DNA from: a virus
Taxonomy: Duplodnaviria > Caudoviricetes
Strand: one strand, 5' to 3'
IMG/VR virus record: IMGVR_UViG_3300037228_000056
Location: 1 to 63,344 of that record
Length of the DNA stretch: 63,344 bases
In this document: positions 1 through 63,344 of the stretch, piece after piece
How the letters are laid out: each line of letters starts with the position of its first letter
Numbering within the stretch: the first letter of the stretch is position 1
Notes under the pieces: generated by a model
What the model was told of the DNA's origin: nothing
Databases searched by the model: none
The model's input: only the letters and a program-made list of their open reading frames with translations
Made by a program: the position numbers and the translations under genes

Positions 1-359
1 GCGAGGGCCTTCCAGTCCGGCTGCCAGCCAGACGGGAGCGAGTCGTAGTCAGACAGGTAGCTGGCCGTCTCGCGGATCGCGGCCGGGATGCCCGATCCGT
101 CAGTCAGGAGGACGCCGCCGGCGACGCGGGCGTCGGCCTCGCGCTCGAACTGGGTGCGGTAGGTGTAGGTGCCGTAGACGATCGGCCGGCCGTCCGCGTG
201 CACGCGGACCATGATCGTCGCCGATGCCTTGCGGTTGGCCTGGAACTCGTAGGTGTTGTCGTGGTCGGCCCACTCGGCCGACGCGATGACGGGCCAGATG
301 TCCTCGTCTATCTTGATCGGTGCGCGCCCGGTGAGGGTGATGGTGTGCTGCTTGCCCAT
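1..359 (-). CDS. Hypothetical protein, 3'-truncated by window edge (MGKQHTITLTGRAPIKID...)
   Basis: ATG at 359 with GAAAGGA SD (376-370); open to window start, so absent from the ORF track. Confidence 0.7.
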   Translation of the reverse strand, partial: MGKQHTITLTGRAPIKIDEDIWPVIASAEWADHDNTYEFQANRKASATIMVRVHADGRPIVYGTYTYRTQFEREADARVAGGVLLTDGSGIPAAIRETASYLSDYDSLPSGWQPDWKAL

Positions 360-478
360 GCCTGCGGTGTCCTTTCCGTTGTCCTGACCCTGGCTCATCA
401 GCGCGCGGCGGGTCAGTTCCGCGCGGACGGCCGAAGCCGTTTCGCCTTCGCCAGATGGCGGGCGGCAACTCGGGGCCG

Positions 479-697
479 TTAGCGGGCCTGGAGGCTGTAG
501 CCGTTGCGGCGCTGCCCGTCGTCGAAGATCAGGCCGGCGCGGAGCGCGCGCTGCACGGCGCGGGAGCCGTAGGCGTGGGACCCGTTGGGGCCGATGGCGA
601 TGGCGGCCTGCTGCTGGGTGCAGCCGGGGTGAGAGGCGACGTACTCGGCGGCGGCGGTCATCGCGGGGCCGATCCGGGGGGCCTTGGTGCTGGTCAT
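479..697 (-). CDS. Small winged-HTH-like protein
   Basis: 72 aa ORF with AGGAG SD; YVASHPGCTQQQAA...VQRALRAGLI pattern. Confidence 0.6.
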   Translation of the reverse strand: MTSTKAPRIGPAMTAAAEYVASHPGCTQQQAAIAIGPNGSHAYGSRAVQRALRAGLIFDDGQRRNGYSLQAR

Positions 698-738
698 CGT
701 GTGCTCCTAGGGGGTTGCGTTCCCTTGCTGATACCTCC

Positions 739-817
739 ACTATGCCAGTACAAGCGTACTCAAGTCAAGTAGGTTCCCAGGAAATTCTCGACAGCCCTAG
801 TACGCAGGTACTAGACT
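739..817. promoter_or_regulatory. Divergent promoters with two AGTAC-N4-GTACT operators
   Basis: Minus strand TTGACT-N18-CATAGT; plus strand TAGACT 7 nt before ATG 825; palindromes at 747-760 and 799-812. Confidence 0.6.
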
Positions 818-824
818 CGGTCCC

Positions 825-1310
825 ATGACAGCACTAGAGGCAGCCGCGCCCGAGAGCCGGCTACAGGTCCGGGTACCGGGCCGCACCACCGCATTCCTCG
901 CCGGCCGCGCCGAGCGCGCCATGACCGGCGCTAGCCTCAACCAGCAGGCCAGGAACGAGCTGAAGCTATGGCAGGCCGCACTCGCCGCCGAGCTGCACGG
1001 CATCAGGCTCACCGTCGCCCAGGCGTCATGCGTCGCCGACGTGCTCGGCGGCTCCCTGCTCACCGAGTCGGTCAGCCGCCCCGGCCGCGTCTACGCGGAG
1101 TGCTACGACGCGTTCAGGATCGCTGGCGCCGGCAGGTCGAGCTACGCCGAGAAGCACGGCATCGACGAAAGGGGGCTGCTGGACTACCTCGGGACGCTCG
1201 GCCCGGCCGCTGACCACGCCCTGGCCGACGCGATAGGCCGGTGGTGGGACCAGGAACTCGAGGCGACCGCCGAGGGATTCGCCGTCGCCGGCCTCAGGGT
1301 GACCGCGTGA
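825..1310 (+). CDS. Hypothetical protein, possible regulator, leaderless
   Basis: 161 aa ORF; -10 TAGACT 7 nt upstream. Confidence 0.65.
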   Translation: MTALEAAAPESRLQVRVPGRTTAFLAGRAERAMTGASLNQQARNELKLWQAALAAELHGIRLTVAQASCVADVLGGSLLTESVSRPGRVYAECYDAFRIAGAGRSSYAEKHGIDERGLLDYLGTLGPAADHALADAIGRWWDQELEATAEGFAVAGLRVTA

Positions 1311-2059
1311 GCCCCGGCGCCCCGGTGCGGGACTTCCTGCTCCGGGGCCACTACAGCGACACGCGGTCGCTCGGCCCGGACGACCTCGCGGCGATGCGCC
1401 CGGCCGCGCCGCCGAGGCCGCGCAAGCCCAGGGCGGCGCGGGTGGTTCCCGCGCCGGCCGTCACGCCCGCGTCGGACGTGGTGTTCGGCGGCATCGCGTG
1501 CTTCTGCGGCGAGCGGTTCGGCCCGGACCGGGCGGCTGAGTTCATGCTGCACCTGCGTGCCGAGGTGGGCGGCGACCTGGCCGAGCTGGCCCGGATCAGG
1601 GAGTGGCGCCGCAAGGTCGCCGGCAACCCCGGGTACCGGGCACGGCAGGCGGCGCGCGTCCGCGAGCGCAGGGCGGCGGACCCGGAGTTCCGCGAGCGGC
1701 TCAACGCGGCCCAGCGCGAGCGCCGGCAGCGCCCCGACGTGGCGGAGCAGCGCCGGGAGTACCAGCGGGCGCCCGCGCAGAAGGCGCAGCGGAACGCCAG
1801 GCAGGCCGAGCGGCGCCGGGAGCAGGCACGGCCGTGCCAGTGCGGGTGCGGGGAGATGACATCCCAGCCCGGCGTGAGGTACAAGGCCGGGCACCACAAC
1901 CGGGTGAAGCCGACCCGCGTCACCGACCCGGCGAAGGTAGCCGAAGCCGTGCAGCGCAGGAACGCGGGCGACGCGGTACAGCTGATCGCGACGGCGATGG
2001 GCGTGCACCCCGAGACGGTCCGGCGGTGGCTCCGCTCGCCTAACGGCCACGCGCAGTAA
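1307..2059 (+). CDS. Cys-motif plus C-terminal HTH protein
   Basis: GTGA overlap start; CQCGCG...GHHNR motif; IATAMGVHPETVRRWL HTH. Confidence 0.65.
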   Translation: MSPGAPVRDFLLRGHYSDTRSLGPDDLAAMRPAAPPRPRKPRAARVVPAPAVTPASDVVFGGIACFCGERFGPDRAAEFMLHLRAEVGGDLAELARIREWRRKVAGNPGYRARQAARVRERRAADPEFRERLNAAQRERRQRPDVAEQRREYQRAPAQKAQRNARQAERRREQARPCQCGCGEMTSQPGVRYKAGHHNRVKPTRVTDPAKVAEAVQRRNAGDAVQLIATAMGVHPETVRRWLRSPNGHAQ

Positions 2060-2101
2060 CCGCCTGGACTTCCCAGGCACGGGCAGAGAAGGGGTCAGCG
2101 C

Positions 2102-2374
2102 TCATCGCGCCCGCTCCGCCGATGCGTCGTCAATCTCATCGGCCACGAGGTCCGCCATTGACCGGAGCGCCTCCGCTGCCGTCGCGCCCTGGGCGAACAT
2201 GCCCGGCCGCGACGGGACCGACGCGACCCAGCCGCCGTCAAGGTCATCGGGACGCAAGATGACGGTCAGGTCGCGCCGCAATCCGGCCGCGACCCGGATG
2301 GCGCCTGCCGGGTCGGCCGCGCCGGGGTAGATGCCCCGGCCGACCGCGTAGCCGGGTTGGGTGAGGTCGCTCAT
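2102..2374 (-). CDS. HicB-like antitoxin domain protein (no HicA seen)
   Basis: DGGWVASVPSRPGMFAQGATAAEAL, the typical HicB N-domain pattern; ATGA overlap with the GntR gene. Confidence 0.75.
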   Translation of the reverse strand: MSDLTQPGYAVGRGIYPGAADPAGAIRVAAGLRRDLTVILRPDDLDGGWVASVPSRPGMFAQGATAAEALRSMADLVADEIDDASAERAR

Positions 2375-2703
2375 CCCATCTCCAGCCGTCTCTTGATCTC
2401 GTCCACGTCGGCACGGAGTTCGGCCAGCTGCTCACGGACGGCGGCGAGGCGGTCAGGCGCCCTCGGGACGCCGACCGGCTCCCGGTTCACCACGTAGGTT
2501 CCCGCTGACCTGACCGGCTGCACGTACCCTTGCTCGGCGAGCACCCTCATGGCCCGCTCGATCGTGGTCGTGGCGACGCCGTACTCCCTCGCCAGCGCGG
2601 TCTTGCCGGGCAGCTTGGACTGGAGCTGCCACTCGCCGGCGCCAATGCGCGACGCCATCTGGTCCGCTATCAGCCGGTAGCCCGGCCGGGAGTCGCCCGC
2701 CAC
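2371..2703 (-). CDS. GntR-family repressor (KorSA/TraR-like)
   Basis: YRLIADQM...LPGKTALAREYGVATTTIERAM...GTYV; probable leaderless GTG 2703 (TACGCT 6 nt upstream); divergent from the tra genes. Confidence 0.85.
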   Translation of the reverse strand: MAGDSRPGYRLIADQMASRIGAGEWQLQSKLPGKTALAREYGVATTTIERAMRVLAEQGYVQPVRSAGTYVVNREPVGVPRAPDRLAAVREQLAELRADVDEIKRRLEMG

Positions 2704-2967
2704 ACGCAAAGCGTAGAGCGTCCGCGATCTTCGCGGCAGTTCCCTGCCCGGCCCGGCTTTCGCCGTTGCCTTCCCGCCAACGTCTGGCATACTTGTAGCG
2801 TACAGCGAGTTAGCCAGTCCGGCACCGACGACCGAGACAAGCACGCATCCAAGGACGCCCGTCCCTCCCCGCTCACCTCGTTGTGCGGTTTCCCGGCGAC
2901 GATCACGACGCACGCGGAAGGCGGGGAGGGACGGGCCTTATCTGGAATGACTCAAGCGGAGGGCGCC

Positions 2968-4311
2968 GTGATAGCCGAGGAAAGCACGGACACCGCGAGC
3001 CCGCCGCTGGCACCGCCCGTCAGCCCGCCAGCCGAGGACGTGAAGCTCCAGGGCCGCCGCTGGCCCCTCATCGCCGCCATCGGCCTGGCCGCCGTGATCA
3101 CCGTCACCGCCGTCATCCACGGGATGGGCGGGAGGGACGCGCTGATAACCGGCGGCATCGTCCTGGCCGTGGCCGTCGTCGGCGTGGTGCTGTGGCGGCT
3201 GCCCCACCTTCGCCGCCACTTCGCCCGGCCTCGCGGGATGTCCCGCCGCATCCGGACCGAGCGCAGCCACCAGCGGCGGATACTGGGCGGCCACTCGCCC
3301 GGCAAGGGGCTCGGCCGTCTCGGGCTCGGCTCGGGCGCCGGTCACGGCAGGCGCGGCCGGGCCGGGGGCGGCTTGCCGCTCGCTGGCCACGGCCAGTCAG
3401 GCGCGCGGCGCGGCCTGCGGTCACGGCTCCCGGCGTGGGTGCCCGGCTCGGCCAGGCGCGCTCAGCGAGCGCAGGCGCGGGCAGCCGCCGCGAAGGCCGC
3501 CGGCGCGGCAGCGGGCAAGAAGGGCGCGCCGGCCGCGACAGGGAAGAAGGCCGCGGGGCCCGCTGCCAGGGGCCGCGCCGGCAGGAAGGCCGCGAGCGGC
3601 GCAACCGGGACCGGCGCGAAGCCGCCGCCTGCGGGTACCCGCAGGCGGCGCGCCCGGCGCAAGGCCGAGGCTGCCCTGGCGCTTCCTGCGGCCGGGGTCG
3701 CCGCAGCGGTCAGGCGGGCACGGCGCAGGAAGACCCGCAAGGCCGGCAAGGTGCCCTGCGAGCGGTGCGGCAAGCCCGCCAAGAGCGAGGTCACCTGGGC
3801 CGACGGCCACAACAAGGGCACCCAGATGCTGTGCGACGGCTGCTGGGAAAAGGGAACGGCAGCGGCGCGGGAGGAACTCGGGCTGACCGATGACGAGCCC
3901 GACCCGGAACGGCAGCCGGGGACCGCGATCAAGCCTGACGAGACGGCATCACCACCACCAGCGAGAGGACTCAGCATGAGCGGCATCGAGGCAGTGACAG
4001 AGGCGATCGACGCCCACATCGGCGGGTTCGAGCCCGAGAGCGGCGAGGATCTCGACCATTTCCTGGCCGGCCTGCCGGGACTGTACCAGTCGATGGGCGC
4101 GGCGCTGCAAAGGCTGGCCGACCGGTTCGGTGACGAGCTGCCGGTGCATCCCGCCGTCCGCGACCACATCGGCGAGATGGCCGCGACCACGGCCGGGCTG
4201 TCCGAGTTCGCGGATGAGGCGTACCGCATCCACCGGACGGCTCACGCTAAGGAAATGGAGCGGCTGGAGAATCCGAGACCTGGTGAAGAAATCTGGGATG
4301 TGAAACAGTGA
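2968..4311 (+). CDS. Membrane protein with C-terminal TraA-like domain (possible internal start at 3976)
   Basis: GGAGGG SD; two TM segments, basic linker, CxxC...CxxC; second SD GAGAGGA plus ATG 3976; directly precedes traB. Confidence 0.65.
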   Translation: MIAEESTDTASPPLAPPVSPPAEDVKLQGRRWPLIAAIGLAAVITVTAVIHGMGGRDALITGGIVLAVAVVGVVLWRLPHLRRHFARPRGMSRRIRTERSHQRRILGGHSPGKGLGRLGLGSGAGHGRRGRAGGGLPLAGHGQSGARRGLRSRLPAWVPGSARRAQRAQARAAAAKAAGAAAGKKGAPAATGKKAAGPAARGRAGRKAASGATGTGAKPPPAGTRRRRARRKAEAALALPAAGVAAAVRRARRRKTRKAGKVPCERCGKPAKSEVTWADGHNKGTQMLCDGCWEKGTAAAREELGLTDDEPDPERQPGTAIKPDETASPPPARGLSMSGIEAVTEAIDAHIGGFEPESGEDLDHFLAGLPGLYQSMGAALQRLADRFGDELPVHPAVRDHIGEMAATTAGLSEFADEAYRIHRTAHAKEMERLENPRPGEEIWDVKQ

Positions 4312-6284
4312 CAACTTTTCGCATCGCTGATCTATCGGAGACCGAGGGCAGCCCGCTAGCAAGGAGGCCGCGAATGCCCGCCCCCCGCAGCAAGCCCGAG
4401 CCGCACTGGTGGCGGCACGCGGCCGAGGTGACCCCGCTCGCCGCGCTGGCGCTGTTCGCCGCCGTGGCGCTGTCGCGCGCCTTCATGCTGCCGTGGTGGT
4501 GCGTCCCGGCAGGAGTCGCAGCGGCCGGCTTGTGCGCGCTGACGGCGGTCGCGGCGATCGCGGCCGAGCCCGTCGCGAACTGCTACGCCGCCGCGTGCTC
4601 GGCGATAGCGGCCGGGTGGGTCACCTACGCCTGCCTCACGTCGCCGTGGACGGTGCGGGCCGGGTTCGCGCTGGCCGTCCCGACCCTGATGGCCGGGATG
4701 CTGTACCCGGTCGTGGCCGGGCACCAGCGGCACCTGACCGAGAAGGCCAGGAAGGACGCGGAGGCGGCGCGGCGGGCGGCCGAGCAGCGCAAGTGGCCCG
4801 ACCTGCTGGCCAAGGCCGGGGCGCGCGGCGTGGCAGTCGTGGCGAACGAGGAGACGCGGGCGGGCCGGACGCTGCGGCTCGCCCTGCCCGCGAGCGGCCG
4901 GGTGACGTTCCGGAACCTTGAGCGGCTGGCCGACCGGCTGGAGACGGCGGGCAGGCTGCGCCACGGCGCGATCCGGTTCGAGCAGGGCGAGCACGCCGGG
5001 GAGGCCCTGATGCACGTCAGCGAGAAGGACATCCTGGCCCTGACCGTGCCCTACCCCGACGACCTGTCCGACCTGACCGTGAACAGGCCGTTCCGGGTCG
5101 GCACCTATGAGGACGGGTCGCTCGCGGACATCCTGTACCGCGAGATCAAGATCCTGATCGTGGGCCTGACCGGGGCCGGGAAGTCCAACACCCTCAACGT
5201 CCTGATCGCGCAGCTCGGCCGGTGCGTCGACACGGTCATCTTCATGATCGACCAGAAGGGCGGCCGGGCGGCGCTGCCCTGGATCCAGCCGTGGCTCCAG
5301 GGCCGCGCCCCGCGACCCGTCGTCGACTGGGTGGCCACCACCCGCGATGAGTCCGAGCGGATGCTGCGGGCGATCCTGCGCGGCATCGACGCCCGCGCCC
5401 ACTCCGGGGCCGGCGGCGAGAAGATCACCCCGTCTGCCGCGATGCCCGCCGTGGTGCTGATCATCGACGAGATGGCCGTGATCTTCGGCGCGCACGGGGG
5501 CCCGAGGATCGGCGCGGGCACCACCAACACCGCCCTCGCGGGCCTGGGCACGCAGATAGTCCAGCTAGGCCGGTCCGAGGCGATAGACGCCATCCTGGCC
5601 ACCCAGCGGGGCACCGTCACCATGACCGGCGGGGGCGACCTCAAGTCCCAGTGCCGGCTCAGGATCGGGCTGGGCGTCGCCAGCGAGGCGGACGCGCGGA
5701 TCATCATCCCCGACAACGCCTCCGTGGCCCGGCTGCTCCCGAAGCTGAAGCATCCGGGGACCGGCATCATCTCGCTGGGCGATGACGCGGTGAAGCCGCT
5801 GAAGTTCGACCGGCTGGAGAACGACCGGATCAGCGCGATAGCCGAGGAACTCGGCCACCGCCGCCCGGAGCCCGACGAGGTGCTCGCCGCCGCACTGGGC
5901 GACGACTACGCGCTGCGGTGGACCTCGGAGCGAGCGGGCCACATCCCCGGCTTCGCCCGCGCTGCGGTGCTCGCCGCCCCCGGCCGCGATGTCGACTGGG
6001 ACGGCGAGTTCGAGCGGCTGACGGCAGGCCAGTTCCCCGCCGCGCCCCAGCCCGAGCCAGAGCCGGACGGCAAGCCGCCTCACCCGGCGCGGGCGCGGAT
6101 GCTGGAGATCCTCCGCCAGCGCGGCGTGATGGGCGCGACCCCGGCGGACCTGCACAGGCGGCTCACCTCCGAGGGCCTGGCCGTGGCCAGGGAGACCGTG
6201 CAGCGCTGGCTCAAGGACGAGGAGAAGGCGGGCAACGTGAGGAACGCGACCTACGGCCGGTGGAAGGCGGTTCGCGGTGACTGA
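4308..6284 (+). CDS. traB: FtsK/SpoIIIE-family conjugal DNA translocase (TraB-like)
   Basis: N-terminal TMs, Walker A GLTGAGKS, IDQKGG, Walker B LIIDE, ATQR, C-terminal wHTH (RETVQRWL...GRW). Confidence 0.85.
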   Translation: MTTFRIADLSETEGSPLARRPRMPAPRSKPEPHWWRHAAEVTPLAALALFAAVALSRAFMLPWWCVPAGVAAAGLCALTAVAAIAAEPVANCYAAACSAIAAGWVTYACLTSPWTVRAGFALAVPTLMAGMLYPVVAGHQRHLTEKARKDAEAARRAAEQRKWPDLLAKAGARGVAVVANEETRAGRTLRLALPASGRVTFRNLERLADRLETAGRLRHGAIRFEQGEHAGEALMHVSEKDILALTVPYPDDLSDLTVNRPFRVGTYEDGSLADILYREIKILIVGLTGAGKSNTLNVLIAQLGRCVDTVIFMIDQKGGRAALPWIQPWLQGRAPRPVVDWVATTRDESERMLRAILRGIDARAHSGAGGEKITPSAAMPAVVLIIDEMAVIFGAHGGPRIGAGTTNTALAGLGTQIVQLGRSEAIDAILATQRGTVTMTGGGDLKSQCRLRIGLGVASEADARIIIPDNASVARLLPKLKHPGTGIISLGDDAVKPLKFDRLENDRISAIAEELGHRRPEPDEVLAAALGDDYALRWTSERAGHIPGFARAAVLAAPGRDVDWDGEFERLTAGQFPAAPQPEPEPDGKPPHPARARMLEILRQRGVMGATPADLHRRLTSEGLAVARETVQRWLKDEEKAGNVRNATYGRWKAVRGD

Positions 6285-6345
6285 GCCGGGGCGGAAAATG
6301 CCCGCGACCCCAGAGCTAGATGAGGCCGTTTCTGAAGGTGTGACA

Positions 6346-6495
6346 GTGATCCGGGGCGGTGACCTGCCAGGATCACGGATCCCGGCGCTGAGCAGGCAAA
6401 ATCACGGCGGATCACGATCACACCTCACTCACACCTCACACCCGGAATCACTGTCCCGATCACTGCCGGATCACTCCCTGGGATCACATCCGTGA
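6346..6495. repeat. (G/A)ATCAC repeat cluster, candidate clt (TraB recognition locus)
   Basis: Copies at 6371, 6400, 6410, 6416, 6446, 6458, 6469, 6482; inverted copy at 6346; additional TCAC runs; immediately 3' of traB. Confidence 0.6.
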
Positions 6496-6830
6496 CCCGC
6501 CGGGGAACGGTCGCGGTGCTCGTCATCACCGCCGCGGTGGCAGGCGACGGGATCGGCCGCGAGCAGGACGCCATGGCCCGCGTGCTGCACGTCACGGTGA
6601 TCACGGTCGGCTCGGCCGTCCTGGCGCTCGTGGTGGTGGCGGTGACCTGGGTGACCGCCCGCAGGCGGCACCGGAGGCGGTCCCGCCGCGTCATCACCCC
6701 CCCGCCTCCCCGCCGCGTCCTGCCTGCTGAGGCGCCATTCGGGCCGCCCGTGCGCAAGCCCGGCCGCCCCCTGGCCGTGAACCCCGCGCCGGTCCCCCTG
6801 ACCGGCGCCGTCACCGAGGAGATCGCATGA
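6492..6830 (+). CDS. Small membrane protein (Spd-like)
   Basis: TM segment followed by Arg/Pro tail; lies in the coupled operon after traB. Confidence 0.5.
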   Translation: MTRRGTVAVLVITAAVAGDGIGREQDAMARVLHVTVITVGSAVLALVVVAVTWVTARRRHRRRSRRVITPPPPRRVLPAEAPFGPPVRKPGRPLAVNPAPVPLTGAVTEEIA

Positions 6831-7060
6831 CCCAGCTCATCGAGGTGCTTGCCGCCCTGGCCCTGACATGGGTGGTCCGCGCCCGGTTCTGGCCCTACGC
6901 CCAGTGCCGCAGGTGCGAGGGCCGCAAGGTCAACGTCGGCAGCAACGGGAAGCGCTACGGGCTATGCGGCAAGTGCCATGGCGCGGGCTCGCGCGTCGTG
7001 CTCGGCGCGAGGACGGTGCGGCGGGTTCTGCACGCGCCGTCACTGGACAAGAAGGGATGA
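6827..7060 (+). CDS. Membrane-anchored DnaJ-like Zn-finger protein
   Basis: CRRCEG...CGKCHG; GAGGAG SD; ATGA overlaps. Confidence 0.7.
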   Translation: MTQLIEVLAALALTWVVRARFWPYAQCRRCEGRKVNVGSNGKRYGLCGKCHGAGSRVVLGARTVRRVLHAPSLDKKG

Positions 7061-7860
7061 CCGTGGCTGACCACGCGAAGAGGTTCCCGCGCTGGCCGCT
7101 GATGCTGATAGCCCTGTCAGCGATGACCGCGATCTGGGGCGGCTGGGTCTCGCTCGGCGCGCTGACAGGGTTCGGCATGGTCCGGCTTGACCCTGGCATC
7201 CGGCCGGCGGTGAGCGTCGACCTGGCGCTGACGCTGCCGGTGTCGGTCGAGGCGTACGCCGCCTACGCCCTGGCCGCGTGGCTGGGACCGTGGCAGGTGC
7301 CCGCCAGGGCGCGCAGGTTCGCGATGTGCTCGGCCGGCTTCGCGCTGCTGCTCGGCCTGTCGGGGCAGGCCAGCTACCACCTGCTGGCGGCTCATCACGC
7401 CCGCAGCGCGCCCGCGCTGGTGACGGTCCTGGTGTCGTCCGTGCCGGTCATCGTGATCGGCTGCGCGGCCACGCTGACCCACCTGCTGCGAGGCTCAGCC
7501 GAGCCGTCTGCTGACGTGTCAGCGCAGCCGCGCCAGGTGCACCCGCTGACGGCCGCGCTGATAGCCCGCGTCGCCCCTGCGCCCCCGGCTGTCAGCCAGC
7601 CACCGCCTGAGCCTGCCAGCGTCCCGTCAGCGCCGCCCCGCCGCAAGCCGTCACCGAGGCGCGCTGCGAGCACCAGGGCCGAGCGGGAGCAACAGCAGCG
7701 GGACCGGGTGAGAGCCGCGCTGACAGCCGACCCGAAGGCTACGGTCAGGGACATAGCCGGGCGCGAGGGAGTGTCTGAGGCTACCGTCGCGCGGGTCAAG
7801 AAGGCGATGCGGGAAGAGTCCGCCGGGCCTGTCAGGCTGCACTCGGTGGCGGGAGAGTGA
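7057..7860 (+). CDS. SpdA/SpdB2-like (DUF2637-like) membrane protein with C-terminal HTH
   Basis: Four TMs, LPVSVEAY motif, Pro-rich linker, TVRDIAGREGVSEATVARV. Confidence 0.75.
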   Translation: MTVADHAKRFPRWPLMLIALSAMTAIWGGWVSLGALTGFGMVRLDPGIRPAVSVDLALTLPVSVEAYAAYALAAWLGPWQVPARARRFAMCSAGFALLLGLSGQASYHLLAAHHARSAPALVTVLVSSVPVIVIGCAATLTHLLRGSAEPSADVSAQPRQVHPLTAALIARVAPAPPAVSQPPPEPASVPSAPPRRKPSPRRAASTRAEREQQQRDRVRAALTADPKATVRDIAGREGVSEATVARVKKAMREESAGPVRLHSVAGE

Positions 7861-7888
7861 TGGCCATGGTGAGAGAGGATCGGGGATC

Positions 7889-8322
7889 ATGAGCAAGCGG
7901 ACCCACTGCGACGGGTGCGGAACCGGGCTGAGCCTCCGCAAGGGCGGCGCACCCGAGGATGACGACAACTTCCCCGTCCGTTACGTCCACGGAGAGCACA
8001 CGAGCGGGAGCGATGTCCGCGAGCTGCCTAAGCCGGGCGGCGAGTTCGACTGGTGCGGACCCTGCGCCTTCGCCGCCTTCGCCGCCGTCCGCGACGCCAA
8101 CGCCGGGCGACGACGGGCATGAGCGACCCGTGCCCGGCAGCCACCCGGGCCATGACCAGCCGCCTGAGGCTCGCATGGTGGTGGACGCGCGGCCTCCTGG
8201 TGTGCTACGGCCAGCACTCAGGCGGGACGGCTTTCCGCAAGCGCAGGCCCGGCCACCCCGGCAGGCACCGGACCGGCAACGGGCAACTGCGCTGGAAACG
8301 GGGGCCAGCCGGGATCACCTGA
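7889..8322 (+). CDS. Two small hypothetical genes (7889-8122 Zn-ribbon-like; 8119-8322)
   Basis: CDGC...WCGPC; ATGA coupling. Confidence 0.5.
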
Positions 8323-8361
8323 CCGCAGTCAGGCCAGGGTCGGAAATGAGAGGCTGAGACA

Positions 8362-8976
8362 GTGACCTGGATTGCGAAGTGGAACAAGGCAATGCGCTGG
8401 GTTCTCCTTGCCTGCGCAGCGCTGGCGTGGGCCTTCATCGTCCCCCTGGCGAGCCGCGACTGGGCGGTGATCCTCCCCGCGCTCCTCATCACCGGCTGCG
8501 CCGTCCTGTACTGGCAGGTCGCCACCGCGATCTACTGCAAGGCGGCACCGTTGCCGCCCGTGGACTATGCCCGGATCACCGAGCTTGAGATGGACCTCTA
8601 TGGCGAGACGTTCCGCCACGACGGGGCACCGGAACCGCCTGCCGCGCCTGTACGCTCACCGGAGCACCAGCACGGGTACTCAGCCGCGCCCGGCAGTGAA
8701 CGCGAGATAGGGCTTTTCACCGAAGGGTCAGCGCAGCCGGCCGGCCGCGTGGTGAACCTCACGCGGTGGAGCGGGATCAGCGGCGGCTCGTTCATGTCGG
8801 CCGAGTACATCCTCGGCGACCTCGATGCGCGCATCGCCAGGACGTGGTCCGTCCCGCCGCCGCAACCCGGCTACGGCACGGACTCGCGGATCACCGATCT
8901 CCTGAACTCCTGCCGCCGTGGATTCATCAGCCCCAGCGATGTTGAGCGCCTGATTCGCGAGTTGCCGCCGTCCTGA
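8362..8976 (+). CDS. Hypothetical membrane protein
   Basis: Two N-terminal TMs; GAGAGG SD. Confidence 0.55.
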   Translation: MTWIAKWNKAMRWVLLACAALAWAFIVPLASRDWAVILPALLITGCAVLYWQVATAIYCKAAPLPPVDYARITELEMDLYGETFRHDGAPEPPAAPVRSPEHQHGYSAAPGSEREIGLFTEGSAQPAGRVVNLTRWSGISGGSFMSAEYILGDLDARIARTWSVPPPQPGYGTDSRITDLLNSCRRGFISPSDVERLIRELPPS

Positions 8977-9030
8977 CGGGGTGCCCCGCGCGCTAATCTC
9001 GGCAGTAACCACGCGCACCGGGAGTGATAG

Positions 9031-9702
9031 ATGGCATCCGACGGCAACTGCCCAGGTTCCTGCAACGCCGCTCTCCGCAGGATCCTCGTCGGCGGAGGGG
9101 AAGTGCCCGAGGACATGCTGCCGGTGCCCGGCGATCCGGTTTTCTGCGCCAGGGACGCCGCCGCGCTCCGCCGGGAGCTGGCCGAGCTGGACGACCTCGC
9201 GTCGATCGCCGCCGCCGCCGCCGACGGGCACCGGGGAAGCCCGGAGCGCCAGCGGGTGGGAGGCACCCCGCGGACCGCGTCGCCCTCTCCGTGCGCCGAC
9301 GACCTCGACGACCTGGCCTCGGCGCTGAGGGGTTGGGAGTCCGCGATCCGCGGCGAGGACCCGCTGCCCCGCCGCGGCTACCTGGCCACCGAGATCACCA
9401 CCGTCACGGCGTGGCTCGTCACCCACTTCGACGCGCTGATCACGCACCCTGACATCGCGGCGGAGTTCGCGGCCGAGATCAGGGAATGGCACAAGCGCCT
9501 CGCAGCGGCCTCGAAAGCGGGCACCGGCCGCCACCAGAAAGGGCGCCCGTGCCCGCGCTGCGACCGCTACAGCCTGTTCTGGACCGAGGGCACCGACTAC
9601 ATCGAGTGCGGCACCCCCGAATGCGGCCGGCTGCTCTCGCTGACGGAGTACGAGTCCTGGGATACCGCGTACCCGCACCTTGAAGACGCGCGGGCATCCT
9701 GA
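9031..9702 (+). CDS. Zn-finger protein, candidate late-gene regulator
   Basis: C-terminal CPRC...C-GTPEC; sits directly before a strong promoter and the packaging genes. Confidence 0.6.
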   Translation: MASDGNCPGSCNAALRRILVGGGEVPEDMLPVPGDPVFCARDAAALRRELAELDDLASIAAAAADGHRGSPERQRVGGTPRTASPSPCADDLDDLASALRGWESAIRGEDPLPRRGYLATEITTVTAWLVTHFDALITHPDIAAEFAAEIREWHKRLAAASKAGTGRHQKGRPCPRCDRYSLFWTEGTDYIECGTPECGRLLSLTEYESWDTAYPHLEDARAS

Positions 9703-9711
9703 CCCCGCTGC

Positions 9712-9739
9712 TTGACAACTCGCGCGACCCCCCTAAACT
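9712..9739 (+). promoter_or_regulatory. Housekeeping-sigma-type promoter (candidate late promoter)
   Basis: TTGACA-N16-TAAACT. Confidence 0.65.
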
Positions 9740-9761
9740 CGCAAGCAGCAGAGCGACGTAT

Positions 9762-9801
9762 GCCTCCGGACGGGATTACCCGCCGGGGGCTGTTCTTGTT
9801 T
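9762..9801 (+). terminator. Promoter-proximal intrinsic terminator/attenuator
   Basis: GCCTCCGG-A-CGGG ATTA CCCG-CCGGGGGC stem followed by TGTTCTTGTTT. Confidence 0.6.
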
Positions 9802-9807
9802 GCGGGG

Positions 9808-10074
9808 GTGAGCGCCCCCGTGGAACTCCCGGCGCCGGCACCGGACGGCGTCACCTACGTGGTCACCAAGACCGCCGCGGCGCTGATCGGCGTCGCGGAA
9901 TGCACGATCACCCGCTGGCGCACCGCGGGCTACCTCAGCCCGGTGGAAGGCAGCCCGCCGCGAAGGCCGCTCTACCGCTGGCCTGATGTCGTTGAGGCCG
10001 AGTACCTCGCGCGGCAGGCCGCGATAGCCGCATCGGGAACCGACGCCCAGGTACGGCGGATCCGTGCCGCTTAG
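9808..10074 (+). CDS. MerR/excisionase-like HTH protein
   Basis: TKTAAALIGVAECTITRWRTAGYL...PLYRW. Confidence 0.7.
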   Translation: MSAPVELPAPAPDGVTYVVTKTAAALIGVAECTITRWRTAGYLSPVEGSPPRRPLYRWPDVVEAEYLARQAAIAASGTDAQVRRIRAA

Positions 10075-10083
10075 GAGGCTCCC

Positions 10084-10527
10084 GTGACCGCACCCCGCAC
10101 CCGCGAGGGCCTGCGGCTCGCCGTCGAGCTGTACTCTCACGAGCGCGGTGACGACTTCACGGGCGACGCGGTACTGCATGCCGCTGATATCTTCGACGAG
10201 CGGCTCGCGGAGTGCCCGCTGGAGCTTCCCGCCACCGGGCCGCAGATCCTCTCGGCCCTCGAAACGATCATCACCAGCCAGGAGAACATCATGACCGCAC
10301 TGACCGACCTGCAGGCCGCCGACTCCGCGCTCCAGGCCGAGGTGGCGACGTTCCTCGCCGACATCGCCACGGCGCTCCAGGCCGAGAACCCCGACATCGA
10401 GCAGGTCGTCTCCGACATCAACGCCCAGGTGGCAGCGCTCCAGGCAGCGGACCCGGCGAACGCTGCCCCCGTCACGCCGCCGGTAACCCCCCCGGCCGCT
10501 TCCGCAGCGCCGGGCGTCTCCAACTAG
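10084..10527 (+). CDS. Hypothetical coiled-coil protein
   Basis: AGGAGG SD; 147 aa. Confidence 0.6.
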   Translation: MTAPRTREGLRLAVELYSHERGDDFTGDAVLHAADIFDERLAECPLELPATGPQILSALETIITSQENIMTALTDLQAADSALQAEVATFLADIATALQAENPDIEQVVSDINAQVAALQAADPANAAPVTPPVTPPAASAAPGVSN

Positions 10528-10542
10528 CGCCGCGGGACCATC

Positions 10543-11127
10543 ATGGCCACGGGAGCGCGCGGGGGCACCGGGCGCTTCCGGCGGACCGTGGAGTCCGCTG
10601 CGCGCGACATGCGCGCGGCGGAACTCCACGGCCAGGGCTGGACGCACCAGCGCATTGCCGACGAACTCGGATTCGCGCACCGCGGCAAGGCGACGGAGGC
10701 GATCCAGCGCGCGTTCGCGTCCATCCCCACCGAGGGCGCGGAGATGGCCAAGCGCATCGACCTCGAGCGCATCGACCAGCTGATCGAGAAGAACTGGGAA
10801 GTCCTGGAGCGCCAGCACGTCACGGTCAGCCAGGGCCGCGTGGTGCGACGGTTCACCGGTGTGGAACGGCACGCCGACGGCATCGAGAAGCTGGACGCCG
10901 ACGGCAAGCCCATCCCTGTCTTCGAGGACGTGCTGGACGACGGCGCGGTAGCCACCTCGAGCACCGTCATCCTGCGGCTGCTGAAGCGCCGCGCGGAAAT
11001 GTACGGGTACGACGAGCCGGTGCACACGCGGGTGGAGATCGTGCCGCCCGAGGTGATCGAGGCCAACATCGCGCGGCTGGAGCTGGAGCTTGCCGGCAAC
11101 GACCCCGCTCGTCCAGGCGCCGCTTGA
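10543..11127 (+). CDS. terS: Terminase small subunit
   Basis: HTH GWTHQRIADELG, C-terminal RRAEMYGYD; overlaps the start of terL. Confidence 0.75.
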   Translation: MATGARGGTGRFRRTVESAARDMRAAELHGQGWTHQRIADELGFAHRGKATEAIQRAFASIPTEGAEMAKRIDLERIDQLIEKNWEVLERQHVTVSQGRVVRRFTGVERHADGIEKLDADGKPIPVFEDVLDDGAVATSSTVILRLLKRRAEMYGYDEPVHTRVEIVPPEVIEANIARLELELAGNDPARPGAA

Positions 11128-13933
11128 CCGGCTCCGCTACCTGCAGGAGCTTCAGCGCCGGTCAGCGCAGATCAAGCGGGGGGTGGCGAGGTACTACGAC
11201 GACCCGCTCGGGTTCGCGGCCGACTGCATCGACTGGCGCGGCGGGGGGCTGAAGGAGTACCAGCAGGAGATCATCGGCGAGCTGCCGTCCCGCAAGCGCG
11301 AGGCGGTCCGCGGGCCCCACACGCTCGGCAAGTCCACGATCGCCGCGGTCGCCGTCCTGTGGTTCGGGCTCACGCGCGATGCCGCGGGCGTTGACTGGAA
11401 GGTCGCGACGACCGCCGGGTCATGGCACCAGCTGACGAGGTACCTCTGGCCTGAGATCCACAAATGGTCCGGGCGCCTGCGCTGGGACAAGGTGCGCGAC
11501 GGGCGCCCGTTCACCCGGCAGGAGCTTCAGAACCTCAACCTTCGCCTGAGCCACGGCGCCGCGTTCGCGGGAGCCAGTGCCAACGCTGCGCTGATCGAGG
11601 GCGCGCACGCAGACTCGCTGATGTTCATCTACGACGAGTCCAAGGCGATCCCCGCGGGCACGTTCGATGCCTGCGAGGGCGCGTTCGGCGGCACGGGCGA
11701 GGCGCTCGCCCTGGCGCTCTCCACTCCCGGAACGCCAGCGGGCCGGTTCTACGACATCTGCACCCGCCGCGCCGGCTACGAGGACTGGCACCCGGTCCAC
11801 GTCACGCTGGAACGGGCGATAGCCGCGGGCCAGGTCGATGAGGCGTGGGCTGACCAGCGCGCACGGCAGTGGGGCACCCAGTCGGCGATCTACGTCAACC
11901 GGGTGCTCGGCGAGTTCCACGCCGGCGACGAGGACTCCGTGATCCCGCTCGCGTGGGCTGAGGCCGCGGTGATCCGCTGGCTTGAATGGGATCTCGCCGG
12001 AAGGCCCGGAACCGAGTCGGCGTGGCCGCGGACCGTCGGCGTGGACGTGGCCAGGTCGGGCTCGGACAAGACGGTCCTGGCACCGCGCCGCGGCCCGGTG
12101 ATCATCGACCTTCGCCGCTCGGTCAAGGAAGACACGATGCAGACCACTGGCCGCGTGAAGGGCGTCCTTGACGCTGACCGGGGGCGCACTACCCCCGTGG
12201 TGGACGTGATCGGCATCGGCGCGGGCGTCGTCGACCGGCTCCGCGAGCAGGAGTACCGCGTTGAGGCGTTCAACGCATCGGCCCGCAGCGATCGCCTCGA
12301 CGCCACGGGCGAGCTCGGGTTCATCAACTGCCTAACCGGCGATGCGCGCGTCACTCCGGTCGGGAACCTCCGGCGCATCTACCGGAGTCGCCACGAGGGA
12401 CCGCTTCTCCAGGTCGAAACGGCCAGCGGCGACCACTTCACCGCCACCCCGAATCACCAGGTACTGACGCTCCGGGGATGGGTCGCGGTCCAGTCGCTCC
12501 GCGTGGGCGACAAGCTCTGCGATGCCTCGGTCCGTAATGCGCCGGATGCAGCCGCCGTTCGGCCAGAAGTAGACGACGTGCCACCCAAGCTCAGCGAGGT
12601 CTATCGCGCGGCTGACGTTGTGTTCGGATCGGAACGGGTGCAGCGCGGGACTGTGGACTTCCATGGCGACCGACCTGCGGGTGAGGTCGATGTTGTAACG
12701 ATCGACCGCCGACTGCTGGCCCGTTATCCATCCTCCGGGCAGTGCGCCGAGCACCATCAGTTCATCAGGCTTCTGATACTGGCGGGTCAACTCCCGCGTC
12801 CGGGAGCGCTTGCGCATGCGGTCGGGGTGCGTGACCGGATAGGACGGATAGCTGCGTCCCTCCCAGACGGGAGGATGCCTTGTCCCGCGCTCCCTTCGCT
12901 GGGCGAGGGTGAGCCGGTTGAGGACGAGATTGTTCGCCTCGGTGATCGTTCGCGCCGTGACGCCATGGTCACTCAGGACGCGGTAGATAATCCGTTCAGA
13001 GTGACCGTAGGCGAGCGCCAGCGTCTTGGCCGATTCCCCCTCCATGTAGCGCCGGACGACCTCAGGCTCGTCAAGGTGAACCGTGCGGGTGAGGCGCATG
13101 GACTCGGCGTGCACGCGGGCCGTGACCTCGGCTTCGCTCAGGACGCGGCGAACCGCGTAAGGGTCAACTCCGAACGCCTTGGCCAGCGCGTGCACCGACT
13201 CGCCGACCGCGTAGCGGGCGACGAGGGCTGCGGAATCGACATTCGCGGCGGTCGCGAGCCTGGTGGCCTCGGCTTGGCCGCGTGGCTTGATTCCGTGTAC
13301 GTCAAGAACCTCGCGGATGGTGCTCCGGTCGGTCCGGTAGAGCTTGGTCAGCGAGTTAAGGGACTCGCCGGCGAGATAGCGCTGGATGAGGTCATCAGAG
13401 TCGAACTGACTGCGCCTGCCCTTGGGCATGAGGCACCTTTCGTTTACACGCTCGAAACGTCTACGGGGTCCTACGGTACCGCCAATGTGGTACATCGGAA
13501 CTGCCGGTCGGCGGCCTGGTGGGGCCTGCGCGAGATGCTGGACCCGTCATCAGGCTCGGAGGTCTGCCTTCCCGACGACGACATGCTTCTTGGCGACCTC
13601 TCGGCGCCGCAGTGGAAGGTGCTGAGCGGCGGCAAGATCCAGGTGGAGTCCAAGGAGGAGATCACCAGGCGCCTCGGCCGGTCAACGGACGACGGCGACG
13701 CGGTAGTCCAGGCTTTCTGGCTCACGTCGGCCCCGCATCAGGCGAACGCCCGCCAGTATGCCCTGCAGGCCGAGCTGGACGCGCTGACCCGTCCCGCCGA
13801 TCCGCGCCGCAGGCTGGCCGGTGATCCCTCGCGGCACGACGGCCGGCGTGATGACGGCTGGTCGCTGGACTCATTCGCGCCGCAGGAAGACGCGGGAAGG
13901 CCGGCGCGGCCTAACGTGCACTCGTGGCGCTGA
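11090..13933 (+). CDS. terL: Terminase large subunit containing an intein
   Basis: Walker A GPHTLGKS, Walker B FIYDES, nuclease GVDVA and DDGDA; spliced junction reads GFIN/CRSAAWWGLREML. Confidence 0.92.
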   Translation: MPATTPLVQAPLDRLRYLQELQRRSAQIKRGVARYYDDPLGFAADCIDWRGGGLKEYQQEIIGELPSRKREAVRGPHTLGKSTIAAVAVLWFGLTRDAAGVDWKVATTAGSWHQLTRYLWPEIHKWSGRLRWDKVRDGRPFTRQELQNLNLRLSHGAAFAGASANAALIEGAHADSLMFIYDESKAIPAGTFDACEGAFGGTGEALALALSTPGTPAGRFYDICTRRAGYEDWHPVHVTLERAIAAGQVDEAWADQRARQWGTQSAIYVNRVLGEFHAGDEDSVIPLAWAEAAVIRWLEWDLAGRPGTESAWPRTVGVDVARSGSDKTVLAPRRGPVIIDLRRSVKEDTMQTTGRVKGVLDADRGRTTPVVDVIGIGAGVVDRLREQEYRVEAFNASARSDRLDATGELGFINCLTGDARVTPVGNLRRIYRSRHEGPLLQVETASGDHFTATPNHQVLTLRGWVAVQSLRVGDKLCDASVRNAPDAAAVRPEVDDVPPKLSEVYRAADVVFGSERVQRGTVDFHGDRPAGEVDVVTIDRRLLARYPSSGQCAEHHQFIRLLILAGQLPRPGALAHAVGVRDRIGRIAASLPDGRMPCPALPSLGEGEPVEDEIVRLGDRSRRDAMVTQDAVDNPFRVTVGERQRLGRFPLHVAPDDLRLVKVNRAGEAHGLGVHAGRDLGFAQDAANRVRVNSERLGQRVHRLADRVAGDEGCGIDIRGGREPGGLGLAAWLDSVYVKNLADGAPVGPVELGQRVKGLAGEIALDEVIRVELTAPALGHEAPFVYTLETSTGSYGTANVVHRNCRSAAWWGLREMLDPSSGSEVCLPDDDMLLGDLSAPQWKVLSGGKIQVESKEEITRRLGRSTDDGDAVVQAFWLTSAPHQANARQYALQAELDALTRPADPRRRLAGDPSRHDGRRDDGWSLDSFAPQEDAGRPARPNVHSWR
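12329..13501 (+). mobile_element. Intein in TerL (391 aa), no sense-strand endonuclease
   Basis: Cys1 CLTGDARV, block B TATPNHQV, block F VYTLET, end VVHRN|C. Confidence 0.85.
12332..13429 (-). CDS. Antisense intein-embedded putative homing endonuclease (3x HTH + DUF559/Vsr-like domain), 365 aa
   Basis: GAAAGGTG SD 4 nt before ATG 13429; three RY..GES...L.....S/D.....L repeats; E...Q..VDRYNIDL...AMEVH...H...R..L..LGWHVVYFW. Confidence 0.8.
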   Translation of the reverse strand: MPKGRRSQFDSDDLIQRYLAGESLNSLTKLYRTDRSTIREVLDVHGIKPRGQAEATRLATAANVDSAALVARYAVGESVHALAKAFGVDPYAVRRVLSEAEVTARVHAESMRLTRTVHLDEPEVVRRYMEGESAKTLALAYGHSERIIYRVLSDHGVTARTITEANNLVLNRLTLAQRRERGTRHPPVWEGRSYPSYPVTHPDRMRKRSRTRELTRQYQKPDELMVLGALPGGWITGQQSAVDRYNIDLTRRSVAMEVHSPALHPFRSEHNVSRAIDLAELGWHVVYFWPNGGCIRRITDRGIAELVAHAERLDRDPSPERQYLVIRGGGEVVAAGRFDLEKRSLVATPVDAPEVPDRSDARIAG

Positions 13934-13953
13934 GCCGAATGTATTCTTGACGC

Positions 13954-14494
13954 ATGGTCAATGAAAGTCGGCCCGGAGAGCTTATCGGAGCGTCTGGGGT
14001 GGCGTCGCGTCTCGGTATCTCGCGACAGCGCGTCAACGATATCCGCAGGGACGCGCGGCTTTGTTTCCCAGAGCCTGCCTTCGCGCCTGGAGGCAGGGCA
14101 CTGTGGTGGGCAGCCGACATCGACGCTTACGCGGCGACCCGGAACACGCGGCCAGGACGCCCGAAGGCTGCCGATCCGGTGCTCCGCATCCCGGCCGGAA
14201 CGGTCCGGCCCGGCGACAAGATCCGCCTTTACTCCGAGGGCACCTTCTCTGAACCGGTAGCGGCGACGCTAACGGAGTACCCCGACGGGCTTCGGTGGTC
14301 CCGTCCTGACATCCGTGCCATCGGCGAGCAGTCGCGCGCTGATGATCTCCGCAAGCTCGGCATGACTGAGGCCGATGCGCGCGCCGACCTCGACGCGATC
14401 AATGCGGCGATTGCGACCGCGCCGAAGCCGTGCAAGCACCCCCCATGTCCTCAAGGGCTGGTGCAACGACTGCAAGACCGGCGGTCACTACTGA
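13954..14494 (+). CDS. AlpA-like HTH protein, probably frameshifted at C6 run 14439-14444
   Basis: Leaderless (TATTCT 6 nt upstream); IGASGVASRLGISRQRV...FPEP; removing one C gives CKHPHVLKGWCNDC...TGA 14494. Confidence 0.5.
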
Positions 14495-14497
14495 GAA

Positions 14498-14582
14498 CCA
14501 GGATGCCCCTGCTCTCCCGGTTGAGCTACGGGCCGGATCGCCAGCCCGACGGGATTCGAACCCGCAACCGAGGGCATCCCGG
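14498..14582 (-). ncRNA. Circularly permuted tRNA-like RNA (YrlA/Y-RNA-like architecture)
   Basis: Order 5'->3': T-arm GCGGG TTCGAAT CCCGT, acceptor stem closed by CGAT loop, TA, D-arm GCTC AACCGGGA GAGC; enclosed by a 12-bp terminal stem. Confidence 0.7.
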
Positions 14583-14613
14583 CCCTGTTGCCGATCCTAA
14601 AGGCAGGCACGCG

Positions 14614-15143
14614 ATGACCCTTCCCCGCACCGACACCGCAGCGGCGCTGAGGCTCGCAGGCAGGCGAGACGAGATCCACCCGGCAGATGCCATGGCATTC
14701 ACCTACCCGGACCGGGAGTACTTCGAGGCGTCGGCGAAACGGGACCGCGAGAACAACGGCAACGAGGTCATCGGGCCGTTCGAGACGGACGAGGGCCTGA
14801 TCGGCATCGTGAGCATGCAGCCGCAGATGCGCGCGCGGGGATGGGAAGTCACCGATCCCGCGCTGCCCGACGACTACGGTCCCGGTGCCGTGAAATCCCG
14901 CGCGGTCTGACCATGGCCGTAGTCCTCTACACCGCCCAGCGCGACCTTCAGGTCTGGTCCGCCGTCGCCTCGTGGATCGCGCCGGCGGGAAGCAACCTGC
15001 CGCTTGACGACTGCAGCCCGTTCACTGCCGGCCTGCTGGCGGCGGGAGGGATCGCGCTGGCGCCGCCGGGATCAGTCGACACGGCGAGCCCGGCGAACAT
15101 CGAAAGAGGCATGCCCGGCCTCAAGGTCGGGGTGAGCAACTAA
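14614..15143 (+). CDS. Two hypothetical genes (14614-14910; 14913-15143)
   Basis: SD-like AAAGGCAGG before ATG 14614; ATG 14913 lies 2 nt after the stop. Confidence 0.55.
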
Positions 15144-15723
15144 CCGCGAGTCCACGCGCCGTCCTGCCACCAGTCGCCGCCGTGCTCGCGGCTCAGGTCG
15201 TTCGCCTCGGCGAAGGTCATCGCGAACTGGTGGTAGACCTCGCCTGGCCGGCCGGCAACGACGCGCGCGATCGTCTCGCGGGCGCTCTGCCGCGCTGAAT
15301 CCGCCGCCCGCTGCGCGTAGTAGTCCTCAAGCGCTTGCGGGCTGCCGTCCATGAGTATCCACGAGTCCGTGCCGGTGGAGAACACGGCGAGGTTGCCGTC
15401 TGGCTGCCTGATGATCTGATGGCCCACGGTTAGCCGATCACCGAGCGCCAGTCCACGTTTCTCGCGAGATCCTCGTAGTCGCGCCGGGCCTGAGTCGCGC
15501 GCTCGATCGCCTCGGCGACGGCAGCGCCGGTCATGCGCGCGCAGATCGCGTCCGTGATCCGTTCCGCAGTCGCCTGGTCGGCCATCTCGTCAACCACGTC
15601 CAGCAGGTCGCAGGTGTACCGGACCTGCTGACAGTAAAGCGCCTCGGTCATGAGCACTCGCCGGGCGTCGCCGTGACGGGACAGGTGCTCGCGCAGCCGG
15701 ATCGCTGATGACATCTCGGGCAT
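15140..15723 (-). CDS. Two antisense moron genes (15430-15723; 15140-15427)
   Basis: Leaderless -10 TACGCT 6 nt before ATG 15723. Confidence 0.6.
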
Positions 15724-15752
15724 GCGCCCAGCGTAGCCGGGAGGTGCCAGCG

Positions 15753-18378
15753 GTGCCCGATTCCCAGAACGCGAAAGTCCTCCAGTTCCCGGACCTCGCG
15801 CCGAAGGCCCGGCGCCAGCTCATGCAGCCCGAGCTCGGCACGCAGTACGACTCGATGGACCGCATGTTCGCCTACTGGGCGGACGGCTCAGTCCTGGACT
15901 ACGGTGAGTGGACCTCGCGGGACATGGAGACCATGCTCGTCCGCGACGGGCAGGCCGCGGCGATCGAGGCCGTGATCACGCTGCCGATCCGGCAGGCGGC
16001 GACGGCGATCGAGAAGGCGACCGGCGACAAGGGCGAGGCCGATTTCTGCCGCTCGGTGCTGATGACCCCGCACACCGGCGGCGGCATGGAGACGCCGCTG
16101 CAGGACGTGATCGGCCAGCTCACCTCGGCGCAAACGTTCAGGAAAGCCTTTTTTGAGAAAGTTTGGAACATCCGCGACTCGGACGGCAAGATCGTCTACG
16201 ACAAGCTCGCGTTCCGGCCCGCGTCCACCTGCGAGCAGAAGCGCAATGCCCGCACTGCCGCGCGAGAGGGGTTTGTGCAAAGGGACTGGCTTTTCGGCGC
16301 GGGCGCAATGGAAATCGGAAAGCCAAAGAGCAAGACGCCTGGCTACGTGGAAATCCCGCAGATCCGCTCGTGGGTTTACGTAAACGGGAAGCACAGGAAG
16401 CCGCTAACCGGAACGTCTGAATTGGATCTTTGTTACTGGGCATTGGCGTATAATTCAGAAGTGCAGACGCCAAACGGTCCCGTAGCGATCGAAGACCTGT
16501 ATCCAGGCGATTTCGTTTTCGGTTCCGACGGTGAGCCGACTGAGGTTCTCGACGTCCTCGACCGGGGCGTGCAACCGATGTACCGCATCCGCTTCGACGA
16601 CCAGACGAGCGTGCTCTGCTCTGCCGATCACCTGTGGACAGTTGCGGAACGCCGCACCAACGGCAACGCCTGGACCAAGACGGTCCCGACTTCCTACATG
16701 ATCAAGACGGGCCTGAGGCTGTACGACGGCTTCCGGTTCATGGTTCCGCTGTGCGGAGAGGTTCAGTACCCTGAGCGCGACCTGATCATCGACCCCTATG
16801 TAATGGGTGCGTATCTCGGTGACGGGGGCGTTCAGAGAACCCGGAACGGCATCAACACTCCCACCCACGGCATCCAGTCCCCGACCTTCACGTGCGATGA
16901 GGATGACGCCGAGATCATCACGGAGATTGAGCTGAGGCTCTCGCCAGGGATCGAACTGAGGCGTCACGATGCCCTGCACTACGGCGTGACCGACACTCTG
17001 AAGGTTAAGCAGAACCGCTTCCGCGATGCGCTGGTCACGCTCGGCGTTGCCGTGCGTTCGCCGGAGAAGTTCATCCCGCAGATCTACCTCACAGCGTCCT
17101 CGAAGCAGCGGTGGGATCTGCTGCGCGGCCTCATGGACACCGACGGCCACGCTAGGGAAAAGACGCGGTCGATGTTCACCAGCACATCAGAGCGTCTTGC
17201 GCGGGATGTTCAGCTCCTCGTTCAGTCGCTCGGCGGCCGGGCAACCGTAACGGGGCCGAAATGGAGCGACGGCGGCACCCTGGACGGCCATGTGATCACG
17301 CGGCGCCACGCCACGTGGATTGTCTTCATCACCACACCCGAGCCTGCTTTCCTGCTTAAGCGGAAGGCCGACAAGTGGGGAGGAGGTGGTTACGAGAGAA
17401 AGAACAACTTCAAGTCAGTTGTCAGCATCGAGCCTGAGGGCGAGAAGGAGTGCCGTTGCATAACGGTCGCGAACGAGGACGGCCTGTTCCTCGCTGACAA
17501 CTACACGGTCACGCACAACTGCTACCAGACCAAACTGAAGCTGGTCTTTCTTTTAGCGGCTCTGGCTGCAATTCTTGGAACAGCAATCATTGCCTAAAGT
17601 GATCATGTACGGCCAGGATCCGCGCGAGGCCAACGCCCACGCCGACGACCTGGCCTCGATGCGGGCCTCGGGCGTGATGGGCCTGCAGCGGCCACCGCAG
17701 GGCGCGAAGACGTTCGAGATCCTGGAAAGCTCCGGCAAGGGGGCCGACCAGTTCAGCGCAGCGCTGTCGTTCCTCGAGACGTGGCAGGTCTCATCCGTGC
17801 TCGCGGGCTTCACCGGCCTCGCGTCGCTGGCATCGCTCGGCCGCGGGTCGCTGGCGCTGTCTCAGGACCAGAGCGCGTTCTTCCTCAAGTCGCGCCAGGC
17901 CGTCACGCAGGAGATGGAGACCGCGATCACGCACGACGTGATCGCCCCGCTGGTGACCCTGAACTTCGGTCCCGGCGCGGCGTACCCGAGCTTCAAGTTC
18001 GGGGCGCTGACCGACGAGTCCGACACGGCGCTGGTGACCCTGTTCCAGGCGATGTCCGTAGCTCCCGCGCTGCAGGTGCCGAACGGCATCCTGGACATCA
18101 TCACGACCCGGCTGGCGACCTACCTCAACCTCGATGTCAGCGCGGTAGAGGCGATCATCCAGCAGGGCGCGAAGGACCGGGCCGCGCAGGCGCAGGCGAT
18201 CGCGCCGCCGGGAATGCCGCCGCAGGCAGCCGCCCAGCTCGGCGCGCTCGCCGGGGGCGTCAGCGCGGCGGACAGGATCGCGAAGGCTGCCATTGCCCAG
18301 TCGGACGCGCAGCCGCTGCCAGAGGACACGTCCCAGCCGTTCGACGTGCCGCAGATGGGACTTCAGCCGAAGGCGTAG
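15753..18378 (+). CDS. Portal protein (Mu gp29/DUF935-like) with class 3 intein and a 10-nt coding gap at 17553-17562
   Basis: GGAGGTG SD plus GTG 15753; restored junction TGTSELDLCYW/CYQTKLKLVFL/WLQFLEQQSLP; C-part GSLALSQ...IAPLVTLNFG...YPSFKF. Confidence 0.85.
16440..17519 (+). mobile_element. Class 3 intein with LAGLIDADG endonuclease (360 aa)
   Basis: Ala1 (ALAYNSEV); WCT signature (ADHLW, CRCITV, TVTHN|C); GAYLGDG and LRGLMDTDG motifs. Confidence 0.9.
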
Positions 18379-18389
18379 GGTACGGAACC

Positions 18390-19100
18390 ATGACCGAGCC
18401 GTACGACATAGCCGCGCAGATCAGGGCCAAGGTCGCCGAGGCGATCAGGGAGTGCGCGCCGGCCGAGACCTACGGTTACTCGCTGACTATGGGCGTGATG
18501 TCCGCCCCGAACGGCCAGGACACCGTCATCTGGGTCCTTCTGCTCACCTGCCGGTCACCGCTGCTCGGGCATCCCGACCTGGGCGCGACCGCGAAGTTCC
18601 CCGGCAACACGGTGAGCGACGCCGAGATCGCGCGGGCGGTGAACGGCCTCGTGGCGGCGCTGCGGGAGCAGTTCGCCACGGTGCTGCGGGAGGGCATGTC
18701 CGGCGGCAACGGCCACCTGCCGGCAGCGTTCGGGGGCAAGCCGTCGTAGACTGCGGGAATGAGCGAGCCCCGCTACGAGAACCGTGACATCGGCGGCATG
18801 GCGTTCCTGGCCTGCCTTGACTGCGGTGCCTTGATTGACGACCGGGACAGCCACACCCGGTTCCACTCGATCCTGGGCGGTCACGCTTGGACGCTGGCGG
18901 TGCTGAAGACCGCGCACGTCGCCGCTCACATCCACGACAAGTACGACACAACCGCGCGGATCGACAGCAAGCGGTTCGACTCATGGAGTGCCGGCGCGCT
19001 GGCTGAGGTGACTGGCGAAACGGTCAGCGCGGAATTCTGCGAGGACGCTGCCGCGCTGATGGACGCCAGTGACGAGCTGATGCGAAGACTGGCCGATTAG
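18390..19100 (+). CDS. Two hypothetical genes (18390-18749; 18759-19100)
   Basis: Coherent ORFs; second has TAGACT 6 nt upstream and CLDC...HTRFH. Confidence 0.55.
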
Positions 19101-19125
19101 CGTCCCCTTGCCGTGAGGTGACCTG

Positions 19126-19779
19126 GTGCCAGCTACAGCACAGGCACCCCCGAAACAGCAGCAGCCGAAGCAGCCACCTGCGCCCCCCGCCCTGGACGCG
19201 CTCATCGCGGCCGTCATCACCGCCCTCGCGGCGGCAGCGACCGTGGCGGGAGTCGTGGCCGTCCTCGGCGCGAGGATGCTGGCGATGGGCATCAGCCGCG
19301 CGGTGCTCGCAGCCGTGGCGTGGCTGGTGCTGTCGTGGCCTGCCGACGTGATGGAAGGCACCGGGCCCGCGACGAGGTGGGCAGTGCGCACCAACTCCTT
19401 GCGGCGCGCCCGGTTCTTCCTGGCCGCGTGCAAGCGGGTCCAGGCGGCCGTCACGGGAGCGCGGTCGCGCAACGAGCCGGTCATCGCGGCAATCCAGGCA
19501 GCCATCGCGGCAGAACGGCGCTACATGGGCCAGCAGATAGCCGCCGCCCACCAGCGGATAGCGGCAGCGACGGCGGTAGACGGCATGGCTGCGACGCACG
19601 GCAGCCTCCTCGGCTGGAACGCGGTCACCGACCCGCGCTGCACGCCGGAATGCAAGGCGGCTAACCGCAAGAACTTCAACGCGGAGAGGCCCCCCGCGAT
19701 CGGCTATCCGGGCACTACGCACCCGAACTGCCGGTGCTACCCGTCCAAGCCGTTCAAGGGCGCTCCGGTCCTGCTGTAG
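19126..19779 (+). CDS. MuF-like minor head (head morphogenesis) protein
   Basis: W.AVTDPRCTPEC...HPNCRC motif; follows the portal. Confidence 0.8.
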   Translation: MPATAQAPPKQQQPKQPPAPPALDALIAAVITALAAAATVAGVVAVLGARMLAMGISRAVLAAVAWLVLSWPADVMEGTGPATRWAVRTNSLRRARFFLAACKRVQAAVTGARSRNEPVIAAIQAAIAAERRYMGQQIAAAHQRIAAATAVDGMAATHGSLLGWNAVTDPRCTPECKAANRKNFNAERPPAIGYPGTTHPNCRCYPSKPFKGAPVLL

Positions 19780-19981
19780 CACGGCTGGCCCGAAAACGGT
19801 CCCAGAACTCCTGCTCGGTGATGGGCTGGTATGTGGCCGCGAACTTCAGCGGGTAATGCTCGGGATGGCCGCAGGCGCGCAACTCGCCGTCGGCCGGGAG
19901 CGCCATTCCCGAAGGCCGGTGCTCGGTGAAGTCGTGCCCGCAGGCCAGCGTCACCGCGTAGCGGGTGCTCTCGTCTGCCAT
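19754..19981 (-). CDS. Antisense moron, hypothetical
   Basis: TATGCT 7 nt before ATG 19981; LACGH/ACGH motifs. Confidence 0.55.
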   Translation of the reverse strand: MADESTRYAVTLACGHDFTEHRPSGMALPADGELRACGHPEHYPLKFAATYQPITEQEFWDRFRASRATAGPERP

Positions 19982-20011
19982 GCCGCTCAGCATAGGACCG
20001 GGCGGTGAGCC

Positions 20012-21445
20012 GTGGCCGTTCTGTCCGCCTCGCCGGTCACCGATCCGGTAGCCGCAGCCTGGTACGGCAAGTCAGCCGCGAGCCGCGCTCGCGCAGTCGA
20101 GCTGGCCAGCGCGCCGGGCCTGACATCACGATCGGGCATGATCTCGCTCGACCTGCCCGAAGGCACCATCAAGCCGGTACCCGGCGGACTGACTGACCAT
20201 CACGTCACGGTGGTCTACCTCGGGCACGACCTCGACGATGGCGCTTTCGCGCTGGCGTGCTCGCGAGCCAAGGATGCGGCAGCGTCGGCGGACGGCCCGC
20301 TGACCGGGACCGTGCAGGGCGCTGACTCGTTCACGCCGTCGGCTGGCAGCGACGGGAAGGTGCCCGCGTTCGCCCCGGCCGTCATCCCGGGCGCCCAGGC
20401 GCTGCGCTCGAAGCTCGATGACCTCTCGGCGAGCGAGCACAAGGACTGGATACCGCACGTCACGCTCGCCTACCTCGGCAAAGGTGACCCGCTGCCCGGT
20501 CCCGTGCCGCCGACTTCAGTGAAGTTCAGCCACCTGTCGGTGCATCGCGGTGATGACGTGAGGCGGTTCGCGCTCGGCTCGGGCAGCGAGCTAGCCGGGG
20601 ACGCACCCGCGATCGACCTGAGCGCGCTGACGCCCGTTTACTCCTCGACGCCGTCGCCGCTCGGCCGTCCCGGCGGACCGGGCCTGTGGTTCAAGGGCTG
20701 GAAGCTCCCCGATTACGTGGAAAATGTGGCGCGCGGCATCATGCAGGGCGGCCAGCCCGACGAGTCCATGGCCATCGCGACCGCCATCGCGGCGTGCAAG
20801 CGGTGGGCGACCGGAGCCGGCAACGTCACGCCAGAGGTCCGCGCGGCATCGGCCAAGGCGATCGCCGAGTGGGAGGCGCTGAAGGCAGCCGCCCCCGGCA
20901 CGCCGGGCCACGATCACGCGAGCGACGCTCCCGCCATCGACCTGGCGTTCATCGAGCAAGACCACCCGCGCGTCCCGGCAGGCCAGAAAGGCGGCGGCCA
21001 GTTCGGCAGCAAGGGCGGCGCGGAAGTCTCGAAGGCCCGTGCGCGGCACTCGGCCAAGGTACCCGCGGCCACGGTCCCGGCGACGGCTCAGGGTCAGATG
21101 ACCAGGGTCCAGCAGCTCCGTTTCCAGGCGGCCAGCGACCGGCAGCTAGCGCAGAAGATCATGGTCCAGATCGCGGGACTGGTGCGGGCACGGAACGCGG
21201 CCAGCGTCCAGGTCGCGGCGTCAGCGCCGTCCAAGGCGGGTGTCAGCGCCACCGCATCCACTGCGGCAGTGAAGGCGGCGTCGACGTACAAGGCGAGCCC
21301 GGCGAGCGCCACGGCCACGTCAGCGTCATCTGCGGCGAGGGCTAACGTGGCGAAGCTGGACGGCCAGATAAGGCTGCTCCGAGACGACGCGCGGGCGCTG
21401 ATCAAGTCGGCAGACCATCTCGACGCGGAGGCGGACGGCCAGTGA
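20012..21445 (+). CDS. Multidomain head-region protein with 2H phosphoesterase (Acb1/2'-5' ligase-like) domain
   Basis: HVTVVYLG ... PHVTLAYL paired HxT motifs; HPRVPAG..GGGQF motif; repeated DAPAIDL linkers. Confidence 0.75.
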   Translation: MAVLSASPVTDPVAAAWYGKSAASRARAVELASAPGLTSRSGMISLDLPEGTIKPVPGGLTDHHVTVVYLGHDLDDGAFALACSRAKDAAASADGPLTGTVQGADSFTPSAGSDGKVPAFAPAVIPGAQALRSKLDDLSASEHKDWIPHVTLAYLGKGDPLPGPVPPTSVKFSHLSVHRGDDVRRFALGSGSELAGDAPAIDLSALTPVYSSTPSPLGRPGGPGLWFKGWKLPDYVENVARGIMQGGQPDESMAIATAIAACKRWATGAGNVTPEVRAASAKAIAEWEALKAAAPGTPGHDHASDAPAIDLAFIEQDHPRVPAGQKGGGQFGSKGGAEVSKARARHSAKVPAATVPATAQGQMTRVQQLRFQAASDRQLAQKIMVQIAGLVRARNAASVQVAASAPSKAGVSATASTAAVKAASTYKASPASATATSASSAARANVAKLDGQIRLLRDDARALIKSADHLDAEADGQ

Positions 21446-22284
21446 CCATGAAGACCCCGGCACCCGAGACGGCGGCAGGGCGCAGGAAGCTCGCGGCCAG
21501 CGGCGACGCCCTGAAAGACGGCACTGACCCGATCCCCGACGTCCCGTACCTCAAGAAGGCCATCCGCTCGATAGGCCGCGTCGACCCGTCCAAGCGCCCG
21601 GCGGTCAAGGCGCTGATCCGCAAGCGGGCCACGGAGCTAGGCGCGCTGAACGAGCCGGGCGTGAGGGGCACGTGGGCATTCCAGGGCGCGAACTCAGGCG
21701 AGGCGGTTGACTTGGCGAACGGCGGCAGGATGCCCGTGATTCGCGGCGCGGCCGACATCCAGATGGGGCGCACGGCACCAGGCGTGATCAGCGTCATGCA
21801 CAAGTCGTCGGGCATGAAGGTCGGCACGATCACGCCGAAGGGCGCCGGCTGGCAGGCGACCGGCGCCGACGGCACGAAGGCCCCGGCGTCCGGTTCGCAG
21901 CAGGGCGCGCTGGCCGGGCTGATCGCCTGGCACAACAAGATGGCGGCGGCGAGGAACGCGAAGGCCCGCGATGCCGCCGCGGCTCCCGCATCGGGGATCG
22001 CTTCGGTGCAGGGCTACGCGGGCGAGCAGGCGGCGCTGGAGTTCGCGGGCTCAGTGCCGGCGAACTCGGCCTCGGATGGCCCCCGCGTGGCCACGATGAG
22101 CGGCAGCGGGAGCGCGTCACCTGCCGCTTCCGCAGCCGGCTCGAAGCTCGGGCTGACGCCCGAGGGCGCGGTGGTGTACGCGAAGCTGATCAGGAAGGGC
22201 CTCAAGCCGAACGTGGCGCTGGCGTTCGCGAAGAGGGCAGCGGCGATGCACGCGAAGTCAGCGACCGCCAAGGCTGCCGCTTAG
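21442..22284 (+). CDS. Head-associated protein (DUF6582-like N-terminus)
   Basis: GDALKDGTDPIPD...KAIRSIGR...IRKRATELG. Confidence 0.6.
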   Translation: MTMKTPAPETAAGRRKLAASGDALKDGTDPIPDVPYLKKAIRSIGRVDPSKRPAVKALIRKRATELGALNEPGVRGTWAFQGANSGEAVDLANGGRMPVIRGAADIQMGRTAPGVISVMHKSSGMKVGTITPKGAGWQATGADGTKAPASGSQQGALAGLIAWHNKMAAARNAKARDAAAAPASGIASVQGYAGEQAALEFAGSVPANSASDGPRVATMSGSGSASPAASAAGSKLGLTPEGAVVYAKLIRKGLKPNVALAFAKRAAAMHAKSATAKAAA

Positions 22285-22998
22285 CCCCGCCAGCGCGCGG
22301 AGGCCTTGGCCTGGTCGCTGCACAGCGCCTCGAGCATGGCCTCGGCGGAGGGCGGATCGGCGACGGAGCCGACGAGCACGGTGTGGCTGAACATCGCCAC
22401 GTGCCTGAACCTGTAGCGCACCGGTTCGGGATACTTCCAGCCGGTGATAGTCAGCGCGTCAACCGGTTCAGGTTCGGGTGCCGACTGCCACCACATGCCG
22501 TTGCTGCACGTGAAAGCGTCAACGGGAATGTCGGCGCGGCCTTTCAGCGGCCCGTCGATGAAGACCGGCAGGTTACTCACCCGATCACCTCTCCCTGAAC
22601 CACGTCAGGCGTCCGCTCGACCGCCACGGTGACCTCCGCCAGCGCCAGCCTCGCCGACGACTGGCTGCCGAACGGGATGCGGATCACGAGCCTGCCGCCT
22701 TCGCGGCTGATTTCCTCGCCGCCGTACGGGCGCTCGAAGCCGATGGCCAGGTGCCAGCCGCTCACGCGGTGAGCCCGAGCTCGCGCGGCCGGTGCTCCTC
22801 GCACGGCCAGCCGCTGAACCGGCACCTGAAGCACTCGGCGAGGTCGATCGCCTTCAGCTCGGCCATCCGCTCGCCGTCAGCGCGCGACGGGTCGCGGTAG
22901 ACGTACGGCCGGAACAACTCGGCCGGGCGCAGCGCGAAGGCCGACCCCATCAGCTCCGCGATCTCGGCCGCGCCGATGAACTGCCGCGCGTGGTCCAT
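22281..22998 (-). CDS. Antisense cluster of small hypothetical genes (22762-22998, ~22577-22765, 22281-22580)
   Basis: GTGA-coupled ORFs; GAGAAT 6 nt before ATG 22998. Confidence 0.5.
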
Positions 22999-23245
22999 GC
23001 CCGCATTCTCTCAGAAGCCGGACGGAGGCGATGCCGGTGAGCGCGCAGATCATCACCGCCCTGCGGATCCGGGCCGAAGCCCTGGACGCCGAAGCCCTGG
23101 ACGCCGAAGCCGACCGGATCGAGGTCGTGACCTCAGGGGCGTCCGAGTTGCCGGTGACCCCGCAGCAGCCACACGCCCGCAATGTTCACTCGCTGCGGCT
23201 GATGGCGGGCGAGTTCCGCGCCCTGGCTGACCAGGCGGAGGCACG

Positions 23246-24535
23246 ATGACCACCACGCTCCTCACGCCGCTTGAGTTCGGCGCATCGCGGCCGTTCGGCG
23301 CGACCATGTGGCGCAAGCAACTGCTGCCCGTGGGGGAGATCAACTACGAGGGCCGCAAGATCGCGTTCACCCGCGAGTACCTCGCCGGGCTCGTGAAGGC
23401 GTTCGCCGACAAGGCATACGACGCCGTGCCGTTCCAGTTCGCCGACCGGGATAACAAGCACACCAACAAGCCAGAGGACCGGCGCGGCACGGTGCGCAGC
23501 CTTGAACTGACCGATGACGGCCTGGACATCATCGTGGAGGCCGGCGCTGCAGCGTCAGAGCACCTGGCCGAGTATCCCGACCTCGGCGTCTCCGCGTCCA
23601 TCGCGGAGGACTACGCCCGCGCTGACGGCAAGTTCTTCCCGGCCGCCATCCGCCACGTCCTGGGCACGCTCGACCCGCGCATTACCGGGCTGAGGCCATG
23701 GCAGGCCGTCGATGCATCGAACCCGGCCGGTCCCGGCAGCCTGTGGCAGGGCATCGACTTCGCCGGCAACTCGGGCGACGTCATCGACCTGACCGACGCC
23801 GAGTACGGCGCCACCGAACCCGCGAAGCCCGCAGGCAGGCACGCGAGGCCCTCAGGCCCGCCCGCACCCGATCCGACAGCCCCGGTCGCTCCCACAACGG
23901 AGGAAACGCCAATGGCCCTCACCGAAGCGCAGGAGGCCCGCCTGGCCAAGCTGCTGGACCTCCCCGACGACAAGTTCGACGCCCTCCTCGCCGACGCGCC
24001 GCAGCCGGGCGAGGAGGAACTGCTGACCGACGCCGAGCTCGCGGCGCTGCTCGCCGAGATCGAGGCCGGCGAGGAGGCGCCCGCGGCGGAACCCGCTGGC
24101 GAGCCCGCGGCGGCCGGCGCCGCGCTGTCCGCCGAGGCGCAGGCCGCGATTGACCTCGCCAACTCACGTGCCGAGGAGCAGGGCATCGAGCTGGCCCGCA
24201 TCACCCAGGCGCTGGACAAGGCCACCTACGAGCGCGAGCGCGAGCAGCTCGCCCGCGTGCACGGCATCCCGCCGCGCATCACCGACGTGGCCCGCGATCT
24301 GCTGGAGGGCACCGGCCGCAGCGTCGAGCTGGCGAACGGCAGGACGGCCGACGCCGGGGCGATCGTGCGCAAGCTGCTCGCCGAGGTCGGCAAGACGGTC
24401 AAGATGCTCGACCTGTCCGCCGAGATGGGCACCCCGCTCGACGGGGGCGCGCAGGAGGCGGCCGAGGCCGAGGCGCAGGCCGTGCAGGACCGCGCCGACC
24501 TGATCGGCGCGTACCGGCAGATGGCCGGCATCTGA
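23246..24535 (+). CDS. Capsid maturation protease / scaffold fusion (Mu gpI-like)
   Basis: WRKQLLPVG, NKH, GVSASI, HVLGTLDPRITGL; acidic helical C-terminus; located before the capsid genes. Confidence 0.8.
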   Translation: MTTTLLTPLEFGASRPFGATMWRKQLLPVGEINYEGRKIAFTREYLAGLVKAFADKAYDAVPFQFADRDNKHTNKPEDRRGTVRSLELTDDGLDIIVEAGAAASEHLAEYPDLGVSASIAEDYARADGKFFPAAIRHVLGTLDPRITGLRPWQAVDASNPAGPGSLWQGIDFAGNSGDVIDLTDAEYGATEPAKPAGRHARPSGPPAPDPTAPVAPTTEETPMALTEAQEARLAKLLDLPDDKFDALLADAPQPGEEELLTDAELAALLAEIEAGEEAPAAEPAGEPAAAGAALSAEAQAAIDLANSRAEEQGIELARITQALDKATYEREREQLARVHGIPPRITDVARDLLEGTGRSVELANGRTADAGAIVRKLLAEVGKTVKMLDLSAEMGTPLDGGAQEAAEAEAQAVQDRADLIGAYRQMAGI

Positions 24536-24539
24536 CCGG

Positions 24540-24839
24540 GTGGCCGGCAACGTCACGGTCTACATCTCCATCGGCAACAGCGACGACAGGCTCACGCAGG
24601 CCCAGTGGTCGGACTTTGTCGCGGAGGCGCGCGACGAGGTGCGCCAGCACGCGGCCGAGGTTCACGGCGACTGGCTCTCGGCGTCCGACTCGCGTTACCA
24701 GAACGCCTGCTGGTGCGCCGTCATCCCGGCTGACGGCGTGGCCGAGGCGAGCCTGCGTCGGCGGATGGCCGCACTGCGCAAGCGTTTCGGCCAGGACTCC
24801 GCTGCCTGGGCGGTCGCGCCCGGCACGGAGTTCATCTGA
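24540..24839 (+). CDS. Hypothetical protein
   Basis: VYISIGNSDDRLTQAQW; coherent ORF. Confidence 0.6.
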   Translation: MAGNVTVYISIGNSDDRLTQAQWSDFVAEARDEVRQHAAEVHGDWLSASDSRYQNACWCAVIPADGVAEASLRRRMAALRKRFGQDSAAWAVAPGTEFI

Positions 24840-24924
24840 CGAGCCGTCACCCCCGCCAGCCCTAATCCCGCACGTCCCGCCCTGCGGCGGGTCTCCATGC
24901 CTACCGCAAGGACGGTGAGTCTCA

Positions 24925-25383
24925 GTGAGCGGTGCCCTTCCGCACAGCAAGCAGGGTCCGGACAACTTCCAGGTCTCCGCGCTCGTGCTCGGCGGCCAGC
25001 TCGTCGTTCCCGACGCCAGCCCGGCCACGACGGTGTCGGTCGCCGGCGCGGGCGCGGTCAACGTGCTCGGCGTGGCCGGCAACGACGCGTCCCCGCAGGT
25101 GAGCCAGGCGGCGTTCACCGACCCGAACGCCGGCGGCCAGCCCCTGATCGACATCTCGGTGCTGCCGGACTACACCGCCGTGCACCGGCTGCCGACCGAC
25201 ATCCACGTCACCTACGCGGCCACGGCCACGTTCGGGCAATTGCTCAAGGCGGCGGCGGCCGGCCAGGTCACGCCGTGGGTCTCGGGCACCGACACGAACG
25301 CAGCCCTGATCGTCGGCAAGTGCACGCAGCCCGGCGGCGTCGTGGCCGCCCCCGCGATCGGGCGCATGCGCGTCCTCACCTGA
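24925..25383 (+). CDS. Capsid decoration/cement protein
   Basis: Ala/Gly/Val beta-rich (VLGVA, GQLLKAAAAGQV); directly upstream of the MCP. Confidence 0.7.
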   Translation: MSGALPHSKQGPDNFQVSALVLGGQLVVPDASPATTVSVAGAGAVNVLGVAGNDASPQVSQAAFTDPNAGGQPLIDISVLPDYTAVHRLPTDIHVTYAATATFGQLLKAAAAGQVTPWVSGTDTNAALIVGKCTQPGGVVAAPAIGRMRVLT

Positions 25384-25484
25384 CCATCCCGGCCGTCACG
25401 CGGCCCCCCTGAGCCATCAGCGGCACCGGCCGCCCGACTGACGGGGCTTCTCCCCGCCTGCCCTCGCAGAGGAGCTGAAACCTC

Positions 25485-26396
25485 GTGCCAGTCCCTTCCT
25501 ACACCAGCATGGACGGCCCCCGGATCACCGTCGATGCCCTGCTCAAGGATCCCCTGGTCATCCCGGCGCTGATCCTGGACATGGTCCAGAACGAGTTCAT
25601 CGTGGATGCCGTGCTGCGGCAGGCCGGCCTGGCCCAGTCCGGCGCGGTCCGGTACAGCGAGTCGACGCCGCTGTACGCCGACGACACCCCGGAGATCCGC
25701 GCCGAGTTCGGCGAGGTGCCGGTCGTGCCGACCAGCGTCGGCATGCCGCGGGTGGTCTTCACCCACGAGCGCGCCATGGCCATCAGCGTCAGCGACGAGA
25801 TGCGGCGCCGGATGGTCGTCGACCCGGTGACCAGGCAACTGCAGCAGGTCAAGAACACGATGGTGTACTCGTGGAACACCGCCTTCTACTCGGCGGTGAT
25901 CGCGAACGCGAACGTCCAGACCCTAGCCGTCGGCAACCCGTGGGCCTCGTCCAACGCGACGATCCGCGCGGACATCGCCAACGGCGTGTACCTGGTCGAG
26001 AACGCGTCGGTTACCTCGGCGATCGGCTTCAACTCGTTCCTCGGGTTCGAGGCCGACACGATGATCATCAACCACGGGACCAAGAACACCCTGCTCCAGT
26101 CGAGCAGCTTCGCGGCGCCCTACATCGGCGACATCGCCAGCGAGAACCTCCAGTACACGGGCGTCCTGCCGAACAAGATCTTCAACCTGGACGTGATGGT
26201 CTCGCGCCAGGTGCCCCCGGGCAACGCGATCATCATGCAGCGGCAGCGGTGCGGCTTCATCGCCGACGAGCTGCCGTTCCAGGCGGGCCCGCTCTACCGG
26301 TGGGAACCTACCAAGTCCATGCGCAGCGACACGCAACGGGCGTCTGCCATCGGGTTGGACCAGCCCCTGTCAATCGTCGTGGTTTCGGGCGTTTAG
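25485..26396 (+). CDS. Major capsid protein
   Basis: 303 aa; AEFGEVP, ISVSDEM, LDQP motifs; GAGGAG SD; synteny. Confidence 0.85.
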   Translation: MPVPSYTSMDGPRITVDALLKDPLVIPALILDMVQNEFIVDAVLRQAGLAQSGAVRYSESTPLYADDTPEIRAEFGEVPVVPTSVGMPRVVFTHERAMAISVSDEMRRRMVVDPVTRQLQQVKNTMVYSWNTAFYSAVIANANVQTLAVGNPWASSNATIRADIANGVYLVENASVTSAIGFNSFLGFEADTMIINHGTKNTLLQSSSFAAPYIGDIASENLQYTGVLPNKIFNLDVMVSRQVPPGNAIIMQRQRCGFIADELPFQAGPLYRWEPTKSMRSDTQRASAIGLDQPLSIVVVSGV

Positions 26397-26453
26397 CCGC
26401 CAGTCCCGTCCGTCGCCGCCCGATCTGACCCGCGCCACGAAGGAGCACCCCCC

Positions 26454-26864
26454 ATGGCCTTTGCCAAGACCTCGGAGTACGAGGCCCTCACGAACCTCAG
26501 CGTCGGCCGCGGGCCGTCCGACAAGGACAAGGCCGCGGACATCGTGCACAAGGGCGAGACGGTGCACCTGACCGACGAGCAGGCCCGCGGCTTCCTGGAC
26601 CCGAAGCGGCACCGCGTCCCGGTGATCCGCCCGGCCAGCGAGCAGAACGACCCGGCGCCGGCCATCAGGGCGCGCGACCTGTTCGGCACGCAGCCCAGGG
26701 CGCAGCAGTTCGGCGCCAGGCCCGACCCGCCCGGCTCGTCGAGGGTGCAGGAGGTCGTCTCATGCGGTGCCCCCGCGGACCCTGCCGACCCGATGTCCGC
26801 GCCCGAGGCGAACGACCCGGTCGTCGACCTGGCGGTGGATCCGGACGCGGCAGGCGACAGGTAG
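26454..26864 (+). CDS. Hypothetical virion-associated protein
   Basis: AAGGAG SD; GETVHLTDEQA motif; follows the MCP. Confidence 0.6.
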   Translation: MAFAKTSEYEALTNLSVGRGPSDKDKAADIVHKGETVHLTDEQARGFLDPKRHRVPVIRPASEQNDPAPAIRARDLFGTQPRAQQFGARPDPPGSSRVQEVVSCGAPADPADPMSAPEANDPVVDLAVDPDAAGDR

Positions 26865-27536
26865 GCGGCAGGCATGGCGGAAGGGCTCGGCCGCGGTGGC
26901 TTCCTGCCGCATGGGCAGCCGCTGGTCGTCAACGCGGCGGACGAGCCCGTAGCCGTCGCAGAGCCTGTCACTGACGAGTACGTGTGCCAGTTCTGCCAGC
27001 GCGACCAGCACGGAAGATGCCGCGCGACCGCCTGCACGTGCTGCGAGGGGTCGCCGTGAGCCTGCACCGATGGCTTGAGCGCCGCGCCGAGAGGCGAGAT
27101 GAACGCGAGCGCAGCCGGCAGGAGCGCAGCTACGTCGGCAGCAGGACGCCCGGCGTGCGCGTGTTCCCTGAGGTCGGCCTGCCGGAAGGTTTCGAGCCGC
27201 CGTCGGCGTCGCTTGCGCCAGCACACCGTGAGGGCTCGCCTTGACCGCTGAGCGGCTGATCCGCATCGTGGTGGCCGCGGTCATCGTCGCGCTGGTCGCG
27301 GCAGCCGTGATCGTGCTGTTCGCGGGCTGAGCGGTGAGCGGGACCGGCGGACGTGACCTGAGCGAGTGCCTGGACAAGTTCGGCAACATCGCCGTGGACG
27401 TGGTGATCGGCCATGGTCCCGGCGCGGGGAAGCGGGAGACGGGCGCGTCCGCGAAGCCTGCCGTCGTGGCGCGGTTCCTGCGCGACCTGGCCGGCGACGT
27501 CCAGCGCCTGAGCGCGGCAGCGGACGGGAGGCGCCA

Positions 27537-28052
27537 GTGACGACGCCGGTTGCCTACTGCCAGCCCTCCGACATCAGGAACAACGTGGCCGGGACGGACA
27601 ACGGCACCGGAACCTGCGCTCAGCTCACCGATGAGCAGCTGAGCGCGTCCATAGCCCAGGCGAGCGCCAAGGTGTCCGCCTACGTCGGGACGTCATGGTT
27701 CACCGACGCGAACGACCCGGTGATCGTGATCCCCGACCTGATATTCAACCTGGCCGTTCAGATCGGCACGTTCTACGCCACGCTGACCTACCGGAAGGGA
27801 AAGGACCTCAGCGCCTTCGACCCGGTCTACCTCGGGTGGATGGACGCGATGGCGACGCTCAAGGACATCGTCAACGGCAACATAGAGGTCGTGCCCACGC
27901 CGCCGTCCGATCCGACGGACCGGGGCGGCTACGTCAGGAACACGCTGCCGTCGGTCTTCACCTACGAGGACAGCGGAGTGCGGCCGAACGGGCGCGGCGG
28001 CATCGAGGCGGCAGGCGGTCCGGGGTCGCTGCTGAACGACGGCTGGCGGTAA
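27537..28052 (+). CDS. Head-tail adaptor (Mu gp36/DUF1320-like)
   Basis: AYCQPSDI...ASAKVSAY...AMATLKDIVNG. Confidence 0.75.
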   Translation: MTTPVAYCQPSDIRNNVAGTDNGTGTCAQLTDEQLSASIAQASAKVSAYVGTSWFTDANDPVIVIPDLIFNLAVQIGTFYATLTYRKGKDLSAFDPVYLGWMDAMATLKDIVNGNIEVVPTPPSDPTDRGGYVRNTLPSVFTYEDSGVRPNGRGGIEAAGGPGSLLNDGWR

Positions 28053-28254
28053 AGAGGGGATCAGGGGATGGTGCCTCAGGACTCAAGGTCTCCGGCCTTC
28101 GCGGCCCGGTCCGCTGATCAAGCTTCCCGCGCCGTGCGGTTCCGGCGGCTTCCGGGCCCGAACAGGCCGGTGAACGCCGCCTCGACACGGGTAGCCTCAG
28201 TCACGGTCACGCGCTGATCGTACTGGCGCCCCGAACTGCTCGGAGGAGGTGGTC

Positions 28255-28757
28255 ATGGGCACCTTCGCTGAGCGAACGCAAGAGCTGGAGGATCTGGTCG
28301 GGCACGGCGACCTAACTGGCACAGTCGTGGTTGACCAGGTCTTAAAGGGTCTACGCGCAATATCAGCACGAAGGTCTTTTAGCTAGACTTCCGGCATCCT
28401 CGCGGCGGTCAGGCGCTGTTCCTGCAAGAGCCGCTCATGGACAACTTCGGCGGCTACCTGGAGAAGATCGCGGCGATCATCCTCGACGGCGGCGCGGACG
28501 ATGCGATGGCCGAGGCGATGGAAGATCTCGCCGAGGACGGCGGCGTGGCCACGCACGCCCCGGTGCTCTACGCCAACCTGCGCGCCAGCGGGCATCCCAT
28601 CGTGACCAGCGACGGAGCGACGGTCTACGATCGCGAGCCGCGCCAGCACCGGCTCACCGAGGAAGAACTGAAGGCGATCTACCGCGAGCACCACCCGATC
28701 CCGTCGGAGCATTCAGGGCGGGAACTGAGGTTCCTCTGGGGTCACGACATCGAGTAG
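28255..28757 (+). CDS. Neck/minor virion protein (HK97 gp10-like) interrupted by two coding gaps (10 nt and 7 nt)
   Basis: GGAGGAGG SD plus ATG 28255; skipping 28342-28351 and 28379-28385 gives DQVYAQYQHEGLDFRHPRGGQALFLQEP and joins ORF 28437-28757. Confidence 0.75.
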
Positions 28758-28895
28758 GCGCCGGACTTCCTCGGCATTGAGATAGTTCGCGCATCCTTCG
28801 CCGTCGAAGCCCAGGCAGGCCCACCGGTACAGGTGCGCGCGGTAGATCATCGGCCCGTGCATTCTGCACGCGACCGAAGCGCCCGGATCGTCCAT
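28713..28895 (-). CDS. Antisense moron, small Cys-rich protein
   Basis: TACGAT 7 nt before ATG 28895; promoter/start 18-mer duplicated at 28963-28980. Confidence 0.5.
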   Translation of the reverse strand: MDDPGASVACRMHGPMIYRAHLYRWACLGFDGEGCANYLNAEEVRRLLDVVTPEEPQFPP

Positions 28896-28991
28896 GCCGC
28901 CCATCGTAGGACGGCCTAGCACGCGCTCGAACCTGCACGATCCCGGCGTCGGTGATCTGGCTCATGCCGCCCATAGTAGGCAGGTGAGCGC

Positions 28992-29405
28992 ATGCCGCTG
29001 CCGACCACGGACATTTTGGCCTGGATCGAATCGCTCGGCTGGAACAGCGCGCAGGAGATCGGCGCGCCCATCGTGATGGGGCCGTACATCCTGAAGGTGC
29101 CGGACAAGCTCGTCACGGTCACGCCCACGCCAGGACCTGGATTCGTCTACGAAGCGGCGGCGGACGCCAACGCGTTCCAGGCCCGCGTTCGCGGAGGGCA
29201 GAACGACCAGCCGGGCGCGGAAGCGCTCGCTTACCAGCTCGACTCGCTCATCCTCGGCGCGCAGTTCCCGGCCGTGAGCGCCTCGGGAATGACCATCGTC
29301 CACATTCATCGCCTCGGCGGCACGCCATCGCCGCTCGCGCCCAATCCCGACGACGCAGAGCGCTACGAGTACACCTGCCAGTACCTGGTCATAGCCGGAA
29401 CTTAG
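28992..29405 (+). CDS. Tail terminator-like protein
   Basis: FQARVRG...ALAYQLD...RYEYTCQY. Confidence 0.75.
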   Translation: MPLPTTDILAWIESLGWNSAQEIGAPIVMGPYILKVPDKLVTVTPTPGPGFVYEAAADANAFQARVRGGQNDQPGAEALAYQLDSLILGAQFPAVSASGMTIVHIHRLGGTPSPLAPNPDDAERYEYTCQYLVIAGT

Positions 29406-29418
29406 GAGAAACTAGGTC

Positions 29419-30541
29419 ATGGGTTTTGAAACCGATAGCTATACGCTTCTCCCCGCCACCGTCTGCGCGGCCGGGGCGCTCACCACCCCGCCAGCGGCGA
29501 ACCAGTACGGCGGCTCGGACTACGACCACGGCGTGATCCGCGTCGCCGTCTCCGCGATCTCGGGCGCGACGAACTTCTACGTCTGCCTGCAGGACAGCCC
29601 GGACGGCGGCGTGACCTGGTACCCGTCCGTGCTGGCCGTCGCGGACATGGCCGGCGCGCCCGGCTACGGCACGTTCGTGCCGGTGGCATCGAAGAACTTC
29701 GAGATCCCGCTGGCGTCGTTCCCCGGCAACCTGTTCCGCGTGGTCGCGTGGGCCGTGGCCGGAACCGTGACCTGCGCGATCACGGGCGACTTCGAGAAGC
29801 GCTTCGCGGACAGCACCTGACCGACCTCCCATCGTCCCGGCTAGCGGAAGGCAAACCAGGTGGCACGAGTACTCCTCACCCCCGTCAACCTGCCGGGAAC
29901 GGCGGGGATGGTCCTGTCATCCACGACGGGCGCGCAGTCCCTGGCCGGGTTCACCGGCTTCGAGTTCACCGACAACGGGCTGCTGTTCGTCGCCCTGTAC
30001 ATCGGCTCGGGCGGTGCCGGGAACCTGACCCAGAACATCGGCCGGAAGGTCCAGGGCATCGTCGCGCCGGAGCCGCCCGTGGCGCTGGCGGCCTCGACGA
30101 ACTACCTGTTCGGGAACTGGTCGCCGGCCGACTTCACCGCGACCGATGGCACCGGCTACGTCGAGTTCGACCTCAGCGGCACCCAGACGGCGAACTCGGT
30201 CACCCTCTACCAACTCATCCCGGTGAGCTAGGAAAGGCGAGCAGATGACGAACCCGGCCACGGCACCCGGAGCACCCGCCGGGACGCCCGCCGTCACCCA
30301 GCCCGAGCCCGCGCCGAAGGTGACGCCGCCAGCACCCGCATCGCCTGCCGCCGCGAAGCCTGACCCGCCGGGGAAGGTGAACCTGGCCGTGAGATGGCCG
30401 ATGGGATCGCTTACCCTGCCGCCTCTCGGCAGCGAGCCCGTGATCGTGATCACCGAGGAAGGCACCGAGGTAGACGAGGCCACGGCAGTGCGGGCACGGG
30501 AAGCCGCTGCGCTGAACGGGCTCACGCTGATCGAGTCGTAA
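29419..30541 (+). CDS. Three small probable virion genes (29419-29820; 29860-30231; 30245-30541)
   Basis: SD-led ORFs between the tail terminator and the tail tube gene. Confidence 0.6.
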
Positions 30542-31129
30542 CCGGCGCCGGGACTCTTTCCCCCGGCCACCCGCCGCTGGTCACCGCCCGCGCCGGTCGT
30601 TCGCCTTGTCGATGAGCGACTGGCGGGGACTGCCGCACGTCCGGCATGCGGTCCCGATGATGCAGGAGCCGCAGTACGCGCAGGCGATCTCGAGCTGCGC
30701 GAGCACGTCACGGTAGTTCGGGCCTTCGATCATCACGAGATCGCCTGCGCCGCGCGGCATCATGTGTGCCGTCAGGCTGATATCGGCGCTGGTGAGCACC
30801 GAACCGACCGGCTCCAGCAGGTGATCCACGTACAGGCTCGCGTGCCGGTACTCGGCTCTTAGCTCGGCGTAGCTGAGGCGCCGGCTGGCGATGATCCTGA
30901 CGCCGTCCCGCGAAGGCTGTCCGCAGATCAGCCAGTCCGGCGCGCTCGCGATGCCCGGTTCCAGCGCGATGCTCATCCGGATTCCTCCGGCGACAGCAGG
31001 CTTTCGCTGTCCGCCCGGCAGGCCGCGCAAGACGGCGCGGACTGCCCGCACCGGTCTTTCAGGCGCGCGTCCGGCCGCTCGCTCATCGCGCTTCCCATCT
31101 CTGCACCATAGCCCCGCAAGGAGACAGAC

Positions 31130-31738
31130 ATGACCGGAGCGCCCCTGCTCTACGTCCCTCCCGCACCGGTCACCTCCAACGTCCTGTACGGCATCGGGAT
31201 CGTGATGACCGCGCCCGTCGGAACCGCGCTGCCCTCGGACCAGAACCTCGGCGTCGCATCAGCCTGGACCGGCGGCGGCTGGTCCTACATCGGCGCCACC
31301 GACACGGGCGTGAGCCAGACGTGGACGCCGACGGTGACGGACATCTCGATCGAGGAGCAGCCCACGCCGGTCGCGGTCATCGTCGACAAGGGCACGCTGG
31401 AGCTGACCTTCGACCTGAACGAGGAGACGCTGGCCAACATCAACCTGGCGTACGGCTCGGCGGGCACCATCGCCGTGACGGCTCCGGGCGCGGGACAGCC
31501 AGGCAAGAGCGTTCTGTCGCTGAGCACCAGCTTCCCGCAGCTCGCCGCGGCGCTGATCGGCAAGAACCAGTACGGATATGCGCGGGTGGTGAACGTCCCG
31601 GCCGTGATGAGCGCGGCGACGGTGAAGACCGATTACCGGCGTGCGGCCAACCAGAGGATGTACCCCACGACGCTCTCGTCAGTGTGTCCTTTCAGTGAGA
31701 TCGAATGGATTGACCTCACGAGCGTGGCGACGTCGTAA
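31130..31738 (+). CDS. Major tail (tube) protein
   Basis: WSYIGATDTGV...LTFDLNEETLAN; AAGGAG SD; synteny. Confidence 0.8.
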   Translation: MTGAPLLYVPPAPVTSNVLYGIGIVMTAPVGTALPSDQNLGVASAWTGGGWSYIGATDTGVSQTWTPTVTDISIEEQPTPVAVIVDKGTLELTFDLNEETLANINLAYGSAGTIAVTAPGAGQPGKSVLSLSTSFPQLAAALIGKNQYGYARVVNVPAVMSAATVKTDYRRAANQRMYPTTLSSVCPFSEIEWIDLTSVATS

Positions 31739-32603
31739 CTGCGGACGCCACGAAAGCGGACGCTCCGATCAGGCCGAGCAGTGCGATGCCGGACCAGATC
31801 AGCACCCATCCGGCCGAGCCGGGCAGCACCGACGCAACCGGGCACCCCGCGACAGGGAACTGGCGGTAGAAGCACGGGTTCGCGAACAGCACGACCAGAC
31901 CGGCGATGATCAGGCCCGGAACGGCCGCGAGCGCGGCCAGCAGCAGCGTCACGCCGAAGCGCTTACGGCGCATGGTCATGACGGCGCACTCGCCAGCACG
32001 CCGAACCGGACCGCGTCAGCCTGAGCGCGCCGGATGGCCAGGGCACCGTTCAGCTTGTGTTCGTGGATCGTGCCGTCAGTGAAGATCACGAACGCGGTCG
32101 CCCGGTTCCGTGCGCCTGCGGTCACCTCAGCGCGGGCACCGGCCAGCGCCCCGAGGACGCGTCCCGAACCGGGCCACGCCGTGACCTGGCCGTCGCGCAC
32201 CTTGATGCGAAGCGCGTCGAACACGACCCCGCTGATCTCTTCCCGGTGCTTGCGGCGCACTGCCTTGCGCCCGGCCAGCGGGAGCGGCGCCATGGCGGCG
32301 TTACTCGCGGCGAGACGCGCCTTTCGCTCTGCCCTGGTCTCTTCCGGAGCGGTCATGGTGACCGCCTCCCTTCGCTTACGGGACTATCATACCACGATGT
32401 CACGGCGTCGCTGAGGCGGACGCCGTGACATCGTGCGCGCGTTCCCGCTGGCGCCGTTTCCGCTCGGCGGCTGCGCACCTCGCCGAGCAGTACACCGCGT
32501 CGGTCCGGCCGCCCTCGCCGCGGTAGAACTCGGCGCCGCACGCCGGCCGGGCGCAGGTCTTGGCGCCGGGCAGCGGGGCGCGGCAGTGCGGGCAGCGGTC
32601 CAT
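31716..32603 (-). CDS. Antisense cluster (32400-32603 CGNR-like Zn finger; 31976-32356; 31716-31979 membrane)
   Basis: YCSARC motif; TAGGCT 7 nt before ATG 32603; GGGAGG SD before 32356. Confidence 0.55.
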
Positions 32604-32681
32604 GAACGCAAGCCTATCAGCCTGGTCACGCCCTGCGCTCGCGTGATGCCGTGACTAGTCAAGTCCCAGGAAAGGACCACC

Positions 32682-33412
32682 GTGGCCAGTTTCGACGCCG
32701 GGAGCGTCGTCGAGGCTCTTGATTACACCTTTGAGCCGTTCGTCCCCGGATGCAAGGGCACCATCAAGGAACCGACATCAGTTCAGTTGCAGGCGTTCCT
32801 GACCGCGAACGCGAAGGAGATGCAGCGGCTGCGCAGGGAAGCCGGCGACGACGCCGCAGGCGGCGCAGCGGATCCGACTGCGGGCAACGAAGCCGGCGAC
32901 GGGGCGCCTCCTGACGATGCGGTGCTCGCCAGTGCCGTGAGCGACAAGCTCCTGGCCAGGATCGCCGAGACGGACCCGAAGAAGGTCGAGGCCGCGAAGC
33001 TGCGCCAGGCGAAGATCTTCAGCGCCCTGTGCTCAGGCGAGCCGTCAGCGGCCGACCTGCTCAAGCTCCCGCACCGCCAGATGAGCGCATTCGCGAACTG
33101 GATCACGGATGAGCTGATGAACCCGGAAGCCGTGACCGGCGATGGGACTCCGCATCTTCAGATAGTGCGGTCCTCAGCCGCCGGCTGATCCTGTACCTTG
33201 CGCGCCGCTATCTCGGGCTGTCCACGGACGGATGGGACTGCCTGGAGTGGCATGAGCAGCGCACCTACGTGGCGGGCTTCGAGGCCGAGGGGCTTATTAC
33301 CGTCAGCCGGACCGCGGCGAGCGCGATGGAGGCCGGCAGGCACCGCACGGCAGAGTCCGGTGCCGAGGTCTTCGACCTGTCCGCGATGAAAGCCGAGCTC
33401 GCGGGGCGGTGA
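32682..33412 (+). CDS. Tail assembly chaperone G (32682-33188) and G-T by -1 frameshift
   Basis: C CCG GAA at 33122-33128; -1 frame open 33113-33412 (RLILYLARRYLGLSTDGWDCLEWHEQR); ends 3 nt before the TMP. Confidence 0.75.
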
Positions 33413-33415
33413 GCG

Positions 33416-36400
33416 ATGTTCGACGCCGGGACCATCGCCGCGACGCTGACGCTGGACCGCGGGCCCTTCCACGCATCCCTGGACGCGGCCCGGTCCGAGG
33501 CGGCGGCAGGCGTAACCGTACCGGTCAGCTTCGACCTTTCGCAGACCTCCGCGGCGAAGGCCATCGCTGCGGCCAAGTCGGCGTTCGCGAGCAGCAGCGC
33601 TGCGATCCCGGTCAACTTCAATGTCACCCAGGCGTCCGTCATGCGGGCGGTCACCGCCGCGCGCGCGACCTTCAAGGCCAACCCGATCACCGTGCCGGTC
33701 ACCTTCGGCGTGTCGCAGGCCAGCGTCGCCCGGACCGTCACCGCCGCGAAGGCGCTCTTCCGTGCCGGCGGCGGCGTCACCATCCCGGTCGGCTTCGGCA
33801 GTCCCGGCGGCAATGTCAGCCAGGGAATCGCGTCCGTCACCGCCCAGACCAAGGCAGCCGGGGCCGCGGCTCACAGCGCCCAGCAGTCCTACGGCGGCTG
33901 GTGGGGGATGCTCTCCAAGCCGCTGGTGCTGTGGGGCGGCGCGCTCGGCACGACCGCGCTGATCGGCGAGGTCGCCGTCTGGCACCTGCTGGCCGACTGG
34001 GTCATCGAGTTCAGCGCGGTCCTCATCCCGGCCGCGATCGCGCTGACCGCGTTCGGCTTCCTCGCCGCCGGGACCATCAAGTCGATCTGGACCAACCTGG
34101 AGAACGTCCGCGTCATCGCGACGGCCACCGGGCAGAGCTTCGGCATCGTCACGGGCGGCTTCCAGTCGCTGCAGGCCGCGGTGAAGCCGCAGGTGCTGGA
34201 GCTGTGGGGCGACGCGCTGACGCTGATGAGCCAGAAGGGCGGCACGTTCGCGGCCAGCGCGGTAGGGGTCGGGCACGCCCTGGACCAGCTCGGCGCCCGG
34301 TTCACCGTCGCCATGACCAGCGGCAAGGGCATGGGCGGCATCATGTCGCAGGGCACCGTCGACATCGCCAAGCTAGGCGACGTCATCGGCAACCTCGGCG
34401 GCACCCTCGGGAACGTCCTGAAGGCCGTTCCCGGCTTCGCCAGCGACTTCCTGAACCTGTGGGTCGCGGTGTCCAGGGGCGCGGAGGTGTTCACCAGCCT
34501 GACGATCCCGGCGCTGAACGTGCTGCTGTGGGCGCACGGCATCATCCTGTACGGCGGCCTCGCGGTGACCGCGATCGTGTCGATGGGCGGCGCGTTCCTC
34601 CAGCTCGGGAACAAGCTGATCGACTTCGCCGTCATCGCCGATGCCGCGATCGAGGGCTTCATCCTCGACGTGATCGCCGCTGACGGGGCCGTCGAGACCT
34701 TCGCCGTGATCAACGACGCCCTCACCCCGTGGGGCTGGATCGCGCTCGGCGTCACGGCGCTCGCGGGGCTGATCTTCCTGCTGAAGGGCACTCGGTCGCA
34801 GACCGAGGCGCTGATCGGCTCGCTGCAGAACACGATCATCACGGCGCCGACGGTCAGCGCCGGGCAGTCGGACATCTTCAGCGCCCAGCTCCAGGTCAGC
34901 AGGCAGCTGATCACGGCGCGGGACGCCCTGACGGCCGCGACGGTCCGCTACAACCAGGCCAGCGCCGGCGGGGGCGCCTCAGCACGTCTCCAGGCGATGA
35001 CCGAGGCGCAGGCCGCTGCGGTGAACCAGCTGACCGGCTACCAGGGCCAGCTGACGGCCGCGCAGCAACTGTCGGCTACGCGCCTCGCATCCCTGTCGAA
35101 GACCTACGGCGGCACGGCCACCGCGATGGGGCTGCTGAACACGGCGGGGATCACCGAGAAGCAGTGGCAGGACAAGTCCGCGTCCGGCTGGGCGCAGATC
35201 CAGCAGGAAGTCATGGGCACCATGCGGGGCTACCAGCAGATGGGCGTCACCGGGGGAGCGCTCGGCAACGACCTGCAGGTCATGAACAACCAGGTCAGCG
35301 CCCAGTACACGGCGATGGTGAAGCTCAACGGCGCGCTGGACTCCTGGATCAAGGACGTGACCGGCGGCGAGGCCGCGTTCGACGCCTACGGTCAGGGCCT
35401 GGTCACCCTCAAGACGGATCAGGCAGCCATCGGCGCCACCATGGACGGACTCGGCGCGGCGAGCCTCACGCTCAACGCGGCCTTCGGCAGCCAGGTCACG
35501 GCGACGGAATCGATGATCGACACCTGGCGGCTGGCCGGGGTCGCGTCCAACCTGCAGAACCAGGGCATCAGGGACAGCATCTCGCTGATGGTGCCGTACG
35601 CGAGGGGCAGCAAGGAGGCCACGGCGCAGCTCGCCGCCCTGGCGGAGGAGGCCGGCTACAACGGCCCGGCGCAGATGAAGAAGCTCGTCGGCTGGCTGGG
35701 GAACACCCGCGACGCGCTGCAGAACGTCAAGGACATCACCAACCAGGCCACCCTGCAGGAAGCGCTGCTCACCTCCGGCATGCAGGACCAGGGCACCTAC
35801 ATCTCGGGCACCCTGCTCCGCGCCATCGCGAACGCGGAACTGGCCTACGGCGGGGTGACGAAGCTCGCCACCGCCTACGGCCTCAAGGTCGCGGAGTTCG
35901 GGGCCCAGTCCACCCCCGCGCAGGCGGCCCTGCACGCCCTGGACCTTCAGTACATCAAGAACGCCGAGCACGCGGGCGACGCCACCGACAAGATCGCCGC
36001 GATGATCGCCACCATCAACCACATCCCGCTGAAGAAGGCCATCGAGATCGTGGTGAAGGCCAGCGGCTCCTGGGTCATCACCGGGCAGTCCCGCGCAGCG
36101 GGCCCGAGCCACAAGATCCAGGGCGGCGTTGCCGAGGGCGGCCTGATGAAGGGCACCGGAGGGCCGACCGCCGACGACATCCCGGCGTGGCTGAGCTCAG
36201 GCGAGTACGTGGTGAAGGCCGCAGCGGTCCAGAAGTACGGCACCGCGATGTTCGACAACCTGAACGCGATGCGGCTGGCGGCCGGCGGCATCGCTGCGTC
36301 GTATGCCGGGTCCGCGTCCGGGATGGGGTCGTTCGACCTGCGCGAGTACGCGGCGACGCTGGCCCTCATCGAGTCCGCCGACGCTTCTGCCGCCGGGGCG

Positions 36401-37087
36401 GCGATCCGGGCGAAGGTCTCCGCACTGAAGGCGGCGCAGGCACGCACCTACGGCGGGGGGCTGGGGAGCGCGAGCCTGCGGCAGATCGAGAACTGGTGGA
36501 TAGGAGCGGGCGGCCCGGGCGGCGGCACCGCGCACATCGCGGCGGCGATCACGGGGGCCGAGAGCGGCTTCAACCCGAAGGCGATCCAGCAAGGTCAGCC
36601 ATATGCCACCACGGGCTGGGGCCTCTGGCAGATCACGCCCGGGGACTCCGAGCCGCAGGCAGGGATCGACGCCCAGTTGCTCACCGGCCCCTCCAACGCC
36701 ATCGCGGCGGTGGCGAAGTACCGGGGCGCGGGCGGCTTCTCCCCGTGGACGACGTTCATGGACGGCGCCTACCTGCAGTTCATGGGCGGCACGGGCGCGG
36801 GAGGCTCCTCGGTGAACGGTGGCGGGGGCTCCTCCGTGAACGCCCTCCCGCCGAAGGTCTTCGACCGGGGGGGCTACCTGCCGCCGGGCCTGACGCTGGC
36901 CTACAACGGCACGGGCCGCAATGAGCCTGTCCCGGACCCGTCGGCGACGGGGTCACGCGGGCCGCTGATGGGCGACGTCCACCTGACGCTGCCCGAGGGC
37001 ACCACCGTCGCCGGGGCGCTGCAGGAGCTGAGCTTCCGCCTGACCGCCGCGCAGATGCAGGGATACGCGGGCGTGACGCCGGGCTGA
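33416..37087 (+). CDS. Tape measure protein with C-terminal lytic transglycosylase domain
   Basis: 1223 aa Ala/Gly-rich; LSSGEYVV; AESGFNPKA...GLWQI...FSPW; FDRGG. Confidence 0.9.
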   Translation: MFDAGTIAATLTLDRGPFHASLDAARSEAAAGVTVPVSFDLSQTSAAKAIAAAKSAFASSSAAIPVNFNVTQASVMRAVTAARATFKANPITVPVTFGVSQASVARTVTAAKALFRAGGGVTIPVGFGSPGGNVSQGIASVTAQTKAAGAAAHSAQQSYGGWWGMLSKPLVLWGGALGTTALIGEVAVWHLLADWVIEFSAVLIPAAIALTAFGFLAAGTIKSIWTNLENVRVIATATGQSFGIVTGGFQSLQAAVKPQVLELWGDALTLMSQKGGTFAASAVGVGHALDQLGARFTVAMTSGKGMGGIMSQGTVDIAKLGDVIGNLGGTLGNVLKAVPGFASDFLNLWVAVSRGAEVFTSLTIPALNVLLWAHGIILYGGLAVTAIVSMGGAFLQLGNKLIDFAVIADAAIEGFILDVIAADGAVETFAVINDALTPWGWIALGVTALAGLIFLLKGTRSQTEALIGSLQNTIITAPTVSAGQSDIFSAQLQVSRQLITARDALTAATVRYNQASAGGGASARLQAMTEAQAAAVNQLTGYQGQLTAAQQLSATRLASLSKTYGGTATAMGLLNTAGITEKQWQDKSASGWAQIQQEVMGTMRGYQQMGVTGGALGNDLQVMNNQVSAQYTAMVKLNGALDSWIKDVTGGEAAFDAYGQGLVTLKTDQAAIGATMDGLGAASLTLNAAFGSQVTATESMIDTWRLAGVASNLQNQGIRDSISLMVPYARGSKEATAQLAALAEEAGYNGPAQMKKLVGWLGNTRDALQNVKDITNQATLQEALLTSGMQDQGTYISGTLLRAIANAELAYGGVTKLATAYGLKVAEFGAQSTPAQAALHALDLQYIKNAEHAGDATDKIAAMIATINHIPLKKAIEIVVKASGSWVITGQSRAAGPSHKIQGGVAEGGLMKGTGGPTADDIPAWLSSGEYVVKAAAVQKYGTAMFDNLNAMRLAAGGIAASYAGSASGMGSFDLREYAATLALIESADASAAGAAIRAKVSALKAAQARTYGGGLGSASLRQIENWWIGAGGPGGGTAHIAAAITGAESGFNPKAIQQGQPYATTGWGLWQITPGDSEPQAGIDAQLLTGPSNAIAAVAKYRGAGGFSPWTTFMDGAYLQFMGGTGAGGSSVNGGGGSSVNALPPKVFDRGGYLPPGLTLAYNGTGRNEPVPDPSATGSRGPLMGDVHLTLPEGTTVAGALQELSFRLTAAQMQGYAGVTPG

Positions 37088-37091
37088 GGGG

Positions 37092-38030
37092 GTGCCGGTG
37101 GCCGATCCCGTCCTGGCCGAAGGGCAGTACTCGATCGGCCCCGAGGGCAGCAGCTCGGCGTTCGTCTACGGTGGCCGGTGGCCGAGTTTCGCGGGCTCGA
37201 TCCAGGTGGCGAGCACCCAGGTCGACACGGGCGCCATCGTCGTCCAGGACCAGCCGGTGGTCGGGCATGACGGGCAGTTGTTCGGGGTCGACACGATGCC
37301 GGGCATGGTGGTCACCCAGACCGGGCAGGCGTACGCGGCGAACGACGCGGCCGCGGCGATGGATGCCTACGCGGCGCTGGCCGGCGTCTGGAACGCGCCA
37401 TCGGTGCGCCTGGCCGACAACGCCGTGGTGTGCCTGCGCGCGTACTACCCCGGCAGCAGCGTGGTGCGGCGGTGCTACGGCCGGGGGCGCCAGATCGTCC
37501 CGGTCATGGGCACCGCCTACGGCGGGATGGTCGGGTTCACCGCCGCGTTCCAGGCCGCTGACGGGATCTGGTACGAGGACGCGCTGAGCCAGCTCTCCCT
37601 GTCGATGGCGCCGGTCTACAACGGGGGCCTCACGCCTCCGCTGACGCCCCCGTACCAGCTCGCGGCGACCAGCAACTACGGCCAGAGCACGATCACGAAC
37701 TACGGGCCGCAGCCCACCTGGCCCGTGATCACGTTCCGGGGACCGGTCAGCTACCCGGGCCTCATCTACGTCAACACCCCCGTGTCCGTCGGCTACCGGG
37801 GCGTCCTCGGCCCGGCCGACCGGCTGGTGATCGACACGCGCCCGTGGGCCAGGACGGCGCTGCTGAACGGCACGAGCGTGGCCGGCGCGCTCACCGGCAA
37901 CCCCATGATCTCCCTGCAGGCGCCGTCCGGCGCGACCGTCGTCCGGTTCACCGGCCAGGACTACACCGGCAAGGGCCAGTGCATCATCACCTGGCGCAGC
38001 GCGACCTTGTCGATCGGAGGTTCCGCTTGA
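37092..38030 (+). CDS. Distal tail protein (Dit-like)
   Basis: Follows the TMP; WPVITFRGP, LVIDTRPW. Confidence 0.75.
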   Translation: MPVADPVLAEGQYSIGPEGSSSAFVYGGRWPSFAGSIQVASTQVDTGAIVVQDQPVVGHDGQLFGVDTMPGMVVTQTGQAYAANDAAAAMDAYAALAGVWNAPSVRLADNAVVCLRAYYPGSSVVRRCYGRGRQIVPVMGTAYGGMVGFTAAFQAADGIWYEDALSQLSLSMAPVYNGGLTPPLTPPYQLAATSNYGQSTITNYGPQPTWPVITFRGPVSYPGLIYVNTPVSVGYRGVLGPADRLVIDTRPWARTALLNGTSVAGALTGNPMISLQAPSGATVVRFTGQDYTGKGQCIITWRSATLSIGGSA

Positions 38031-38992
38031 CGTTCCAGACCGGGTGCTACGCCGTGGACGGCAACACCGAGGACGCGTCCCTGCTGCGGCAGATGCTGCA
38101 AGGCGCGACCCTCGGCAGCCAGGGCACCGTCGGCCACCTCGACTGCCAGGTGAACGCCAGCGGGCCCGCGACGTCCGGGATCGTCATCGGCGCGGGGTCG
38201 GTCGTGGTGGCCGGCGCGGAGAGCCCGAACCAGGGCAGCTACTACGCGGCCAACATCGGCACCGACACGACGCTGTCCATCGCGGCCACCGGGGGCAGCG
38301 AGCGCTCGGACCTGGTCATCGCCAGGGCCGAGGACCCGACGTGGTCCGGCAGCCCGTGGGGCAACCCGGCGGCCGGCCAGATCGTGTTCCCGCGGGTACT
38401 GTCCGGGGTCGCCTCCGGTGCCACTGCGGTGCCGGGAGGGTACAGCGCGATCCCGCTGGCACGGATCGACATGCCCGCCGGCGTCTCGGTGGTGCAGCAG
38501 TCCTATATCCATGACCTGCGGCAGGTCTGCAACCCGCAGCGGCAGGTCAGCTCCTACGCCGTGGCGGGCCCCGGCAGCCAGGTCAACGCCACCACGAGCA
38601 CCATCCAGGCCAACTGGCCTCCCGGCGCGACCTGGGCCGTGCAGGTCCCCTCCTGGGCCACGACCGCCGTGGTGTTCTTCCAGGTGAACGAGGCACTGTT
38701 CGTCGGCAGCGGCAACGGGTACGCGCGCGGCTGGCTGTGGGTCGCGATCGGGCCGACGGTCGGCTCGCCCGTCGTCATCTCCGGCTTCTCCCTCTACAGC
38801 ACGGCCGAAGCCGGCCGCCACACGATCTCCGGCTCGTACAACATCGCCATCCCGGCATCGATCCGCGGCACCACCCAGAACTTCAGCTTCGCCCAGTACG
38901 CGGACGGCACGAACACCGGGACGCTCGGCGCCACCGAGGGCAGCAGTGCCCTGATGATGGTGGAGTTCGTCCAGAACGCGGCACTCGAATGA
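38027..38992 (+). CDS. Minor tail protein
   Basis: GGAGG SD plus TTG 38027; RSDLVIAR..D, IPLARI...DLR. Confidence 0.7.
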   Translation: MTFQTGCYAVDGNTEDASLLRQMLQGATLGSQGTVGHLDCQVNASGPATSGIVIGAGSVVVAGAESPNQGSYYAANIGTDTTLSIAATGGSERSDLVIARAEDPTWSGSPWGNPAAGQIVFPRVLSGVASGATAVPGGYSAIPLARIDMPAGVSVVQQSYIHDLRQVCNPQRQVSSYAVAGPGSQVNATTSTIQANWPPGATWAVQVPSWATTAVVFFQVNEALFVGSGNGYARGWLWVAIGPTVGSPVVISGFSLYSTAEAGRHTISGSYNIAIPASIRGTTQNFSFAQYADGTNTGTLGATEGSSALMMVEFVQNAALE

Positions 38993-39621
38993 CCGCGGAC
39001 AGCCTCACGGTCCGCACGAGCGTGCGCGTGGAGCGCTTCGATCCGGAGCAGGGAGAATGGGCGGCGCGCAAGGCTGACCGGGACTTCAGCGCCCGCGAGG
39101 CCGACGTGCGCCACTTCCGGCACTACGGCGTGCAGCCGTACCAGGTCACAGAGGACTTCGACTGCAACCTGGTCACCGCCGCCGGGTGGGCGGCGCTGCT
39201 CGGCGGCATCGCCGGGTCGACGATCGGCGCGAAGTTCACGGCGGCGAGCGCGCGGATCGGGATCGGCAGCGCCATCACGGCGCCCTCGACCGCCCAGTCC
39301 TTCCTGAACAGCGACACGGGCAGCGGCTCGACGACCAGTTACTACCAGCTCGTGTCGATAGCCCCCGTCATCGTGACCGCGCAACCGCCCCCGTTCTCGC
39401 TGTCCTTCACCGCGACGTTCGGGCCGGCCGTGGCGAACTTCCCGTGGAACGAGTTCGGGACCGACAACGGGACCGCGTCCGGCGTCACCGCGCAGGGCCT
39501 CGGGACGGTCCTGCTGAACGCCGGGCAGAGTCCACAGGGCACCAAGCCGCCCGGCGACACGTGGGTGATCATCGAGACCCTGAACTGCGGGTACGCCTCC
39601 GGGCCGGGGAGCGTCGACTGA
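38989..39621 (+). CDS. Minor tail protein
   Basis: NLVT.AG...RIGIG...ANFPWNEFG...GTK. Confidence 0.65.
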   Translation: MTADSLTVRTSVRVERFDPEQGEWAARKADRDFSAREADVRHFRHYGVQPYQVTEDFDCNLVTAAGWAALLGGIAGSTIGAKFTAASARIGIGSAITAPSTAQSFLNSDTGSGSTTSYYQLVSIAPVIVTAQPPPFSLSFTATFGPAVANFPWNEFGTDNGTASGVTAQGLGTVLLNAGQSPQGTKPPGDTWVIIETLNCGYASGPGSVD

Positions 39622-39622
39622 A

Positions 39623-40000
39623 ATGCGCGTCCTGAGGCCCGCTGCGGCAGTCATCGCCGCGGCGGTCGTCGTCGCGCTTGCGCTCGCATGGGGCGCCGTC
39701 GCCACCTGGGCTCAGCACCAGTTCGGTTTCGCCAGTGGCGACGGCAACGGCGCGCACTACCTGTTCTGGTCCGGCGCCGGGAGTGACCTGGCCTACCTGG
39801 GCGCCGGCGGGGGGGCCATCACCTCGGCCGTGGTCCTCTACCGGCACCATAACTGCCACGAGCCGCGCTGCGCCCGCATCGGGCGCGTGCGCGTCGATGA
39901 CCACGGAACCCTGTCCTGTTTCCGCCATCACCCGGACGGGACGCCGCGCCGGGGCCACGTCGCCCGCGCGCACAGGGCGCACCAGGAGCGTTCGGGATGA
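39623..40000 (+). CDS. Hypothetical membrane protein
   Basis: TMs followed by CHEPRCARIG...CFRHHP. Confidence 0.55.
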   Translation: MRVLRPAAAVIAAAVVVALALAWGAVATWAQHQFGFASGDGNGAHYLFWSGAGSDLAYLGAGGGAITSAVVLYRHHNCHEPRCARIGRVRVDDHGTLSCFRHHPDGTPRRGHVARAHRAHQERSG

Positions 40001-43000
40001 CCGGGCCGCTGACCTACGCGCCGTACTATCCCGGCGGCTGGCAGGACGACCCGTCCACCGTCACGCCGATCATCGCCGCGGCGCTGCAGAACATGGAGTC
40101 CGGGATCACGGCCGCCACCGAGGCGGTGTCCGCGGCGTCGGCACTCCTGCTGACGCGCGTCGCCGTGACCGCGCTCATGAGCCCGTACGCGCTGGGCGCG
40201 AACACGGTAGCCGCCGTCGACACCACCCTCGGCAACGTGACGCTCAAGCTCCCGGATGCGCCCGCAGCGGGCACGCTGGAGGCGGTCAAGCAGGTCATCA
40301 TGGGCACCGGGTACGAGGTCACGATCGCCTGCCAGGGCGCCGACGTGATCAACAAGCCGGGCGGCGGGACGACCCAGGCCCTGGCGCTGCCGTCCCAGGG
40401 GTCGCTGCTGCACTACTCCGGCGCGCCGGACGGGGCCATCTGGACGATCCTGTCCGACGACCTTTCCCTGAGCCAGCTCGACAACCGGTACCTGACGGTC
40501 TTCAACCCCCTCAGCGCCATCTACGCGGGAGGCGCTGACCCCCTCGGGCTCGCCGACTCCACGGCAGCCGTCCAGGCCGCGACCAATGCTGCCGCTGCGG
40601 CTCTCGGCGGCGTGGTGTGGATCGAGAACAAGCTCAAGATCGCCGGCAACCTGACCTGCACCAGCCCGAACGTGTTCTTCGACGGCCCCGGCGCGCTCAT
40701 GTTCTACGGCACCGGCGACTGCCTGCGCGTCTACGACCCCAGCACTTACAACGGGCGGCTCCAGCGCGGCGGCGCGGTCCGCGTCATCATCGACGGCGCC
40801 AACGCCACCGCTCCCGCAACGGGCCTGCACATGGGCGACATCGAGCACTACGAGCTGCGTGCCCAGATCCAGAACTTCACCGGCACCGGCTCGATCGGCC
40901 TGCACCTGGACAACCAGTACTACTGGACGGAGCGGCTGCACGGCGACTGCTATGTCAAGAACTGCACCCAGCTTGTCGTCATCGAGCAGGGAGCGGGTTC
41001 GGCCGGAACGGCGGCGGGCAGCTTCGCCCGGCCCGATCTCGTGCTCTGGCTCACCCAGGGCGCGGCCTACCAGGACCTGGTGTGCGTCCAGACTGACGCG
41101 TTCATCTACGACGGCCCCCGGTTCTCGATCGTCGGCAACTGCCAGTCCACCGCCGGGACGACCACGAACCCGACCAACGGGCTCCCGGCGGCGGTGCTGA
41201 AGATGCTCGGCACCGCCAACATCTTCGCGATGCCGTCGTTCAACATCGGCTGCGAGGTCGACGACGACGACGCCAACACGCCGATGACGATCTACCAGGC
41301 GAACCCCGGAACGCAGTGGATCCAGGGCACCCAGGGCGTCATCGACTTCGCGGCCGGGGCCGGGGTCTTCACCCAGTCGAACCTGGCGACGGGCCACGGC
41401 GGCACGCTCGCGCCGGGAGCGTTCCATCACATGGGGCCGGTCAACGGCGACGCGACGCTGAACCCCGGCGGCACCTCGGCCGGATCGGGCAACCACGCCT
41501 CGACGATCATGACGGGCACCCTGCTGTACGGCAGGAACCCGCTGTCCGCCACTGGCCAGTGGTACGCGCGGGGCGGCGACGTCGGCCAGCTCACCCTGAC
41601 CCAGAACGTCACCCTCCAGCTCTCGCCAGGTGGCTACTCGGGTACCCCGTCAGGTGCCCCGCAGCGCATCACGGCCATCTTCATCCAGGCGGCGTCCGGC
41701 GGTCCTTACACCGTCACCTTCCCGGCCACCTCGACGCCGAGCACGACGACGCCGACGATCAACTTCGGCGCAGCCGGCGCGCCGGCGATGCCCACCGCAG
41801 CAGGCGCCAGGCTGAAAGTGGACTTGTCCACGTACGACGGCGCGACCTGGGATGCCACTTTCGTGTCGTCCGCTGCGGGCGCCAGCGGAGTCACTTCCGT
41901 GGCGGCCGGGGACGCGTCGATCGTGGTTGGCGGCACTGGCGCAGCGCCCACCATCGAGACTGGCACGCTTGACCAGATCGCCACCCTGCACCCGGCCGCT
42001 GGCAACGTGACGTTCAACGGCCACAAGGGCACGAGCGTGGCCAACGGGTCGGCCAGCACAGACGTGGCCGCGTTCGGCCAGCTCCCGTCATCCGGCACGC
42101 CGCTGGCGCTCGCGTCGGGCGGCACGGGAGTGTCGGCCGCGAGCGATGCCGCGCTGCTCGCCGACCTCGGGGCCGCGCCGCTGGCCAGCCCGCCACTGAC
42201 GGGAGCGCCGACCGCGCCGACAGCGGGCGCGCTGACGGATAGCACCCAGGTCGCCACGACCGCCTACGCGGACTCTGCCGTAGCGGTGGAGAAGTCCAGG
42301 GCGCAGACGGCCGAGGCGCTGCTCGCCTCGCTGGCGTCGCCGGCCCTGACCGGCTCGCCGACCGCGCCCACCCAGACCGCAGGCGACAACTCCGCGAAGA
42401 TCGCCACGGACGCGTTTGTGACTGCTGCGGTGCAGGCCAGCCAGCAGGGCCTGTCGGTCAAGCCCTCCGTGCAGCACGCCACCACCGCGGCGCTCCCGGC
42501 AAACACCTACGCGGCCGGGGTGCTGACGGGCTCGGCCACGGGCGTGCTCGCCGTCGACGGCGTCGCTGTCGGGCTGAATGACCGCGTGCTGGCGCAGAAC
42601 GAGGCCGCGCCGGCCAACAACGGGATCTACCTCTGCACCACGGCGGGCGCGTCCGGCGTCGCCTACGTGCTGGCACGGGCGGCCGACATGAGCACCGCCG
42701 CGCAGGTGCCGGGCGCGTTCTGCTTCTGCGAGGCGGGCACCGTCAACGCGGGCGCTGGCTTCACCGTAGCCAGCGCCGGCCCGTTCACTCTCGGCGCGAC
42801 CGCGATCAACTGGACCCAGTTCTCGGGCGCGGGCGAGATCTCGGCTGGCACGGGACTGTCCAGGAGCGGCAACACGATCAGCCTCGCCGTCCCGGTGCCG
42901 GTCGCGGACGGTGGCACGAACGCGACCACGGCACCGGGCGCGCTGACGAGCCTCGGTGCAGTTCCGGCCGCAGGCGGTGCTATGACCGGCGCGCTCGCGA

Positions 43001-43893
43001 TGGGCGCGAACAAGGTCACGGGGCTCGCGAACGGCTCTGCTGCTACCGATGCCGCAGCGTACGGGCAGACCCCGGCCGGCGGCGCGAACGTCACCATCGC
43101 CGAGGGCGGCACCGGGCAGACGACGGCAGCGGCGGCCTTCAGCGCGCTGTCGCCGATGACGACCAAGGGCGACCTGACCATCGAGAACGCCACGCCGGCC
43201 GGCGCAAGGCTGGCGATCGGCACCGCCGGGCAGCTCCTGGCCGTCGTCGCAGGGCTCCCCGCGTGGCAGAGCCTCGACGGCACGGCTTCTGACATCGCGC
43301 TGCCCGGCACCCAGGCAGCGGGCGCGGCCGGGCTCCCCGCCGACTCCGGGCACGTGCACCCGCTCCCGCTGTGGCTGCCCGGCGACAACGGCTACCTCGC
43401 GGCCAACATGGACCCGCAGCAGGCAGCCAGCTCCACGGTGCTCGCAGCCGGGACGCTGTACCTGATGAAGGTGCCGGTCAGGTCCGCGTTCACCTGGACG
43501 AACGTGCGCCTGATCATCAACACGGTCGGCGCGGGCACGTCGACAGGCACGTTCGTCGGCCTGTACAACCCGGCTGGCACGCTGCTCAGCGGGTCAGCGG
43601 ACCTGGCGTCGACGTTCACCGGGTCAAGCGGCGGCAAGAGCTGCGCGCTCACCACCCCGCAGGCGCTGACCCCGGCGAGCGAGGCGTTCATCTGGGTCGC
43701 GGTCCTGTGCAACCTGGCGACCACTCAGGTGAAGCTCGACAACATCGCGTCGAACAGCGCGAACGACAACCTGTCCGCGTCGGCCTACCGGTACTGCATC
43801 AACGGGACGCTGCTCACGGCGCTGCCGGCGAGCATCACGCCGGCCAGCAACAGCCAGACGGGCGCCGTCGATCTCTTCGCCGCCGCGACCTGA
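39997..43893 (+). CDS. Tail fibre/spike protein (mosaic, beta-helix-like N-part)
   Basis: GADPLGLADSTAAVQAA; repeated LASP.LTG.PTAPT; DRVLAQNE...NGIY fibre modules. Confidence 0.75.
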   Translation: MTGPLTYAPYYPGGWQDDPSTVTPIIAAALQNMESGITAATEAVSAASALLLTRVAVTALMSPYALGANTVAAVDTTLGNVTLKLPDAPAAGTLEAVKQVIMGTGYEVTIACQGADVINKPGGGTTQALALPSQGSLLHYSGAPDGAIWTILSDDLSLSQLDNRYLTVFNPLSAIYAGGADPLGLADSTAAVQAATNAAAAALGGVVWIENKLKIAGNLTCTSPNVFFDGPGALMFYGTGDCLRVYDPSTYNGRLQRGGAVRVIIDGANATAPATGLHMGDIEHYELRAQIQNFTGTGSIGLHLDNQYYWTERLHGDCYVKNCTQLVVIEQGAGSAGTAAGSFARPDLVLWLTQGAAYQDLVCVQTDAFIYDGPRFSIVGNCQSTAGTTTNPTNGLPAAVLKMLGTANIFAMPSFNIGCEVDDDDANTPMTIYQANPGTQWIQGTQGVIDFAAGAGVFTQSNLATGHGGTLAPGAFHHMGPVNGDATLNPGGTSAGSGNHASTIMTGTLLYGRNPLSATGQWYARGGDVGQLTLTQNVTLQLSPGGYSGTPSGAPQRITAIFIQAASGGPYTVTFPATSTPSTTTPTINFGAAGAPAMPTAAGARLKVDLSTYDGATWDATFVSSAAGASGVTSVAAGDASIVVGGTGAAPTIETGTLDQIATLHPAAGNVTFNGHKGTSVANGSASTDVAAFGQLPSSGTPLALASGGTGVSAASDAALLADLGAAPLASPPLTGAPTAPTAGALTDSTQVATTAYADSAVAVEKSRAQTAEALLASLASPALTGSPTAPTQTAGDNSAKIATDAFVTAAVQASQQGLSVKPSVQHATTAALPANTYAAGVLTGSATGVLAVDGVAVGLNDRVLAQNEAAPANNGIYLCTTAGASGVAYVLARAADMSTAAQVPGAFCFCEAGTVNAGAGFTVASAGPFTLGATAINWTQFSGAGEISAGTGLSRSGNTISLAVPVPVADGGTNATTAPGALTSLGAVPAAGGAMTGALAMGANKVTGLANGSAATDAAAYGQTPAGGANVTIAEGGTGQTTAAAAFSALSPMTTKGDLTIENATPAGARLAIGTAGQLLAVVAGLPAWQSLDGTASDIALPGTQAAGAAGLPADSGHVHPLPLWLPGDNGYLAANMDPQQAASSTVLAAGTLYLMKVPVRSAFTWTNVRLIINTVGAGTSTGTFVGLYNPAGTLLSGSADLASTFTGSSGGKSCALTTPQALTPASEAFIWVAVLCNLATTQVKLDNIASNSANDNLSASAYRYCINGTLLTALPASITPASNSQTGAVDLFAAAT

Positions 43894-43910
43894 CCGGGCA
43901 ACTGCCCCCC

Positions 43911-44069
43911 TCACCTGAGCCAGGGTAGCCGCCAGGACTGCCTGAAGCGGCGGCAGCCGCACTTGCCGCACGCCCCCCGCCGGATGGCGCCTAACGGGCT
44001 GAACCGCTCCGGGTGGTCGTCCTTCGGGTCGCCGCACCGGCACTGGCGGGGTAAGAGCCTGATCTTCAT
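43911..44069 (-). CDS. Antisense moron, Cys-rich
   Basis: TAGCGT 7 nt before ATG 44069; CRCG...CGKCGC. Confidence 0.45.
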   Translation of the reverse strand: MKIRLLPRQCRCGDPKDDHPERFSPLGAIRRGACGKCGCRRFRQSWRLPWLR

Positions 44070-44117
44070 GGCGCGCACGCTACCAGCCGGGCCTGACCTC
44101 GAGAGGAACCGAGCCAA

Positions 44118-44705
44118 ATGGGCAACAGGACGTACTGGTCGGCCCCGGTCCCTCCCCTCGGGATCACCAGCAACACCCAGGCCGTCACGACGGCCATCAA
44201 CGACGTGTCGCCGCAGCAGACCAACCTCATGGCGGGCGCGCTTGAGCTCGGGACGAGGATCAGGCTGCGGGCCTACGGCGAGTACACGGCGACCTCGGCC
44301 ACTCCCGCGCTTATCCTCGGGTTCTACCTGAACGGCGCGGGCGTCGCGCTGACCACCACCCCGGCAGTCCTGGCCGCGTGCGCCGCTACCGCCGTTAACG
44401 CCTCCGCTGCCGCGTGGCCGTGGATGGCCGAGTACGAGGGCCAGGTCCGCGCCCTCACCAACCCGGCGGCCGGCACCACGGCGCAGGTCTACGGCATGGG
44501 CAAGCTGTGGCTGCCCGCGTCGCTGACCTCCTTCGCCGCGCCCGTCGCCATGCCCGCCACCGCTGCCGCCAGGACCGTGGCCCAGACCGCGACCGGGCTC
44601 ATCACCAGCGCCGAGCAGACCGTCTCCGTCGCCACGACCTGGAGCACCGTGACCGGCGTGACCTCATTCACCTGCGATGAGCTGACGCTCGAACTGCTCG
44701 GGTGA
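44118..44705 (+). CDS. Virion structural protein (hypothetical)
   Basis: GAGAGGA SD; beta-rich. Confidence 0.6.
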   Translation: MGNRTYWSAPVPPLGITSNTQAVTTAINDVSPQQTNLMAGALELGTRIRLRAYGEYTATSATPALILGFYLNGAGVALTTTPAVLAACAATAVNASAAAWPWMAEYEGQVRALTNPAAGTTAQVYGMGKLWLPASLTSFAAPVAMPATAAARTVAQTATGLITSAEQTVSVATTWSTVTGVTSFTCDELTLELLG

Positions 44706-44708
44706 GCG

Positions 44709-46448
44709 GTGGCCGGTAACCCGCCGGCGACCGGGCCGCAGTTCCATCCCTCACTCGGCCCCGGCAACCCATCGGGGCTGCCGTTCCGCTCCTGGCTGCC
44801 TGACCCCGGCTCGTCGTCCGCGCTGGTCACGGTCATCTTCCTGGCCGACATCGCCGCCGTCGCCGACGGCACCGCCAGCGTCGCGGTCACCGAGGCGCCC
44901 TCGGGCTCCGACATCGCGGCCATCACCGACGGCATCGCGGTCATCAAGATGCCCGTCCCGCCGCCGGGGTTCCTGCTCGTCCCAGGGCCATCGACCTTCC
45001 CTGGCCCGGTCACGGGCGCGAGGGAGTACCCCGGCACGCCGGCACCCCTGCCGCGCCTCGCGATGGCCAGCCCGGCGTTCATCAAGTCCCAGATGCCGCG
45101 GATGCACGTGCAGAACCTCATCACGGACCAGTGGCTGCACCGCGACGTGCAGGGCATCACGAGCCCGACCGTCACCTGGACCCTCAACGCCGCCGACTCG
45201 TTCACCTGCACCCTGGGACCGCCGCGCCCCGACATGCTCGACCCGACCGGCAACCCGCTCCTCACCGAGTGGCAGTCGGCCTGCTACCTCGAGGAGTCCG
45301 ACGAGATCAAGTTCGGCGGCATCCTGACCTCCAGCTACATGCAGGGGCCGCAGGACACCGTCACCTTCACCGGCTGGGCCGGCTACCCGTCCGGGATGCC
45401 GTACGAGGGCAACGCCTACACCAGGTTCGGCATCGACGCCCTCGACGCGGTGCGGTACATCTGGGGATGGCTGCAGGGGCAGACGGGCGGCAACCTGGGG
45501 CTGCTCCTGGACGACACCGAGGCCGGGGTGCTCCTCGGCGCGCAGTTCACGCCGGGGACCGCCGCGAGCACGCTGCTCGGCGTCCCTCCCATCGGCTCCT
45601 ACCTGGTGGCCGTGCGCGACACCTCGTCGTTCAGCCGCGGCATGCAGGTCCTCCTGTCCGGCGGCGACCCCAACGTCATCTTCGACGTCGGCGGCTATGG
45701 CTCCTTCACCGGCATCACCAGCTCGCAGTACATGCTGCTCTCCTACCCGGTCAAGGACTACCACAAGGACGGCGCGCCGATAGCCCAGGCACCCACCCCG
45801 GTGCCGTTCACCCTGGACTGGTGGAACTCCACGGACCTGGGGCAGGAGATCGCCTCCATCCAGCAGGAGGCCGTGTTCGACTTCCGGGAGCGGCACTACT
45901 GGGACGACGCGGGCAAGCTGGCGGTCCGGCACCGGCTGCACTTCGGCGTCCCCCGCATCGGCACGAGGCGCTCCGACCTGCGGTTCTGCGAGGGGGAGAA
46001 CATCATCTCACCCGCCGTCATCACCCGCGACGGCACCACGTTCGCGAACGCCGTGACCGGCATGGGCGCGGGACAGGGCCGCACCACGATCCGGGCCGAC
46101 GTCGGCGACGTCACGACGCGGCTGCGGCGGGCGTTCGTCTACCAGGACCAGACGGTGCGGCGGACCGACCGGATGACGGTCAAGGCCCGCAAGGTGCTCC
46201 AGTCAATGCTGGACATCGACACCGTCACCTCCATCACGGTCAAGAACCACCCGAACGCGCCCTTCGGCAGCTTCGCGCCCGGCGACGACATCCCGGTCAT
46301 GCTGTGCACGGGCTGGCGGAACGCCCTGATCTGGTCCCGGATCACCGCGATGAGCCAGGACCCGACCACGGACCTGATGACGCTCACCCTGGCGCGCTCC
46401 GACAGCTTCTCCTACCTGGCCGAGTCCGGGCAGGCGGGCACGCTGTGA
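44709..46448 (+). CDS. Baseplate hub / Tal-like minor tail protein
   Basis: WTLNAADSF, FGGIL, PRIGTRR, GMGAG, PGDDI pattern of siphovirus hub proteins. Confidence 0.7.
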   Translation: MAGNPPATGPQFHPSLGPGNPSGLPFRSWLPDPGSSSALVTVIFLADIAAVADGTASVAVTEAPSGSDIAAITDGIAVIKMPVPPPGFLLVPGPSTFPGPVTGAREYPGTPAPLPRLAMASPAFIKSQMPRMHVQNLITDQWLHRDVQGITSPTVTWTLNAADSFTCTLGPPRPDMLDPTGNPLLTEWQSACYLEESDEIKFGGILTSSYMQGPQDTVTFTGWAGYPSGMPYEGNAYTRFGIDALDAVRYIWGWLQGQTGGNLGLLLDDTEAGVLLGAQFTPGTAASTLLGVPPIGSYLVAVRDTSSFSRGMQVLLSGGDPNVIFDVGGYGSFTGITSSQYMLLSYPVKDYHKDGAPIAQAPTPVPFTLDWWNSTDLGQEIASIQQEAVFDFRERHYWDDAGKLAVRHRLHFGVPRIGTRRSDLRFCEGENIISPAVITRDGTTFANAVTGMGAGQGRTTIRADVGDVTTRLRRAFVYQDQTVRRTDRMTVKARKVLQSMLDIDTVTSITVKNHPNAPFGSFAPGDDIPVMLCTGWRNALIWSRITAMSQDPTTDLMTLTLARSDSFSYLAESGQAGTL

Positions 46449-48205
46449 CCGGGCCGCTCCCCCCGGCGCTGCAACTGCTGAGCAACCAGCTGATCCGGAT
46501 GCAGGCCAGGATCGACCGGCTGGAGCGGGGCCAGCGGACCGCGCAACTGGACCTGAGCACGATCGAGAACGGCGCGCTCGCCATCACCGACGGGACCGGC
46601 ACCGTCCGCTCCGTGGTCGGCCTTCAGGCGGACGGGTCGTTCGGGCACGGCAGCTTCAGCGCCCCCGCTCCCGTGTCTCCCTCCGCGCCGCAGGTGGCCC
46701 CCGTCATCAACGGGCTGCTGATCGCCTGGGACGGCGCCCTGAGCGATGGCAGCGCGCCGCTGGCCGACCTCGCGGGCGCCCAGGTGCACTGCTCGCCGTC
46801 GGAGGGGTTCATCCCGAGCGCGGCCACGCTGCAGGGCGTGCTGCCCGGCGCGGGCCTGTTCGGCGTCACCGGGCTCGCGCCCGGCACCCTTTACCACGTG
46901 GCGCTGGTGGCCTTCAACACGTCCGGGTCGCTCAGCGCCCCGAGCGCGCAGGCCAGCGGGACGCCGGACAGCGTGGTCGCGCACATACCGCCGGGCGCGA
47001 TCCAGGCGGCGCAGATGTCGTTCGTCGCCAGGGACATCGGCGGCATCACCACCTCGATGCAGGACGGGCCGCCGCAGGGCCCGCAGATCAGCGACCTGTG
47101 GTACGACGCGGCGAACGGCTACCTGCTGAACCAGTGGAACGGCTCGGCCTGGGTGCCCTACCAGTTCGGGACGAACGCCATCCAGGCCGGGTCGGTCACC
47201 GCCGAGCTGATAGCGGCCAACACGATCACGGCGGCCCAGCTCGCGGCGGGCATCGTCTACGCCACGATCGTTGACGGCACCACGATCACGGGCGCCCAGT
47301 TCATCGCCTACGGGGCGAACGGGGAATACCTGGCCTACTCAGGACCGCCGGCGGCAGGGAACCTGATCTCATCCGTCTCCGGGGCGCCGGGCACTGACGC
47401 GGTGGGGAACAACTACCTTCCGGGGACCACCAACTACGACAAGATCAGCGGCGGCTACATAAACGCCACCCAGCTCTACGACGGACAGATCGTATTCAGC
47501 CAGGCTGCCGCGTACGACGGGGCGTTCACGCAGGTCGGCTCCCTGTCGATAATCACTCCCGGGCAACTGGGGTTCACCGTCGGCGCCCTTTCCCTTACCG
47601 GGGAACTTTTCGCCGAGGGCCCCGTCTCGTTCGGTGCCGTCCCGGCGGTCCTTAGCACCGACGCCAGCGGCTACCCGGCCTTCACGGACAACGCCGGGCT
47701 GCCTCAGCAGGTCAGCGGATCGGCGCTGGCCCAGGCATCAACGGCCGACATCACGACGGCCGGCGTTGCCTCGATCGGGTACCTCCCGGTCCCGGCCGGG
47801 GACGTTGAGGCCGGGGCGTCGTTCACCGGGCACGCGTCCGGGTCGTTCAGCACCGGGGCGACCGTCCCGTCCGGGTGCTCGTTCAGCGTGTGGTGGGGCG
47901 GCATCTCGGGCACGCAGGTCGCGCAGCTCCAGGTTCCCGTGATCCCGGCCAGCGCGGCAGGGCTCTCCTGGTTCTGCGACTTCGAGCTGAACTGGATGAC
48001 GACAAGCGAGGCGGAGTGCACCCTGACCGTCGGCTGGCGCACCGGGTCCGGCGTCAGCGCCTCCGCCGTCTGGTACGTCGTCGGGATCGCCTCCGGGCTG
48101 CCGACGTCCGGCACCGAGAACTTGTCCATGGCCTTCAGCTGGGGGTCGGCGCCAGGTGGCCAGCAGCTCCTGTGCGACGTGTGCCGGATAGGCCGGGTGG
48201 CGTGA
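46445..48205 (+). CDS. Minor tail protein with FN3-like domain
   Basis: RIDRLER N-terminus; IAWDG...TGLAPGTLYHVALVAFN; ITAAQLAAG repeats. Confidence 0.7.
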   Translation: MTGPLPPALQLLSNQLIRMQARIDRLERGQRTAQLDLSTIENGALAITDGTGTVRSVVGLQADGSFGHGSFSAPAPVSPSAPQVAPVINGLLIAWDGALSDGSAPLADLAGAQVHCSPSEGFIPSAATLQGVLPGAGLFGVTGLAPGTLYHVALVAFNTSGSLSAPSAQASGTPDSVVAHIPPGAIQAAQMSFVARDIGGITTSMQDGPPQGPQISDLWYDAANGYLLNQWNGSAWVPYQFGTNAIQAGSVTAELIAANTITAAQLAAGIVYATIVDGTTITGAQFIAYGANGEYLAYSGPPAAGNLISSVSGAPGTDAVGNNYLPGTTNYDKISGGYINATQLYDGQIVFSQAAAYDGAFTQVGSLSIITPGQLGFTVGALSLTGELFAEGPVSFGAVPAVLSTDASGYPAFTDNAGLPQQVSGSALAQASTADITTAGVASIGYLPVPAGDVEAGASFTGHASGSFSTGATVPSGCSFSVWWGGISGTQVAQLQVPVIPASAAGLSWFCDFELNWMTTSEAECTLTVGWRTGSGVSASAVWYVVGIASGLPTSGTENLSMAFSWGSAPGGQQLLCDVCRIGRVA

Positions 48206-48275
48206 CGGGCGACCCGGCGGCGCCGGTCCTGGACACCCCGGGCTCATCGTTATCACCTGAGCGGGGGCCGTCCTG

Positions 48276-48926
48276 ATGGCCGCTGACGACCCGCGTCCCG
48301 ATCACGGGGACTGGCGCCCCGTCCCGGACCCGACGACGCTGACTACCGAGCAACTGCGGCGCGAGTTGTCAGGGCTGCGGGAGATCCTGACCGCCCGGCT
48401 TGACGGCATGGACCGTGCGACCACGCTGCTCGACGAGACCGTCAACCGGACCCCGACGATCATCCAGACCGAGATCTCCCACGTCCGTGAGCTGATGACG
48501 GAGAAACTCGGCAGCCTCGGGGGGCAGGCCGAGGAGAAGTTCAGCAGCATCCAGCTGCAGTTCAGCGAGCGCGACGTGCGTACTGAACAGGCCGCCACCG
48601 CGAGCGCCAGCGCACTGGCAGCCGCGCTCCAGGCCGCCAAGGAGGCAGTGTTCGAGCAGGCCCAGGCCGCGGCGAAGGCGGCCGAGAAGACCGAGCTGAG
48701 CTTCACGAAGCAGATCGACCAGATCCAGCTTCAGATCAAGACCATCGGCGACGGATTCAGCGACCGCATCGCCGAACTGAAGGAGCGCATTGACCGCGGA
48801 GAGGGCAGCACGACCGGCGCTGAGACATCGCGCTCTGACCAGCGCCTCGGCACGGGGCAGCTCCTCCAGGTCGTTGCGGTCATCCTCACGATGATCGGGC
48901 TCGTGATAGTCGCGTTCCACAAGTAG
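48276..48926 (+). CDS. Coiled-coil protein with C-terminal TM (lysis cassette)
   Basis: PVPDPTTLTTEQL, coiled coil, terminal TM; precedes the endolysin. Confidence 0.65.
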   Translation: MAADDPRPDHGDWRPVPDPTTLTTEQLRRELSGLREILTARLDGMDRATTLLDETVNRTPTIIQTEISHVRELMTEKLGSLGGQAEEKFSSIQLQFSERDVRTEQAATASASALAAALQAAKEAVFEQAQAAAKAAEKTELSFTKQIDQIQLQIKTIGDGFSDRIAELKERIDRGEGSTTGAETSRSDQRLGTGQLLQVVAVILTMIGLVIVAFHK

Positions 48927-48957
48927 CAACCGAGCCCCGCGACCCGAAAGGCACGCA

Positions 48958-49722
48958 ATGACGACACCGGGCAAGCTCACGGTAGGCGCGGACGGCAAGG
49001 TGACCGGGCCTGTCGCGATCACTCACAACTCGCCGTGGCCGTGCGTCAACGGCCAGTACGAGGCATCCGGCGACGCGATGAGCGGCACGGTCATGCACAC
49101 CATGGTCGGCAACCTGCCCGGCACTGTCGGGTGGTTCAACAACAAGGCCGCGCAGGTCTCCGCTCACTTCGGCATCGCGCAGGACGGCTCGGTCTGGCAG
49201 TTCGGCCCGATCGGCCAGGGCTGGTGCGCCTGGGCCGAGATGCAGGGCAACAGCGGCTGGTACTCGATCGAGCACGCCGACGACGGCAACACGCAGAACC
49301 CGCTGACCCCCGAGCAGATCGTCTCCTCGGCGCAGATACTGGAATGCCTGAGCGCGTTCGCCGGGTTCCCGCTCCAGGTGACCGACTCGGTAGATGTCGA
49401 GGGCTACGGCACCCACGTGATGGGGGGAGTCGCCTGGGGGGGGCACACGTGCCCCGGTCCCGGTCCGCGGGCAGCCCAGCGGGCGGCGATCGTCGAGCTG
49501 GCGAGGGAGATCCGCAACCCCCCGGCGCCCGCACCAGGCGCCCCGTACCGGCACGTCGCTGACGGCACCCTCTCGCTCGGCGAGATCGCGGCAGCCCGGG
49601 CCACGACCGCCAGCCACCTGCTCGCCGTCTCCGCTAAGGCCTACACCGCTGCCGACGAGGCAGCGGTGGCCGCGCTGAAGATGCCCGCGGGGACTCCCTA
49701 CTACACCAGCAACCTGGGCTAA
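48958..49722 (+). CDS. Endolysin, N-acetylmuramoyl-L-alanine amidase (Amidase_2-like)
   Basis: VMHT, SAHFGI, SIEH, H...CPG Zn-amidase motifs; LysM-like C-terminus. Confidence 0.85.
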   Translation: MTTPGKLTVGADGKVTGPVAITHNSPWPCVNGQYEASGDAMSGTVMHTMVGNLPGTVGWFNNKAAQVSAHFGIAQDGSVWQFGPIGQGWCAWAEMQGNSGWYSIEHADDGNTQNPLTPEQIVSSAQILECLSAFAGFPLQVTDSVDVEGYGTHVMGGVAWGGHTCPGPGPRAAQRAAIVELAREIRNPPAPAPGAPYRHVADGTLSLGEIAAARATTASHLLAVSAKAYTAADEAAVAALKMPAGTPYYTSNLG

Positions 49723-49731
49723 GGGGCATCC

Positions 49732-50076
49732 GTGAGCTTCATCACACGCTTCCCGGTCCTTACTGCCGGGGTGATCCAGTCAGCGCTCGCGCTCGGAGTC
49801 GCGCTCGGGCTGCACCTGACGCCGGTCCAGACGGGGGCCATCGAGGCGGCAGCAGCCGCGGTGCTGGCCGTCATCGCCGCGCTGCGGGTGCGCCCCTTTG
49901 AGGTGAGCGTGCTCGGCGGGGTGCTGGTGGCCATCGGCACGGTCCTGGTGGCGTTCCGGGTGCCGCACGTCACGCCCGGACTGGTGTCCATCGCCTACGC
50001 CCTGTTCTCGGCTCTCATTGCCGGGTTCGTGCACTCCCAGGTCTCGCCAGTCCCTGCGAGGGTCGCCAGGCACTGA
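49732..50076 (+). CDS. Holin
   Basis: 114 aa, about four TMs, follows the endolysin. Confidence 0.7.
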   Translation: MSFITRFPVLTAGVIQSALALGVALGLHLTPVQTGAIEAAAAAVLAVIAALRVRPFEVSVLGGVLVAIGTVLVAFRVPHVTPGLVSIAYALFSALIAGFVHSQVSPVPARVARH

Positions 50077-50090
50077 GCTGGACCGGGACC

Positions 50091-50405
50091 GTGACCGAGA
50101 GCATGAGCGTGGCGGCGCTGCTCGGCCTGTGGTCGGTCCGGGGCAAGTACGCGCTGAAGGCTGCGGACCTGATCGAGTACCAGCACGCGTACTGCCAGAT
50201 CGACGGGCCCCTGCTGCAAGGGACGATCGACCCGGTGCTGCTGGGGACCGACGGGTCAGGCGCCACGATAGTGCTGGACGGCCTGCACAGGATCGTGCGC
50301 GCCCACCAGCTCGGCATCTCCCGGCTCCCGGTCTCCTACGACGAGGCCAGCCAGGTCCACCTGGACAACTGGAATAGCGTGCTCGGCATAGAGGGCGACC
50401 AGTAG
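50091..50405 (+). CDS. ParB/Srx-like N-terminal domain protein
   Basis: IDPVLL...IVLDGLHRIVRAHQLG. Confidence 0.65.
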   Translation: MTESMSVAALLGLWSVRGKYALKAADLIEYQHAYCQIDGPLLQGTIDPVLLGTDGSGATIVLDGLHRIVRAHQLGISRLPVSYDEASQVHLDNWNSVLGIEGDQ

Positions 50406-50428
50406 CACTGACCCGCTGAATCATCACC

Positions 50429-50474
50429 GCCCCGCCTTCCCCGGCCTTCACCTGCCGGGGAAGGCGGGGCTTTC
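50429..50474. terminator. Terminator at the convergence of late and early operons
   Basis: Perfect 17-bp stem GCCCCGCCTTCCCCGGC / GCCGGGGAAGGCGGGGC, then TTTC. Confidence 0.85.
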
Positions 50475-52447
50475 AGTCATGCCCGGAGCCGTCGCCCGTA
50501 AGCGCCGACCATGTCCAGCCGACGTCTGCTGTCCATCTCCGCTGGCACGTCACGCAGTCGCCGCCCTTCAGCCGCCGTCCGCGCTGCTGCGTGGTCGCTG
50601 CGTCCTCTTCGGGCAGCGGGCGGAGAGGATGACCGTACGGGCACATGCCTTCGCTGAGGCAGAAGTGGACGTGGTCGCTCATCTCGGCGCCGCGCGGCAC
50701 CCTGATGTCGGCCTGGGTCAAGCCGTTGCCTGCCACCTATGCCGCGCCCCCATCCGTCTTCCGGTCACCTGTACTCAGCGTGCTTCGCAACTACGTGCCC
50801 GAACGCCGATGAATGGGCACCGGCCCAGCGGTCCCTCTCATCTTCGGTGCCGAACGGCAGCGGCGGCTTGTACCCGGCCATGAGGTCAGCGGCCACCGCA
50901 GTCAGGCCGGCCAGCGTCCCGGCCGGCGCGATCATCCCCGCCGCCGCCTCCCGCAGCCACAGGGCGACCGCGTCGCCACCGGGAAACTCACGGTCATCAA
51001 GCACGCCGGCCGCTCCGGTGAGCGTGACGAAGTCCCGGCAGTCCGGGCACTCCGCGACGAACAGGATCCCGATCGTGCCCCGGTCGCGGACAAGCCAGCG
51101 GTCATGGCCCGTCTCGCGGGTATGCGCCGATGCCCACTTCCCGCGCTCGGCCGGACTGGCGAACGGCAGCACCTCCAGCACCGCGCACGAGCGGCAGGCA
51201 AGAAGGAACGGGCGCGTCGTCGTCTCAGCCGTCATCCAAGCCGCCTCTCTGTTGGCGTGCTTCCGTCTGGGGATGGCGCCCGGTAAGCGTCCGGGTCCGC
51301 TGCCGCCCGGCGGCGCCAACGCTGCCCGATGTGAGGCAGCACCGACTCTGCCGTGCTGAAGGCGTCCGCGCCGCCTCCGTTGTGCACCTGCATGACGTGA
51401 CCGGCGATCATGGCGAACAACTCGTCGCCGGTCCTCGCGGTGAACTCGCCGGACAGCGGGCCGGGGCCGGGCACCACGCAGACGGGGCAGCGGGCACTGA
51501 CCGGCCCGGCGTCCGCGTAGGCGTCGGCTGCGGCGAGGATCGCGGCGGCCGGCCCCTCGGTGCCGAAGGTCGCTCCGGCGTCAGTCATGGCCCGCTCGAT
51601 GACCGCTATCAGGTTCTCGCGCTCATCACCCCAGTACGGGCTGCCGGTCACTGAATCCGCCAGCACGGGCCGTGCAGCTGGCAGCCGGCACCCTCGTACG
51701 CGCCGGAGTCGCCGGGGTGCGTGTGAGTCGACGGCGTGTCCGGCAGCGCGAGCAGGGTCAGGTGATCCCGGATCGCGGCGGCGAGCTGACGCAGCCTGGC
51801 GGACGGCACGTGCACCGGGCCGGCGCCGTTCACGCCGAAGCTGAGCGAGCCGGGCTCGGCCGCGCCGACGGCGGTCGGCCATATTTCGAGGGTGCCGCCG
51901 TCCGGGCCGGCGTACTCGAACAGAATGTCTCTCACGCCGTTCACGGCAGTCACTTCAGGCACCCTTCGGCCGCTATCGAGCATTCCCCGTGGCTCACCCG
52001 CGATTTCGCCGGGTCGTCCTCGTTCAGGTGAACCTCGCAGTGATCGTGCGTCACCAGCCGCCATGTTCCCGGTGCCGAGTCCTCCGAGACGATGACGGGG
52101 ATATTGATGAGCGGAGCGGCTGGCAGCGGGATGAACGGGTTGGGGCTTGGCGCGGCGCCGGCTGACTCGCGGGTAACGCTCGCCAGCGCTTCGGCTACGT
52201 CGGCCGCGCAGGTGAGTTGCTGCCAGCCTGCCGGGCGGTCGGGTGCGAGCGCGTGCACCTTGCGAAGCTGGCTGGTCAGCAGGTCCGCCAGGTCGCTGAT
52301 CGTGGCTACCTCAGCGGTCACGATGTTCTCTTCGGTGACCGCGTACCTGGCCCGGAGTTCCGCGAGGTCGGCGTACGTCATCGTGCTCATCCCGCGCTCA
52401 CCTCCCGCTGCTCGCTGGTGCCACTGCTCGATGCTGGTGTCGCTCAT
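50473..52447 (-). other. Operon of about five hypothetical early genes
   Basis: Overlapping-stop/start ORFs ending 51950, 51648, 51232, 50765, 50473; several CxxC motifs. Confidence 0.55.
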
Positions 52448-52464
52448 CTAGCCCGCCATCCCTT

Positions 52465-53345
52465 CTACGTGTGCGTGCCGCAGGCTCCGCACAGTCCCTT
52501 GTGAACCCGCGACTCCGGGTGCTGGCACTCTGGCGGCAGGAAGGCGTCTAGCGCCGTCGTCAGTATCGCGCTGACCGCCATGCCAGTCTGATCATGGTGA
52601 GCCATCAGCCGCGCCCGGATCGCGACTGGCGGCCGGTAGGCGATCGGCGGGTGCTTGTGCTGGTTAGGCATCGGCAAGCGCCCTGAAGTGGTCTTCGTGC
52701 CACTCGTCGCCGCAGGCCATGCAGATGTACGCGTTGTCACCTTGGGGCAGGAGCGGCTCATTGTCGTGCGGGCAGAACCTGACGCTCTCGCCGCCGGCCG
52801 AGCACTGCGCCTCGTAGCGGTGGTTCCACAACTCGCCGGCGACGTAGGCGCGGGTCGCGCCCCCGGTGCGGCTCTCCCAGTCGCCGCAGGAGCACTCGGC
52901 GTCCCAGCCCCACATGCCGCGCATCGAGGCCGTGTGCGGCATCTTCTGGCCGCCTGCCCACACGAACCAGCGAGCGCGGTGGGTTCGCATCGTCTCTGCG
53001 GCGATGATCCGGTTCAGCGTGCTCATCTCAGAACTCGCGCTTCTCTCCCGTGTACGGGTCTATGTCCTTGCCGCCGAACTCGGAGTACCACTCATCCCAC
53101 GACAAGCCCATCCACGGGCCTTCGCCGAATACCTCACCCGCGTAGTCGGCGCGCGGCAGGCCGAGCGAGCGGCGATGGGCGGCGTGGGCGTTCGCCCGCG
53201 TGCTTGCCCGCTCGGGCGGCTTGGCGGGCATCCACTCGCAGGAGCAGACGGTCATGGTGCGGATACCACGGCCGAAGCGGTTCAGGACGCTTACCGGCGC
53301 GTGGTCGGCCGGCGATGGCATCGGCCTGGTGATGAGGTTCGGCAT
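52465..53345 (-). other. Three-gene unit (53028-53345; 52664-53026; 52465-52671 RHH-like with CxH..CxxC)
   Basis: AAGGAG SD; coupled ORFs; IAYRPP...VSAILTTALDAFL. Confidence 0.6.
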
Positions 53346-53367
53346 CTTGTGCTCCTTGCGTTCAGTG

Positions 53368-53412
53368 GCAATACCACCTTAGCACCGGAACCGCGCGGGT
53401 TGCAATACCACC
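53368..53412 (-). promoter_or_regulatory. Promoter with 11-bp direct-repeat operators
   Basis: TTGCAA-N18-TAAGGT overlapped by GCAATACCACC at 53368 and 53402. Confidence 0.6.
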
Positions 53413-53811
53413 GCCGGACTGTCCCGGGCGCTGGCAACTCCCGCCACATCAGCCCGCATCGCCTCGCACCTCCTGAGAGTGCGCTTGCGGCCGGGCCACG
53501 TGGTCACGCCAGCCTCCTGGCCTCAACCGCCTCGAAACGGACCACGATGCCCTTAGCCGTCGCCTGCCGGTCGAAGCAGCCAGGGCACAAGGTTCCGCGC
53601 AGCGACCCGTGGACCTCTCCGTACAGTTCATCCGGAGCGCGCCACCATACGTAAGGCCGCCCGCAGTCCTGGCACGACTCGGTGTCCTCGAACAGGACGT
53701 GGATCACGAAGTCGCGCCAGTACATCCGCAGCCTCGCGGCCAGCGAGATCGGCTTGCGGCGGAACCTCAGCATGTACCGGAGCCGCCCGGCCGCGCCCGG
53801 CCTGACCTGCA

Positions 53812-54042
53812 TCACGCAGCCTTCTTCCCGAGCTGCCTCAGCAGCCTCCCGTAGGCAAGGGCATGCTCGGCCGTGGGCTTCCGCTTGCCTGACTCCCAAA
53901 GCCCGACCGTCTGGCGCGAGACGCCGAGCGCTGAGGCGACCTCGGCGGGACTCAGGCCGGCTGACTCGCGTGCCGTCCGGGCCTTCCCGCTCGCCAGTTC
54001 CGCGCGGAAGGCCGCGACGGCTGCGAGTTCGGCGGGGCGCAC
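53812..54042 (-). CDS. XRE/Cro-family HTH regulator
   Basis: RESAGLSPAEVASALGVSRQTVGLWESGKRKP; leaderless TACGCT. Confidence 0.8.
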   Translation of the reverse strand: MRPAELAAVAAFRAELASGKARTARESAGLSPAEVASALGVSRQTVGLWESGKRKPTAEHALAYGRLLRQLGKKAA

Positions 54043-54112
54043 GGGACCAAGCGTAGCGGCCTCAACTCAGGCGAAACCAGGCCGCAACCAGGGCGCAACA
54101 AGGTTCCGCGAA

Positions 54113-54140
54113 ATACAGGATAATGCACGTTATGCTGTGA
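54113..54140. other. dif-like 11-6-11 recombination site
   Basis: ATACAGGATAA TGCACG TTATGCTGTGA; inner 9 bp of the arms match 8/9 as an inverted repeat. Confidence 0.65.
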
Positions 54141-54142
54141 CC

Positions 54143-55132
54143 GTGAGAGAACTTGAGTTGACCGGCGTCCCGCTGCCCGCCGTCCCAGGGGAACGCAGCC
54201 GCGATGACCTGCTCGGCCTGCTGACCGATGCGTGGCTGAACCGCTCCAAGTCGCCGCACACCCGAGAGGCGTACTTCCGCGACCTGACGTACTGGCTCGG
54301 CTGGTGCGCGTCGGCCGGGGTGCACCCGCTCCGCGCCCGGATGATGGACGCCGACAACTGGATGACCTGGCAGCGCGAGCACGGCGTGCGCGGCGACGGG
54401 CACCCGGCCGCACGGCGCAGCATCGCCCGGCGGCTGTCGGTCGTCTCCTCCTGGTATGACTACCTGATCCGCAATACCGCCGCCGACGACGTGCCGCTCA
54501 TCACCCACAACCCGGCCGCGACCGACGCGCGGCCCGACGTCGACAAGGACCACTCCCCCACGGTCGGGCTCAGCCGCGCCGAAGCCGACCGGCTCATCGA
54601 GGCGGCCGACGCGGACGGCCCGCGCTCCTCGGCCGTCATCCGGTTCATGCTCACCAACGCGGCCCGCTGCGGTGTCATATCAACCGCCCGGATCGAGCAT
54701 CTCGGCCACGACCGCGGGCACCGCGTGATCGACATGACCGTCAAGGGCGACCGGATGAAACGCGACCCGCTGCCGCCGCCTACCGCCGCCGCGATCGATG
54801 CCTACCTCGCGATGCGGGGCAGCCCTGCGGATGGCCTGATCTTCGTGACGCGGACCGGCCGGGCGCTCGATGAGGCCTGCCTGTTCCGGCTCGTTCAGCG
54901 CATCGCCCGCAAAGCGGGCATCCCGAGCGCCGACCGGCTGTCGCCTCACTCGCTGCGGCGCACGGCGATCACCGAAGCTCTCGACGCAACGCACGACCTC
55001 CGCAAGGCACAAGACCTAGCCGGGCACGCCGACCCGCGCACGACCCGGCTCTACGACGACAACCGCAACCAGCTAGACGGGCACGCCGCCTACGTGCTGG
55101 CCACCCGGTACGGAGTAAGGCGAGACGGGTGA
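54143..55132 (+). CDS. Tyrosine recombinase (XerC/D-like)
   Basis: SAM-like N-domain (SPHTREAY, RRLSVVSSWY); catalytic R (AARC), K, HSLR, GHAD, TTRLY; no arm-binding domain. Confidence 0.9.
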   Translation: MRELELTGVPLPAVPGERSRDDLLGLLTDAWLNRSKSPHTREAYFRDLTYWLGWCASAGVHPLRARMMDADNWMTWQREHGVRGDGHPAARRSIARRLSVVSSWYDYLIRNTAADDVPLITHNPAATDARPDVDKDHSPTVGLSRAEADRLIEAADADGPRSSAVIRFMLTNAARCGVISTARIEHLGHDRGHRVIDMTVKGDRMKRDPLPPPTAAAIDAYLAMRGSPADGLIFVTRTGRALDEACLFRLVQRIARKAGIPSADRLSPHSLRRTAITEALDATHDLRKAQDLAGHADPRTTRLYDDNRNQLDGHAAYVLATRYGVRRDG

Positions 55133-55469
55133 CGCGCCGATGATCCCGCGCCGCCCGACGTGCGGGCGCCCAACCGTGACCACCGGCAAGCCGTGCCGGC
55201 CGCCTCCGATATGGCTGTGGCCGGCAGGTACCGGACTGGCCGATCCCCGCTCATGCCGTCGCCACCTGACCGAAGAGGAGCGCGCCGCGCTGGCGCCCTT
55301 CGACGCCGAGTCCGCTGCCCGGTCTGCCGAGTTCGCGGCGCAGTATGACGAATGGTGGCTGGGCCTGATCAACTCGGACCCGGCTTGCTGGTCGTGGCCG
55401 CTCCGCAAGGAACTTCACCAGGCCGTCCACGCCTGGAACCTACATCACCAAGAGGGAGACCATCACGCC

Positions 55470-55790
55470 ATGAGCCTGAAGGAAGACTTCGAGAACCTGA
55501 TCCCCGACGTGGAGAAGCACCTCCGCGACTTCATCGACGGCCACTCGGCGGTGATCGAGCGCGGCTTCAAGCTCATCGAGATGGCCGACGCCGACCCGCT
55601 GATGCAGACTGTCGAGGCAGCGGCGGGCCTGACCCCTGGTGCCCGCGCCGCGATCGCGGAGGCCATCGCCAAGCTTGACGTCGAGTTCCAGCGGGTCGCG
55701 GCCGAGGCGACGGAGAACGGGCGGCAAGCGGAGCGGAACGCCCAGGCGGCCGCTCAGCCCCCGGCCGAGCCTGAGGCACCTGCGGAGTAG
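55470..55790 (+). CDS. Hypothetical protein
   Basis: GAGGGAG SD before ATG 55470; in frame with upstream ORF from 55140. Confidence 0.55.
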   Translation: MSLKEDFENLIPDVEKHLRDFIDGHSAVIERGFKLIEMADADPLMQTVEAAAGLTPGARAAIAEAIAKLDVEFQRVAAEATENGRQAERNAQAAAQPPAEPEAPAE

Positions 55791-55816
55791 CCTGCTACTG
55801 AGGGCATCGGCGCTAC

Positions 55817-55867
55817 GGCCCCGGTACTGCCGTCCTTCAAGGGCGGTGGTGCCGGGGCTGGCTTTTT
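55817..55867 (+). terminator. Intrinsic terminator
   Basis: GGCCCCGGTACTGCCGTCC / GGGCGGTGGTGCCGGGGCT stem plus TTTTT. Confidence 0.7.
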
Positions 55868-55943
55868 GCGTTGGCCGTGAAGTCGTCCCAGGCCGTGACC
55901 TCTCGCTTGCCGCAGACCGAGCAGGACAGGGAGCCCAGCCATT

Positions 55944-55990
55944 CTCGCTGCTCGCGGTCAGCGGGTAGCTCAACTGGTAGAGCAGCGGTC
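55944..55990 (+). other. tRNA 5'-half-like fragment (acceptor plus D-arm)
   Basis: CAGCGGG TA GCTC AACTGGTA GAGC A GCGGT; complement CTCGCTG lies upstream; no T-arm. Confidence 0.5.
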
Positions 55991-56634
55991 GCCCCGGTTC
56001 CGTCACCCCACGATCTCGGGCTCGTGGTGCGGAACGCGGGTCACCTCGCGCAGGGTGATCCCTTCCTGGGCCAGCTGATCGCTGAACACCGAGAAGTCCT
56101 CCGGGGTGAACGTCATCACGACCCGGGCGAACGCCTGCCTGCACAGGTCGTAGAACGCCGGGGTGCGCCCGCTCACGGGCCAGATGCTGAACTCGTAGTT
56201 GTAGGTCACGGAACCCCCCTGTTTAGCCCATGGTCTGAACTCTCTTCGCGCACCGTTCCGGCCACGGTGCCTTGACCAGCCTCTTTCCGGGGTGCCGTTC
56301 AACCGCTCAAGCCATGGTCTGGACTGAAGTCCAGAGGATGGGCTAGGTCGTCCGCGATCTTGGAATAAACGAGGGGGCGTGCTGCAACCTCAAGCGAATC
56401 CCCTGGGCTGCGGGTGAGGCTCGCCGCCGCGCGCCCTGCGGACGCCGGCCTGGGCGCGGTCAAGGCCCGTCACCGGGAACGGAGCCTACGAGGATGCCGC
56501 AGACGGCGGCGAGGGTGACGAGGTAAGGCAGCACCAGCCAAGCCTACCGGGGTGGCGGTGACATCGGCGGGGGCGCAAGAGCGGTGGCGATTAGGCCAGC
56601 GCTTTAGGATGCATTAGGACTACGATTAGGAACC

Positions 56635-57797
56635 GTGCCGGACTTCGAGATATACCAGCGGCAGCGCGCGAGCCGTCCCGCGACGGTGACGCTGACCAAG
56701 GGTGGCCTGCTCCGCCTCAGCCCGGCGGCCTACTCCGCGCTCGGCTCGCCTGCCGCCGTGACCCTGGCCTATGACAAGGAGGGACCGGTCATCGGCTTCC
56801 GCGCCGCGCGGGCCTCCGACCGGTCGGCCTACCTGGTCCGGGCGCCGCGCGTCGTGTCGGCGGTCGCGCTTTGCCGCGTCCTGGCCATCAGCCGCGACGA
56901 GTCGCGCCGCTACCCGCTGGAGGACTTCGGCGGGACGCTGGGCATCGACCTGGGCACGCCCGGCGAGGTCGTCACCAGCAACCGGCGCAAGAAGGCCGGG
57001 GTTCCGTGAGCAACCGCCGCAGGCCGCGCCGGGCCAAGGAGCCGCCGGCAGGGCGCCAGCCGACCGGGCGCGCTGCCCCGCTGACGGACCTGACGCTGCG
57101 GTTCATGCACCAGCCGGAAGACGACCGCCTCCAGGGCGCCGGAGGCGATGACCTGACGCTCGGCAAGGTCAGGCAGGCGTTCTACGCCAACGAGCGGCGC
57201 GGCCAGCTCGTGCGCGGCCAGACAGGGAAAGGCAGTGACGGGCGCCAGCACCGGGAGTGGGGGCTCAGTTCGCTGGCCCGCGGCCACGGCTGGCATCCGC
57301 TCGGGGTGACGGTCAGCGCCGACGCCGCCGATGTCACCTCATCCGGGCTCCTGCGCGCCCGGATGCCGAGGAAAGCCGCCGCCCAGCTCCGTGACGGTGA
57401 CCTGGTGGCCATCACCGACCCCGCGACCGGAACCGCCGGCACCGCGACCGTGCGCCGCGTCTACCACCGGACGGGCCGGCTGTACCTCGTACCGGCGTGG
57501 GGCGGCGAGATGCAGCCGCCACGGTTCCGCACCCAGGCCGACGCCCGCGCGGAGGCGCGCGGGTACCCGAAGCCGTGCCCGTCCTGCGGCGCCGGGCCGG
57601 GCACTGACTGCGTGACCCGCTCGGGAGCCACCGCCCGCTGGCCGCACCGGCCGCGCGACCCGCTGCTCCTGCTGCGCGACATCGAGCGCGAGCAAGCTGA
57701 CGCGCATGCCGCGCTGGCGAAGGCAAGAGCCGAACTCGCGGAGATCGAAGCCGAGATAGCCGCCCTGGAATCTCGGGTCACGACCAGTTCAGGCTAA
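56635..57797 (+). CDS. Two hypothetical genes (56635-57009; 57006-57797 with CPSCGA..G..C...H Zn finger)
   Basis: GTGA-coupled ORFs. Confidence 0.6.
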
Positions 57798-60700
57798 CCC
57801 GCTCCCTTGTCCATCGCGCCCGGTTGGCTGTGACCGCCCGTGCCGCTCACGACTCCCGCTCCGGTCTCTCCCGCGTGGCCCCGACCTTGACGCTGATGCC
57901 GGCCAGGAAGCTGCCAATGCAGGCGAGGAACATGAGCGCGGGGATCACCACGCAAGTCTACCGGTGCCCGTGACCTGCGATAACGTCGTGGAGATAGATA
58001 TTGTCTAACTATCTGCCGGGCTCGCTCGCAGCGGGTCAGTACACGGCGTCGGCGAGCCAGTCCATCAGCGCGCCTGCCGTGTCAGCGCCGGACCAGCACG
58101 GGCAGTAGCCGTCGCAGCCGCAGTCCATCAGCCGGTGCCGGTCAGCGTGGAGGCGAAGCCGTTGACTCCCGAGCCCTTCTCCCGCTCGATGATGGAGCGT
58201 CGCAGCCCGGCCGCGGTGTCGGCCTCGGAGGCGTGCTTAGGCGGGCCGGGGTGCACTGCCCTCAGGGAGCCGTCGCCGTTTCGGGTGACCGTGTAGCCGA
58301 GGGTGCCGTAGGCGGCGTTCAGGCAGTCAAGCTCAGGGTCAGGGGAGGGTGTCGCGTCCACGATGCCAATGCTAGGCCAGGCTTCCCGTGGTTGCCAGTG
58401 GTTCCCCGCTGGTTACAGCGGGTACACGACTGCTGCCCCCGGTCTCTACGGCCGTAGTGGATGGCGATCACCATCGGCGGCAGCCCCAGCGCGGCTAGTT
58501 GGCCGCTGCCGATCATGATGGGCTCGCCGGCGGCCAGGCGCGTCACGTTCTCGCCGGACAGGCCCAGGAACAGCACGGGCTCGCCGAATGCCGTCTTGCT
58601 CGCCGCCTTGATCATGCTTCCTCCTCCGGTACCGGGCAGGCCACGTACTGCCCGGTTGCCAGCGCCTCAGCAGCTATCCGCATGACGTCTTCCTCGGCGA
58701 GGAACGCGAACGCGGCTATCCTCGCCGCGATGCGGAAGTAGCGCAGCCAGCGGGAGCGGGCCAGGCCGCCGAGGCCGTCCTGCGCGCCCGGCCCGTGCTC
58801 ATCGGCGTGGGCGGTGATCTTCGCCGCGACGTGCTGGCCCAGGTCTTCGGCTATGGCGTCAAGGACCGCCCTGGCCACGCGGACGTAGCCGTAGGTCGGG
58901 TCAGCCCAGTAGTCGCCGCTGCCCGTGCAGCCGCACAGGTCCGCGTGCGCGGACTCAGCGGCCTTGCGGATGATGGTGTCCGGGTAGTCGCTCACAGCGT
59001 GCCTCCGTCGACAATATCGGCGGCCTCGCGCTGGCCGCGTTCCCTGAGCAGGTCCGCGCACCTGATGCGCTCCGCCCTTACGCCTTCCATGTAGAGCGCC
59101 GCTCCATGGAACCGCTCGCGGTCCTCTGCCGCCGTGACGCGCATCAGCTCGGCCCACTCGGCATCGGTCATCACCAGTTCGTCGGTCACCGGGCCCTCCG
59201 CCATCGTGCCGGGCGCGTGCGCGATCTTGACGACCACGCCGTCTTTCAGCTTCCGCACGGACACGGAGCCGTACGCGGCTGCCCCGCGTGATCCGGGGCA
59301 CGCGCCGCCCTTGTCCCAGCCGCCGCCCTCGGGGAAGTGGTGGCGCAGCCGGCCGTCCTCGTTAACGGGCACGTTCCTGCCGCAGTACGGGCAGCTCACC
59401 CGCTCGGCCACCTTAGTTCCCGCCCGCATCAGCCATCGTCCTCATCTGCTTTCAGAATCCAGCACCAGACCTGACCGTCCTCAACCCACCGGCCGTAGAG
59501 ATGGTCAGCGCAGTACGCCCACCAGTTCTCGTGCATCTGGCCGCTGCGCATGTAACCCCGGTTCACCTCCGCCACCGCTGGCTTGCGGCAGTAAGCGCGG
59601 CCGGCACCAGACTGGCGACGGCACCGCTTGCCGGCAACGAGCCGCCATGCGCCGCCGACTCCCGAATCGGGCACCGCCTCAAGGCGATAGCCGGGCGGCA
59701 CTTCCCGCTGCTCGGCGGCGAGCAGCTTCGCTGTCACCCAGGTCATGGTCAGGCCGCAGCACTCGGGCCAGCCGTGCGCGAGGTTGCCGCCGATGTCGCC
59801 GAGGGGCTGCTCGGTGCCGCACTGGTTGCAGCGGAGTATCCCGCCGAAGACGGCCAGGTCCGCGCCGATCCTGGCGTGGATGCCGGGCGCGGCGAACGCG
59901 GAGAGGTCAGCCACCGGAGCCTCCCGCCTCGAGCGCGCGCTGCTCGTTCACGAGATAGCGGTCCCACAAGGTCACGCCCCGGCCGACCTCAAGGTACGGC
60001 AGCATGACCTGCTCGAACCGCACCATCTGGGCGTCGATCAGTGCCAGCTGGGACTCAAGCCAGTCCTTGACGACGCGCCACGCGACCCGCTCGGCGTGCT
60101 CGCGGGTGGTGTACCGGCCCAGCACGCTCGCCGTGACGTTGGGCGGGTAGTCGGCGTTGCGGAGCAGCGATGCGACGCCGTCGATGTTGACCGGCATCAG
60201 GAACGAGCGGACGCCATGGGGCGTCTTCAGGTCGAACGACAGGCCGACCGGCTTGCGGTCCTCGTACATCACCCCGACCGCCGACGCGCCGCCCTCGCCG
60301 AGCAGCCTCTGGCACTCGCCGAGCGTCTTGCTGACCGGAACCTTCGTCGTGTAGTTCAGCGGGGGCCTAGCCATCCCGCACCCCAGCCTGCGGGGCGAGC
60401 AGCGCGGCGGCCTTCTGCCGCCTGGCCGCGCGCCTCTCGTCGTGCTCGCGCGCCACTGCCGCTATCCACTCATCGGTCAGGAGCGGGTGCGCCTTCGGGC
60501 CGGTGAACTTCGGGCCGGCCACCCTGGCCCACTCCTGCCACATCTCGGCCAGCGCCTTGTCGCGGTCTGTCCGCTCGGACGGAACGGTCCAGCCGTAGAG
60601 CACGCACACCCGCTCGGCTATCTCAAGCCGCGACTCCGCCTCGGCCAGGCGGCCGGCCAGCCAGCGAACGTGGTCGCTCAGCGAGCCATACGGCATCCCG

Positions 60701-61335
60701 GTGCCGGCCGGCCACTCGACCGGATGCGACCGCTCGACAGTGCCGCTGATGCCCTTCTCGGACAGCAGCCGCAGCCTCACGTTCGCGCCCTCGCGGGTCA
60801 GGTAGCGGAGCCGGCGGAGCAGGTTGCGCCACTGCCAGACCGCTCCCTGGTCCGAGTCGGCGGCGACCTGCACCCTGTAGACGTATTCAGCCATCGCTGG
60901 TGATCCTCCTGGTTGGTATCCCTGACTTCTCGGCCACGCCGCCGCCGTCCTCCAATGGCACGACCGCGCACACGCGGTAGGTGGCCGGGAAGTGATCGGG
61001 GCGCACCGCTGCCTGAGCCCGTTCCCGGTCCTCCCCGGCCTCTTCCGGCGTGTCCCACATCCCGGCCGAGTCCAGGTCCCACAGGCCGTCCTCGTCGTAG
61101 CGGAGGGCAACGACATAGCCGACAGGGTCAGCCACCGGAGCCGTCCAGTCCGTGCTGCCAGCGGGCGAACGCGGCCACGTCGTCCTCATCGATCTGCGCC
61201 CCGGCTTCGAGCGCAGCCCAGAGCGCGTCGAAGTCGCCGGCGTCGATGATCCGCATGCCGTCATCAAGGACGTGAACGCGCAGCGTCACGCCCGCCAGGG
61301 TCAGTTCTCCTGACCAGACGGCTACCGGTACATGG

Positions 61336-61743
61336 TCAGCCATCGCGGTCCTCCTTCGCCTTGAGCAACGGGTAACCGCGTTGCTCGCACCACGCGTACG
61401 CCGAGAAATCCTCCGGGGCGGCGGCTATCGCCAGCAGGACGGCCGCATGGCAGATGTCCGGCTCGCCCTCTGCCGGCAGCGGGCACCAGCAGGCCAGCGA
61501 TTTCCCGGCCAGCCTGTGCCGGGCATAGCCCTGGTAGCGCGATGAGATATCGGCGTGGACGGCGAAGCATTCCACGGCGTGAGCCCGGTCCCGGACCACC
61601 GGGCCGTAAAGCTCGCTGAACGGGAACCTGAGCGCGTCGCCCGGCCTGTAGGGGTTGCCCCAGATTCCCGGCCGCGCCACGCTGACCGCCCCCTCAGGCA
61701 TGCGCCAGCCGGCCGTCCGCTTCAACTGGATTCGCTCAGGCAT
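61336..61743 (-). CDS. DUF4326-like protein
   Basis: RIQLKR..GWR.P...RP..WGNPY...LAGKSLACWCP...CHA. Confidence 0.8.
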   Translation of the reverse strand: MPERIQLKRTAGWRMPEGAVSVARPGIWGNPYRPGDALRFPFSELYGPVVRDRAHAVECFAVHADISSRYQGYARHRLAGKSLACWCPLPAEGEPDICHAAVLLAIAAAPEDFSAYAWCEQRGYPLLKAKEDRDG

Positions 61744-62069
61744 CGTCGTCGCCTTCCCTTGCTGGCTCCGTGGTCACCGAGTCGATGCCGAGCAGCCGCC
61801 GGAACGGGGGCATCCGGACCAGCTCCATGTCGCCGCGCGGGTGGCAGGAGTAGCCCATCGCCACGGCGATGGCGTCGGCTATCCACGGGATGAACCGGTC
61901 AGCGTCGGCCACCGAGACCTGAAGGCTGTAGCGGCTGTCCAGCGTGAGGTAGATCTTGCCGCCGTTGGCCGGCTCGGCTTCGAGGAACGGCACCATCCGC
62001 CCGCCGACGACGACGCGCGAGGACTGGAACGGGCCGACGATCTCGTAGGTGCTCCCGGCGGGCTCGATG

Positions 62070-62258
62070 TCAGTCATGGTCGCCTTCCCTTGCCGACTCA
62101 AGTTCGGCGGCAGCCAGTGCGGACTCCCGCAGCAGCCGCGCCACGGAGATACCGCGCCGCCTCGCCGCTTCCCTGATCCGCTGTTCCTCGTCTGGGTTCA
62201 CCCGGATGGCGAGCATGACCTGGCGCTGCCGGACATTGGAATGCTTGCGGTCAGCCAT
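62070..62258 (-). CDS. Ribbon-helix-helix (MobC/CopG-like) protein
   Basis: LAIRVNPDEEQRIREAARRRGISVARLLRESAL. Confidence 0.7.
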   Translation of the reverse strand: MADRKHSNVRQRQVMLAIRVNPDEEQRIREAARRRGISVARLLRESALAAAELESAREGDHD

Positions 62259-62627
62259 CCTTGACCTTCCCTCTCCCTGGTTCAGGTTCCGGGGCGGTTA
62301 CCTGAACGTCGCCGCTCCTGATCAGGTCCGCGAACCACTCGGCAGTGAAATGGTCGTCAGGTTCTGAATGGCGGACGTGGTAGATGGCCTGATACTGCTC
62401 AGCCAGCCCGGCGCACCGTTCCCGCTCCGCCTTGACGCCCTCCATGTACCAGGCTGACCGTGACTTCAGCCGGGCCGACTTCAGCACCGCCTCGGCCGCC
62501 TTGAGGACCGGGCCGGCGAACCGCTCGGCGGTCACGCCGGCCTCGCCGGACTGCTCCATCGCCTTCGCGAAGGCGTCGAGCGCGGCCGTGGCGACGGGCA
62601 GCGGCAGGTCATCAAACGTGAACCCGG

Positions 62628-63014
62628 TCATTGCCCGCTCCCTACTGCTGCCCTGTGACAGCGGGCATTGTGCCCGTCGCCGGCCAGCCGGCCGCAGTGG
62701 GGGCACTCCCCCGGCGCGGCCGGGCAGCCGCACGGAGGCAGGGAGGCGATCGCGGCGCGCATCTGCTCGCCGGCCTCCCGCCAGGTGATCGCCACCGCGC
62801 CGAGCCGGATCGCCTGCTGCCGCTTGGACTCTGTCACGTCGTAGTGCTGGCGGGGCCACGGCTTGTCCTGGAACCATCGGCGCTGCAACCCCAGGCGGCG
62901 CGCGAACTCGTGCAGCTCGGCCAGGTCGTCGTCCGGGCCGACGGTCAGGTGCGACCATGACGCGGCGAGACGGCCGACCCGGGCTTTCTGCTGCCAGTCG
63001 TCTACGGCCATCAC
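62628..63014 (-). CDS. DUF4031-like protein
   Basis: VDD...WSHL...ELHEFA..LGL.RRWFQ...HYDVT. Confidence 0.8.
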   Translation of the reverse strand: MMAVDDWQQKARVGRLAASWSHLTVGPDDDLAELHEFARRLGLQRRWFQDKPWPRQHYDVTESKRQQAIRLGAVAITWREAGEQMRAAIASLPPCGCPAAPGECPHCGRLAGDGHNARCHRAAVGSGQ

Positions 63015-63337
63015 CGGTCACCGTCCTCAGGTGTCGTGTCCTTCCGCCCGGCCGCGAGGTCAGCCCGGTAGAGTCCTTCCAGCCGCAGCCAGGCGCGGGC
63101 CGGTATCCCGGTGCCCCGCTCCAGCGCCGCCGCCATCAGCGCCGTGACCGGCTCGCGGGCGAGCACCTTGCCGACGACCGCCTCCGCGTGCTCTCCGGAC
63201 CCGCCGGGGTCGCAGCGGGCGATCAGCTCCAGCCGGTCAACGTCGTTCTGCTCCATCCACTCGCGGAGCGTCGCCGCCGGGGCGATAGTCCAGTCGGGAT
63301 TGAAGGGCACCGGGTCAGTACCGGGTTCAGCTGCCAT
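63011..63337 (-). CDS. HigA/VapI-like HTH antitoxin
   Basis: PAATLREWM...VTALMAAALERGTGIPARAWLRLE..YR. Confidence 0.7.
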   Translation of the reverse strand: MAAEPGTDPVPFNPDWTIAPAATLREWMEQNDVDRLELIARCDPGGSGEHAEAVVGKVLAREPVTALMAAALERGTGIPARAWLRLEGLYRADLAAGRKDTTPEDGDR

Positions 63338-63344
63338 CGGGTGC

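Follow-up and report, generated by a model that had tools for sequence, protein, structure and literature searches.

Does the transfer-like gene cluster near the left end of this tailed-phage sequence belong to the phage, and if so, what might a plasmid-type DNA pump do for a virus? The window, by which we mean the whole stretch of 63,344 nt analysed here, is a linear metagenome contig with a completeness rating of 65%; a circular genome is not supported, and the left end falls within a gene. Apart from the cluster it encodes an intein-bearing terminase, portal, capsid, tail and lysis proteins and a tyrosine integrase. It makes up the greater part of a temperate siphovirus genome; the host was a high-GC actinomycete, probably filamentous and Streptosporangiales-like. 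The terminase intein is corroborated by contigs of runs X2 and X3, which connect position 12325 to 13499 and omit exactly 1173 nt. The module spans positions 2102-8122 and consists of a divergent GntR gene followed by a rightward operon (Table 1). Every called gene between 2947 and 13933 lies on the plus strand, including the terminase gene 4.8 kb downstream of the module, which agrees with the original prediction of a transfer module inside a tailed phage and co-oriented with its packaging genes. A promoter-like site at 9712-9739 belongs to the virion genes.

Table 1. Features of the module and of two phage genes used as landmarks (positions in the window)
Feature	Position	Strand	Basis
HicB-like small gene, 90 aa	2102..2374	-	phrog_497 E 3.7e-4
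Short GntR-family regulator, winged helix only	2371..2790	-	PF00392 E 5.8e-11
Divergent control region	2791..2946	.	palindrome and inverted repeat read in sequence
TraA-like partner, 454 aa	2947..4311	+	hydropathy, translation, conserved C-domain
TraB-type membrane-anchored FtsK-family dsDNA translocase, 658 aa	4308..6284	+	phrog_31069, NF041214, AlphaFold model
clt-like site, non-coding	6285..6491	.	RATCAC array
Single-TM protein, 112 aa, first gene past repeat site	6492..6830	+	hydropathy
Zinc-ribbon protein, 77 aa, translationally coupled	6827..7060	+	translation
Membrane protein with C-terminal HTH, 267 aa	7057..7860	+	TM helices; HTH_23 E 3.3e-4
Zinc-ribbon ORF, 77 aa	7889..8122	+	translation
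Large terminase with intein (12326-13498)	11090..13933	+	phrog_2, Intein_splicing
Tyrosine integrase	53873..55132	+	PF00589 E 2.4e-17; phrog_1 E 4.8e-30

The central gene of the operon had been read as an FtsK-type TraB with transmembrane segments and a winged helix, and all three parts were recovered. Its PHROGs match is the FtsK/SpoIIIE-like family phrog_31069 (E 9.3e-48), and its best NCBIfam match is plasmid_TraB, NF041214 (E 1.9e-22), at 79.5 bits, far short of the equivalog cut-off of 800 bits for that family. A Walker A motif (GLTGAGKS, residues 286-293), a Walker B motif (VVLIIDE) and an ATQRG motif are present, and alignment A1 shows no variation at K292, S293, E388, Q433 and R434. 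The N-terminal membrane anchor comprises three hydrophobic segments (38-62, 68-86 and 118-136). In the AlphaFold model, N-terminal helices (32-58, 65-85, 88-110, 116-169) precede a RecA-type core, and residues 593-654 form a C-terminal winged helix in the order helix-helix-helix-strand-strand (helices 593-608, 612-621 and 628-641, strands 644-646 and 652-654; pLDDT of the block about 82-92). Foldseek ranks the dsDNA-bound FtsK motor (6t8b, E 8.7e-15) and TcpA (6o1w, E 1.7e-14), a conjugation coupling protein, as the closest folds. As modelled, TraB is an intact, membrane-anchored motor of the FtsK/TcpA type that ends in a winged helix.

The start of the TraB gene is overlapped by the stop of its upstream neighbour, for which the TraA-like label proved apt: the product is a membrane and zinc-ribbon protein with two predicted TM helices, a long basic low-complexity tract and a CxxC...CxxC ribbon. 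A conserved domain of ~105 aa occupies its C-terminus (residues about 340-454), and at 35 of the 39 genome loci this C-domain is encoded immediately before a TraB homologue. The same arrangement, partner gene then TraB, is found in the best plasmid matches, Frankia pFQ12 (AY027524), pADI95-16c and pAGRA3207_2, and in other plasmids; these three differ from the window in having no virion genes and longer partner proteins (524-580 aa), and the pFQ12 protein is 32% identical to TraB over 71% of TraB. In the cultured Streptomyces phages Hiyaa, Keanu, Galactica and Spocter a partner C-domain gene likewise lies directly upstream of a TraB/FtsK-like DNA translocase gene, at only 27-28% identity; in Hiyaa, the annotation of the 13-kb stretch viewed lists no GntR gene, and no repeat array occurs in the 254 nt after gp102.

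A phage with a TraB pump module is of a known, if rare, kind. One such phage is pZL12 (phage ZL12, GQ919031), a Streptomyces plasmid-phage (Zhong et al., 2010, J Bacteriol 192:3747) whose conjugal transfer reportedly requires the tra gene and two neighbours, according to the passages citing it in PMC3583192 and PMC5431353. Like the window, the tailed-phage genome of pZL12 contains a divergent GntR gene, the partner domain in the large protein 72c, an FtsK/TraB-like tra gene (71c) and, in the GenBank annotation, phage structural genes close by. The 72c gene lies upstream of 71c and carries the partner C-domain at just 29% identity (E 5e-11), while TraB aligns with the 71c tra protein at just 25% over 564 aa (E 6e-23). 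The host groups differ, and so do the genomes: pZL12 exists as a circular plasmid-prophage of 90 kb, while in the window a tyrosine integrase is present and plasmid genes for replication or partition were not recognised; nor is there a short-repeat array in the 259 nt after 71c. The identity of TraB to plasmid and pZL12 proteins is only 25-35%. These comparisons support true homology between the module and plasmid-type TraB transfer units, that of pZL12 among them.

In a TraB tree, made with a quick method and with 13 of 110 loci left out as short or intein-bearing, the window falls in a clade of 15 rows (SH-aLRT 99) that contains all eight rows with a phage-type or mobile-element-type context. 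In independent contigs, TraB relatives lie beside endolysin and holin genes in L049 and L068 (the L068 amidase is 63% identical to that of the window), near a tape-measure-type protein and a Neck1 protein in L091 and L093 (the tape measure being called from a PHROG match in L093 and, in L091, only from tblastn with the tape measure of the window), and near RecET in L094. The closest full-length relatives in genomes, at 41-68% identity, are orphan TraA-like/TraB pairs. Ordinary chromosomal genes surround the four such loci scanned with Pfam, and the 39 genome loci gave no match to other window genes except inteins. No array follows traB in the orphan chromosomal pairs checked, and the pair can therefore persist without transfer.

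Orphan pairs in such non-mobile contexts speak for a function within one mycelium and not in conjugation, where the pump would clear or segregate DNA of the phage or prophage at septa formed in sporulation or vegetative growth, or partition an episome into spores, as would the fold of TraB, equally close to chromosomal FtsK, and the annotation of the pair in Hiyaa-type phages merely as a DNA translocase. We nevertheless consider this improbable: among named families plasmid TraB, and not FtsK, comes nearest, the pair is common to small plasmids and the pZL12 tra unit, and its distribution is patchy (7 of 81 genomes of one family). Moreover, family searches with Pfam, PHROGs and NCBIfam recognised neither ParA/ParB nor a plasmid Rep within the window, and active partition would be unneeded because the phage has an integrase. 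FtsK/SffA-type proteins carry out such clearing or segregation; in this reading the array described below would be a loading or centromere-like site.

The repeat locus of the original prediction stands out clearly from the background. Directly after the traB stop, nine copies of RATCAC lie inside 150 nt (6346-6487), against at most four per 150-nt stretch elsewhere in the window and in 200 Markov simulations. In the site, a conserved leader precedes the inverted pair GTGATCC/GGATCAC (6346-6376), after which seven further direct RATCAC copies extend to 6487. An A/T-containing hexamer in 4-6 copies is found just after traB in 8 of 94 loci (L009, L041, L044, L046, L049, L068, L088 and L093); four of the eight align with the window in their leader-plus-array layout, each with its own word, and the post-traB layout occurs with other short words in L041/L044, L046, L049 and L068. 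Words of the relatives include GACAGT and GTCAGC, and the recognition helix of TraB differs among elements with different repeat words. Relatives on phage-type contigs have their own short-repeat arrays in the equivalent position, and plasmid pFQ12 carries, directly after its TraB gene, the 8-bp direct repeat GACGCAAG in four exact copies, plus inverted copies. The winged helix of TraB is proposed to dock on the RATCAC array. The conserved position of array and leader among relatives bears also on a further explanation, that the cassette is a moron with some other role (exclusion of superinfecting phages or incoming plasmids, or mobilisation of host DNA) or a decaying remnant. PHROGs does place these FtsK-like genes in the category moron/host takeover, orphan pairs without arrays exist, and TraB has a weak PADLOC match to mad8 (E 2.2e-9). 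Yet that match is restricted to the P-loop core, none of the motor motifs is disrupted, and the genes all have open frames with high third-position GC, which together with the conserved array makes such a role or decay quite unlikely.

A divergent GntR regulator had also been foreseen, and a PF00392 winged helix (42.3 bits versus a cut-off of 27) is indeed encoded on the minus strand, opposite to the operon starting at 2947. Its start is probably the ATG at 2790, giving 139 aa; the reading frame is open up to 2913, which sets a length limit of 180 aa. Repressors of the TraR/KorA type have a full length of about 240-250 aa. The regulator matched the HutC/PhnF models of NCBIfam only in their N-terminal 60-70 positions, and neither NCBIfam nor Pfam searches revealed the C-terminal effector/oligomerisation domain of TraR/KorA-type regulators; in PMC4447253, TraR-His of pSVH1 is given as 28.2 kDa. 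A 91-aa GntR protein occupies the equivalent divergent position in the relative L059. The HicB-like gene, for which Pfam gave no match, overlaps the stop of the GntR gene by 4 nt and is co-transcribed downstream of it. The palindrome TGTAGCGTACA at 2794-2804 and an inverted repeat with 25-nt arms (2857-2881 and 2912-2936) in the divergent control region are candidate operators for the GntR protein.

Beyond the array, three genes are coupled by stop/start overlaps at 6827/6830 and 7057/7060. They had been described as Spd-like membrane genes, which is apt as far as small, translationally coupled genes with membrane products beside traB are concerned, but does not extend to detectable homology with known Spd proteins: searches of Pfam, NCBIfam, PHROGs and PADLOC, known Spd families included, returned nothing above cut-offs for any of the three. 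A homologue of the 112-aa protein (38.6% over 101 aa) follows TraB in L043 and L047. The 267-aa protein, whose HTH_23 match falls below the cut-off, has 158 relatives across actinomycete genomes and metagenomes. Its architecture resembles DUF2637, and its Atlas neighbours are DUF2637 clusters (feature score 0.85-0.88, a lead only). Pfam gave no DUF2637 match (PF10935) at E up to 0.1, and when it was compared by hhalign with five DUF2637-type proteins of relatives, of which three have Pfam DUF2637 matches and two match phrog_733 only, the HTH alone aligned, at a probability of 32%. DUF2637 membership is not supported, the membrane domain having neither a Pfam nor an hhalign match.

In gene order, pSN22 has traR-traA-traB. 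The Streptomyces TraB/clt/TraR/Spd system, as outlined for pSVH1 in PMC4447253, shares with the window a GntR gene that points away from the transfer operon, an FtsK-like TraB that is anchored in the membrane and has a C-terminus for DNA recognition, short direct repeats as a cis site, and coupled small membrane genes. The window differs in its TraB score (79.5 versus 800 bits), in a regulator without effector domain, in having no SpdB2-type homologue detected in family searches, and in the presence of capsid, tail and lysis genes. In the same paper, Thoma et al. (2015) proposed that actinophage SpdB2 homologues might aid the spread of phage DNA.

Tailed-phage structural genes and a pZL12-homologous tra unit lie on one replicon, a physical linkage known from this one assembly. 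The module could instead be part of some other phage, plasmid or AICE that metagenome assembly joined at shared sequence to the record, a linear contig. Two contigs of an independent sample diverge at both module borders: one of 1,953 nt matches 1-1854 and then departs, and one of 5,723 nt matches 8291-12228 and has 1,785 other letters on its left side, the break falling in the 240-nt gap after the last zinc-ribbon ORF. A comparison with related phages also failed to find the module: among the 27 TerL-related viral loci that extend 7 kb or more upstream, three have only a distant TraB-like match (26-28%) and none has this TraB type. That same sample, however, contains window-like contigs covering 1-1854, 2072-2964 and 6985-8041 with few differences, and phage mosaicism gives breaks at gene borders. 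Phage-type genes flank the module on either side (phrog_26193 at 825-1310; phrog_1568, a MerR-like gene and phrog_645 at 9031-11127), GC is uniform (0.71-0.74 over 1-12 kb), the genes are tightly packed and co-oriented, and linkage of TraB relatives to phage genes recurs in other contigs. The absence of an internal element boundary was confirmed, no tRNA, second integrase, Rep or flanking direct, att-like repeat being found around the module. We give little credence to a false linkage; the departures at 1854 and 8291 suggest that close relatives carry something else in this slot. In this phage lineage the module is no core component but a mosaic accessory cassette, probably with plasmid ancestry. 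An AICE consists of Int, Rep and Tra (PMC3218068), which cluster in a compact element between att sites. Identity of the module as an AICE was rejected, as the sole integrase of the record lies 46 kb away beyond the virion genes and no Rep family, tRNA or flanking repeat was found.

We lean towards a reading in which the phage carries this TraB pump cassette of plasmid ancestry for capsid-independent transfer or intramycelial spread of its dsDNA. By analogy with the kil-kor logic of TraR/TraB, the short GntR repressor would control the divergent operon, which would yield the membrane partner and TraB. The latter, its fold being that of an FtsK-type pump, would assemble as a membrane-anchored hexamer, dock through its C-terminal winged helix on the array just past its own gene, and drive double-stranded DNA, the genome of the phage or of the excised prophage, through septal cross-walls or into an adjacent hypha, possibly assisted by the small membrane proteins encoded downstream. 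The dual-mode element of the original prediction retains its basis in a TraB-unit homologue within a tailed phage and in TraB relatives beside phage genes, but loses the proposed gating of virion genes by TTA codons: only four in-frame TTA codons occur across 89 called genes, one of them in a virion gene (the portal ORF, nt 17553) and none in 2102-7860.

More tentatively, the integrase-bearing temperate siphovirus might act as AICE and virus at once, the orphan pairs being domesticated or decaying copies. After excision, TraB would pump dsDNA from hypha to hypha, reading a private short-repeat code (RATCAC), and if this is true the orphan pairs could still move in trans any DNA bearing a matching array. 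With the preferred reading, a capsid-free pump cassette, the phage genome would, if it is correct, spread within a mycelium or into a recipient: a plasmid-style TraB pump, its partner, a regulator and a docking site suggest that phage DNA may move between hyphae without virions.

The module opens with a GntR-type regulator, whose winged helix is divergent from the operon as had been predicted and which lacks an effector domain (see table for positions of features). A small HicB-like ORF follows on the regulator gene, and the operon begins with the TraA-like protein that we call the partner protein; it has two transmembrane helices and a basic tract, carries a zinc ribbon and ends in a conserved domain (the C-terminal partner domain), and its stop codon overlaps the start of the TraB gene. 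TraB matches phrog_31069 (E 9.3e-48), and its top NCBIfam family is plasmid_TraB (E 1.9e-22), with 79.5 bits, far under the equivalog cut-off of 800. In the AlphaFold model (mean pLDDT 73), helices stand at the N-terminus, followed by a RecA-type core and, at the C-terminus, a winged helix, so that the original prediction of an FtsK-type TraB with membrane segments and a winged helix stands. This protein is better matched in plasmids (52 records) than in cultured phages (12 records), being 32% identical to the homolog of plasmid pFQ12, 30-35% to those of Streptomyces plasmids and 25-30% to those of cultured phages. Foldseek placed at its top ranks both the FtsK motor on double-stranded DNA and the conjugation coupling protein TcpA; a role of the pump in segregation within the cell has to be weighed at this point, and next to the better matches in plasmids we consider it unlikely. 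A complex prediction for TraB and the partner domain scored 0.01. Behind the repeat array lie three coupled genes, encoding a protein with one transmembrane helix, a zinc-ribbon protein and a membrane-plus-HTH protein, and then one more zinc-ribbon ORF. The downstream membrane genes had been taken for Spd-like, but in the scans against Pfam, NCBIfam, PHROGs and PADLOC bear no detectable relation to known Spd proteins. With 158 matches, the 7057-7860 product belongs to a widespread uncharacterised actinomycete family; its membership of DUF2637 was rejected on test.

Main features of the module and of the phage record
Feature	Position	Strand	Remarks
HicB-like ORF	2102-2374		90 aa, after GntR gene
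GntR winged helix	2371 to about 2790	-	PF00392, E 5.8e-11
Partner protein	2947-4311	+	454 aa, opens operon
TraB	4308-6284	+	658 aa
Large terminase	11090-13933		intein-bearing; Pfam/PHROGs/NCBIfam scan
Mu-type portal	15708-18378		Hint/LAGLIDADG intein; Pfam/PHROGs/NCBIfam scan
MuF-like protein			family scan
Major capsid protein	25485-26396		phrog_1650, E 1.4e-68
Tail tube and minor tail proteins			family scan
Tape measure	33416-37087		family scan
Amidase endolysin	48958-49722		family scan; holin gene also present
Tyrosine integrase	53873-55132		family scan; sole one of the record
Small leftward genes	56-63 kb		leftward

The 207-nt gap after the TraB gene contains nine copies of RATCAC within 150 nt, an inverted pair first and then direct copies, whereas no stretch of 150 nt elsewhere in the window and none of 200 Markov simulations exceeded four, which confirms the repeat locus that had been predicted. 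The best plasmid match, pFQ12, has direct repeats of GACGCAAG, together with inverted copies, immediately 3' of its TraB gene. Both arrays have the same design as clt sites, which the literature describes as 8-bp direct repeats read by TraB (PMC4447253) and, for pIJ101, as an inverted repeat plus direct repeats (PMC3583192). We inspected the 300 nt 3' of traB in 94 loci, and found an A/T-containing hexamer repeated four to six times in eight of them (L009, L041, L044, L046, L049, L068, L088, L093); orphan chromosomal loci have solely GC-rich words there. When aligned, four of the eight share one layout with the window, in which the stop codon is followed by AAAA-GCGCG-CAGAG, an inverted word pair, CTGACCTGC and the array. 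The repeated word is specific to the element (GATCAC, GACAGT/GACAC, or GTCAGC/GTCACC), and the presumed recognition helix likewise varies between elements. An excess of GGATCAC across the whole window (32 versus 9.45 expected) was set aside, since dinucleotide shuffles lose codon structure and the strands are balanced.

Homologs of TraB are numerous (289 proteins at E <=1e-3, the best with 45-72% identity), and the genomes and metagenomes that carry them differ in context. A scan of genomes gave 39 loci, mainly from Streptosporangiaceae or unclassified Actinomycetota MAGs. In 35 of these the sole other window gene matched is the partner domain, always directly upstream of TraB; except for intein matches, the 39 loci have nothing further in common with the window, and a Pfam scan of four of them found ordinary chromosomal genes in the surroundings. 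The pair is patchy, being carried at E <=1e-60 by 7 of the 81 genomes of one family. Six loci (L005, L007, L017, L018, L024, L033) hold an orphan pair at one syntenic chromosomal site, with a gene for a Ppx/GppA phosphatase on one side and a nitroreductase-like gene on the other; a repeat array is absent there, as are mobile genes within 10 kb.

Of 71 metagenome loci, the closest (57-72% identity) are found on contigs that are short and of phage or mobile-element type. Two (L045, L059) run from a divergent GntR gene and a DUF2637 gene through an ORF of 60 aa, the partner protein (462 aa) and an ORF of 66 aa to TraB; others encode an HNH endonuclease matching phrog_374 (L044), a phage-type helicase with a DUF2637 protein (L046), or an endolysin/holin cassette convergent with TraB (L049, L068), the L068 amidase being 63% identical to that of the window. 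Among more distant loci, tape-measure genes occur in L093 and, as a tape-measure-like protein known from the tblastn match to the window's alone, in L091, along with a gene for a Neck1 protein; L094 carries RecET, and further ones have early regions rich in HNH or methyltransferase genes. The viral contig database yielded no close TraB relatives, whether searched by single protein or by the TraB alignment (A1). In several homologs (L030, L031, L032, L083, L085, L092, L103, L104; proteins P0054, P0118) TraB is split by LAGLIDADG inteins akin to the one in the portal gene of the window. A tree built by a quick maximum-likelihood method from 104 rows (the window, six references and 97 of 110 loci; 13 short or intein-bearing loci were left out) places the window in a 15-row clade (SH-aLRT 99), which contains all eight rows with phage-type (or mobile-element-type) context and, nested within, seven chromosomal-type rows. 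Across these sequences, the conserved partner domain accompanies the TraB clade, be it in plasmids, in phages or on chromosomes.

Known elements show the same arrangement. As in the window, the partner domain precedes a TraB-type gene in plasmids pFQ12, pADI95-16c, pAGRA3207_2 and others, and an FtsK-like gene in phages Hiyaa, Keanu, Galactica and Spocter. In the Streptomyces plasmid-phage pZL12, a GntR gene is annotated divergent from a rightward gene string containing 72c and 71c; 72c shares the partner domain (29% identity, E 5e-11), 71c aligns with TraB along 564 residues, the membrane region among them (25% identity, E 6e-23), and genes resembling mycobacteriophage structural proteins come next. 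The plasmid-phage kind is already published as pZL12, the window being a further member of it, and FtsK-like genes of cultured Streptomyces phages are already annotated; it had also been proposed that phage DNA might be spread by the Spd homologs of phiC31 and VWB (Thoma et al., 2015; PMC4447253). In the openly accessible literature (subscription papers lie outside this coverage), we found no paper on such a module in a phage that bears an integrase and has an actinomycete other than Streptomyces as host. What this case adds is the integrase-bearing phage, probably of a non-Streptomyces host, as well as a defined partner domain and a family of putative element-specific arrays. Among cultured phages, the closest major capsid protein (41% identity) is that of PP395638.1 (L112), a record labelled a Microcystis phage, whose early region also contains a gene for an FtsK-like protein of 809 aa.

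The IMG/VR record is the entire window (63,344 b, linear class, CheckV completeness 65%, GC 0.62-0.74 throughout). Genes were called by third-position GC and searched against Pfam, PHROGs and NCBIfam, and their predicted layout is that of a siphovirus. We found no tRNA genes and no Rfam families in the window, no terminators in 1-11500, and no megablast matches of 1-25000 to cultured phages. With phage-type genes at both ends and an internal integrase, the record does not represent a prophage trimmed at its att sites. Circular closure was not supported either: a terminal repeat is lacking, and the in-frame fusion of the end ORFs (357 aa) finds no backing among relatives, as the ~135-aa homologs of the left-end gene extend a median of 12.5 residues beyond the window end and are unrelated to the right-end ORF. 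Sigma-70-like promoter matches stand back-to-back at 739-817, between a leftward gene ending at 740 and a rightward gene starting at 825, a predicted and likely early switch region; 1-11500 as a whole has three such matches, versus 0.2 expected.

The terminase intein (12326-13498; Pfam Intein_splicing and PHROG matches) is confirmed by an intein-free allele, since in an independent sample contigs from two runs pass straight from 12325 to 13499 and lack exactly the 1173 nt between. The portal intein ends THN|C at about 17512, within the junction at 17512-17605, and is followed by a low-GC stretch of ~85 nt (0.40-0.50 versus about 0.70), containing a stop codon and the sole TTA codon of any virion gene (17553), after which the portal resumes in the +1 frame. 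Because 15593-17894 recurs with zero differences in an independent sample, a sequencing error does not account for this junction, which brings to mind the UUA-linked bypass candidates in phage Hau3 (PMC10732093). The proposed gating of virion genes by TTA was not borne out: the 89 called genes contain four in-frame TTA codons, of which one lies in the portal ORF, and the module is free of them. Between the MuF-like and capsid genes, 20012-21445 encodes a protein of 477 aa, in which a 2'-5' RNA ligase-type domain is weakly matched (Pfam E 2.6e-5, under cut-off; phrog_14859, E 1.3e-4).

Several observations argue that the module belongs to this phage. Phage-family genes flank it on both sides, composition is uniform, genes are co-oriented and tightly packed, and TraB relatives are joined to phage genes in other contigs. 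Family, tRNA and repeat scans found no Int, Rep, tRNA or att-type repeat near the module; the absence of an element boundary is thus upheld, and an AICE nested in the phage is rejected. An independent permafrost sample has contigs nearly identical to the window over 1-1854, 2072-2964, 6985-8041 and 8291-17894. A contig there leaves the window sequence after 1854, and a 5.7-kb contig from sequencing run X2 has 1,785 other letters left of 8291, so that close relatives hold something else in this slot and the module borders are mosaic joints. Joints with sides of 20-28 letters were disregarded as probable repeats. None of the contigs listed for runs X2-X5 crosses 1854-2072 or 8041-8291, and the linkage of module and phage is seen in this record's assembly; a false join of the two would fit this, and with the phage context of the TraB relatives on the other side we hold it to be quite improbable. 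Runs X4 and X5 have short identical pieces only within roughly 1786-7543, and next to none in the 13.8-18 kb stretch, a lack of cover that does not count as evidence. The module is no core component of the phage lineage: we compared 27 viral loci related by TerL that extend 7 kb or more upstream, and only three of them have a distant TraB-like gene and two a homolog of 7057-7860. To another moron-type role or decay we give little credence beside the array retained after TraB.

We therefore favor, as best supported and fairly probable, a mechanism in which the GntR protein would control a TraB pump that docks on the repeat array of its own element and carries the double-stranded phage genome, free of capsids, between hyphal compartments or cells. 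The data offer a concrete, testable way to pair pump with site, since every related element has a short-repeat word of its own and, adjoining it, a variable recognition helix. If the module works as in plasmids, temperate phages of mycelial actinomycetes would have virion-free spread as a regular second route. This would blur the boundary between prophages and integrative conjugative elements, and bear on the passage of infections through hyphal cross-walls.

Follow-up and report, generated by a model that had tools for sequence, protein, structure and literature searches.

Inteins whose homing endonuclease is encoded on the opposite strand were recently described by Gosselin, Arsenault and Gogarten (bioRxiv 2025, 10.1101/2025.01.02.630785). 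Their preprint documents full inteins in the TerL and minor capsid genes of actinobacteriophages whose endonuclease, either VSR-like or LAGLIDADG, is anti-sense, and terms the architecture rare. Earlier cases cited there are the anti-sense LAGLIDADG inteins of Synechocystis dnaX and of Chloroflexus (SpoVR-like) (Gorbalenya 1998; Gogarten 2002). Dassa et al. (2009; PMC2677866) described a different arrangement, in which genes are fractured at split inteins and the endonuclease, Vsr-like or GIY-YIG, is free-standing; it was between such split-intein halves that the Vsr-like endonucleases were first described, and at 15 fractured loci the 3' end of the endonuclease gene overlaps the downstream split-intein gene. 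The EDxHD-family nuclease I-Bth0305I (PDB 3R3P) comes from a group I intron in recA of Bacillus phage 0305phi8-36 and is not intein-associated.

The window analysed here is a 63,344-nt stretch of DNA from an uncultivated, high-GC (70%) phage (IMG/VR record IMGVR_UViG_3300037228_000056), in which the gene for the terminase large subunit (TerL) carries an intein with a predicted homing endonuclease gene on the opposite strand. The element belongs with the anti-sense VSR-like endonuclease inteins. As in the inteins of Gosselin et al., the intein frame is contiguous and the opposite-strand ORF lies inside it, a Vsr-like core is joined to a long helical N-terminal part, and terminase large subunit and minor capsid protein genes are among the hosts. 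The initial annotation of this locus knew of no description of such a layout; the basic layout is already in the preprint, and the gain here is confirmation, breadth and mechanistic detail. The present copy comes from an uncultivated IMG/VR phage and not from PhagesDB, and its endonuclease ORF overlaps the Hint blocks at both ends, with the start codon and Shine-Dalgarno sequence in block F; a term search of the preprint's main text turned up neither ribosome-binding sites nor promoters or start codons. Moreover, whereas the layout is called rare there, it was present here in 63/64 sampled relatives at 39–73% GC. The anti-sense LAGLIDADG inteins, as that text presents them, likewise have an endonuclease opposite a contiguous intein, but it is of the LAGLIDADG family, in contrast to the HTH plus Vsr-like PD-(D/E)xK protein found here. 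I-Bth0305I shares only 13% identity with the window endonuclease over the aligned core.

The TerL precursor ORF (11090..13933, + strand, as are all features of this frame below) encodes 947 aa from a tentative start codon. Its N-extein (11090..12328, ending ...GFIN) matches phrog_2 'terminase large subunit' in PHROG (4e-21) and is 56% identical, from residue 30, to the terminase of Streptomyces phage TurkishDelight. The latter is intein-less and reads straight across the insertion site; the BLASTP alignment to it stops at ...GFRN, and the intein-less allele described below joins at the same point. The intein has 391 codons (1173 nt; 12329..13501), from Cys1 (TGC, 12329) to the last Asn (AAC, 13499–13501), and is followed by the +1 Cys of the C-extein (13502..13933, starting CRSAAWW), which was placed by homologue alignment and by the intein-less joint. 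These boundaries agree with those first annotated. The 7-nt direct repeat AACTGCC lies across both Asn-Cys junctions, with its left copy (12326..12332) between N-extein and intein and its right copy (13499..13505) between intein and C-extein. The region had no megablast match among GenBank phages.

The N-terminal Hint region (blocks A–B, 12329..12502) carries CLTGD at Cys1 and TPNH as block B (12446–12457), and the C-terminal Hint region (blocks F–G, 13427..13501) carries FVYTLET as block F and VVHRN as block G. Boundaries and insertion site are identical in 8/8 TerL relatives, and so are the nucleophile of a class 1 intein (Cys1), the TxxH of block B (T[PA]NH) and the C-terminal Asn followed by +1 Cys. 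The usual penultimate His of block G is absent, being Arg here and Arg or Lys in 8/8 TerL relatives; a His occupies position -3 in 7/8 TerL inteins, including this one, and an Ala in the other (L007). Some active inteins are without the penultimate His. On this intein the Hint models scored below their cut-offs (PF14890, 24.0 bits against 35.8; TIGR01445, 23.6 against 24.5), and in the host frames of relatives PF14890 matched at E <= 1e-4 in 19/23, with 11 exceeding 35.8 bits. By its sequence the insertion is a class-1-type intein. It would be removed by protein splicing: the phage needs TerL for packaging, and the reading frame has been kept.

Between the two Hint regions lies a sense-frame 'filler' of ~308 codons (12503..13426), which is stop-free and, as first noted, without a recognizable motif: it matched nothing in Pfam, PHROG or NCBIfam. 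The predicted homing endonuclease gene, of 365 aa (13429..12335, − strand), runs antisense to the intein with the codons of both frames in register, and its stop codon (TAG, 12334–12332) pairs with intein codon 2 (CTA, Leu); ~94% of the intein is covered by an ORF on both strands. The earliest in-frame ATG of the antisense ORF is at 13495 (387 aa), and the start at 13429 is in the position used by homologues and by the database gene call. The Shine-Dalgarno sequence, GAAAGGTG (13441–13434, − strand), stands 4 nt ahead of this ATG and is the antisense of the block F codons A-P-F. A purine-rich box precedes the start in the relatives compared as well, as GGAGG in low-GC loci. In 8/8 TerL inteins the endonuclease start is the antisense of a His/Gln codon 24–25 codons before the intein end, and the stop lies opposite a sense CTA, which is codon 2 or 14/15 of the intein. 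The reverse ORF, its alignment, its Shine-Dalgarno sequence and its stop thus stand as initially described. A scan of 12000–14200 for sigma-70 promoters and terminators, with actinobacterial and phage promoter types outside its range, returned 0 and 0, and no RNA run is listed among the public runs with this stretch. Two consequences put forward in the initial annotation, homing made independent of late terL expression and antisense control of terL, found no support in these results.

The antisense product begins with three HTH DNA-binding modules (residues about 8–47, 61–105 and 113–159; 12953..13408, − strand); Pfam HTH_58 matched the product at 1.2e-11, above its cut-off. The modules are followed by a Vsr/DUF559/EDxHD-like PD-(D/E)xK nuclease domain (residues 217–317; 12479..12781, − strand). 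Searched alone against Pfam, the window endonuclease matched HTH families only and no nuclease family; phmmer against PDB sequences returned adenylate kinase only (E 0.75), and Foldseek of the whole model against the PDB gave nothing at E <= 0.001, with 1cw0 at rank 4 (E 0.15). The family profile, however, matched 3hrl (E 5.7e-4), and MTES_1575 matched 14/36 family members and DUF559 2/36. Residues Y245, N246, D248, A255 and E257 of the nuclease domain are invariant; the acidic, presumed metal-binding D248 and E257, unchanged in 36/36 sequences, correspond to the motif's D and E in 3hrl. Homologues are 45–67% identical, and two of them were named very-short-patch-repair endonuclease by JGI. 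A VIA-align search resolved the endonuclease domains, with the Vsr alignment extending to residue 337. By profile and predicted fold, on which the assignment rests, the endonuclease core is of the Vsr-like PD-(D/E)xK type, and both the HTH repeats and the DUF559/Vsr-like nuclease first proposed were recovered.

Folding of both frames, as the initial annotation had suggested, was informative for one of them. The AF2 model of the endonuclease, built from a 36-sequence alignment, has a mean pLDDT of 86.3. The sense intein, run as a single sequence without an alignment, gave a pLDDT of 31.2 throughout; since the score is low at the Hint ends as well, it says nothing on the structure of the filler.

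Coding changes strand within the intein. Sense GC3 is 0.82–1.00 in the N-extein, the N-terminal Hint region (0.82–0.88) and most of the C-extein; from ~12500 to 13430 it drops to 0.55–0.80 and sense GC1 rises to 0.72–0.90. In codon-aligned frames, sense GC1 is antisense GC3. Among the 8 TerL inteins, the endonuclease core differs per site by 0.52/0.35/0.43 at sense positions 1/2/3, which mirrors the 0.40/0.35/0.53 of the N-extein, and amino acid identity in the core is 0.45 for antisense versus 0.35 for sense. The order is reversed in the Hint regions, with sense versus antisense identities of 0.70 and 0.56 at the N-terminal end, where sense position 3 is the most variable, and of 0.59 and 0.29 at the C-terminal end (blocks F–G). 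By these measures the intein middle is coded on the antisense strand and the Hint ends on the sense strand, and the filler is not the selected frame.

The N-terminal Hint blocks had been taken to be double-coded. The ORFs do overlap there, the antisense ORF reading through the region, but selection is on the sense strand and in 6/8 TerL relatives the antisense ORF stops 12–13 codons earlier. The conserved tail of the endonuclease (about residues 318–352), which forms confident strands in the AF2 model, was considered as proof of a functional double-coded segment and rejected, because the sense frame is better conserved there and its nearly invariant residues V325 and P317 fall opposite the His codon of Hint block B and a conserved Trp codon. 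Also rejected was a reading of the antisense similarity to Gordonia phage genes as a by-product of sense homology, because it is the antisense frame that encodes the HTH and nuclease domains, and the pattern of substitutions is inverted.

At 70% GC, codon-aligned antisense frames are often open, and the antisense ORF might be such a chance frame opposite a sense middle that is a real in-frame domain. The uninformative fold prediction for the sense frame leaves room for this, as does the chance of ~0.035 for no stop in this window, a figure calculated in the converse direction. We nevertheless regard a chance frame as exceedingly improbable, given that the HTH matches lie above a curated cut-off, the AF2 model (pLDDT 86) has a Vsr fold, codon-position GC and substitution patterns flip mid-intein, loci of 39–47% GC encode the same antisense protein and the sense middle matches nothing. 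The converse calculation gives 3.3 stops expected in this window's sense frame from local codon usage, and for this window taken alone an open sense frame is no more than mildly improbable. At four loci with GC <= 0.43, 9–15 sense stops are expected (P 1e-4 to 4e-7), and across the relatives these figures argue clearly for selection of the open sense frame.

The relatives were gathered by patterns on the nuclease motif DRYN[IL]D, and the survey describes that subfamily. A codon-aligned opposite-strand open frame spans the whole endonuclease match in 33/34 IMG/VR loci, and the same nested layout was found in 30/30 metagenome loci (14 duplicates of IMG/VR loci and 16 new). The 64 loci range in GC from 0.39 to 0.73 and in endonuclease identity from 23 to 67%, and in all of them the endonuclease ORF is stop-free over the tblastn match or to 8–22 codons from its end. 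The nested hosts are uninterrupted TerL, MuF or portal-MuF intein frames, and the distant host ORFs matched Intein_splicing (19/23), Phage_Mu_F (16/23) and Phage_portal (6/23). In Gordonia phage Vivi2, which grows on Gordonia terrae 3612, the layout was verified at gp14, with an antisense protein of about 280 aa; its record annotates the long MuF host gene and has no feature for the antisense ORF. A profile search for the HTH-Vsr-like family returned 1,749 clusters at 50% identity (E <= 1e-30). Genome contigs scanned with the family alignment gave 13 pattern matches, of which 0 were confirmed, and a search for longer, in-frame fused endonuclease forms (640–2000 aa) found none, which is weak evidence.

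The fractured genes of Dassa et al. (PMC2677866) resemble the present locus in that a Vsr-like endonuclease forms its own gene, flanked by the N- and C-terminal parts of an intein and sharing coding sequence with the part next to it. It is conceivable on this account that terL is itself a fractured gene with a split intein, in which sense translation would end or begin anew within the middle and the halves would be trans-spliced; the first description of Vsr-like endonucleases between split-intein halves speaks for it, and a filler of 300 residues looks costly to translate. We judge it very improbable. There are two host ORFs in fractured genes and the parts keep their parental orientation, whereas here a single 947-codon frame has no stop in the window and the endonuclease is inverted; against expectation, the relatives (33/34 and 30/30) have no sense stop either. 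The reading we prefer, an inverted, separately translated endonuclease whose antisense read-through serves as intein filler, as the initial annotation had proposed, is well supported by composition, substitutions, fold and the 63 nested relatives.

A natural intein-less allele exists. Contigs of two DNA runs, X2 (2251 nt at depth 28) and X4 (427 nt at depth 16.5), both made from a single permafrost sample, agree with the flanks at every position (0 differences) and skip exactly 1173 nt, the length of the intein, from 12325 to 13499; the joint is ambiguous over 7 letters because AACTGCC is repeated at both junctions. Only contigs joining across the site were used, and uncovered intein parts in runs X2–X5 were not counted. 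This allele, seen in one sample, may have arisen by exact loss of the intein and need not be a target that was never invaded.

The allele bears on whether the endonuclease still homes. Its gene might be intact and yet a recently immobilised passenger, or encode a domesticated DNA-binding or regulatory protein, with the intein inherited vertically; the presence of the intein at the same site in 8/8 TerL relatives would fit. This seems unlikely to us, as the core substitutions mirror those of an ordinary gene under purifying selection, the acidic pair noted above (D248 and E257) is invariant in 36/36 sequences, the ORF is open over the match, or to 8–22 codons from its end, in 64/64 loci, and an intein-less allele with identical flanks is at hand. 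The family is also spread over three kinds of host gene and must have moved from gene to gene.

We therefore propose, with considerable though not complete confidence, that the insertion in TerL is a composite mobile element consisting of a splicing intein and an inverted homing endonuclease gene. In brief, the intein (Cys1 ... Asn/Cys) would supply protein splicing, and the homing endonuclease, three HTH modules followed by a Vsr/DUF559/I-Bth0305I-like nuclease, would be transcribed from a separate gene on the opposite strand. It would be translated from its own Shine-Dalgarno sequence and ATG, within the antisense of Hint block F, and would end at the TAG opposite a CTA (Leu) codon of the N-terminal Hint region. 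With the two frames codon-aligned, only antisense TTA, CTA and TCA codons would break the terL frame, each of which can be replaced by a synonym, and the endonuclease gene does without them; terL could thus be translated through the ~300 filler codons, which splicing would remove along with the Hint domain. The endonuclease presumably cuts the intein-less junction ...ATCAAC/TGCCGG... (the slash marking the insertion site), with repair copying the whole unit in.

Tentatively, and with rather less confidence, antisense nesting may be the normal and possibly obligate state of a large HTH-Vsr-like family, in which intein and endonuclease are interlocked. If so, Hint blocks F–G would double as the ribosome-binding site and start codon of the endonuclease, and in low-GC phages also as a sigma-70-like promoter, and the endonuclease stop would be a sense Leu codon of the N-terminal Hint region. 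Loss or movement of one partner would then entail that of the other, and expression of the endonuclease would not depend on the late host gene. Antisense genes of this kind are easily missed or miscalled in annotation. The natural intein-plus and intein-minus alleles provide an exact target for a cleavage assay, and Gordonia phage Vivi2 a cultivable model. The locus supports the view of inteins and homing endonucleases as separable partners that can associate in several ways. It is a natural long antisense overlap, made workable by the avoidance of three codons, in which one stretch of DNA has two uses: a gene on one strand and, on the other, a translated spacer that would be discarded by splicing.

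The large terminase gene (terL) lies on the plus strand at 11090..13933 of a linear IMG/VR virus record of 63,344 bases with 70% GC and a CheckV completeness estimate of 65%. It encodes 947 aa, of which residues 1-413 match phrog_2 'terminase large subunit' (4e-21). In Streptomyces phage TurkishDelight, the terminase (547 aa) is 56% identical; the alignment breaks at ...GFIN/GFRN and restarts at RN^CRSAAWW versus RN-VRSAAYW (carets mark intein junctions), omitting window residues 414-804. These form a 391-codon intein (12329-13501, plus strand) that starts CLTGD, carries TPNH and FVYTLET, and ends VVHRN before a Cys. Curated Hint models match weakly (PF14890, 24.0 bits, cut-off 35.8; TIGR01445, 23.6, cut-off 24.5), and intein residues 1-129 align with phrog_15127, in its intein part (3e-20). 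Block G is H-[R/K]-N in 7/8 TerL inteins (the window, residues 389-391, and IMG/VR relatives) and A-R-N in the eighth, L007; the penultimate residue is thus basic where His is usual. Directly after terL there is no portal gene; the next ORF encodes 318 aa and has an HTH-like N-terminus (13954-14910, plus strand), with two short minus-strand ORFs of 95 and 97 aa further downstream (15140-15723).

Within the intein, an ORF scan of the minus strand gave an endonuclease frame that opens at 13495, or at the 13429 ATG (365 aa), and closes with the TAG at 12334-12332. CTA, intein codon 2, is complementary to this TAG, and the codon boundaries of the two frames coincide. The antisense protein matches the Pfam families HTH_58 (1.2e-11, above cut-off), HTH_28 and HTH_7, and its AF2 model (36-sequence alignment, mean pLDDT 86.3) has three 3-helix modules and then an alpha/beta domain, bearing out the HTH-containing antisense ORF proposed in the initial annotation. 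The family profile matches 3hrl (E 5.7e-4) and the tandem-HTH protein 2lvs (1.2e-6); PDB searches with the lone window endonuclease gave no nuclease match, either by phmmer or, at E <=0.001, by Foldseek of the whole model. The sense middle, which had also been described as lacking a recognisable motif, matches no family in Pfam, PHROGs or NCBIfam. Endonuclease residues about 318-352 overlap Hint blocks A-B and may be a functional part of the nuclease.

Composition and substitutions also bear on which strand codes the intein middle. Sense GC3 is 0.82-1.00 from the N-extein through the N-terminal Hint region and again over most of the C-extein; in about 12500-13430 it drops to 0.55-0.80, and sense GC1, which is antisense GC3, climbs to 0.72-0.90. 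Comparing eight TerL inteins that share an insertion site (the window, L003-L007, L011 and L012) gives per-site differences of 0.52/0.35/0.43 for sense positions 1/2/3 in the endonuclease core, the mirror of the N-extein values (0.40/0.35/0.53). Core identity is 0.45 antisense versus 0.35 sense, and the Hint ends are better conserved in sense (N end, 0.70 versus 0.56 antisense; C end, 0.59 versus 0.29). Family and fold, composition, and substitutions are three independent lines that agree that the antisense strand codes the intein middle. The antisense gene is presumably expressed and its product would cleave DNA, and the intein would be expected to splice.

An open sense frame could also arise by chance. 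With the two frames in codon register, only an antisense TTA, CTA or TCA can give a sense stop; at their combined usage in the exteins (1.08%), 3.3 stops are expected over 310 endonuclease codons, and P(0) is about 0.035. On its own, the window's open frame is therefore weak evidence beyond chance, and the relatives settle the question. In 33 of the 34 IMG/VR loci found by a family-profile scan, a codon-aligned opposite-strand open frame (320-1291 codons) covers the entire endonuclease match, and all 30 metagenome-contig loci are nested likewise (14 match an IMG/VR locus exactly over a 200-nt endonuclease segment; 16 are new). The scan patterns were built from the nuclease motif, and both scans thus sample that subfamily only. 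GC of the relative loci is 0.39 to 0.73; the four with GC <=0.43 contain no stop against an expected 9.1-14.7 (P 1e-4 to 4e-7). The sole non-nested locus, L028, has a 238-aa HTH-containing endonuclease-like ORF (4037-4753, plus strand) adjoining a transglycosylase/LysM gene; no Hint frame was found opposite it, and it may be a free-standing family member. Searching 1.84 billion representatives with the profile gave 29,797 proteins at E <=0.001, 8,277 at 1e-10 and 1,749 at 1e-30. Among the best 150 matches, most are 216-446 aa with full-profile coverage; five longer ones (546-927 aa) match via repeated HTH modules only, and weaker matches may be HTH-only proteins.

Host frames were scanned in 23 of 26 more distant IMG/VR loci (L013-L036, L028 left out). 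Intein_splicing matched 19/23 at E <=1e-4, with the N and C parts of the profile 240-330 residues apart; Phage_Mu_F matched 16/23, Phage_portal 6/23 and neither 4/23. The portal hosts (L015, L020, L022, L027, L030, L034) are ORFs of about 950-1070 aa, three of which (L027, L030, L034) also match Phage_Mu_F; where Pfam placed an intein in them (L015, L022, L030, L034) it is C-terminal. In GenBank phages, tblastn with the antisense protein gave 18 records (Gordonia phages, Idiomarinaceae phage 1N2-2, Virus Rctr197k), lying under annotated MuF-like or head morphogenesis genes. Strand relation was checked for Gordonia phage Vivi2 only: gene 14 (1083 aa; ...EVIN^CFVAD...GHVFTLQ...ARN^CRC) is codon-aligned and opposite to the endonuclease match, whose ATG is complementary to the His codon that precedes VFTLQ.

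The translation signals of the endonuclease gene lie within Hint coding sequence. In all eight TerL inteins its start (ATG, GTG or TTG) is antisense to a His/Gln codon 24-25 codons before the intein C-terminus, and its stop is antisense to a Leu codon, CTA in the sense frame, which is intein codon 14/15 in six of them and codon 2 in the window and L005. As window codon 14 is CTC, the final 12 residues of the window endonuclease look like a read-through extension; AF2 pLDDT is <50 over residues 353-365. A purine-rich box precedes the start (GAAAGGTG in the window; GGAGG in low-GC loci). On the endonuclease strand, TTGnnn-N17-TAnnnT occurs in five of six low-/mid-GC MuF loci (L020, L022, L024, L025 and L030; not L014), its -35 box starting 54-64 nt before the ATG, within the antisense of the C-terminal Hint region. 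These sigma-70-like motifs, for example TTGACA-17-TATACT and TTGTTA-17-TATAAT, lie about 27-36 nt upstream of the endonuclease start codons. Motifs of the TTGnnn-N17-TAnnnT type occur in 0/8 high-GC TerL loci, and no sigma-70-type promoter was found in the window scan (12000-14200). Totals of promoter-like sites in the MuF loci do not exceed those in shuffles and the loci are mutually related, and the motifs are no more than suggestive of a sigma-70-like promoter in low-/mid-GC MuF loci.

Two public DNA runs from one permafrost sample contained an intein-less allele. The X2 contig (2251 nt, depth 28.3) has 0 differences over flanks 12199-12325 and 13499-13933, as has the X4 contig (427 nt, depth 16.5) over 12232-12325 and 13499-13831; both omit exactly 1173 nt with a 7-letter ambiguity. 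This is accounted for by the 7-nt direct repeat AACTGCC (Asn-Cys) spanning both junctions (12326-12332 and 13499-13505), so that what is missing corresponds exactly to the intein. Since N-extein and intein both end in Asn, and intein and C-extein both start with Cys, the empty allele keeps Asn-Cys, and the junction reads as predicted in the initial annotation. A second X2 contig (5723 nt) matched 11090-12228 without difference. Because the joined contigs are flank-identical, the same phage occurs with and without the intein, the pattern expected of recent invasion or precise loss.

The initial annotation was incorrect in believing the layout undescribed, since literature searches turned up one paper describing it, the preprint of Gosselin, Arsenault and Gogarten (bioRxiv 10.1101/2025.01.02.630785), which reports that 63 of 784 actinobacteriophage inteins have non-canonical endonucleases and cites older anti-sense LAGLIDADG inteins (Gorbalenya 1998; Gogarten 2002). 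It names Gordonia phages Affeca, Angelicage, Keitabear and Sedona (cluster 47) as endonuclease VII-like intein examples; in our tblastn, the matches beneath the MuF-like minor capsid genes of these phages are Vsr-like and antisense, so the phages carry both elements or the two assignments disagree. Ribosome-binding sites, promoters and start codons gave no hit in a term search of its main text. Vsr-like endonucleases as free-standing genes between the split-intein halves of fractured genes were described by Dassa et al. 2009 (PMC2677866); there the host gene parts retain the parent gene's orientation. What is added here is breadth beyond actinophages, to 39% GC; a codon-alignment rule for the endonuclease and intein frames; the placement of the endonuclease start, SD and stop within Hint blocks; a mirror-image substitution pattern; and a natural empty terL allele.

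Follow-up and report, generated by a model that had tools for sequence, protein, structure and literature searches.

Candidate UUA-led translational bypass sites in the portal gene and a second virion-module gene of an uncultured soil actinophage

Portal gene, intein and second virion-module gene

The window analysed here is a whole 63-kb contig (63,344 nucleotides) of a high-GC temperate actinophage from soil, which is uncultured and whose sequence occurs in peat and permafrost. The phage encodes an integrase and so may sit as a prophage. No phage tRNA genes were found in the window, and no DNA-level match to it was obtained among 50,697 phage records. Distant relatives occur in MAGs labelled Mycobacterium, Actinospica, Streptosporangiaceae and Kineosporiaceae, labels which are weak as host evidence. 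Two genes are interrupted by short blocks, the portal gene once (gap 1) and a second gene of the virion module twice (gaps 2 and 3), and their features are given in Table 1.

Table 1. Features of the interrupted portal gene and second virion-module gene (positions in the window)
Feature	Position	Strand	Description	Basis
Portal N-terminal extein	15708..16439	+	244 codons, ends CYW	Pfam Portal_Mu profile 5-152, E 6.1e-7
Portal intein	16440..17519	+	360 codons, starts Ala, ends His-Asn, Cys next	LAGLIDADG_3, E 2.5e-8
Portal C-extein, start	17520..17552	+	first 11 codons, last is take-off CTT (17550-17552)	colinear with junction motif of 12 relatives
Gap 1	17553..17562	+	10 nt: in-frame TTA, 4 nt, landing CTC (17560-17562)	extra 10 nt relative to relatives
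Portal C-extein, remainder	17563..18378	+	+1 frame relative to upstream part	Pfam Portal_Mu profile 160-319, E 8.2e-16
Second gene, start	28255..28341	+	first 29 codons, last is take-off GTC (28339-28341)	tblastn, Marky gp19 residues 3-30
Gap 2	28342..28351	+	10 nt: in-frame TTA, 4 nt, landing GTC (exact match)	
Second gene, middle	28352..28378	+	nine codons YAQYQHEGL of invariant motif, last is take-off CTT	tblastn, second frame
Gap 3	28379..28385	+	7 nt: in-frame TTA, one further nt, landing CTA (synonymous, same first two bases)	
Second gene, remainder	28386..28757	+	123 codons and stop, begins D-F-R-H-P-R-G-G	tblastn

Both halves of the portal matched Portal_Mu (PF06074), at 29.5 and 58.7 bits against a cut-off of 23.9 bits. 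The N-terminal extein was also matched by residues 16-217 of the portal of Streptomyces phage Marky (tblastn) and aligns with 12 related loci. The intein, which besides its LAGLIDADG_3 domain gave a Hint_2 match below the cut-off (E 6.3e-5), is absent from all 12 related portals, where its flanks are joined directly. The break lies 11 codons past the C-terminal junction of this 360-residue intein, a feature absent from the preliminary description. By third-position GC the coding frame changes at about 17540-17600, frame 0 giving way to frame 1, and the remainder of the C-extein has a GC3 of 0.83-0.95 in the +1 frame and 46-86% identity to 13 related loci. Once gap 1 is left out, 11 codons separate the two conserved W residues of the portal, a spacing shared by all 12 related portals.

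The second gene follows a Shine-Dalgarno-like run (GGAGGAGG) and stands between the gene of a Mu gp36-like adaptor (27537-28052) and one that resembles a tail terminator (28992-29405). Marky gp19 matched it by tblastn in three successive frames (28258-28341, then 28346 to about 28378, then 28383 onward), and the pieces become exactly colinear with gp19 once blocks of 10 nt and 7 nt are passed over. Residues Y31, A32, Q35 and H36 are invariant in the alignment of this gene (A1). The preliminary description had named two structural genes, portal and neck; the portal stands by its Portal_Mu match, whereas the neck, or head-tail connector, role is suggested by gene order as its one basis, and the gene is presumed to be essential. 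In Pfam it matched no family, and in PHROG it reached phrog_556 'minor head protein' at only E 3.2e-4 with no stretch passing. The AlphaFold model of its product (pLDDT 77.7) retrieved no known family or fold in the fold searches (best PDB Foldseek E 0.44, best VIA Z 4.8), its only BFVD match being an unnamed 148-residue protein with 40% identity. No second copy of either gene was detected in the window by tblastn.

The three inserts lie, from take-off to landing codon, at 17550-17562, 28339-28351 and 28376-28385, where each string occurs once in the window and 0 of 100 shuffles gave a match. The grammar ascribed to them, a take-off codon, an in-frame TTA and a matching landing triplet, holds at all three sites. 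Removal of the gaps restores the frame and the invariant motifs, as had been claimed, leaving both proteins colinear with their gapless homologues (Marky gp19 and the 12 related portals). At two of the three sites (CTT to CTC and CTT to CTA) the landing triplet is not identical to the take-off codon. The inserts are also present in independent assemblies: sequencing runs from two samples and two studies gave Logan contigs with 0 differences over the sites and no listed indel at a depth of 12-36, although such contigs drop rare variants and a gapless minor population is possible.

Gaps and TTA usage in related phages

The comparison of the second gene covered 87 unique relatives, of which 17 are gapped; their gaps number 21 in all, with lengths of 4, 6, 7, 8, 10, 11 and 13 nt. 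The leading codon is an in-frame TTA in 19 of these gaps and an in-frame AGA in two, and a scripted search returned a motif-restoring solution headed by TTA or AGA in every one of the 17 gapped relatives. The gaps occupy six positions, all inside the most conserved motif of the gene. Their lengths span both non-zero frame classes and yet the same motif is always restored, which a single fixed frameshift cannot explain. For all 16 unique gaps of at least 7 nt the landing triplet equals the take-off codon at two or more of three bases (five exactly), as compared to 0-6 of 16 when the landing was shifted by -3 to +6 as a control. The take-off and landing codons covary as pairs (ATT/ATT, GTC/GTC, and CAG/CGG versus CAA/CGA).

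Portal gaps were also found in the relatives L029 and L031 (7 nt and 4 nt, both TTA-led), and gaps of like kind occur in unrelated samples. Across 1.03 Mb from related loci, the TTA-led gaps with good support were all in the portal and second genes, and none was found in major capsid or tail genes. Turnover is rapid between close relatives, for example L026 and L029, and the six gap positions need at least eight changes on the tree. By eye, and with no control, a GG pair was seen inside all seven 10-nt gaps (six neck, one portal) and inside both gaps of phage phiHau3.

The phage group avoids TTA. The ORFs of the window and 84 loci hold 44 TTA among 283,194 codons, many of the 44 being artefacts, and 70 intact second-gene hot spots contain no in-phase TTA against 16 out of phase. 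The near absence of TTA noted earlier for the two genes was borne out: the rough ORF list of the window has four in-frame TTA, one of them the portal site, and both neck-gene TTA are missing from the list because the gene pieces are too short for it. The other three comprise one at 2938, ahead of the likely start (2947), the point at which coding GC3 sets in, one at codon 11 of a minus-strand ORF, and one in a minus-strand ORF (1184-2080) overlapped by a better plus-strand ORF.

Candidate hopping mechanism and known systems

The three inserts are probably hungry-codon programmed translational bypass sites of the phiHau3 type, and we infer that ribosomes hop over them in vivo. Once the take-off codon (CTT, GTC or CTT) has been decoded, the very rare UUA would enter the A site, and with charged tRNA-Leu(UAA) arriving slowly the peptidyl-tRNA would unpair and the mRNA slide by 10, 10 or 7 nt. 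The same tRNA would then re-pair at the landing CTC, GTC or CTA and decoding would restart at the next codon, giving full-length portal (after intein splicing) and a full-length virion-module protein of 160 residues. Normal decoding of the UUA at gaps 1 and 2 would end 14 codons on (TAA at 17595 and TAG at 28384) and leave a portal-intein product cut short or a peptide of 43 residues, and at gap 3 the frame is open for 133 codons, out of register with the conserved protein. As UUA decoding would truncate and the hop would give full length, the yield of both proteins would be set by the slowness of UUA reading. With two hops required in the second gene and one in the portal, the net yield could be very low.

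Smith et al. (2013) reportedly worked on the phiHau3 terminase gaps, as cited by Antonov et al. (2023, PMC10732093). The precedent named in the preliminary description is real: the phiHau3 record has two gaps of 10 nt each, in one of which GGC lands on GGT and in the other TCT on TCC, and PMC10732093 describes large-terminase genes with UUA-led gaps from phiHau3 and the prophages StrepC.1 and S. catenulae, three gapped terminases among 100 surveyed. Its sections 3.5 and 3.6 report a junction peptide detected by mass spectrometry in E. coli, where UAA stood in for UUA, and a full-length product in Streptomyces; its authors hold that their data support bypassing and are no proof. The window sites are like those of phiHau3 in having UUA right after the take-off codon, a 10- or 7-nt block, a matching landing and flanks that are adjacent in gapless homologues, and in lying in highly conserved motifs of a virion or packaging-module gene, which may hold more than one gap. 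The early end of standard UUA decoding at gaps 1 and 2 is also shared. Unlike in phiHau3, where the terminase is the carrier, the carriers here are a portal of the Mu type and a virion-module gene that has no name, both from an unrelated, uncultured phage lineage, and the relatives of the window show a wider repertoire (4, 6, 8, 11 and 13 nt, AGA-led gaps, and six positions in one hot spot). The stimulators proposed for phiHau3 are an mRNA stem-loop and an internal Shine-Dalgarno-like sequence; RNA folds predicted around the window sites did not outperform shuffles (z -0.58 to +1.20) and so give no sign of a stimulatory stem-loop.

Bypassing in T4 gene 60, as outlined in PMC10732093, likewise has matching take-off and landing codons, a slow A-site signal and one protein from two discontinuous frames. 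The skip in T4 is 50 nt long, the A site is occupied by a stop codon, and a stem-loop at take-off and a signal in the nascent peptide take part. The window gaps were rejected as elements of this type, being 7-10 nt long with a sense UUA in the A site and no significant stem-loop predicted. In E. coli, hungry codons reportedly give rise to hops and frameshifts (references 47-52 in PMC10732093), among them low-level bypassing at slow or unassigned codons and an in-frame two-codon hop; the latter is resembled by an in-frame 6-nt TTA-led insert in the second gene of relative L027. These hungry-codon hops and the candidate hops here have in common a starved A-site codon and a peptidyl-tRNA that re-pairs a few nt downstream; however, the former are error-level or recombinant-expression events, whereas the gaps here belong to natural genes, in which they are fixed, recur and are under selection. 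Another actinophage case is the overlap of primase gp50/gp51 in mycobacteriophage Bxb1, where a rare UUA also lies at the junction of two ORFs and expression as a single protein is supposed (PMC12646305, available portion). That is a replication gene, and the same portion of PMC12646305 describes neither a mechanism nor a take-off and landing grammar.

Alternative explanations and possible purpose of the gaps

Programmed +1 or -1 frameshifting near the UUA, in which the UUA would be decoded or the tRNA would slip by one base and the gap nucleotides be translated into one to four extra residues per site, is improbable. Each window gap does amount to a +1 frame change, hungry codons are classic triggers of frameshifting, and from 17557, 28346 and 28383 on the new frames are open, making a shift a few codons past the TTA formally possible; at the 4-nt gaps of L029 and L037 a +1 slip would cost one added residue, and +1 events in Streptomyces were not excludable by the phiHau3 authors (PMC10732093). 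A +1 slip at the TTA, however, runs immediately into a stop at all three window sites (TAG at gaps 1 and 3, TAA at gap 2), the sites lack a slippery heptamer, and the added residues would land inside invariant motifs. Frameshifting would also leave unexplained the landing match in 16 of 16 gaps and the restoration of the motif by gaps of 7, 8, 10, 11 and 13 nt.

Decay of a prophage or a defective variant, with the portal and second gene as pseudogenes, is very improbable. The integrase makes a prophage conceivable, and TTA-less damage does exist in relatives (a portal deletion with frame change in L039 and a 44-nt difference in L074). Against this, every break is headed by an in-phase rare codon in genes otherwise free of stops and shifts. 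Further, dN/dS downstream of the gaps is like that of intact genes, 0.12-0.38 in nine gap-bearing pairs versus 0.16-0.28 in two intact pairs, and for the window's second gene after gap 3 it is 0.26-0.29 against other gap-bearing relatives. By these ratios purifying selection acts on what lies downstream of the gaps, which is indirect support for a trans-frame product free of gap-encoded residues. Together with the recurrence of gaps on the tree and the identical sequence in two samples, the comparative data argue for selected recoding over decay. An equally slight chance attaches to the inserts being removed before translation by a tiny RNA excision or editing, or being an assembly or sequencing artefact. 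The artefact is ruled out because the independent Logan contigs of two studies agree and like gaps occur in unrelated samples. RNA-level removal is left some room by the fact that no RNA runs containing the phage were found, but the TTA is strictly in phase with the upstream frame, which points to the ribosome and not to an RNA enzyme. We know of no RNA process that removes blocks of 4-13 nt.

As to purpose, the gaps may couple virion production to the state of the host or may throttle low-copy virion proteins, and both fit the data equally well. In the former case, as the preliminary description proposed, full-length portal and neck proteins would appear solely under scarcity of tRNA-Leu(UAA), the hops acting as an AND gate on a bldA-like host state. 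It is somewhat doubtful that the same hop serves as a constitutive attenuator for low-copy virion proteins and not as a sensor of host development. The proteins concerned (portal, connector-region protein and the phiHau3 terminase) are low-copy, TTA-led gaps are confined to the portal and second gene, their fast turnover would suit a tunable knob, and neither host nor habitat offers a tie to a Streptomyces-type life cycle. On the other side, the choice of TTA over other slow codons suggests tRNA sensing, UUA being read by the bldA tRNA that is developmentally regulated in Streptomyces (PMC10732093), and the temperate nature of the phage makes a lysis-lysogeny input plausible.

Bypass at UUA of the phiHau3 type is known but little studied, and the window sites would add a portal and a virion-module gene to its carriers. 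We tentatively entertain a wider proposal, in which UUA hopping, and sometimes AGA hopping, would be common and fast-evolving among uncultured actinophages of soil that form a large clade, with micro-gaps of 4-13 nt arising, moving and vanishing in a 12-codon hot spot of one virion gene and in the portal, the landing tracking the take-off even in pairings that would call for a middle-position G-U wobble, and serial hops tying assembly to tRNA-Leu(UAA). If true, the serial hops would constitute a translational sensor for a lysis-lysogeny or timing decision.

TTA-led gaps in the portal and second genes

The inserts interrupting the portal gene and the second gene, which lies between the head-tail adaptor and tail terminator genes, were confirmed and are far beyond chance. 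The three strings claimed in the preliminary description were each found once, where it had placed them, and all three gaps open with a TTA that keeps the phase of the upstream frame, with take-off/landing pairs GTC/GTC, CTT/CTC and CTT/CTA and with the base after TTA forming a +1 frame stop (TAG or TAA) in 3/3. The product of the Streptomyces phage homologue, Marky gp19, aligned with the second gene through three successive frames and became exactly colinear once both gaps were skipped, so that the claimed restoration of the frame held, as did the claimed near-absence of TTA, with an ORF count turning up no other convincing case of TTA read in frame by genes of the window, the three gap sites aside. 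The second gene had been called 'neck' and 'essential', both of which we infer from gene order and conservation. Its family or fold could not be assigned from searches of Pfam, PHROGs, the ESM Atlas and VIA (wide search), or from a Foldseek comparison of the AlphaFold model of its protein with PDB and BFVD, none of which yielded a usable match.

In the portal, third-position GC moved the coding frame from 0 to 1 at about 17540-17600, and the two parts matched successive halves of the Pfam Portal_Mu profile (positions 5-152, then 160-319). The gene also harbors an intein whose first residue is Ala, not Cys, and which ends in His-Asn followed by Cys; the TTA gap lies just 11 codons 3' of its C-terminal junction. 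With the intein removed, two conserved tryptophans are separated by 11 codons as in 12/12 related portals, all of them without intein and without portal gap, and this spacing was obtained only when the 10 nt of the gap were skipped. Local GC dips to 45% (17520-17610) and 50% (28330-28395) were seen against 67-71% elsewhere in the same genes, and AT-rich codons at the portal junction also occur in related gapless portals.

Separately assembled Logan contigs from permafrost and peat samples of two studies showed 0 differences across the gap sites, with no insertion or deletion listed and a word depth of about 12-36, a check on assembled contigs that is blind to rare gapless variants and in which one sample may be the window's own source. 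One Logan contig of run X2, at 66,712 letters, exceeds the window in length and might contain it. No RNA runs containing the window's DNA were listed, and no second copy of the portal or second gene was found within the window.

Features of the window and their coordinates
Feature	Coordinates	Length	Evidence
FtsK/SpoIIIE-like protein	4308-6284		E 9.3e-48
Large terminase	11090-13933		
Opposite-strand ORF in terminase insert	12332-13495	387 codons	helix-turn-helix, invertase and HNH-like PHROG matches
In-frame terminase insert	about 12400-13499	~1.1 kb	weak Intein_splicing match
Intein in portal	16440-17519	360 codons	LAGLIDADG_3, E 2.5e-8; weak Hint match
Portal gap	17553-17562	10 nt	
Head-module protein	20012-21445	477 codons	2'-5' RNA ligase superfamily, weak match under the cut-off (E 2.6e-5)
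Major capsid protein	25485-26396		PHROG 1650, E 1.4e-68
Second gene	28255-28757		
Second-gene gap	28342-28351	10 nt	
Second-gene gap	28379-28385	7 nt	
Tyrosine integrase	53873-55132		PHROG 1, E 4.8e-30

The phage and its gap-bearing relatives

The window is a single contig of 63,344 bp with ~70% GC and constitutes the entire record for the genome. Apart from the tabulated products, it encodes a Mu-type portal, a Mu F-like protein, a Mu gp36-like head-tail adaptor and tail-terminator-like, minor tail and endolysin-like proteins, and no tRNA genes were found in it. As an integrase and an FtsK/SpoIIIE-like protein are both present, the element is taken as temperate, a tailed phage or a prophage whose host is probably a high-GC actinobacterium. 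The terminase insert was recognised by comparison with the Marky terminase. Megablast of 15 kb of the window against 50,697 phage records returned no nucleotide match, and cultured relatives were distant and detected at the protein level only (12 and 10 records), the nearest being the Marky group of Streptomyces phages, whose proteins are 35-46% identical. A single annotated CDS lay beneath the second-gene match in 10/10 cultured phage records, and therefore no gap-bearing cultured example was found.

Uncultured relatives were collected with the capsid protein as query (178 related viral contigs, 80 kept, plus 4 contigs of actinobacterial MAGs) and with A1, an alignment of intact second-gene copies, which added 310 viral matches (80 of them kept) and 26 metagenome contigs. 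The gap-prone conserved motif of the second gene, hereafter the hot spot, was compared in 87 unique sequences, comprising 86 from this census and locus L031, added since it ends inside the gene; 70/87 were uninterrupted and 17/87 interrupted. A script seeking one or two blocks headed by in-phase TTA or AGA, whose removal restores the invariant motif, found a solution in 17/17 interrupted sequences, giving 21 gaps of 4, 6, 7, 8, 10, 11 or 13 nt positioned after codons 29, 30, 31, 35, 36 and 39. The lead codon was TTA in 19 and AGA in 2, the latter being in-phase gaps of 13 and 11 nt after codon 30 in loci L022 and L091, with take-off GTA and landing GTC, from which a second rare codon may act as hop trigger. 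In another locus (L027), a 6-nt in-frame TTA-led insert after codon 36 separates two invariant residues, and it would either add Leu-Pro when read or be hopped without frame change.

In the portals of L029 and L031, TTA heads one gap each (7 and 4 nt long, respectively), located elsewhere than the window's portal gap. All 3 genomes with portal gaps (these two and the window) have second-gene gaps too, and the second gene is gapless in L034, L039 and L055, which cover both genes and in which the N part and junction of the portal are uninterrupted; the numbers are small on both sides. A homology-based frame-break scan of 1.03 Mb with 1,122 ORF queries was noisy, most of its 116 clusters marking gene boundaries or antisense ORFs and being backed by 1-3 queries, and breaks on the plus strand with 4 or more supporting queries were retained; the window's own portal gap had one supporting query. 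The retained breaks were only the TTA/AGA sites of the portal and second genes plus a 44-nt difference changing the frame without TTA in L074 (about 2773-2798). Besides, the L039 portal has a TTA-less deletion of about 30 codons that changes the frame (about 2150-2160). These two are ordinary damage or assembly faults, and ordinary damage is the exception in this phage group.

Translational bypassing and its alternatives

The preliminary description had set its proposal against random indels of the kind seen in a decaying prophage; among the relatives, TTA-less breaks were rare and the retained breaks were nearly all TTA/AGA-led. Nei-Gojobori dN/dS over the 95 codons 3' of the gaps, aligned gap-free, was 0.12-0.38 for 9 pairs of gap-bearing genes, 0.12-0.21 inside a clade whose four members are all gapped, and 0.16 and 0.28 for two intact-gene pairs, values that speak for gapped genes still in use. 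On a tree of 86 sequences, based on only 102 columns and with many forks open, the gapped state requires at least 8 changes, 4 of them forced by well-supported branches; 13/16 gapped rows sit in a single subclade of 20, and close sisters differ in gap position. The gaps fall among the invariant residues Q29, Y31, A32, Q35 and H36 of A1, with the invariant H43-G47 just downstream, and it appears unlikely that this motif would tolerate extra residues. Transposon footprints or target-site duplications would explain the flanking repeats but leave unexplained why TTA is always in the upstream phase, and one fixed frameshift would not account for gaps of 4/7/10/13 nt and of 8/11 nt restoring the same motif.

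The features of the gaps themselves point to the ribosome. TTA accounts for 44/283,194 codons in ORFs of 100 codons or more in the phage group, many of them antisense or pre-start, and in the 70 intact hot spots it occurs 0 times in phase and 16 times out of phase. The landing triplet matches the take-off codon in 2-3 bases in 16/16 unique gaps of at least 7 nt, exactly in 5, while control triplets taken at offsets of -3 to +6 nt do so in just 0-6 of 16. Take-off and landing codons covary (ATT with ATT, GTC with GTC, GTT with GTT or GTG), and so do CAG with CGG or CAG and CAA with CGA; the pairs CAG/CGG and CAA/CGA would be compatible with a tRNA-Gln that re-pairs through a G-U contact at its middle position. 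No stimulatory RNA structure better than shuffles was predicted in five folds around the sites (z -0.58 to +1.20). We consider phiHau3-type hungry-codon translational bypassing, proposed here from the DNA, to be the likeliest mechanism and a probable one, with scarcity of the tRNA in the host as an assumption.

Precedents and implications

The precedent of Streptomyces phage phiHau3 named in the preliminary description proved real, both in its paper (PMC10732093) and in the phage record, where two 10-nt blocks each begin with an in-frame TTA and have the take-off/landing pairs GGC/GGT and TCT/TCC, a gap grammar equal to that of the window. As described in that source, the phiHau3 terminase contains two 10-nt UUA-led blocks, StrepC.1 and S. 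catenulae prophages contain single ones (7 nt being given for S. catenulae), and these 3 were the only cases reported there among 100 terminase genes surveyed (PMC10732093). The same paper describes a full-length product of the phiHau3 gene in Streptomyces and, for expression in E. coli of a version in which UAA stands in for UUA, a junction peptide seen by mass spectrometry; its authors regard these data as supporting bypassing, short of proof, and call UUA-triggered bypassing 'largely overlooked', its base so far being three terminase genes (PMC10732093). A UUA in the Bxb1 primase gp50/gp51 overlap is noted as a possible bypass in another report (PNAS; PMC12646305). For portal or connector-region genes, no description of such gaps turned up in a full-text literature search.

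The portal and second genes are thus two gene families new to UUA-led gaps, represented by 17 unique second-gene alleles that bear gaps and by 3 gapped portals. The high value of the case lies in its relatives, which amount to a natural mutational series for a mechanism already known but hardly explored; the variety they show in gap length, gap position and take-off/landing pair is the comparative evidence missing from the phiHau3 case, and it opens the rules on hopping tRNAs, hop distance and tolerated mismatches to testing. It also serves as a warning for annotation that a portal or connector gene marked as 'frameshifted' in a high-GC phage contig may be intact. As for their purpose, the gaps could equally do no more than attenuate low-copy virion proteins, being found only in genes for such proteins, or they could sense tRNA-Leu(UAA), as proposed for phiHau3. 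If tRNA sensing is true, the gaps would be a compact means for a temperate phage to read the physiology of its host.
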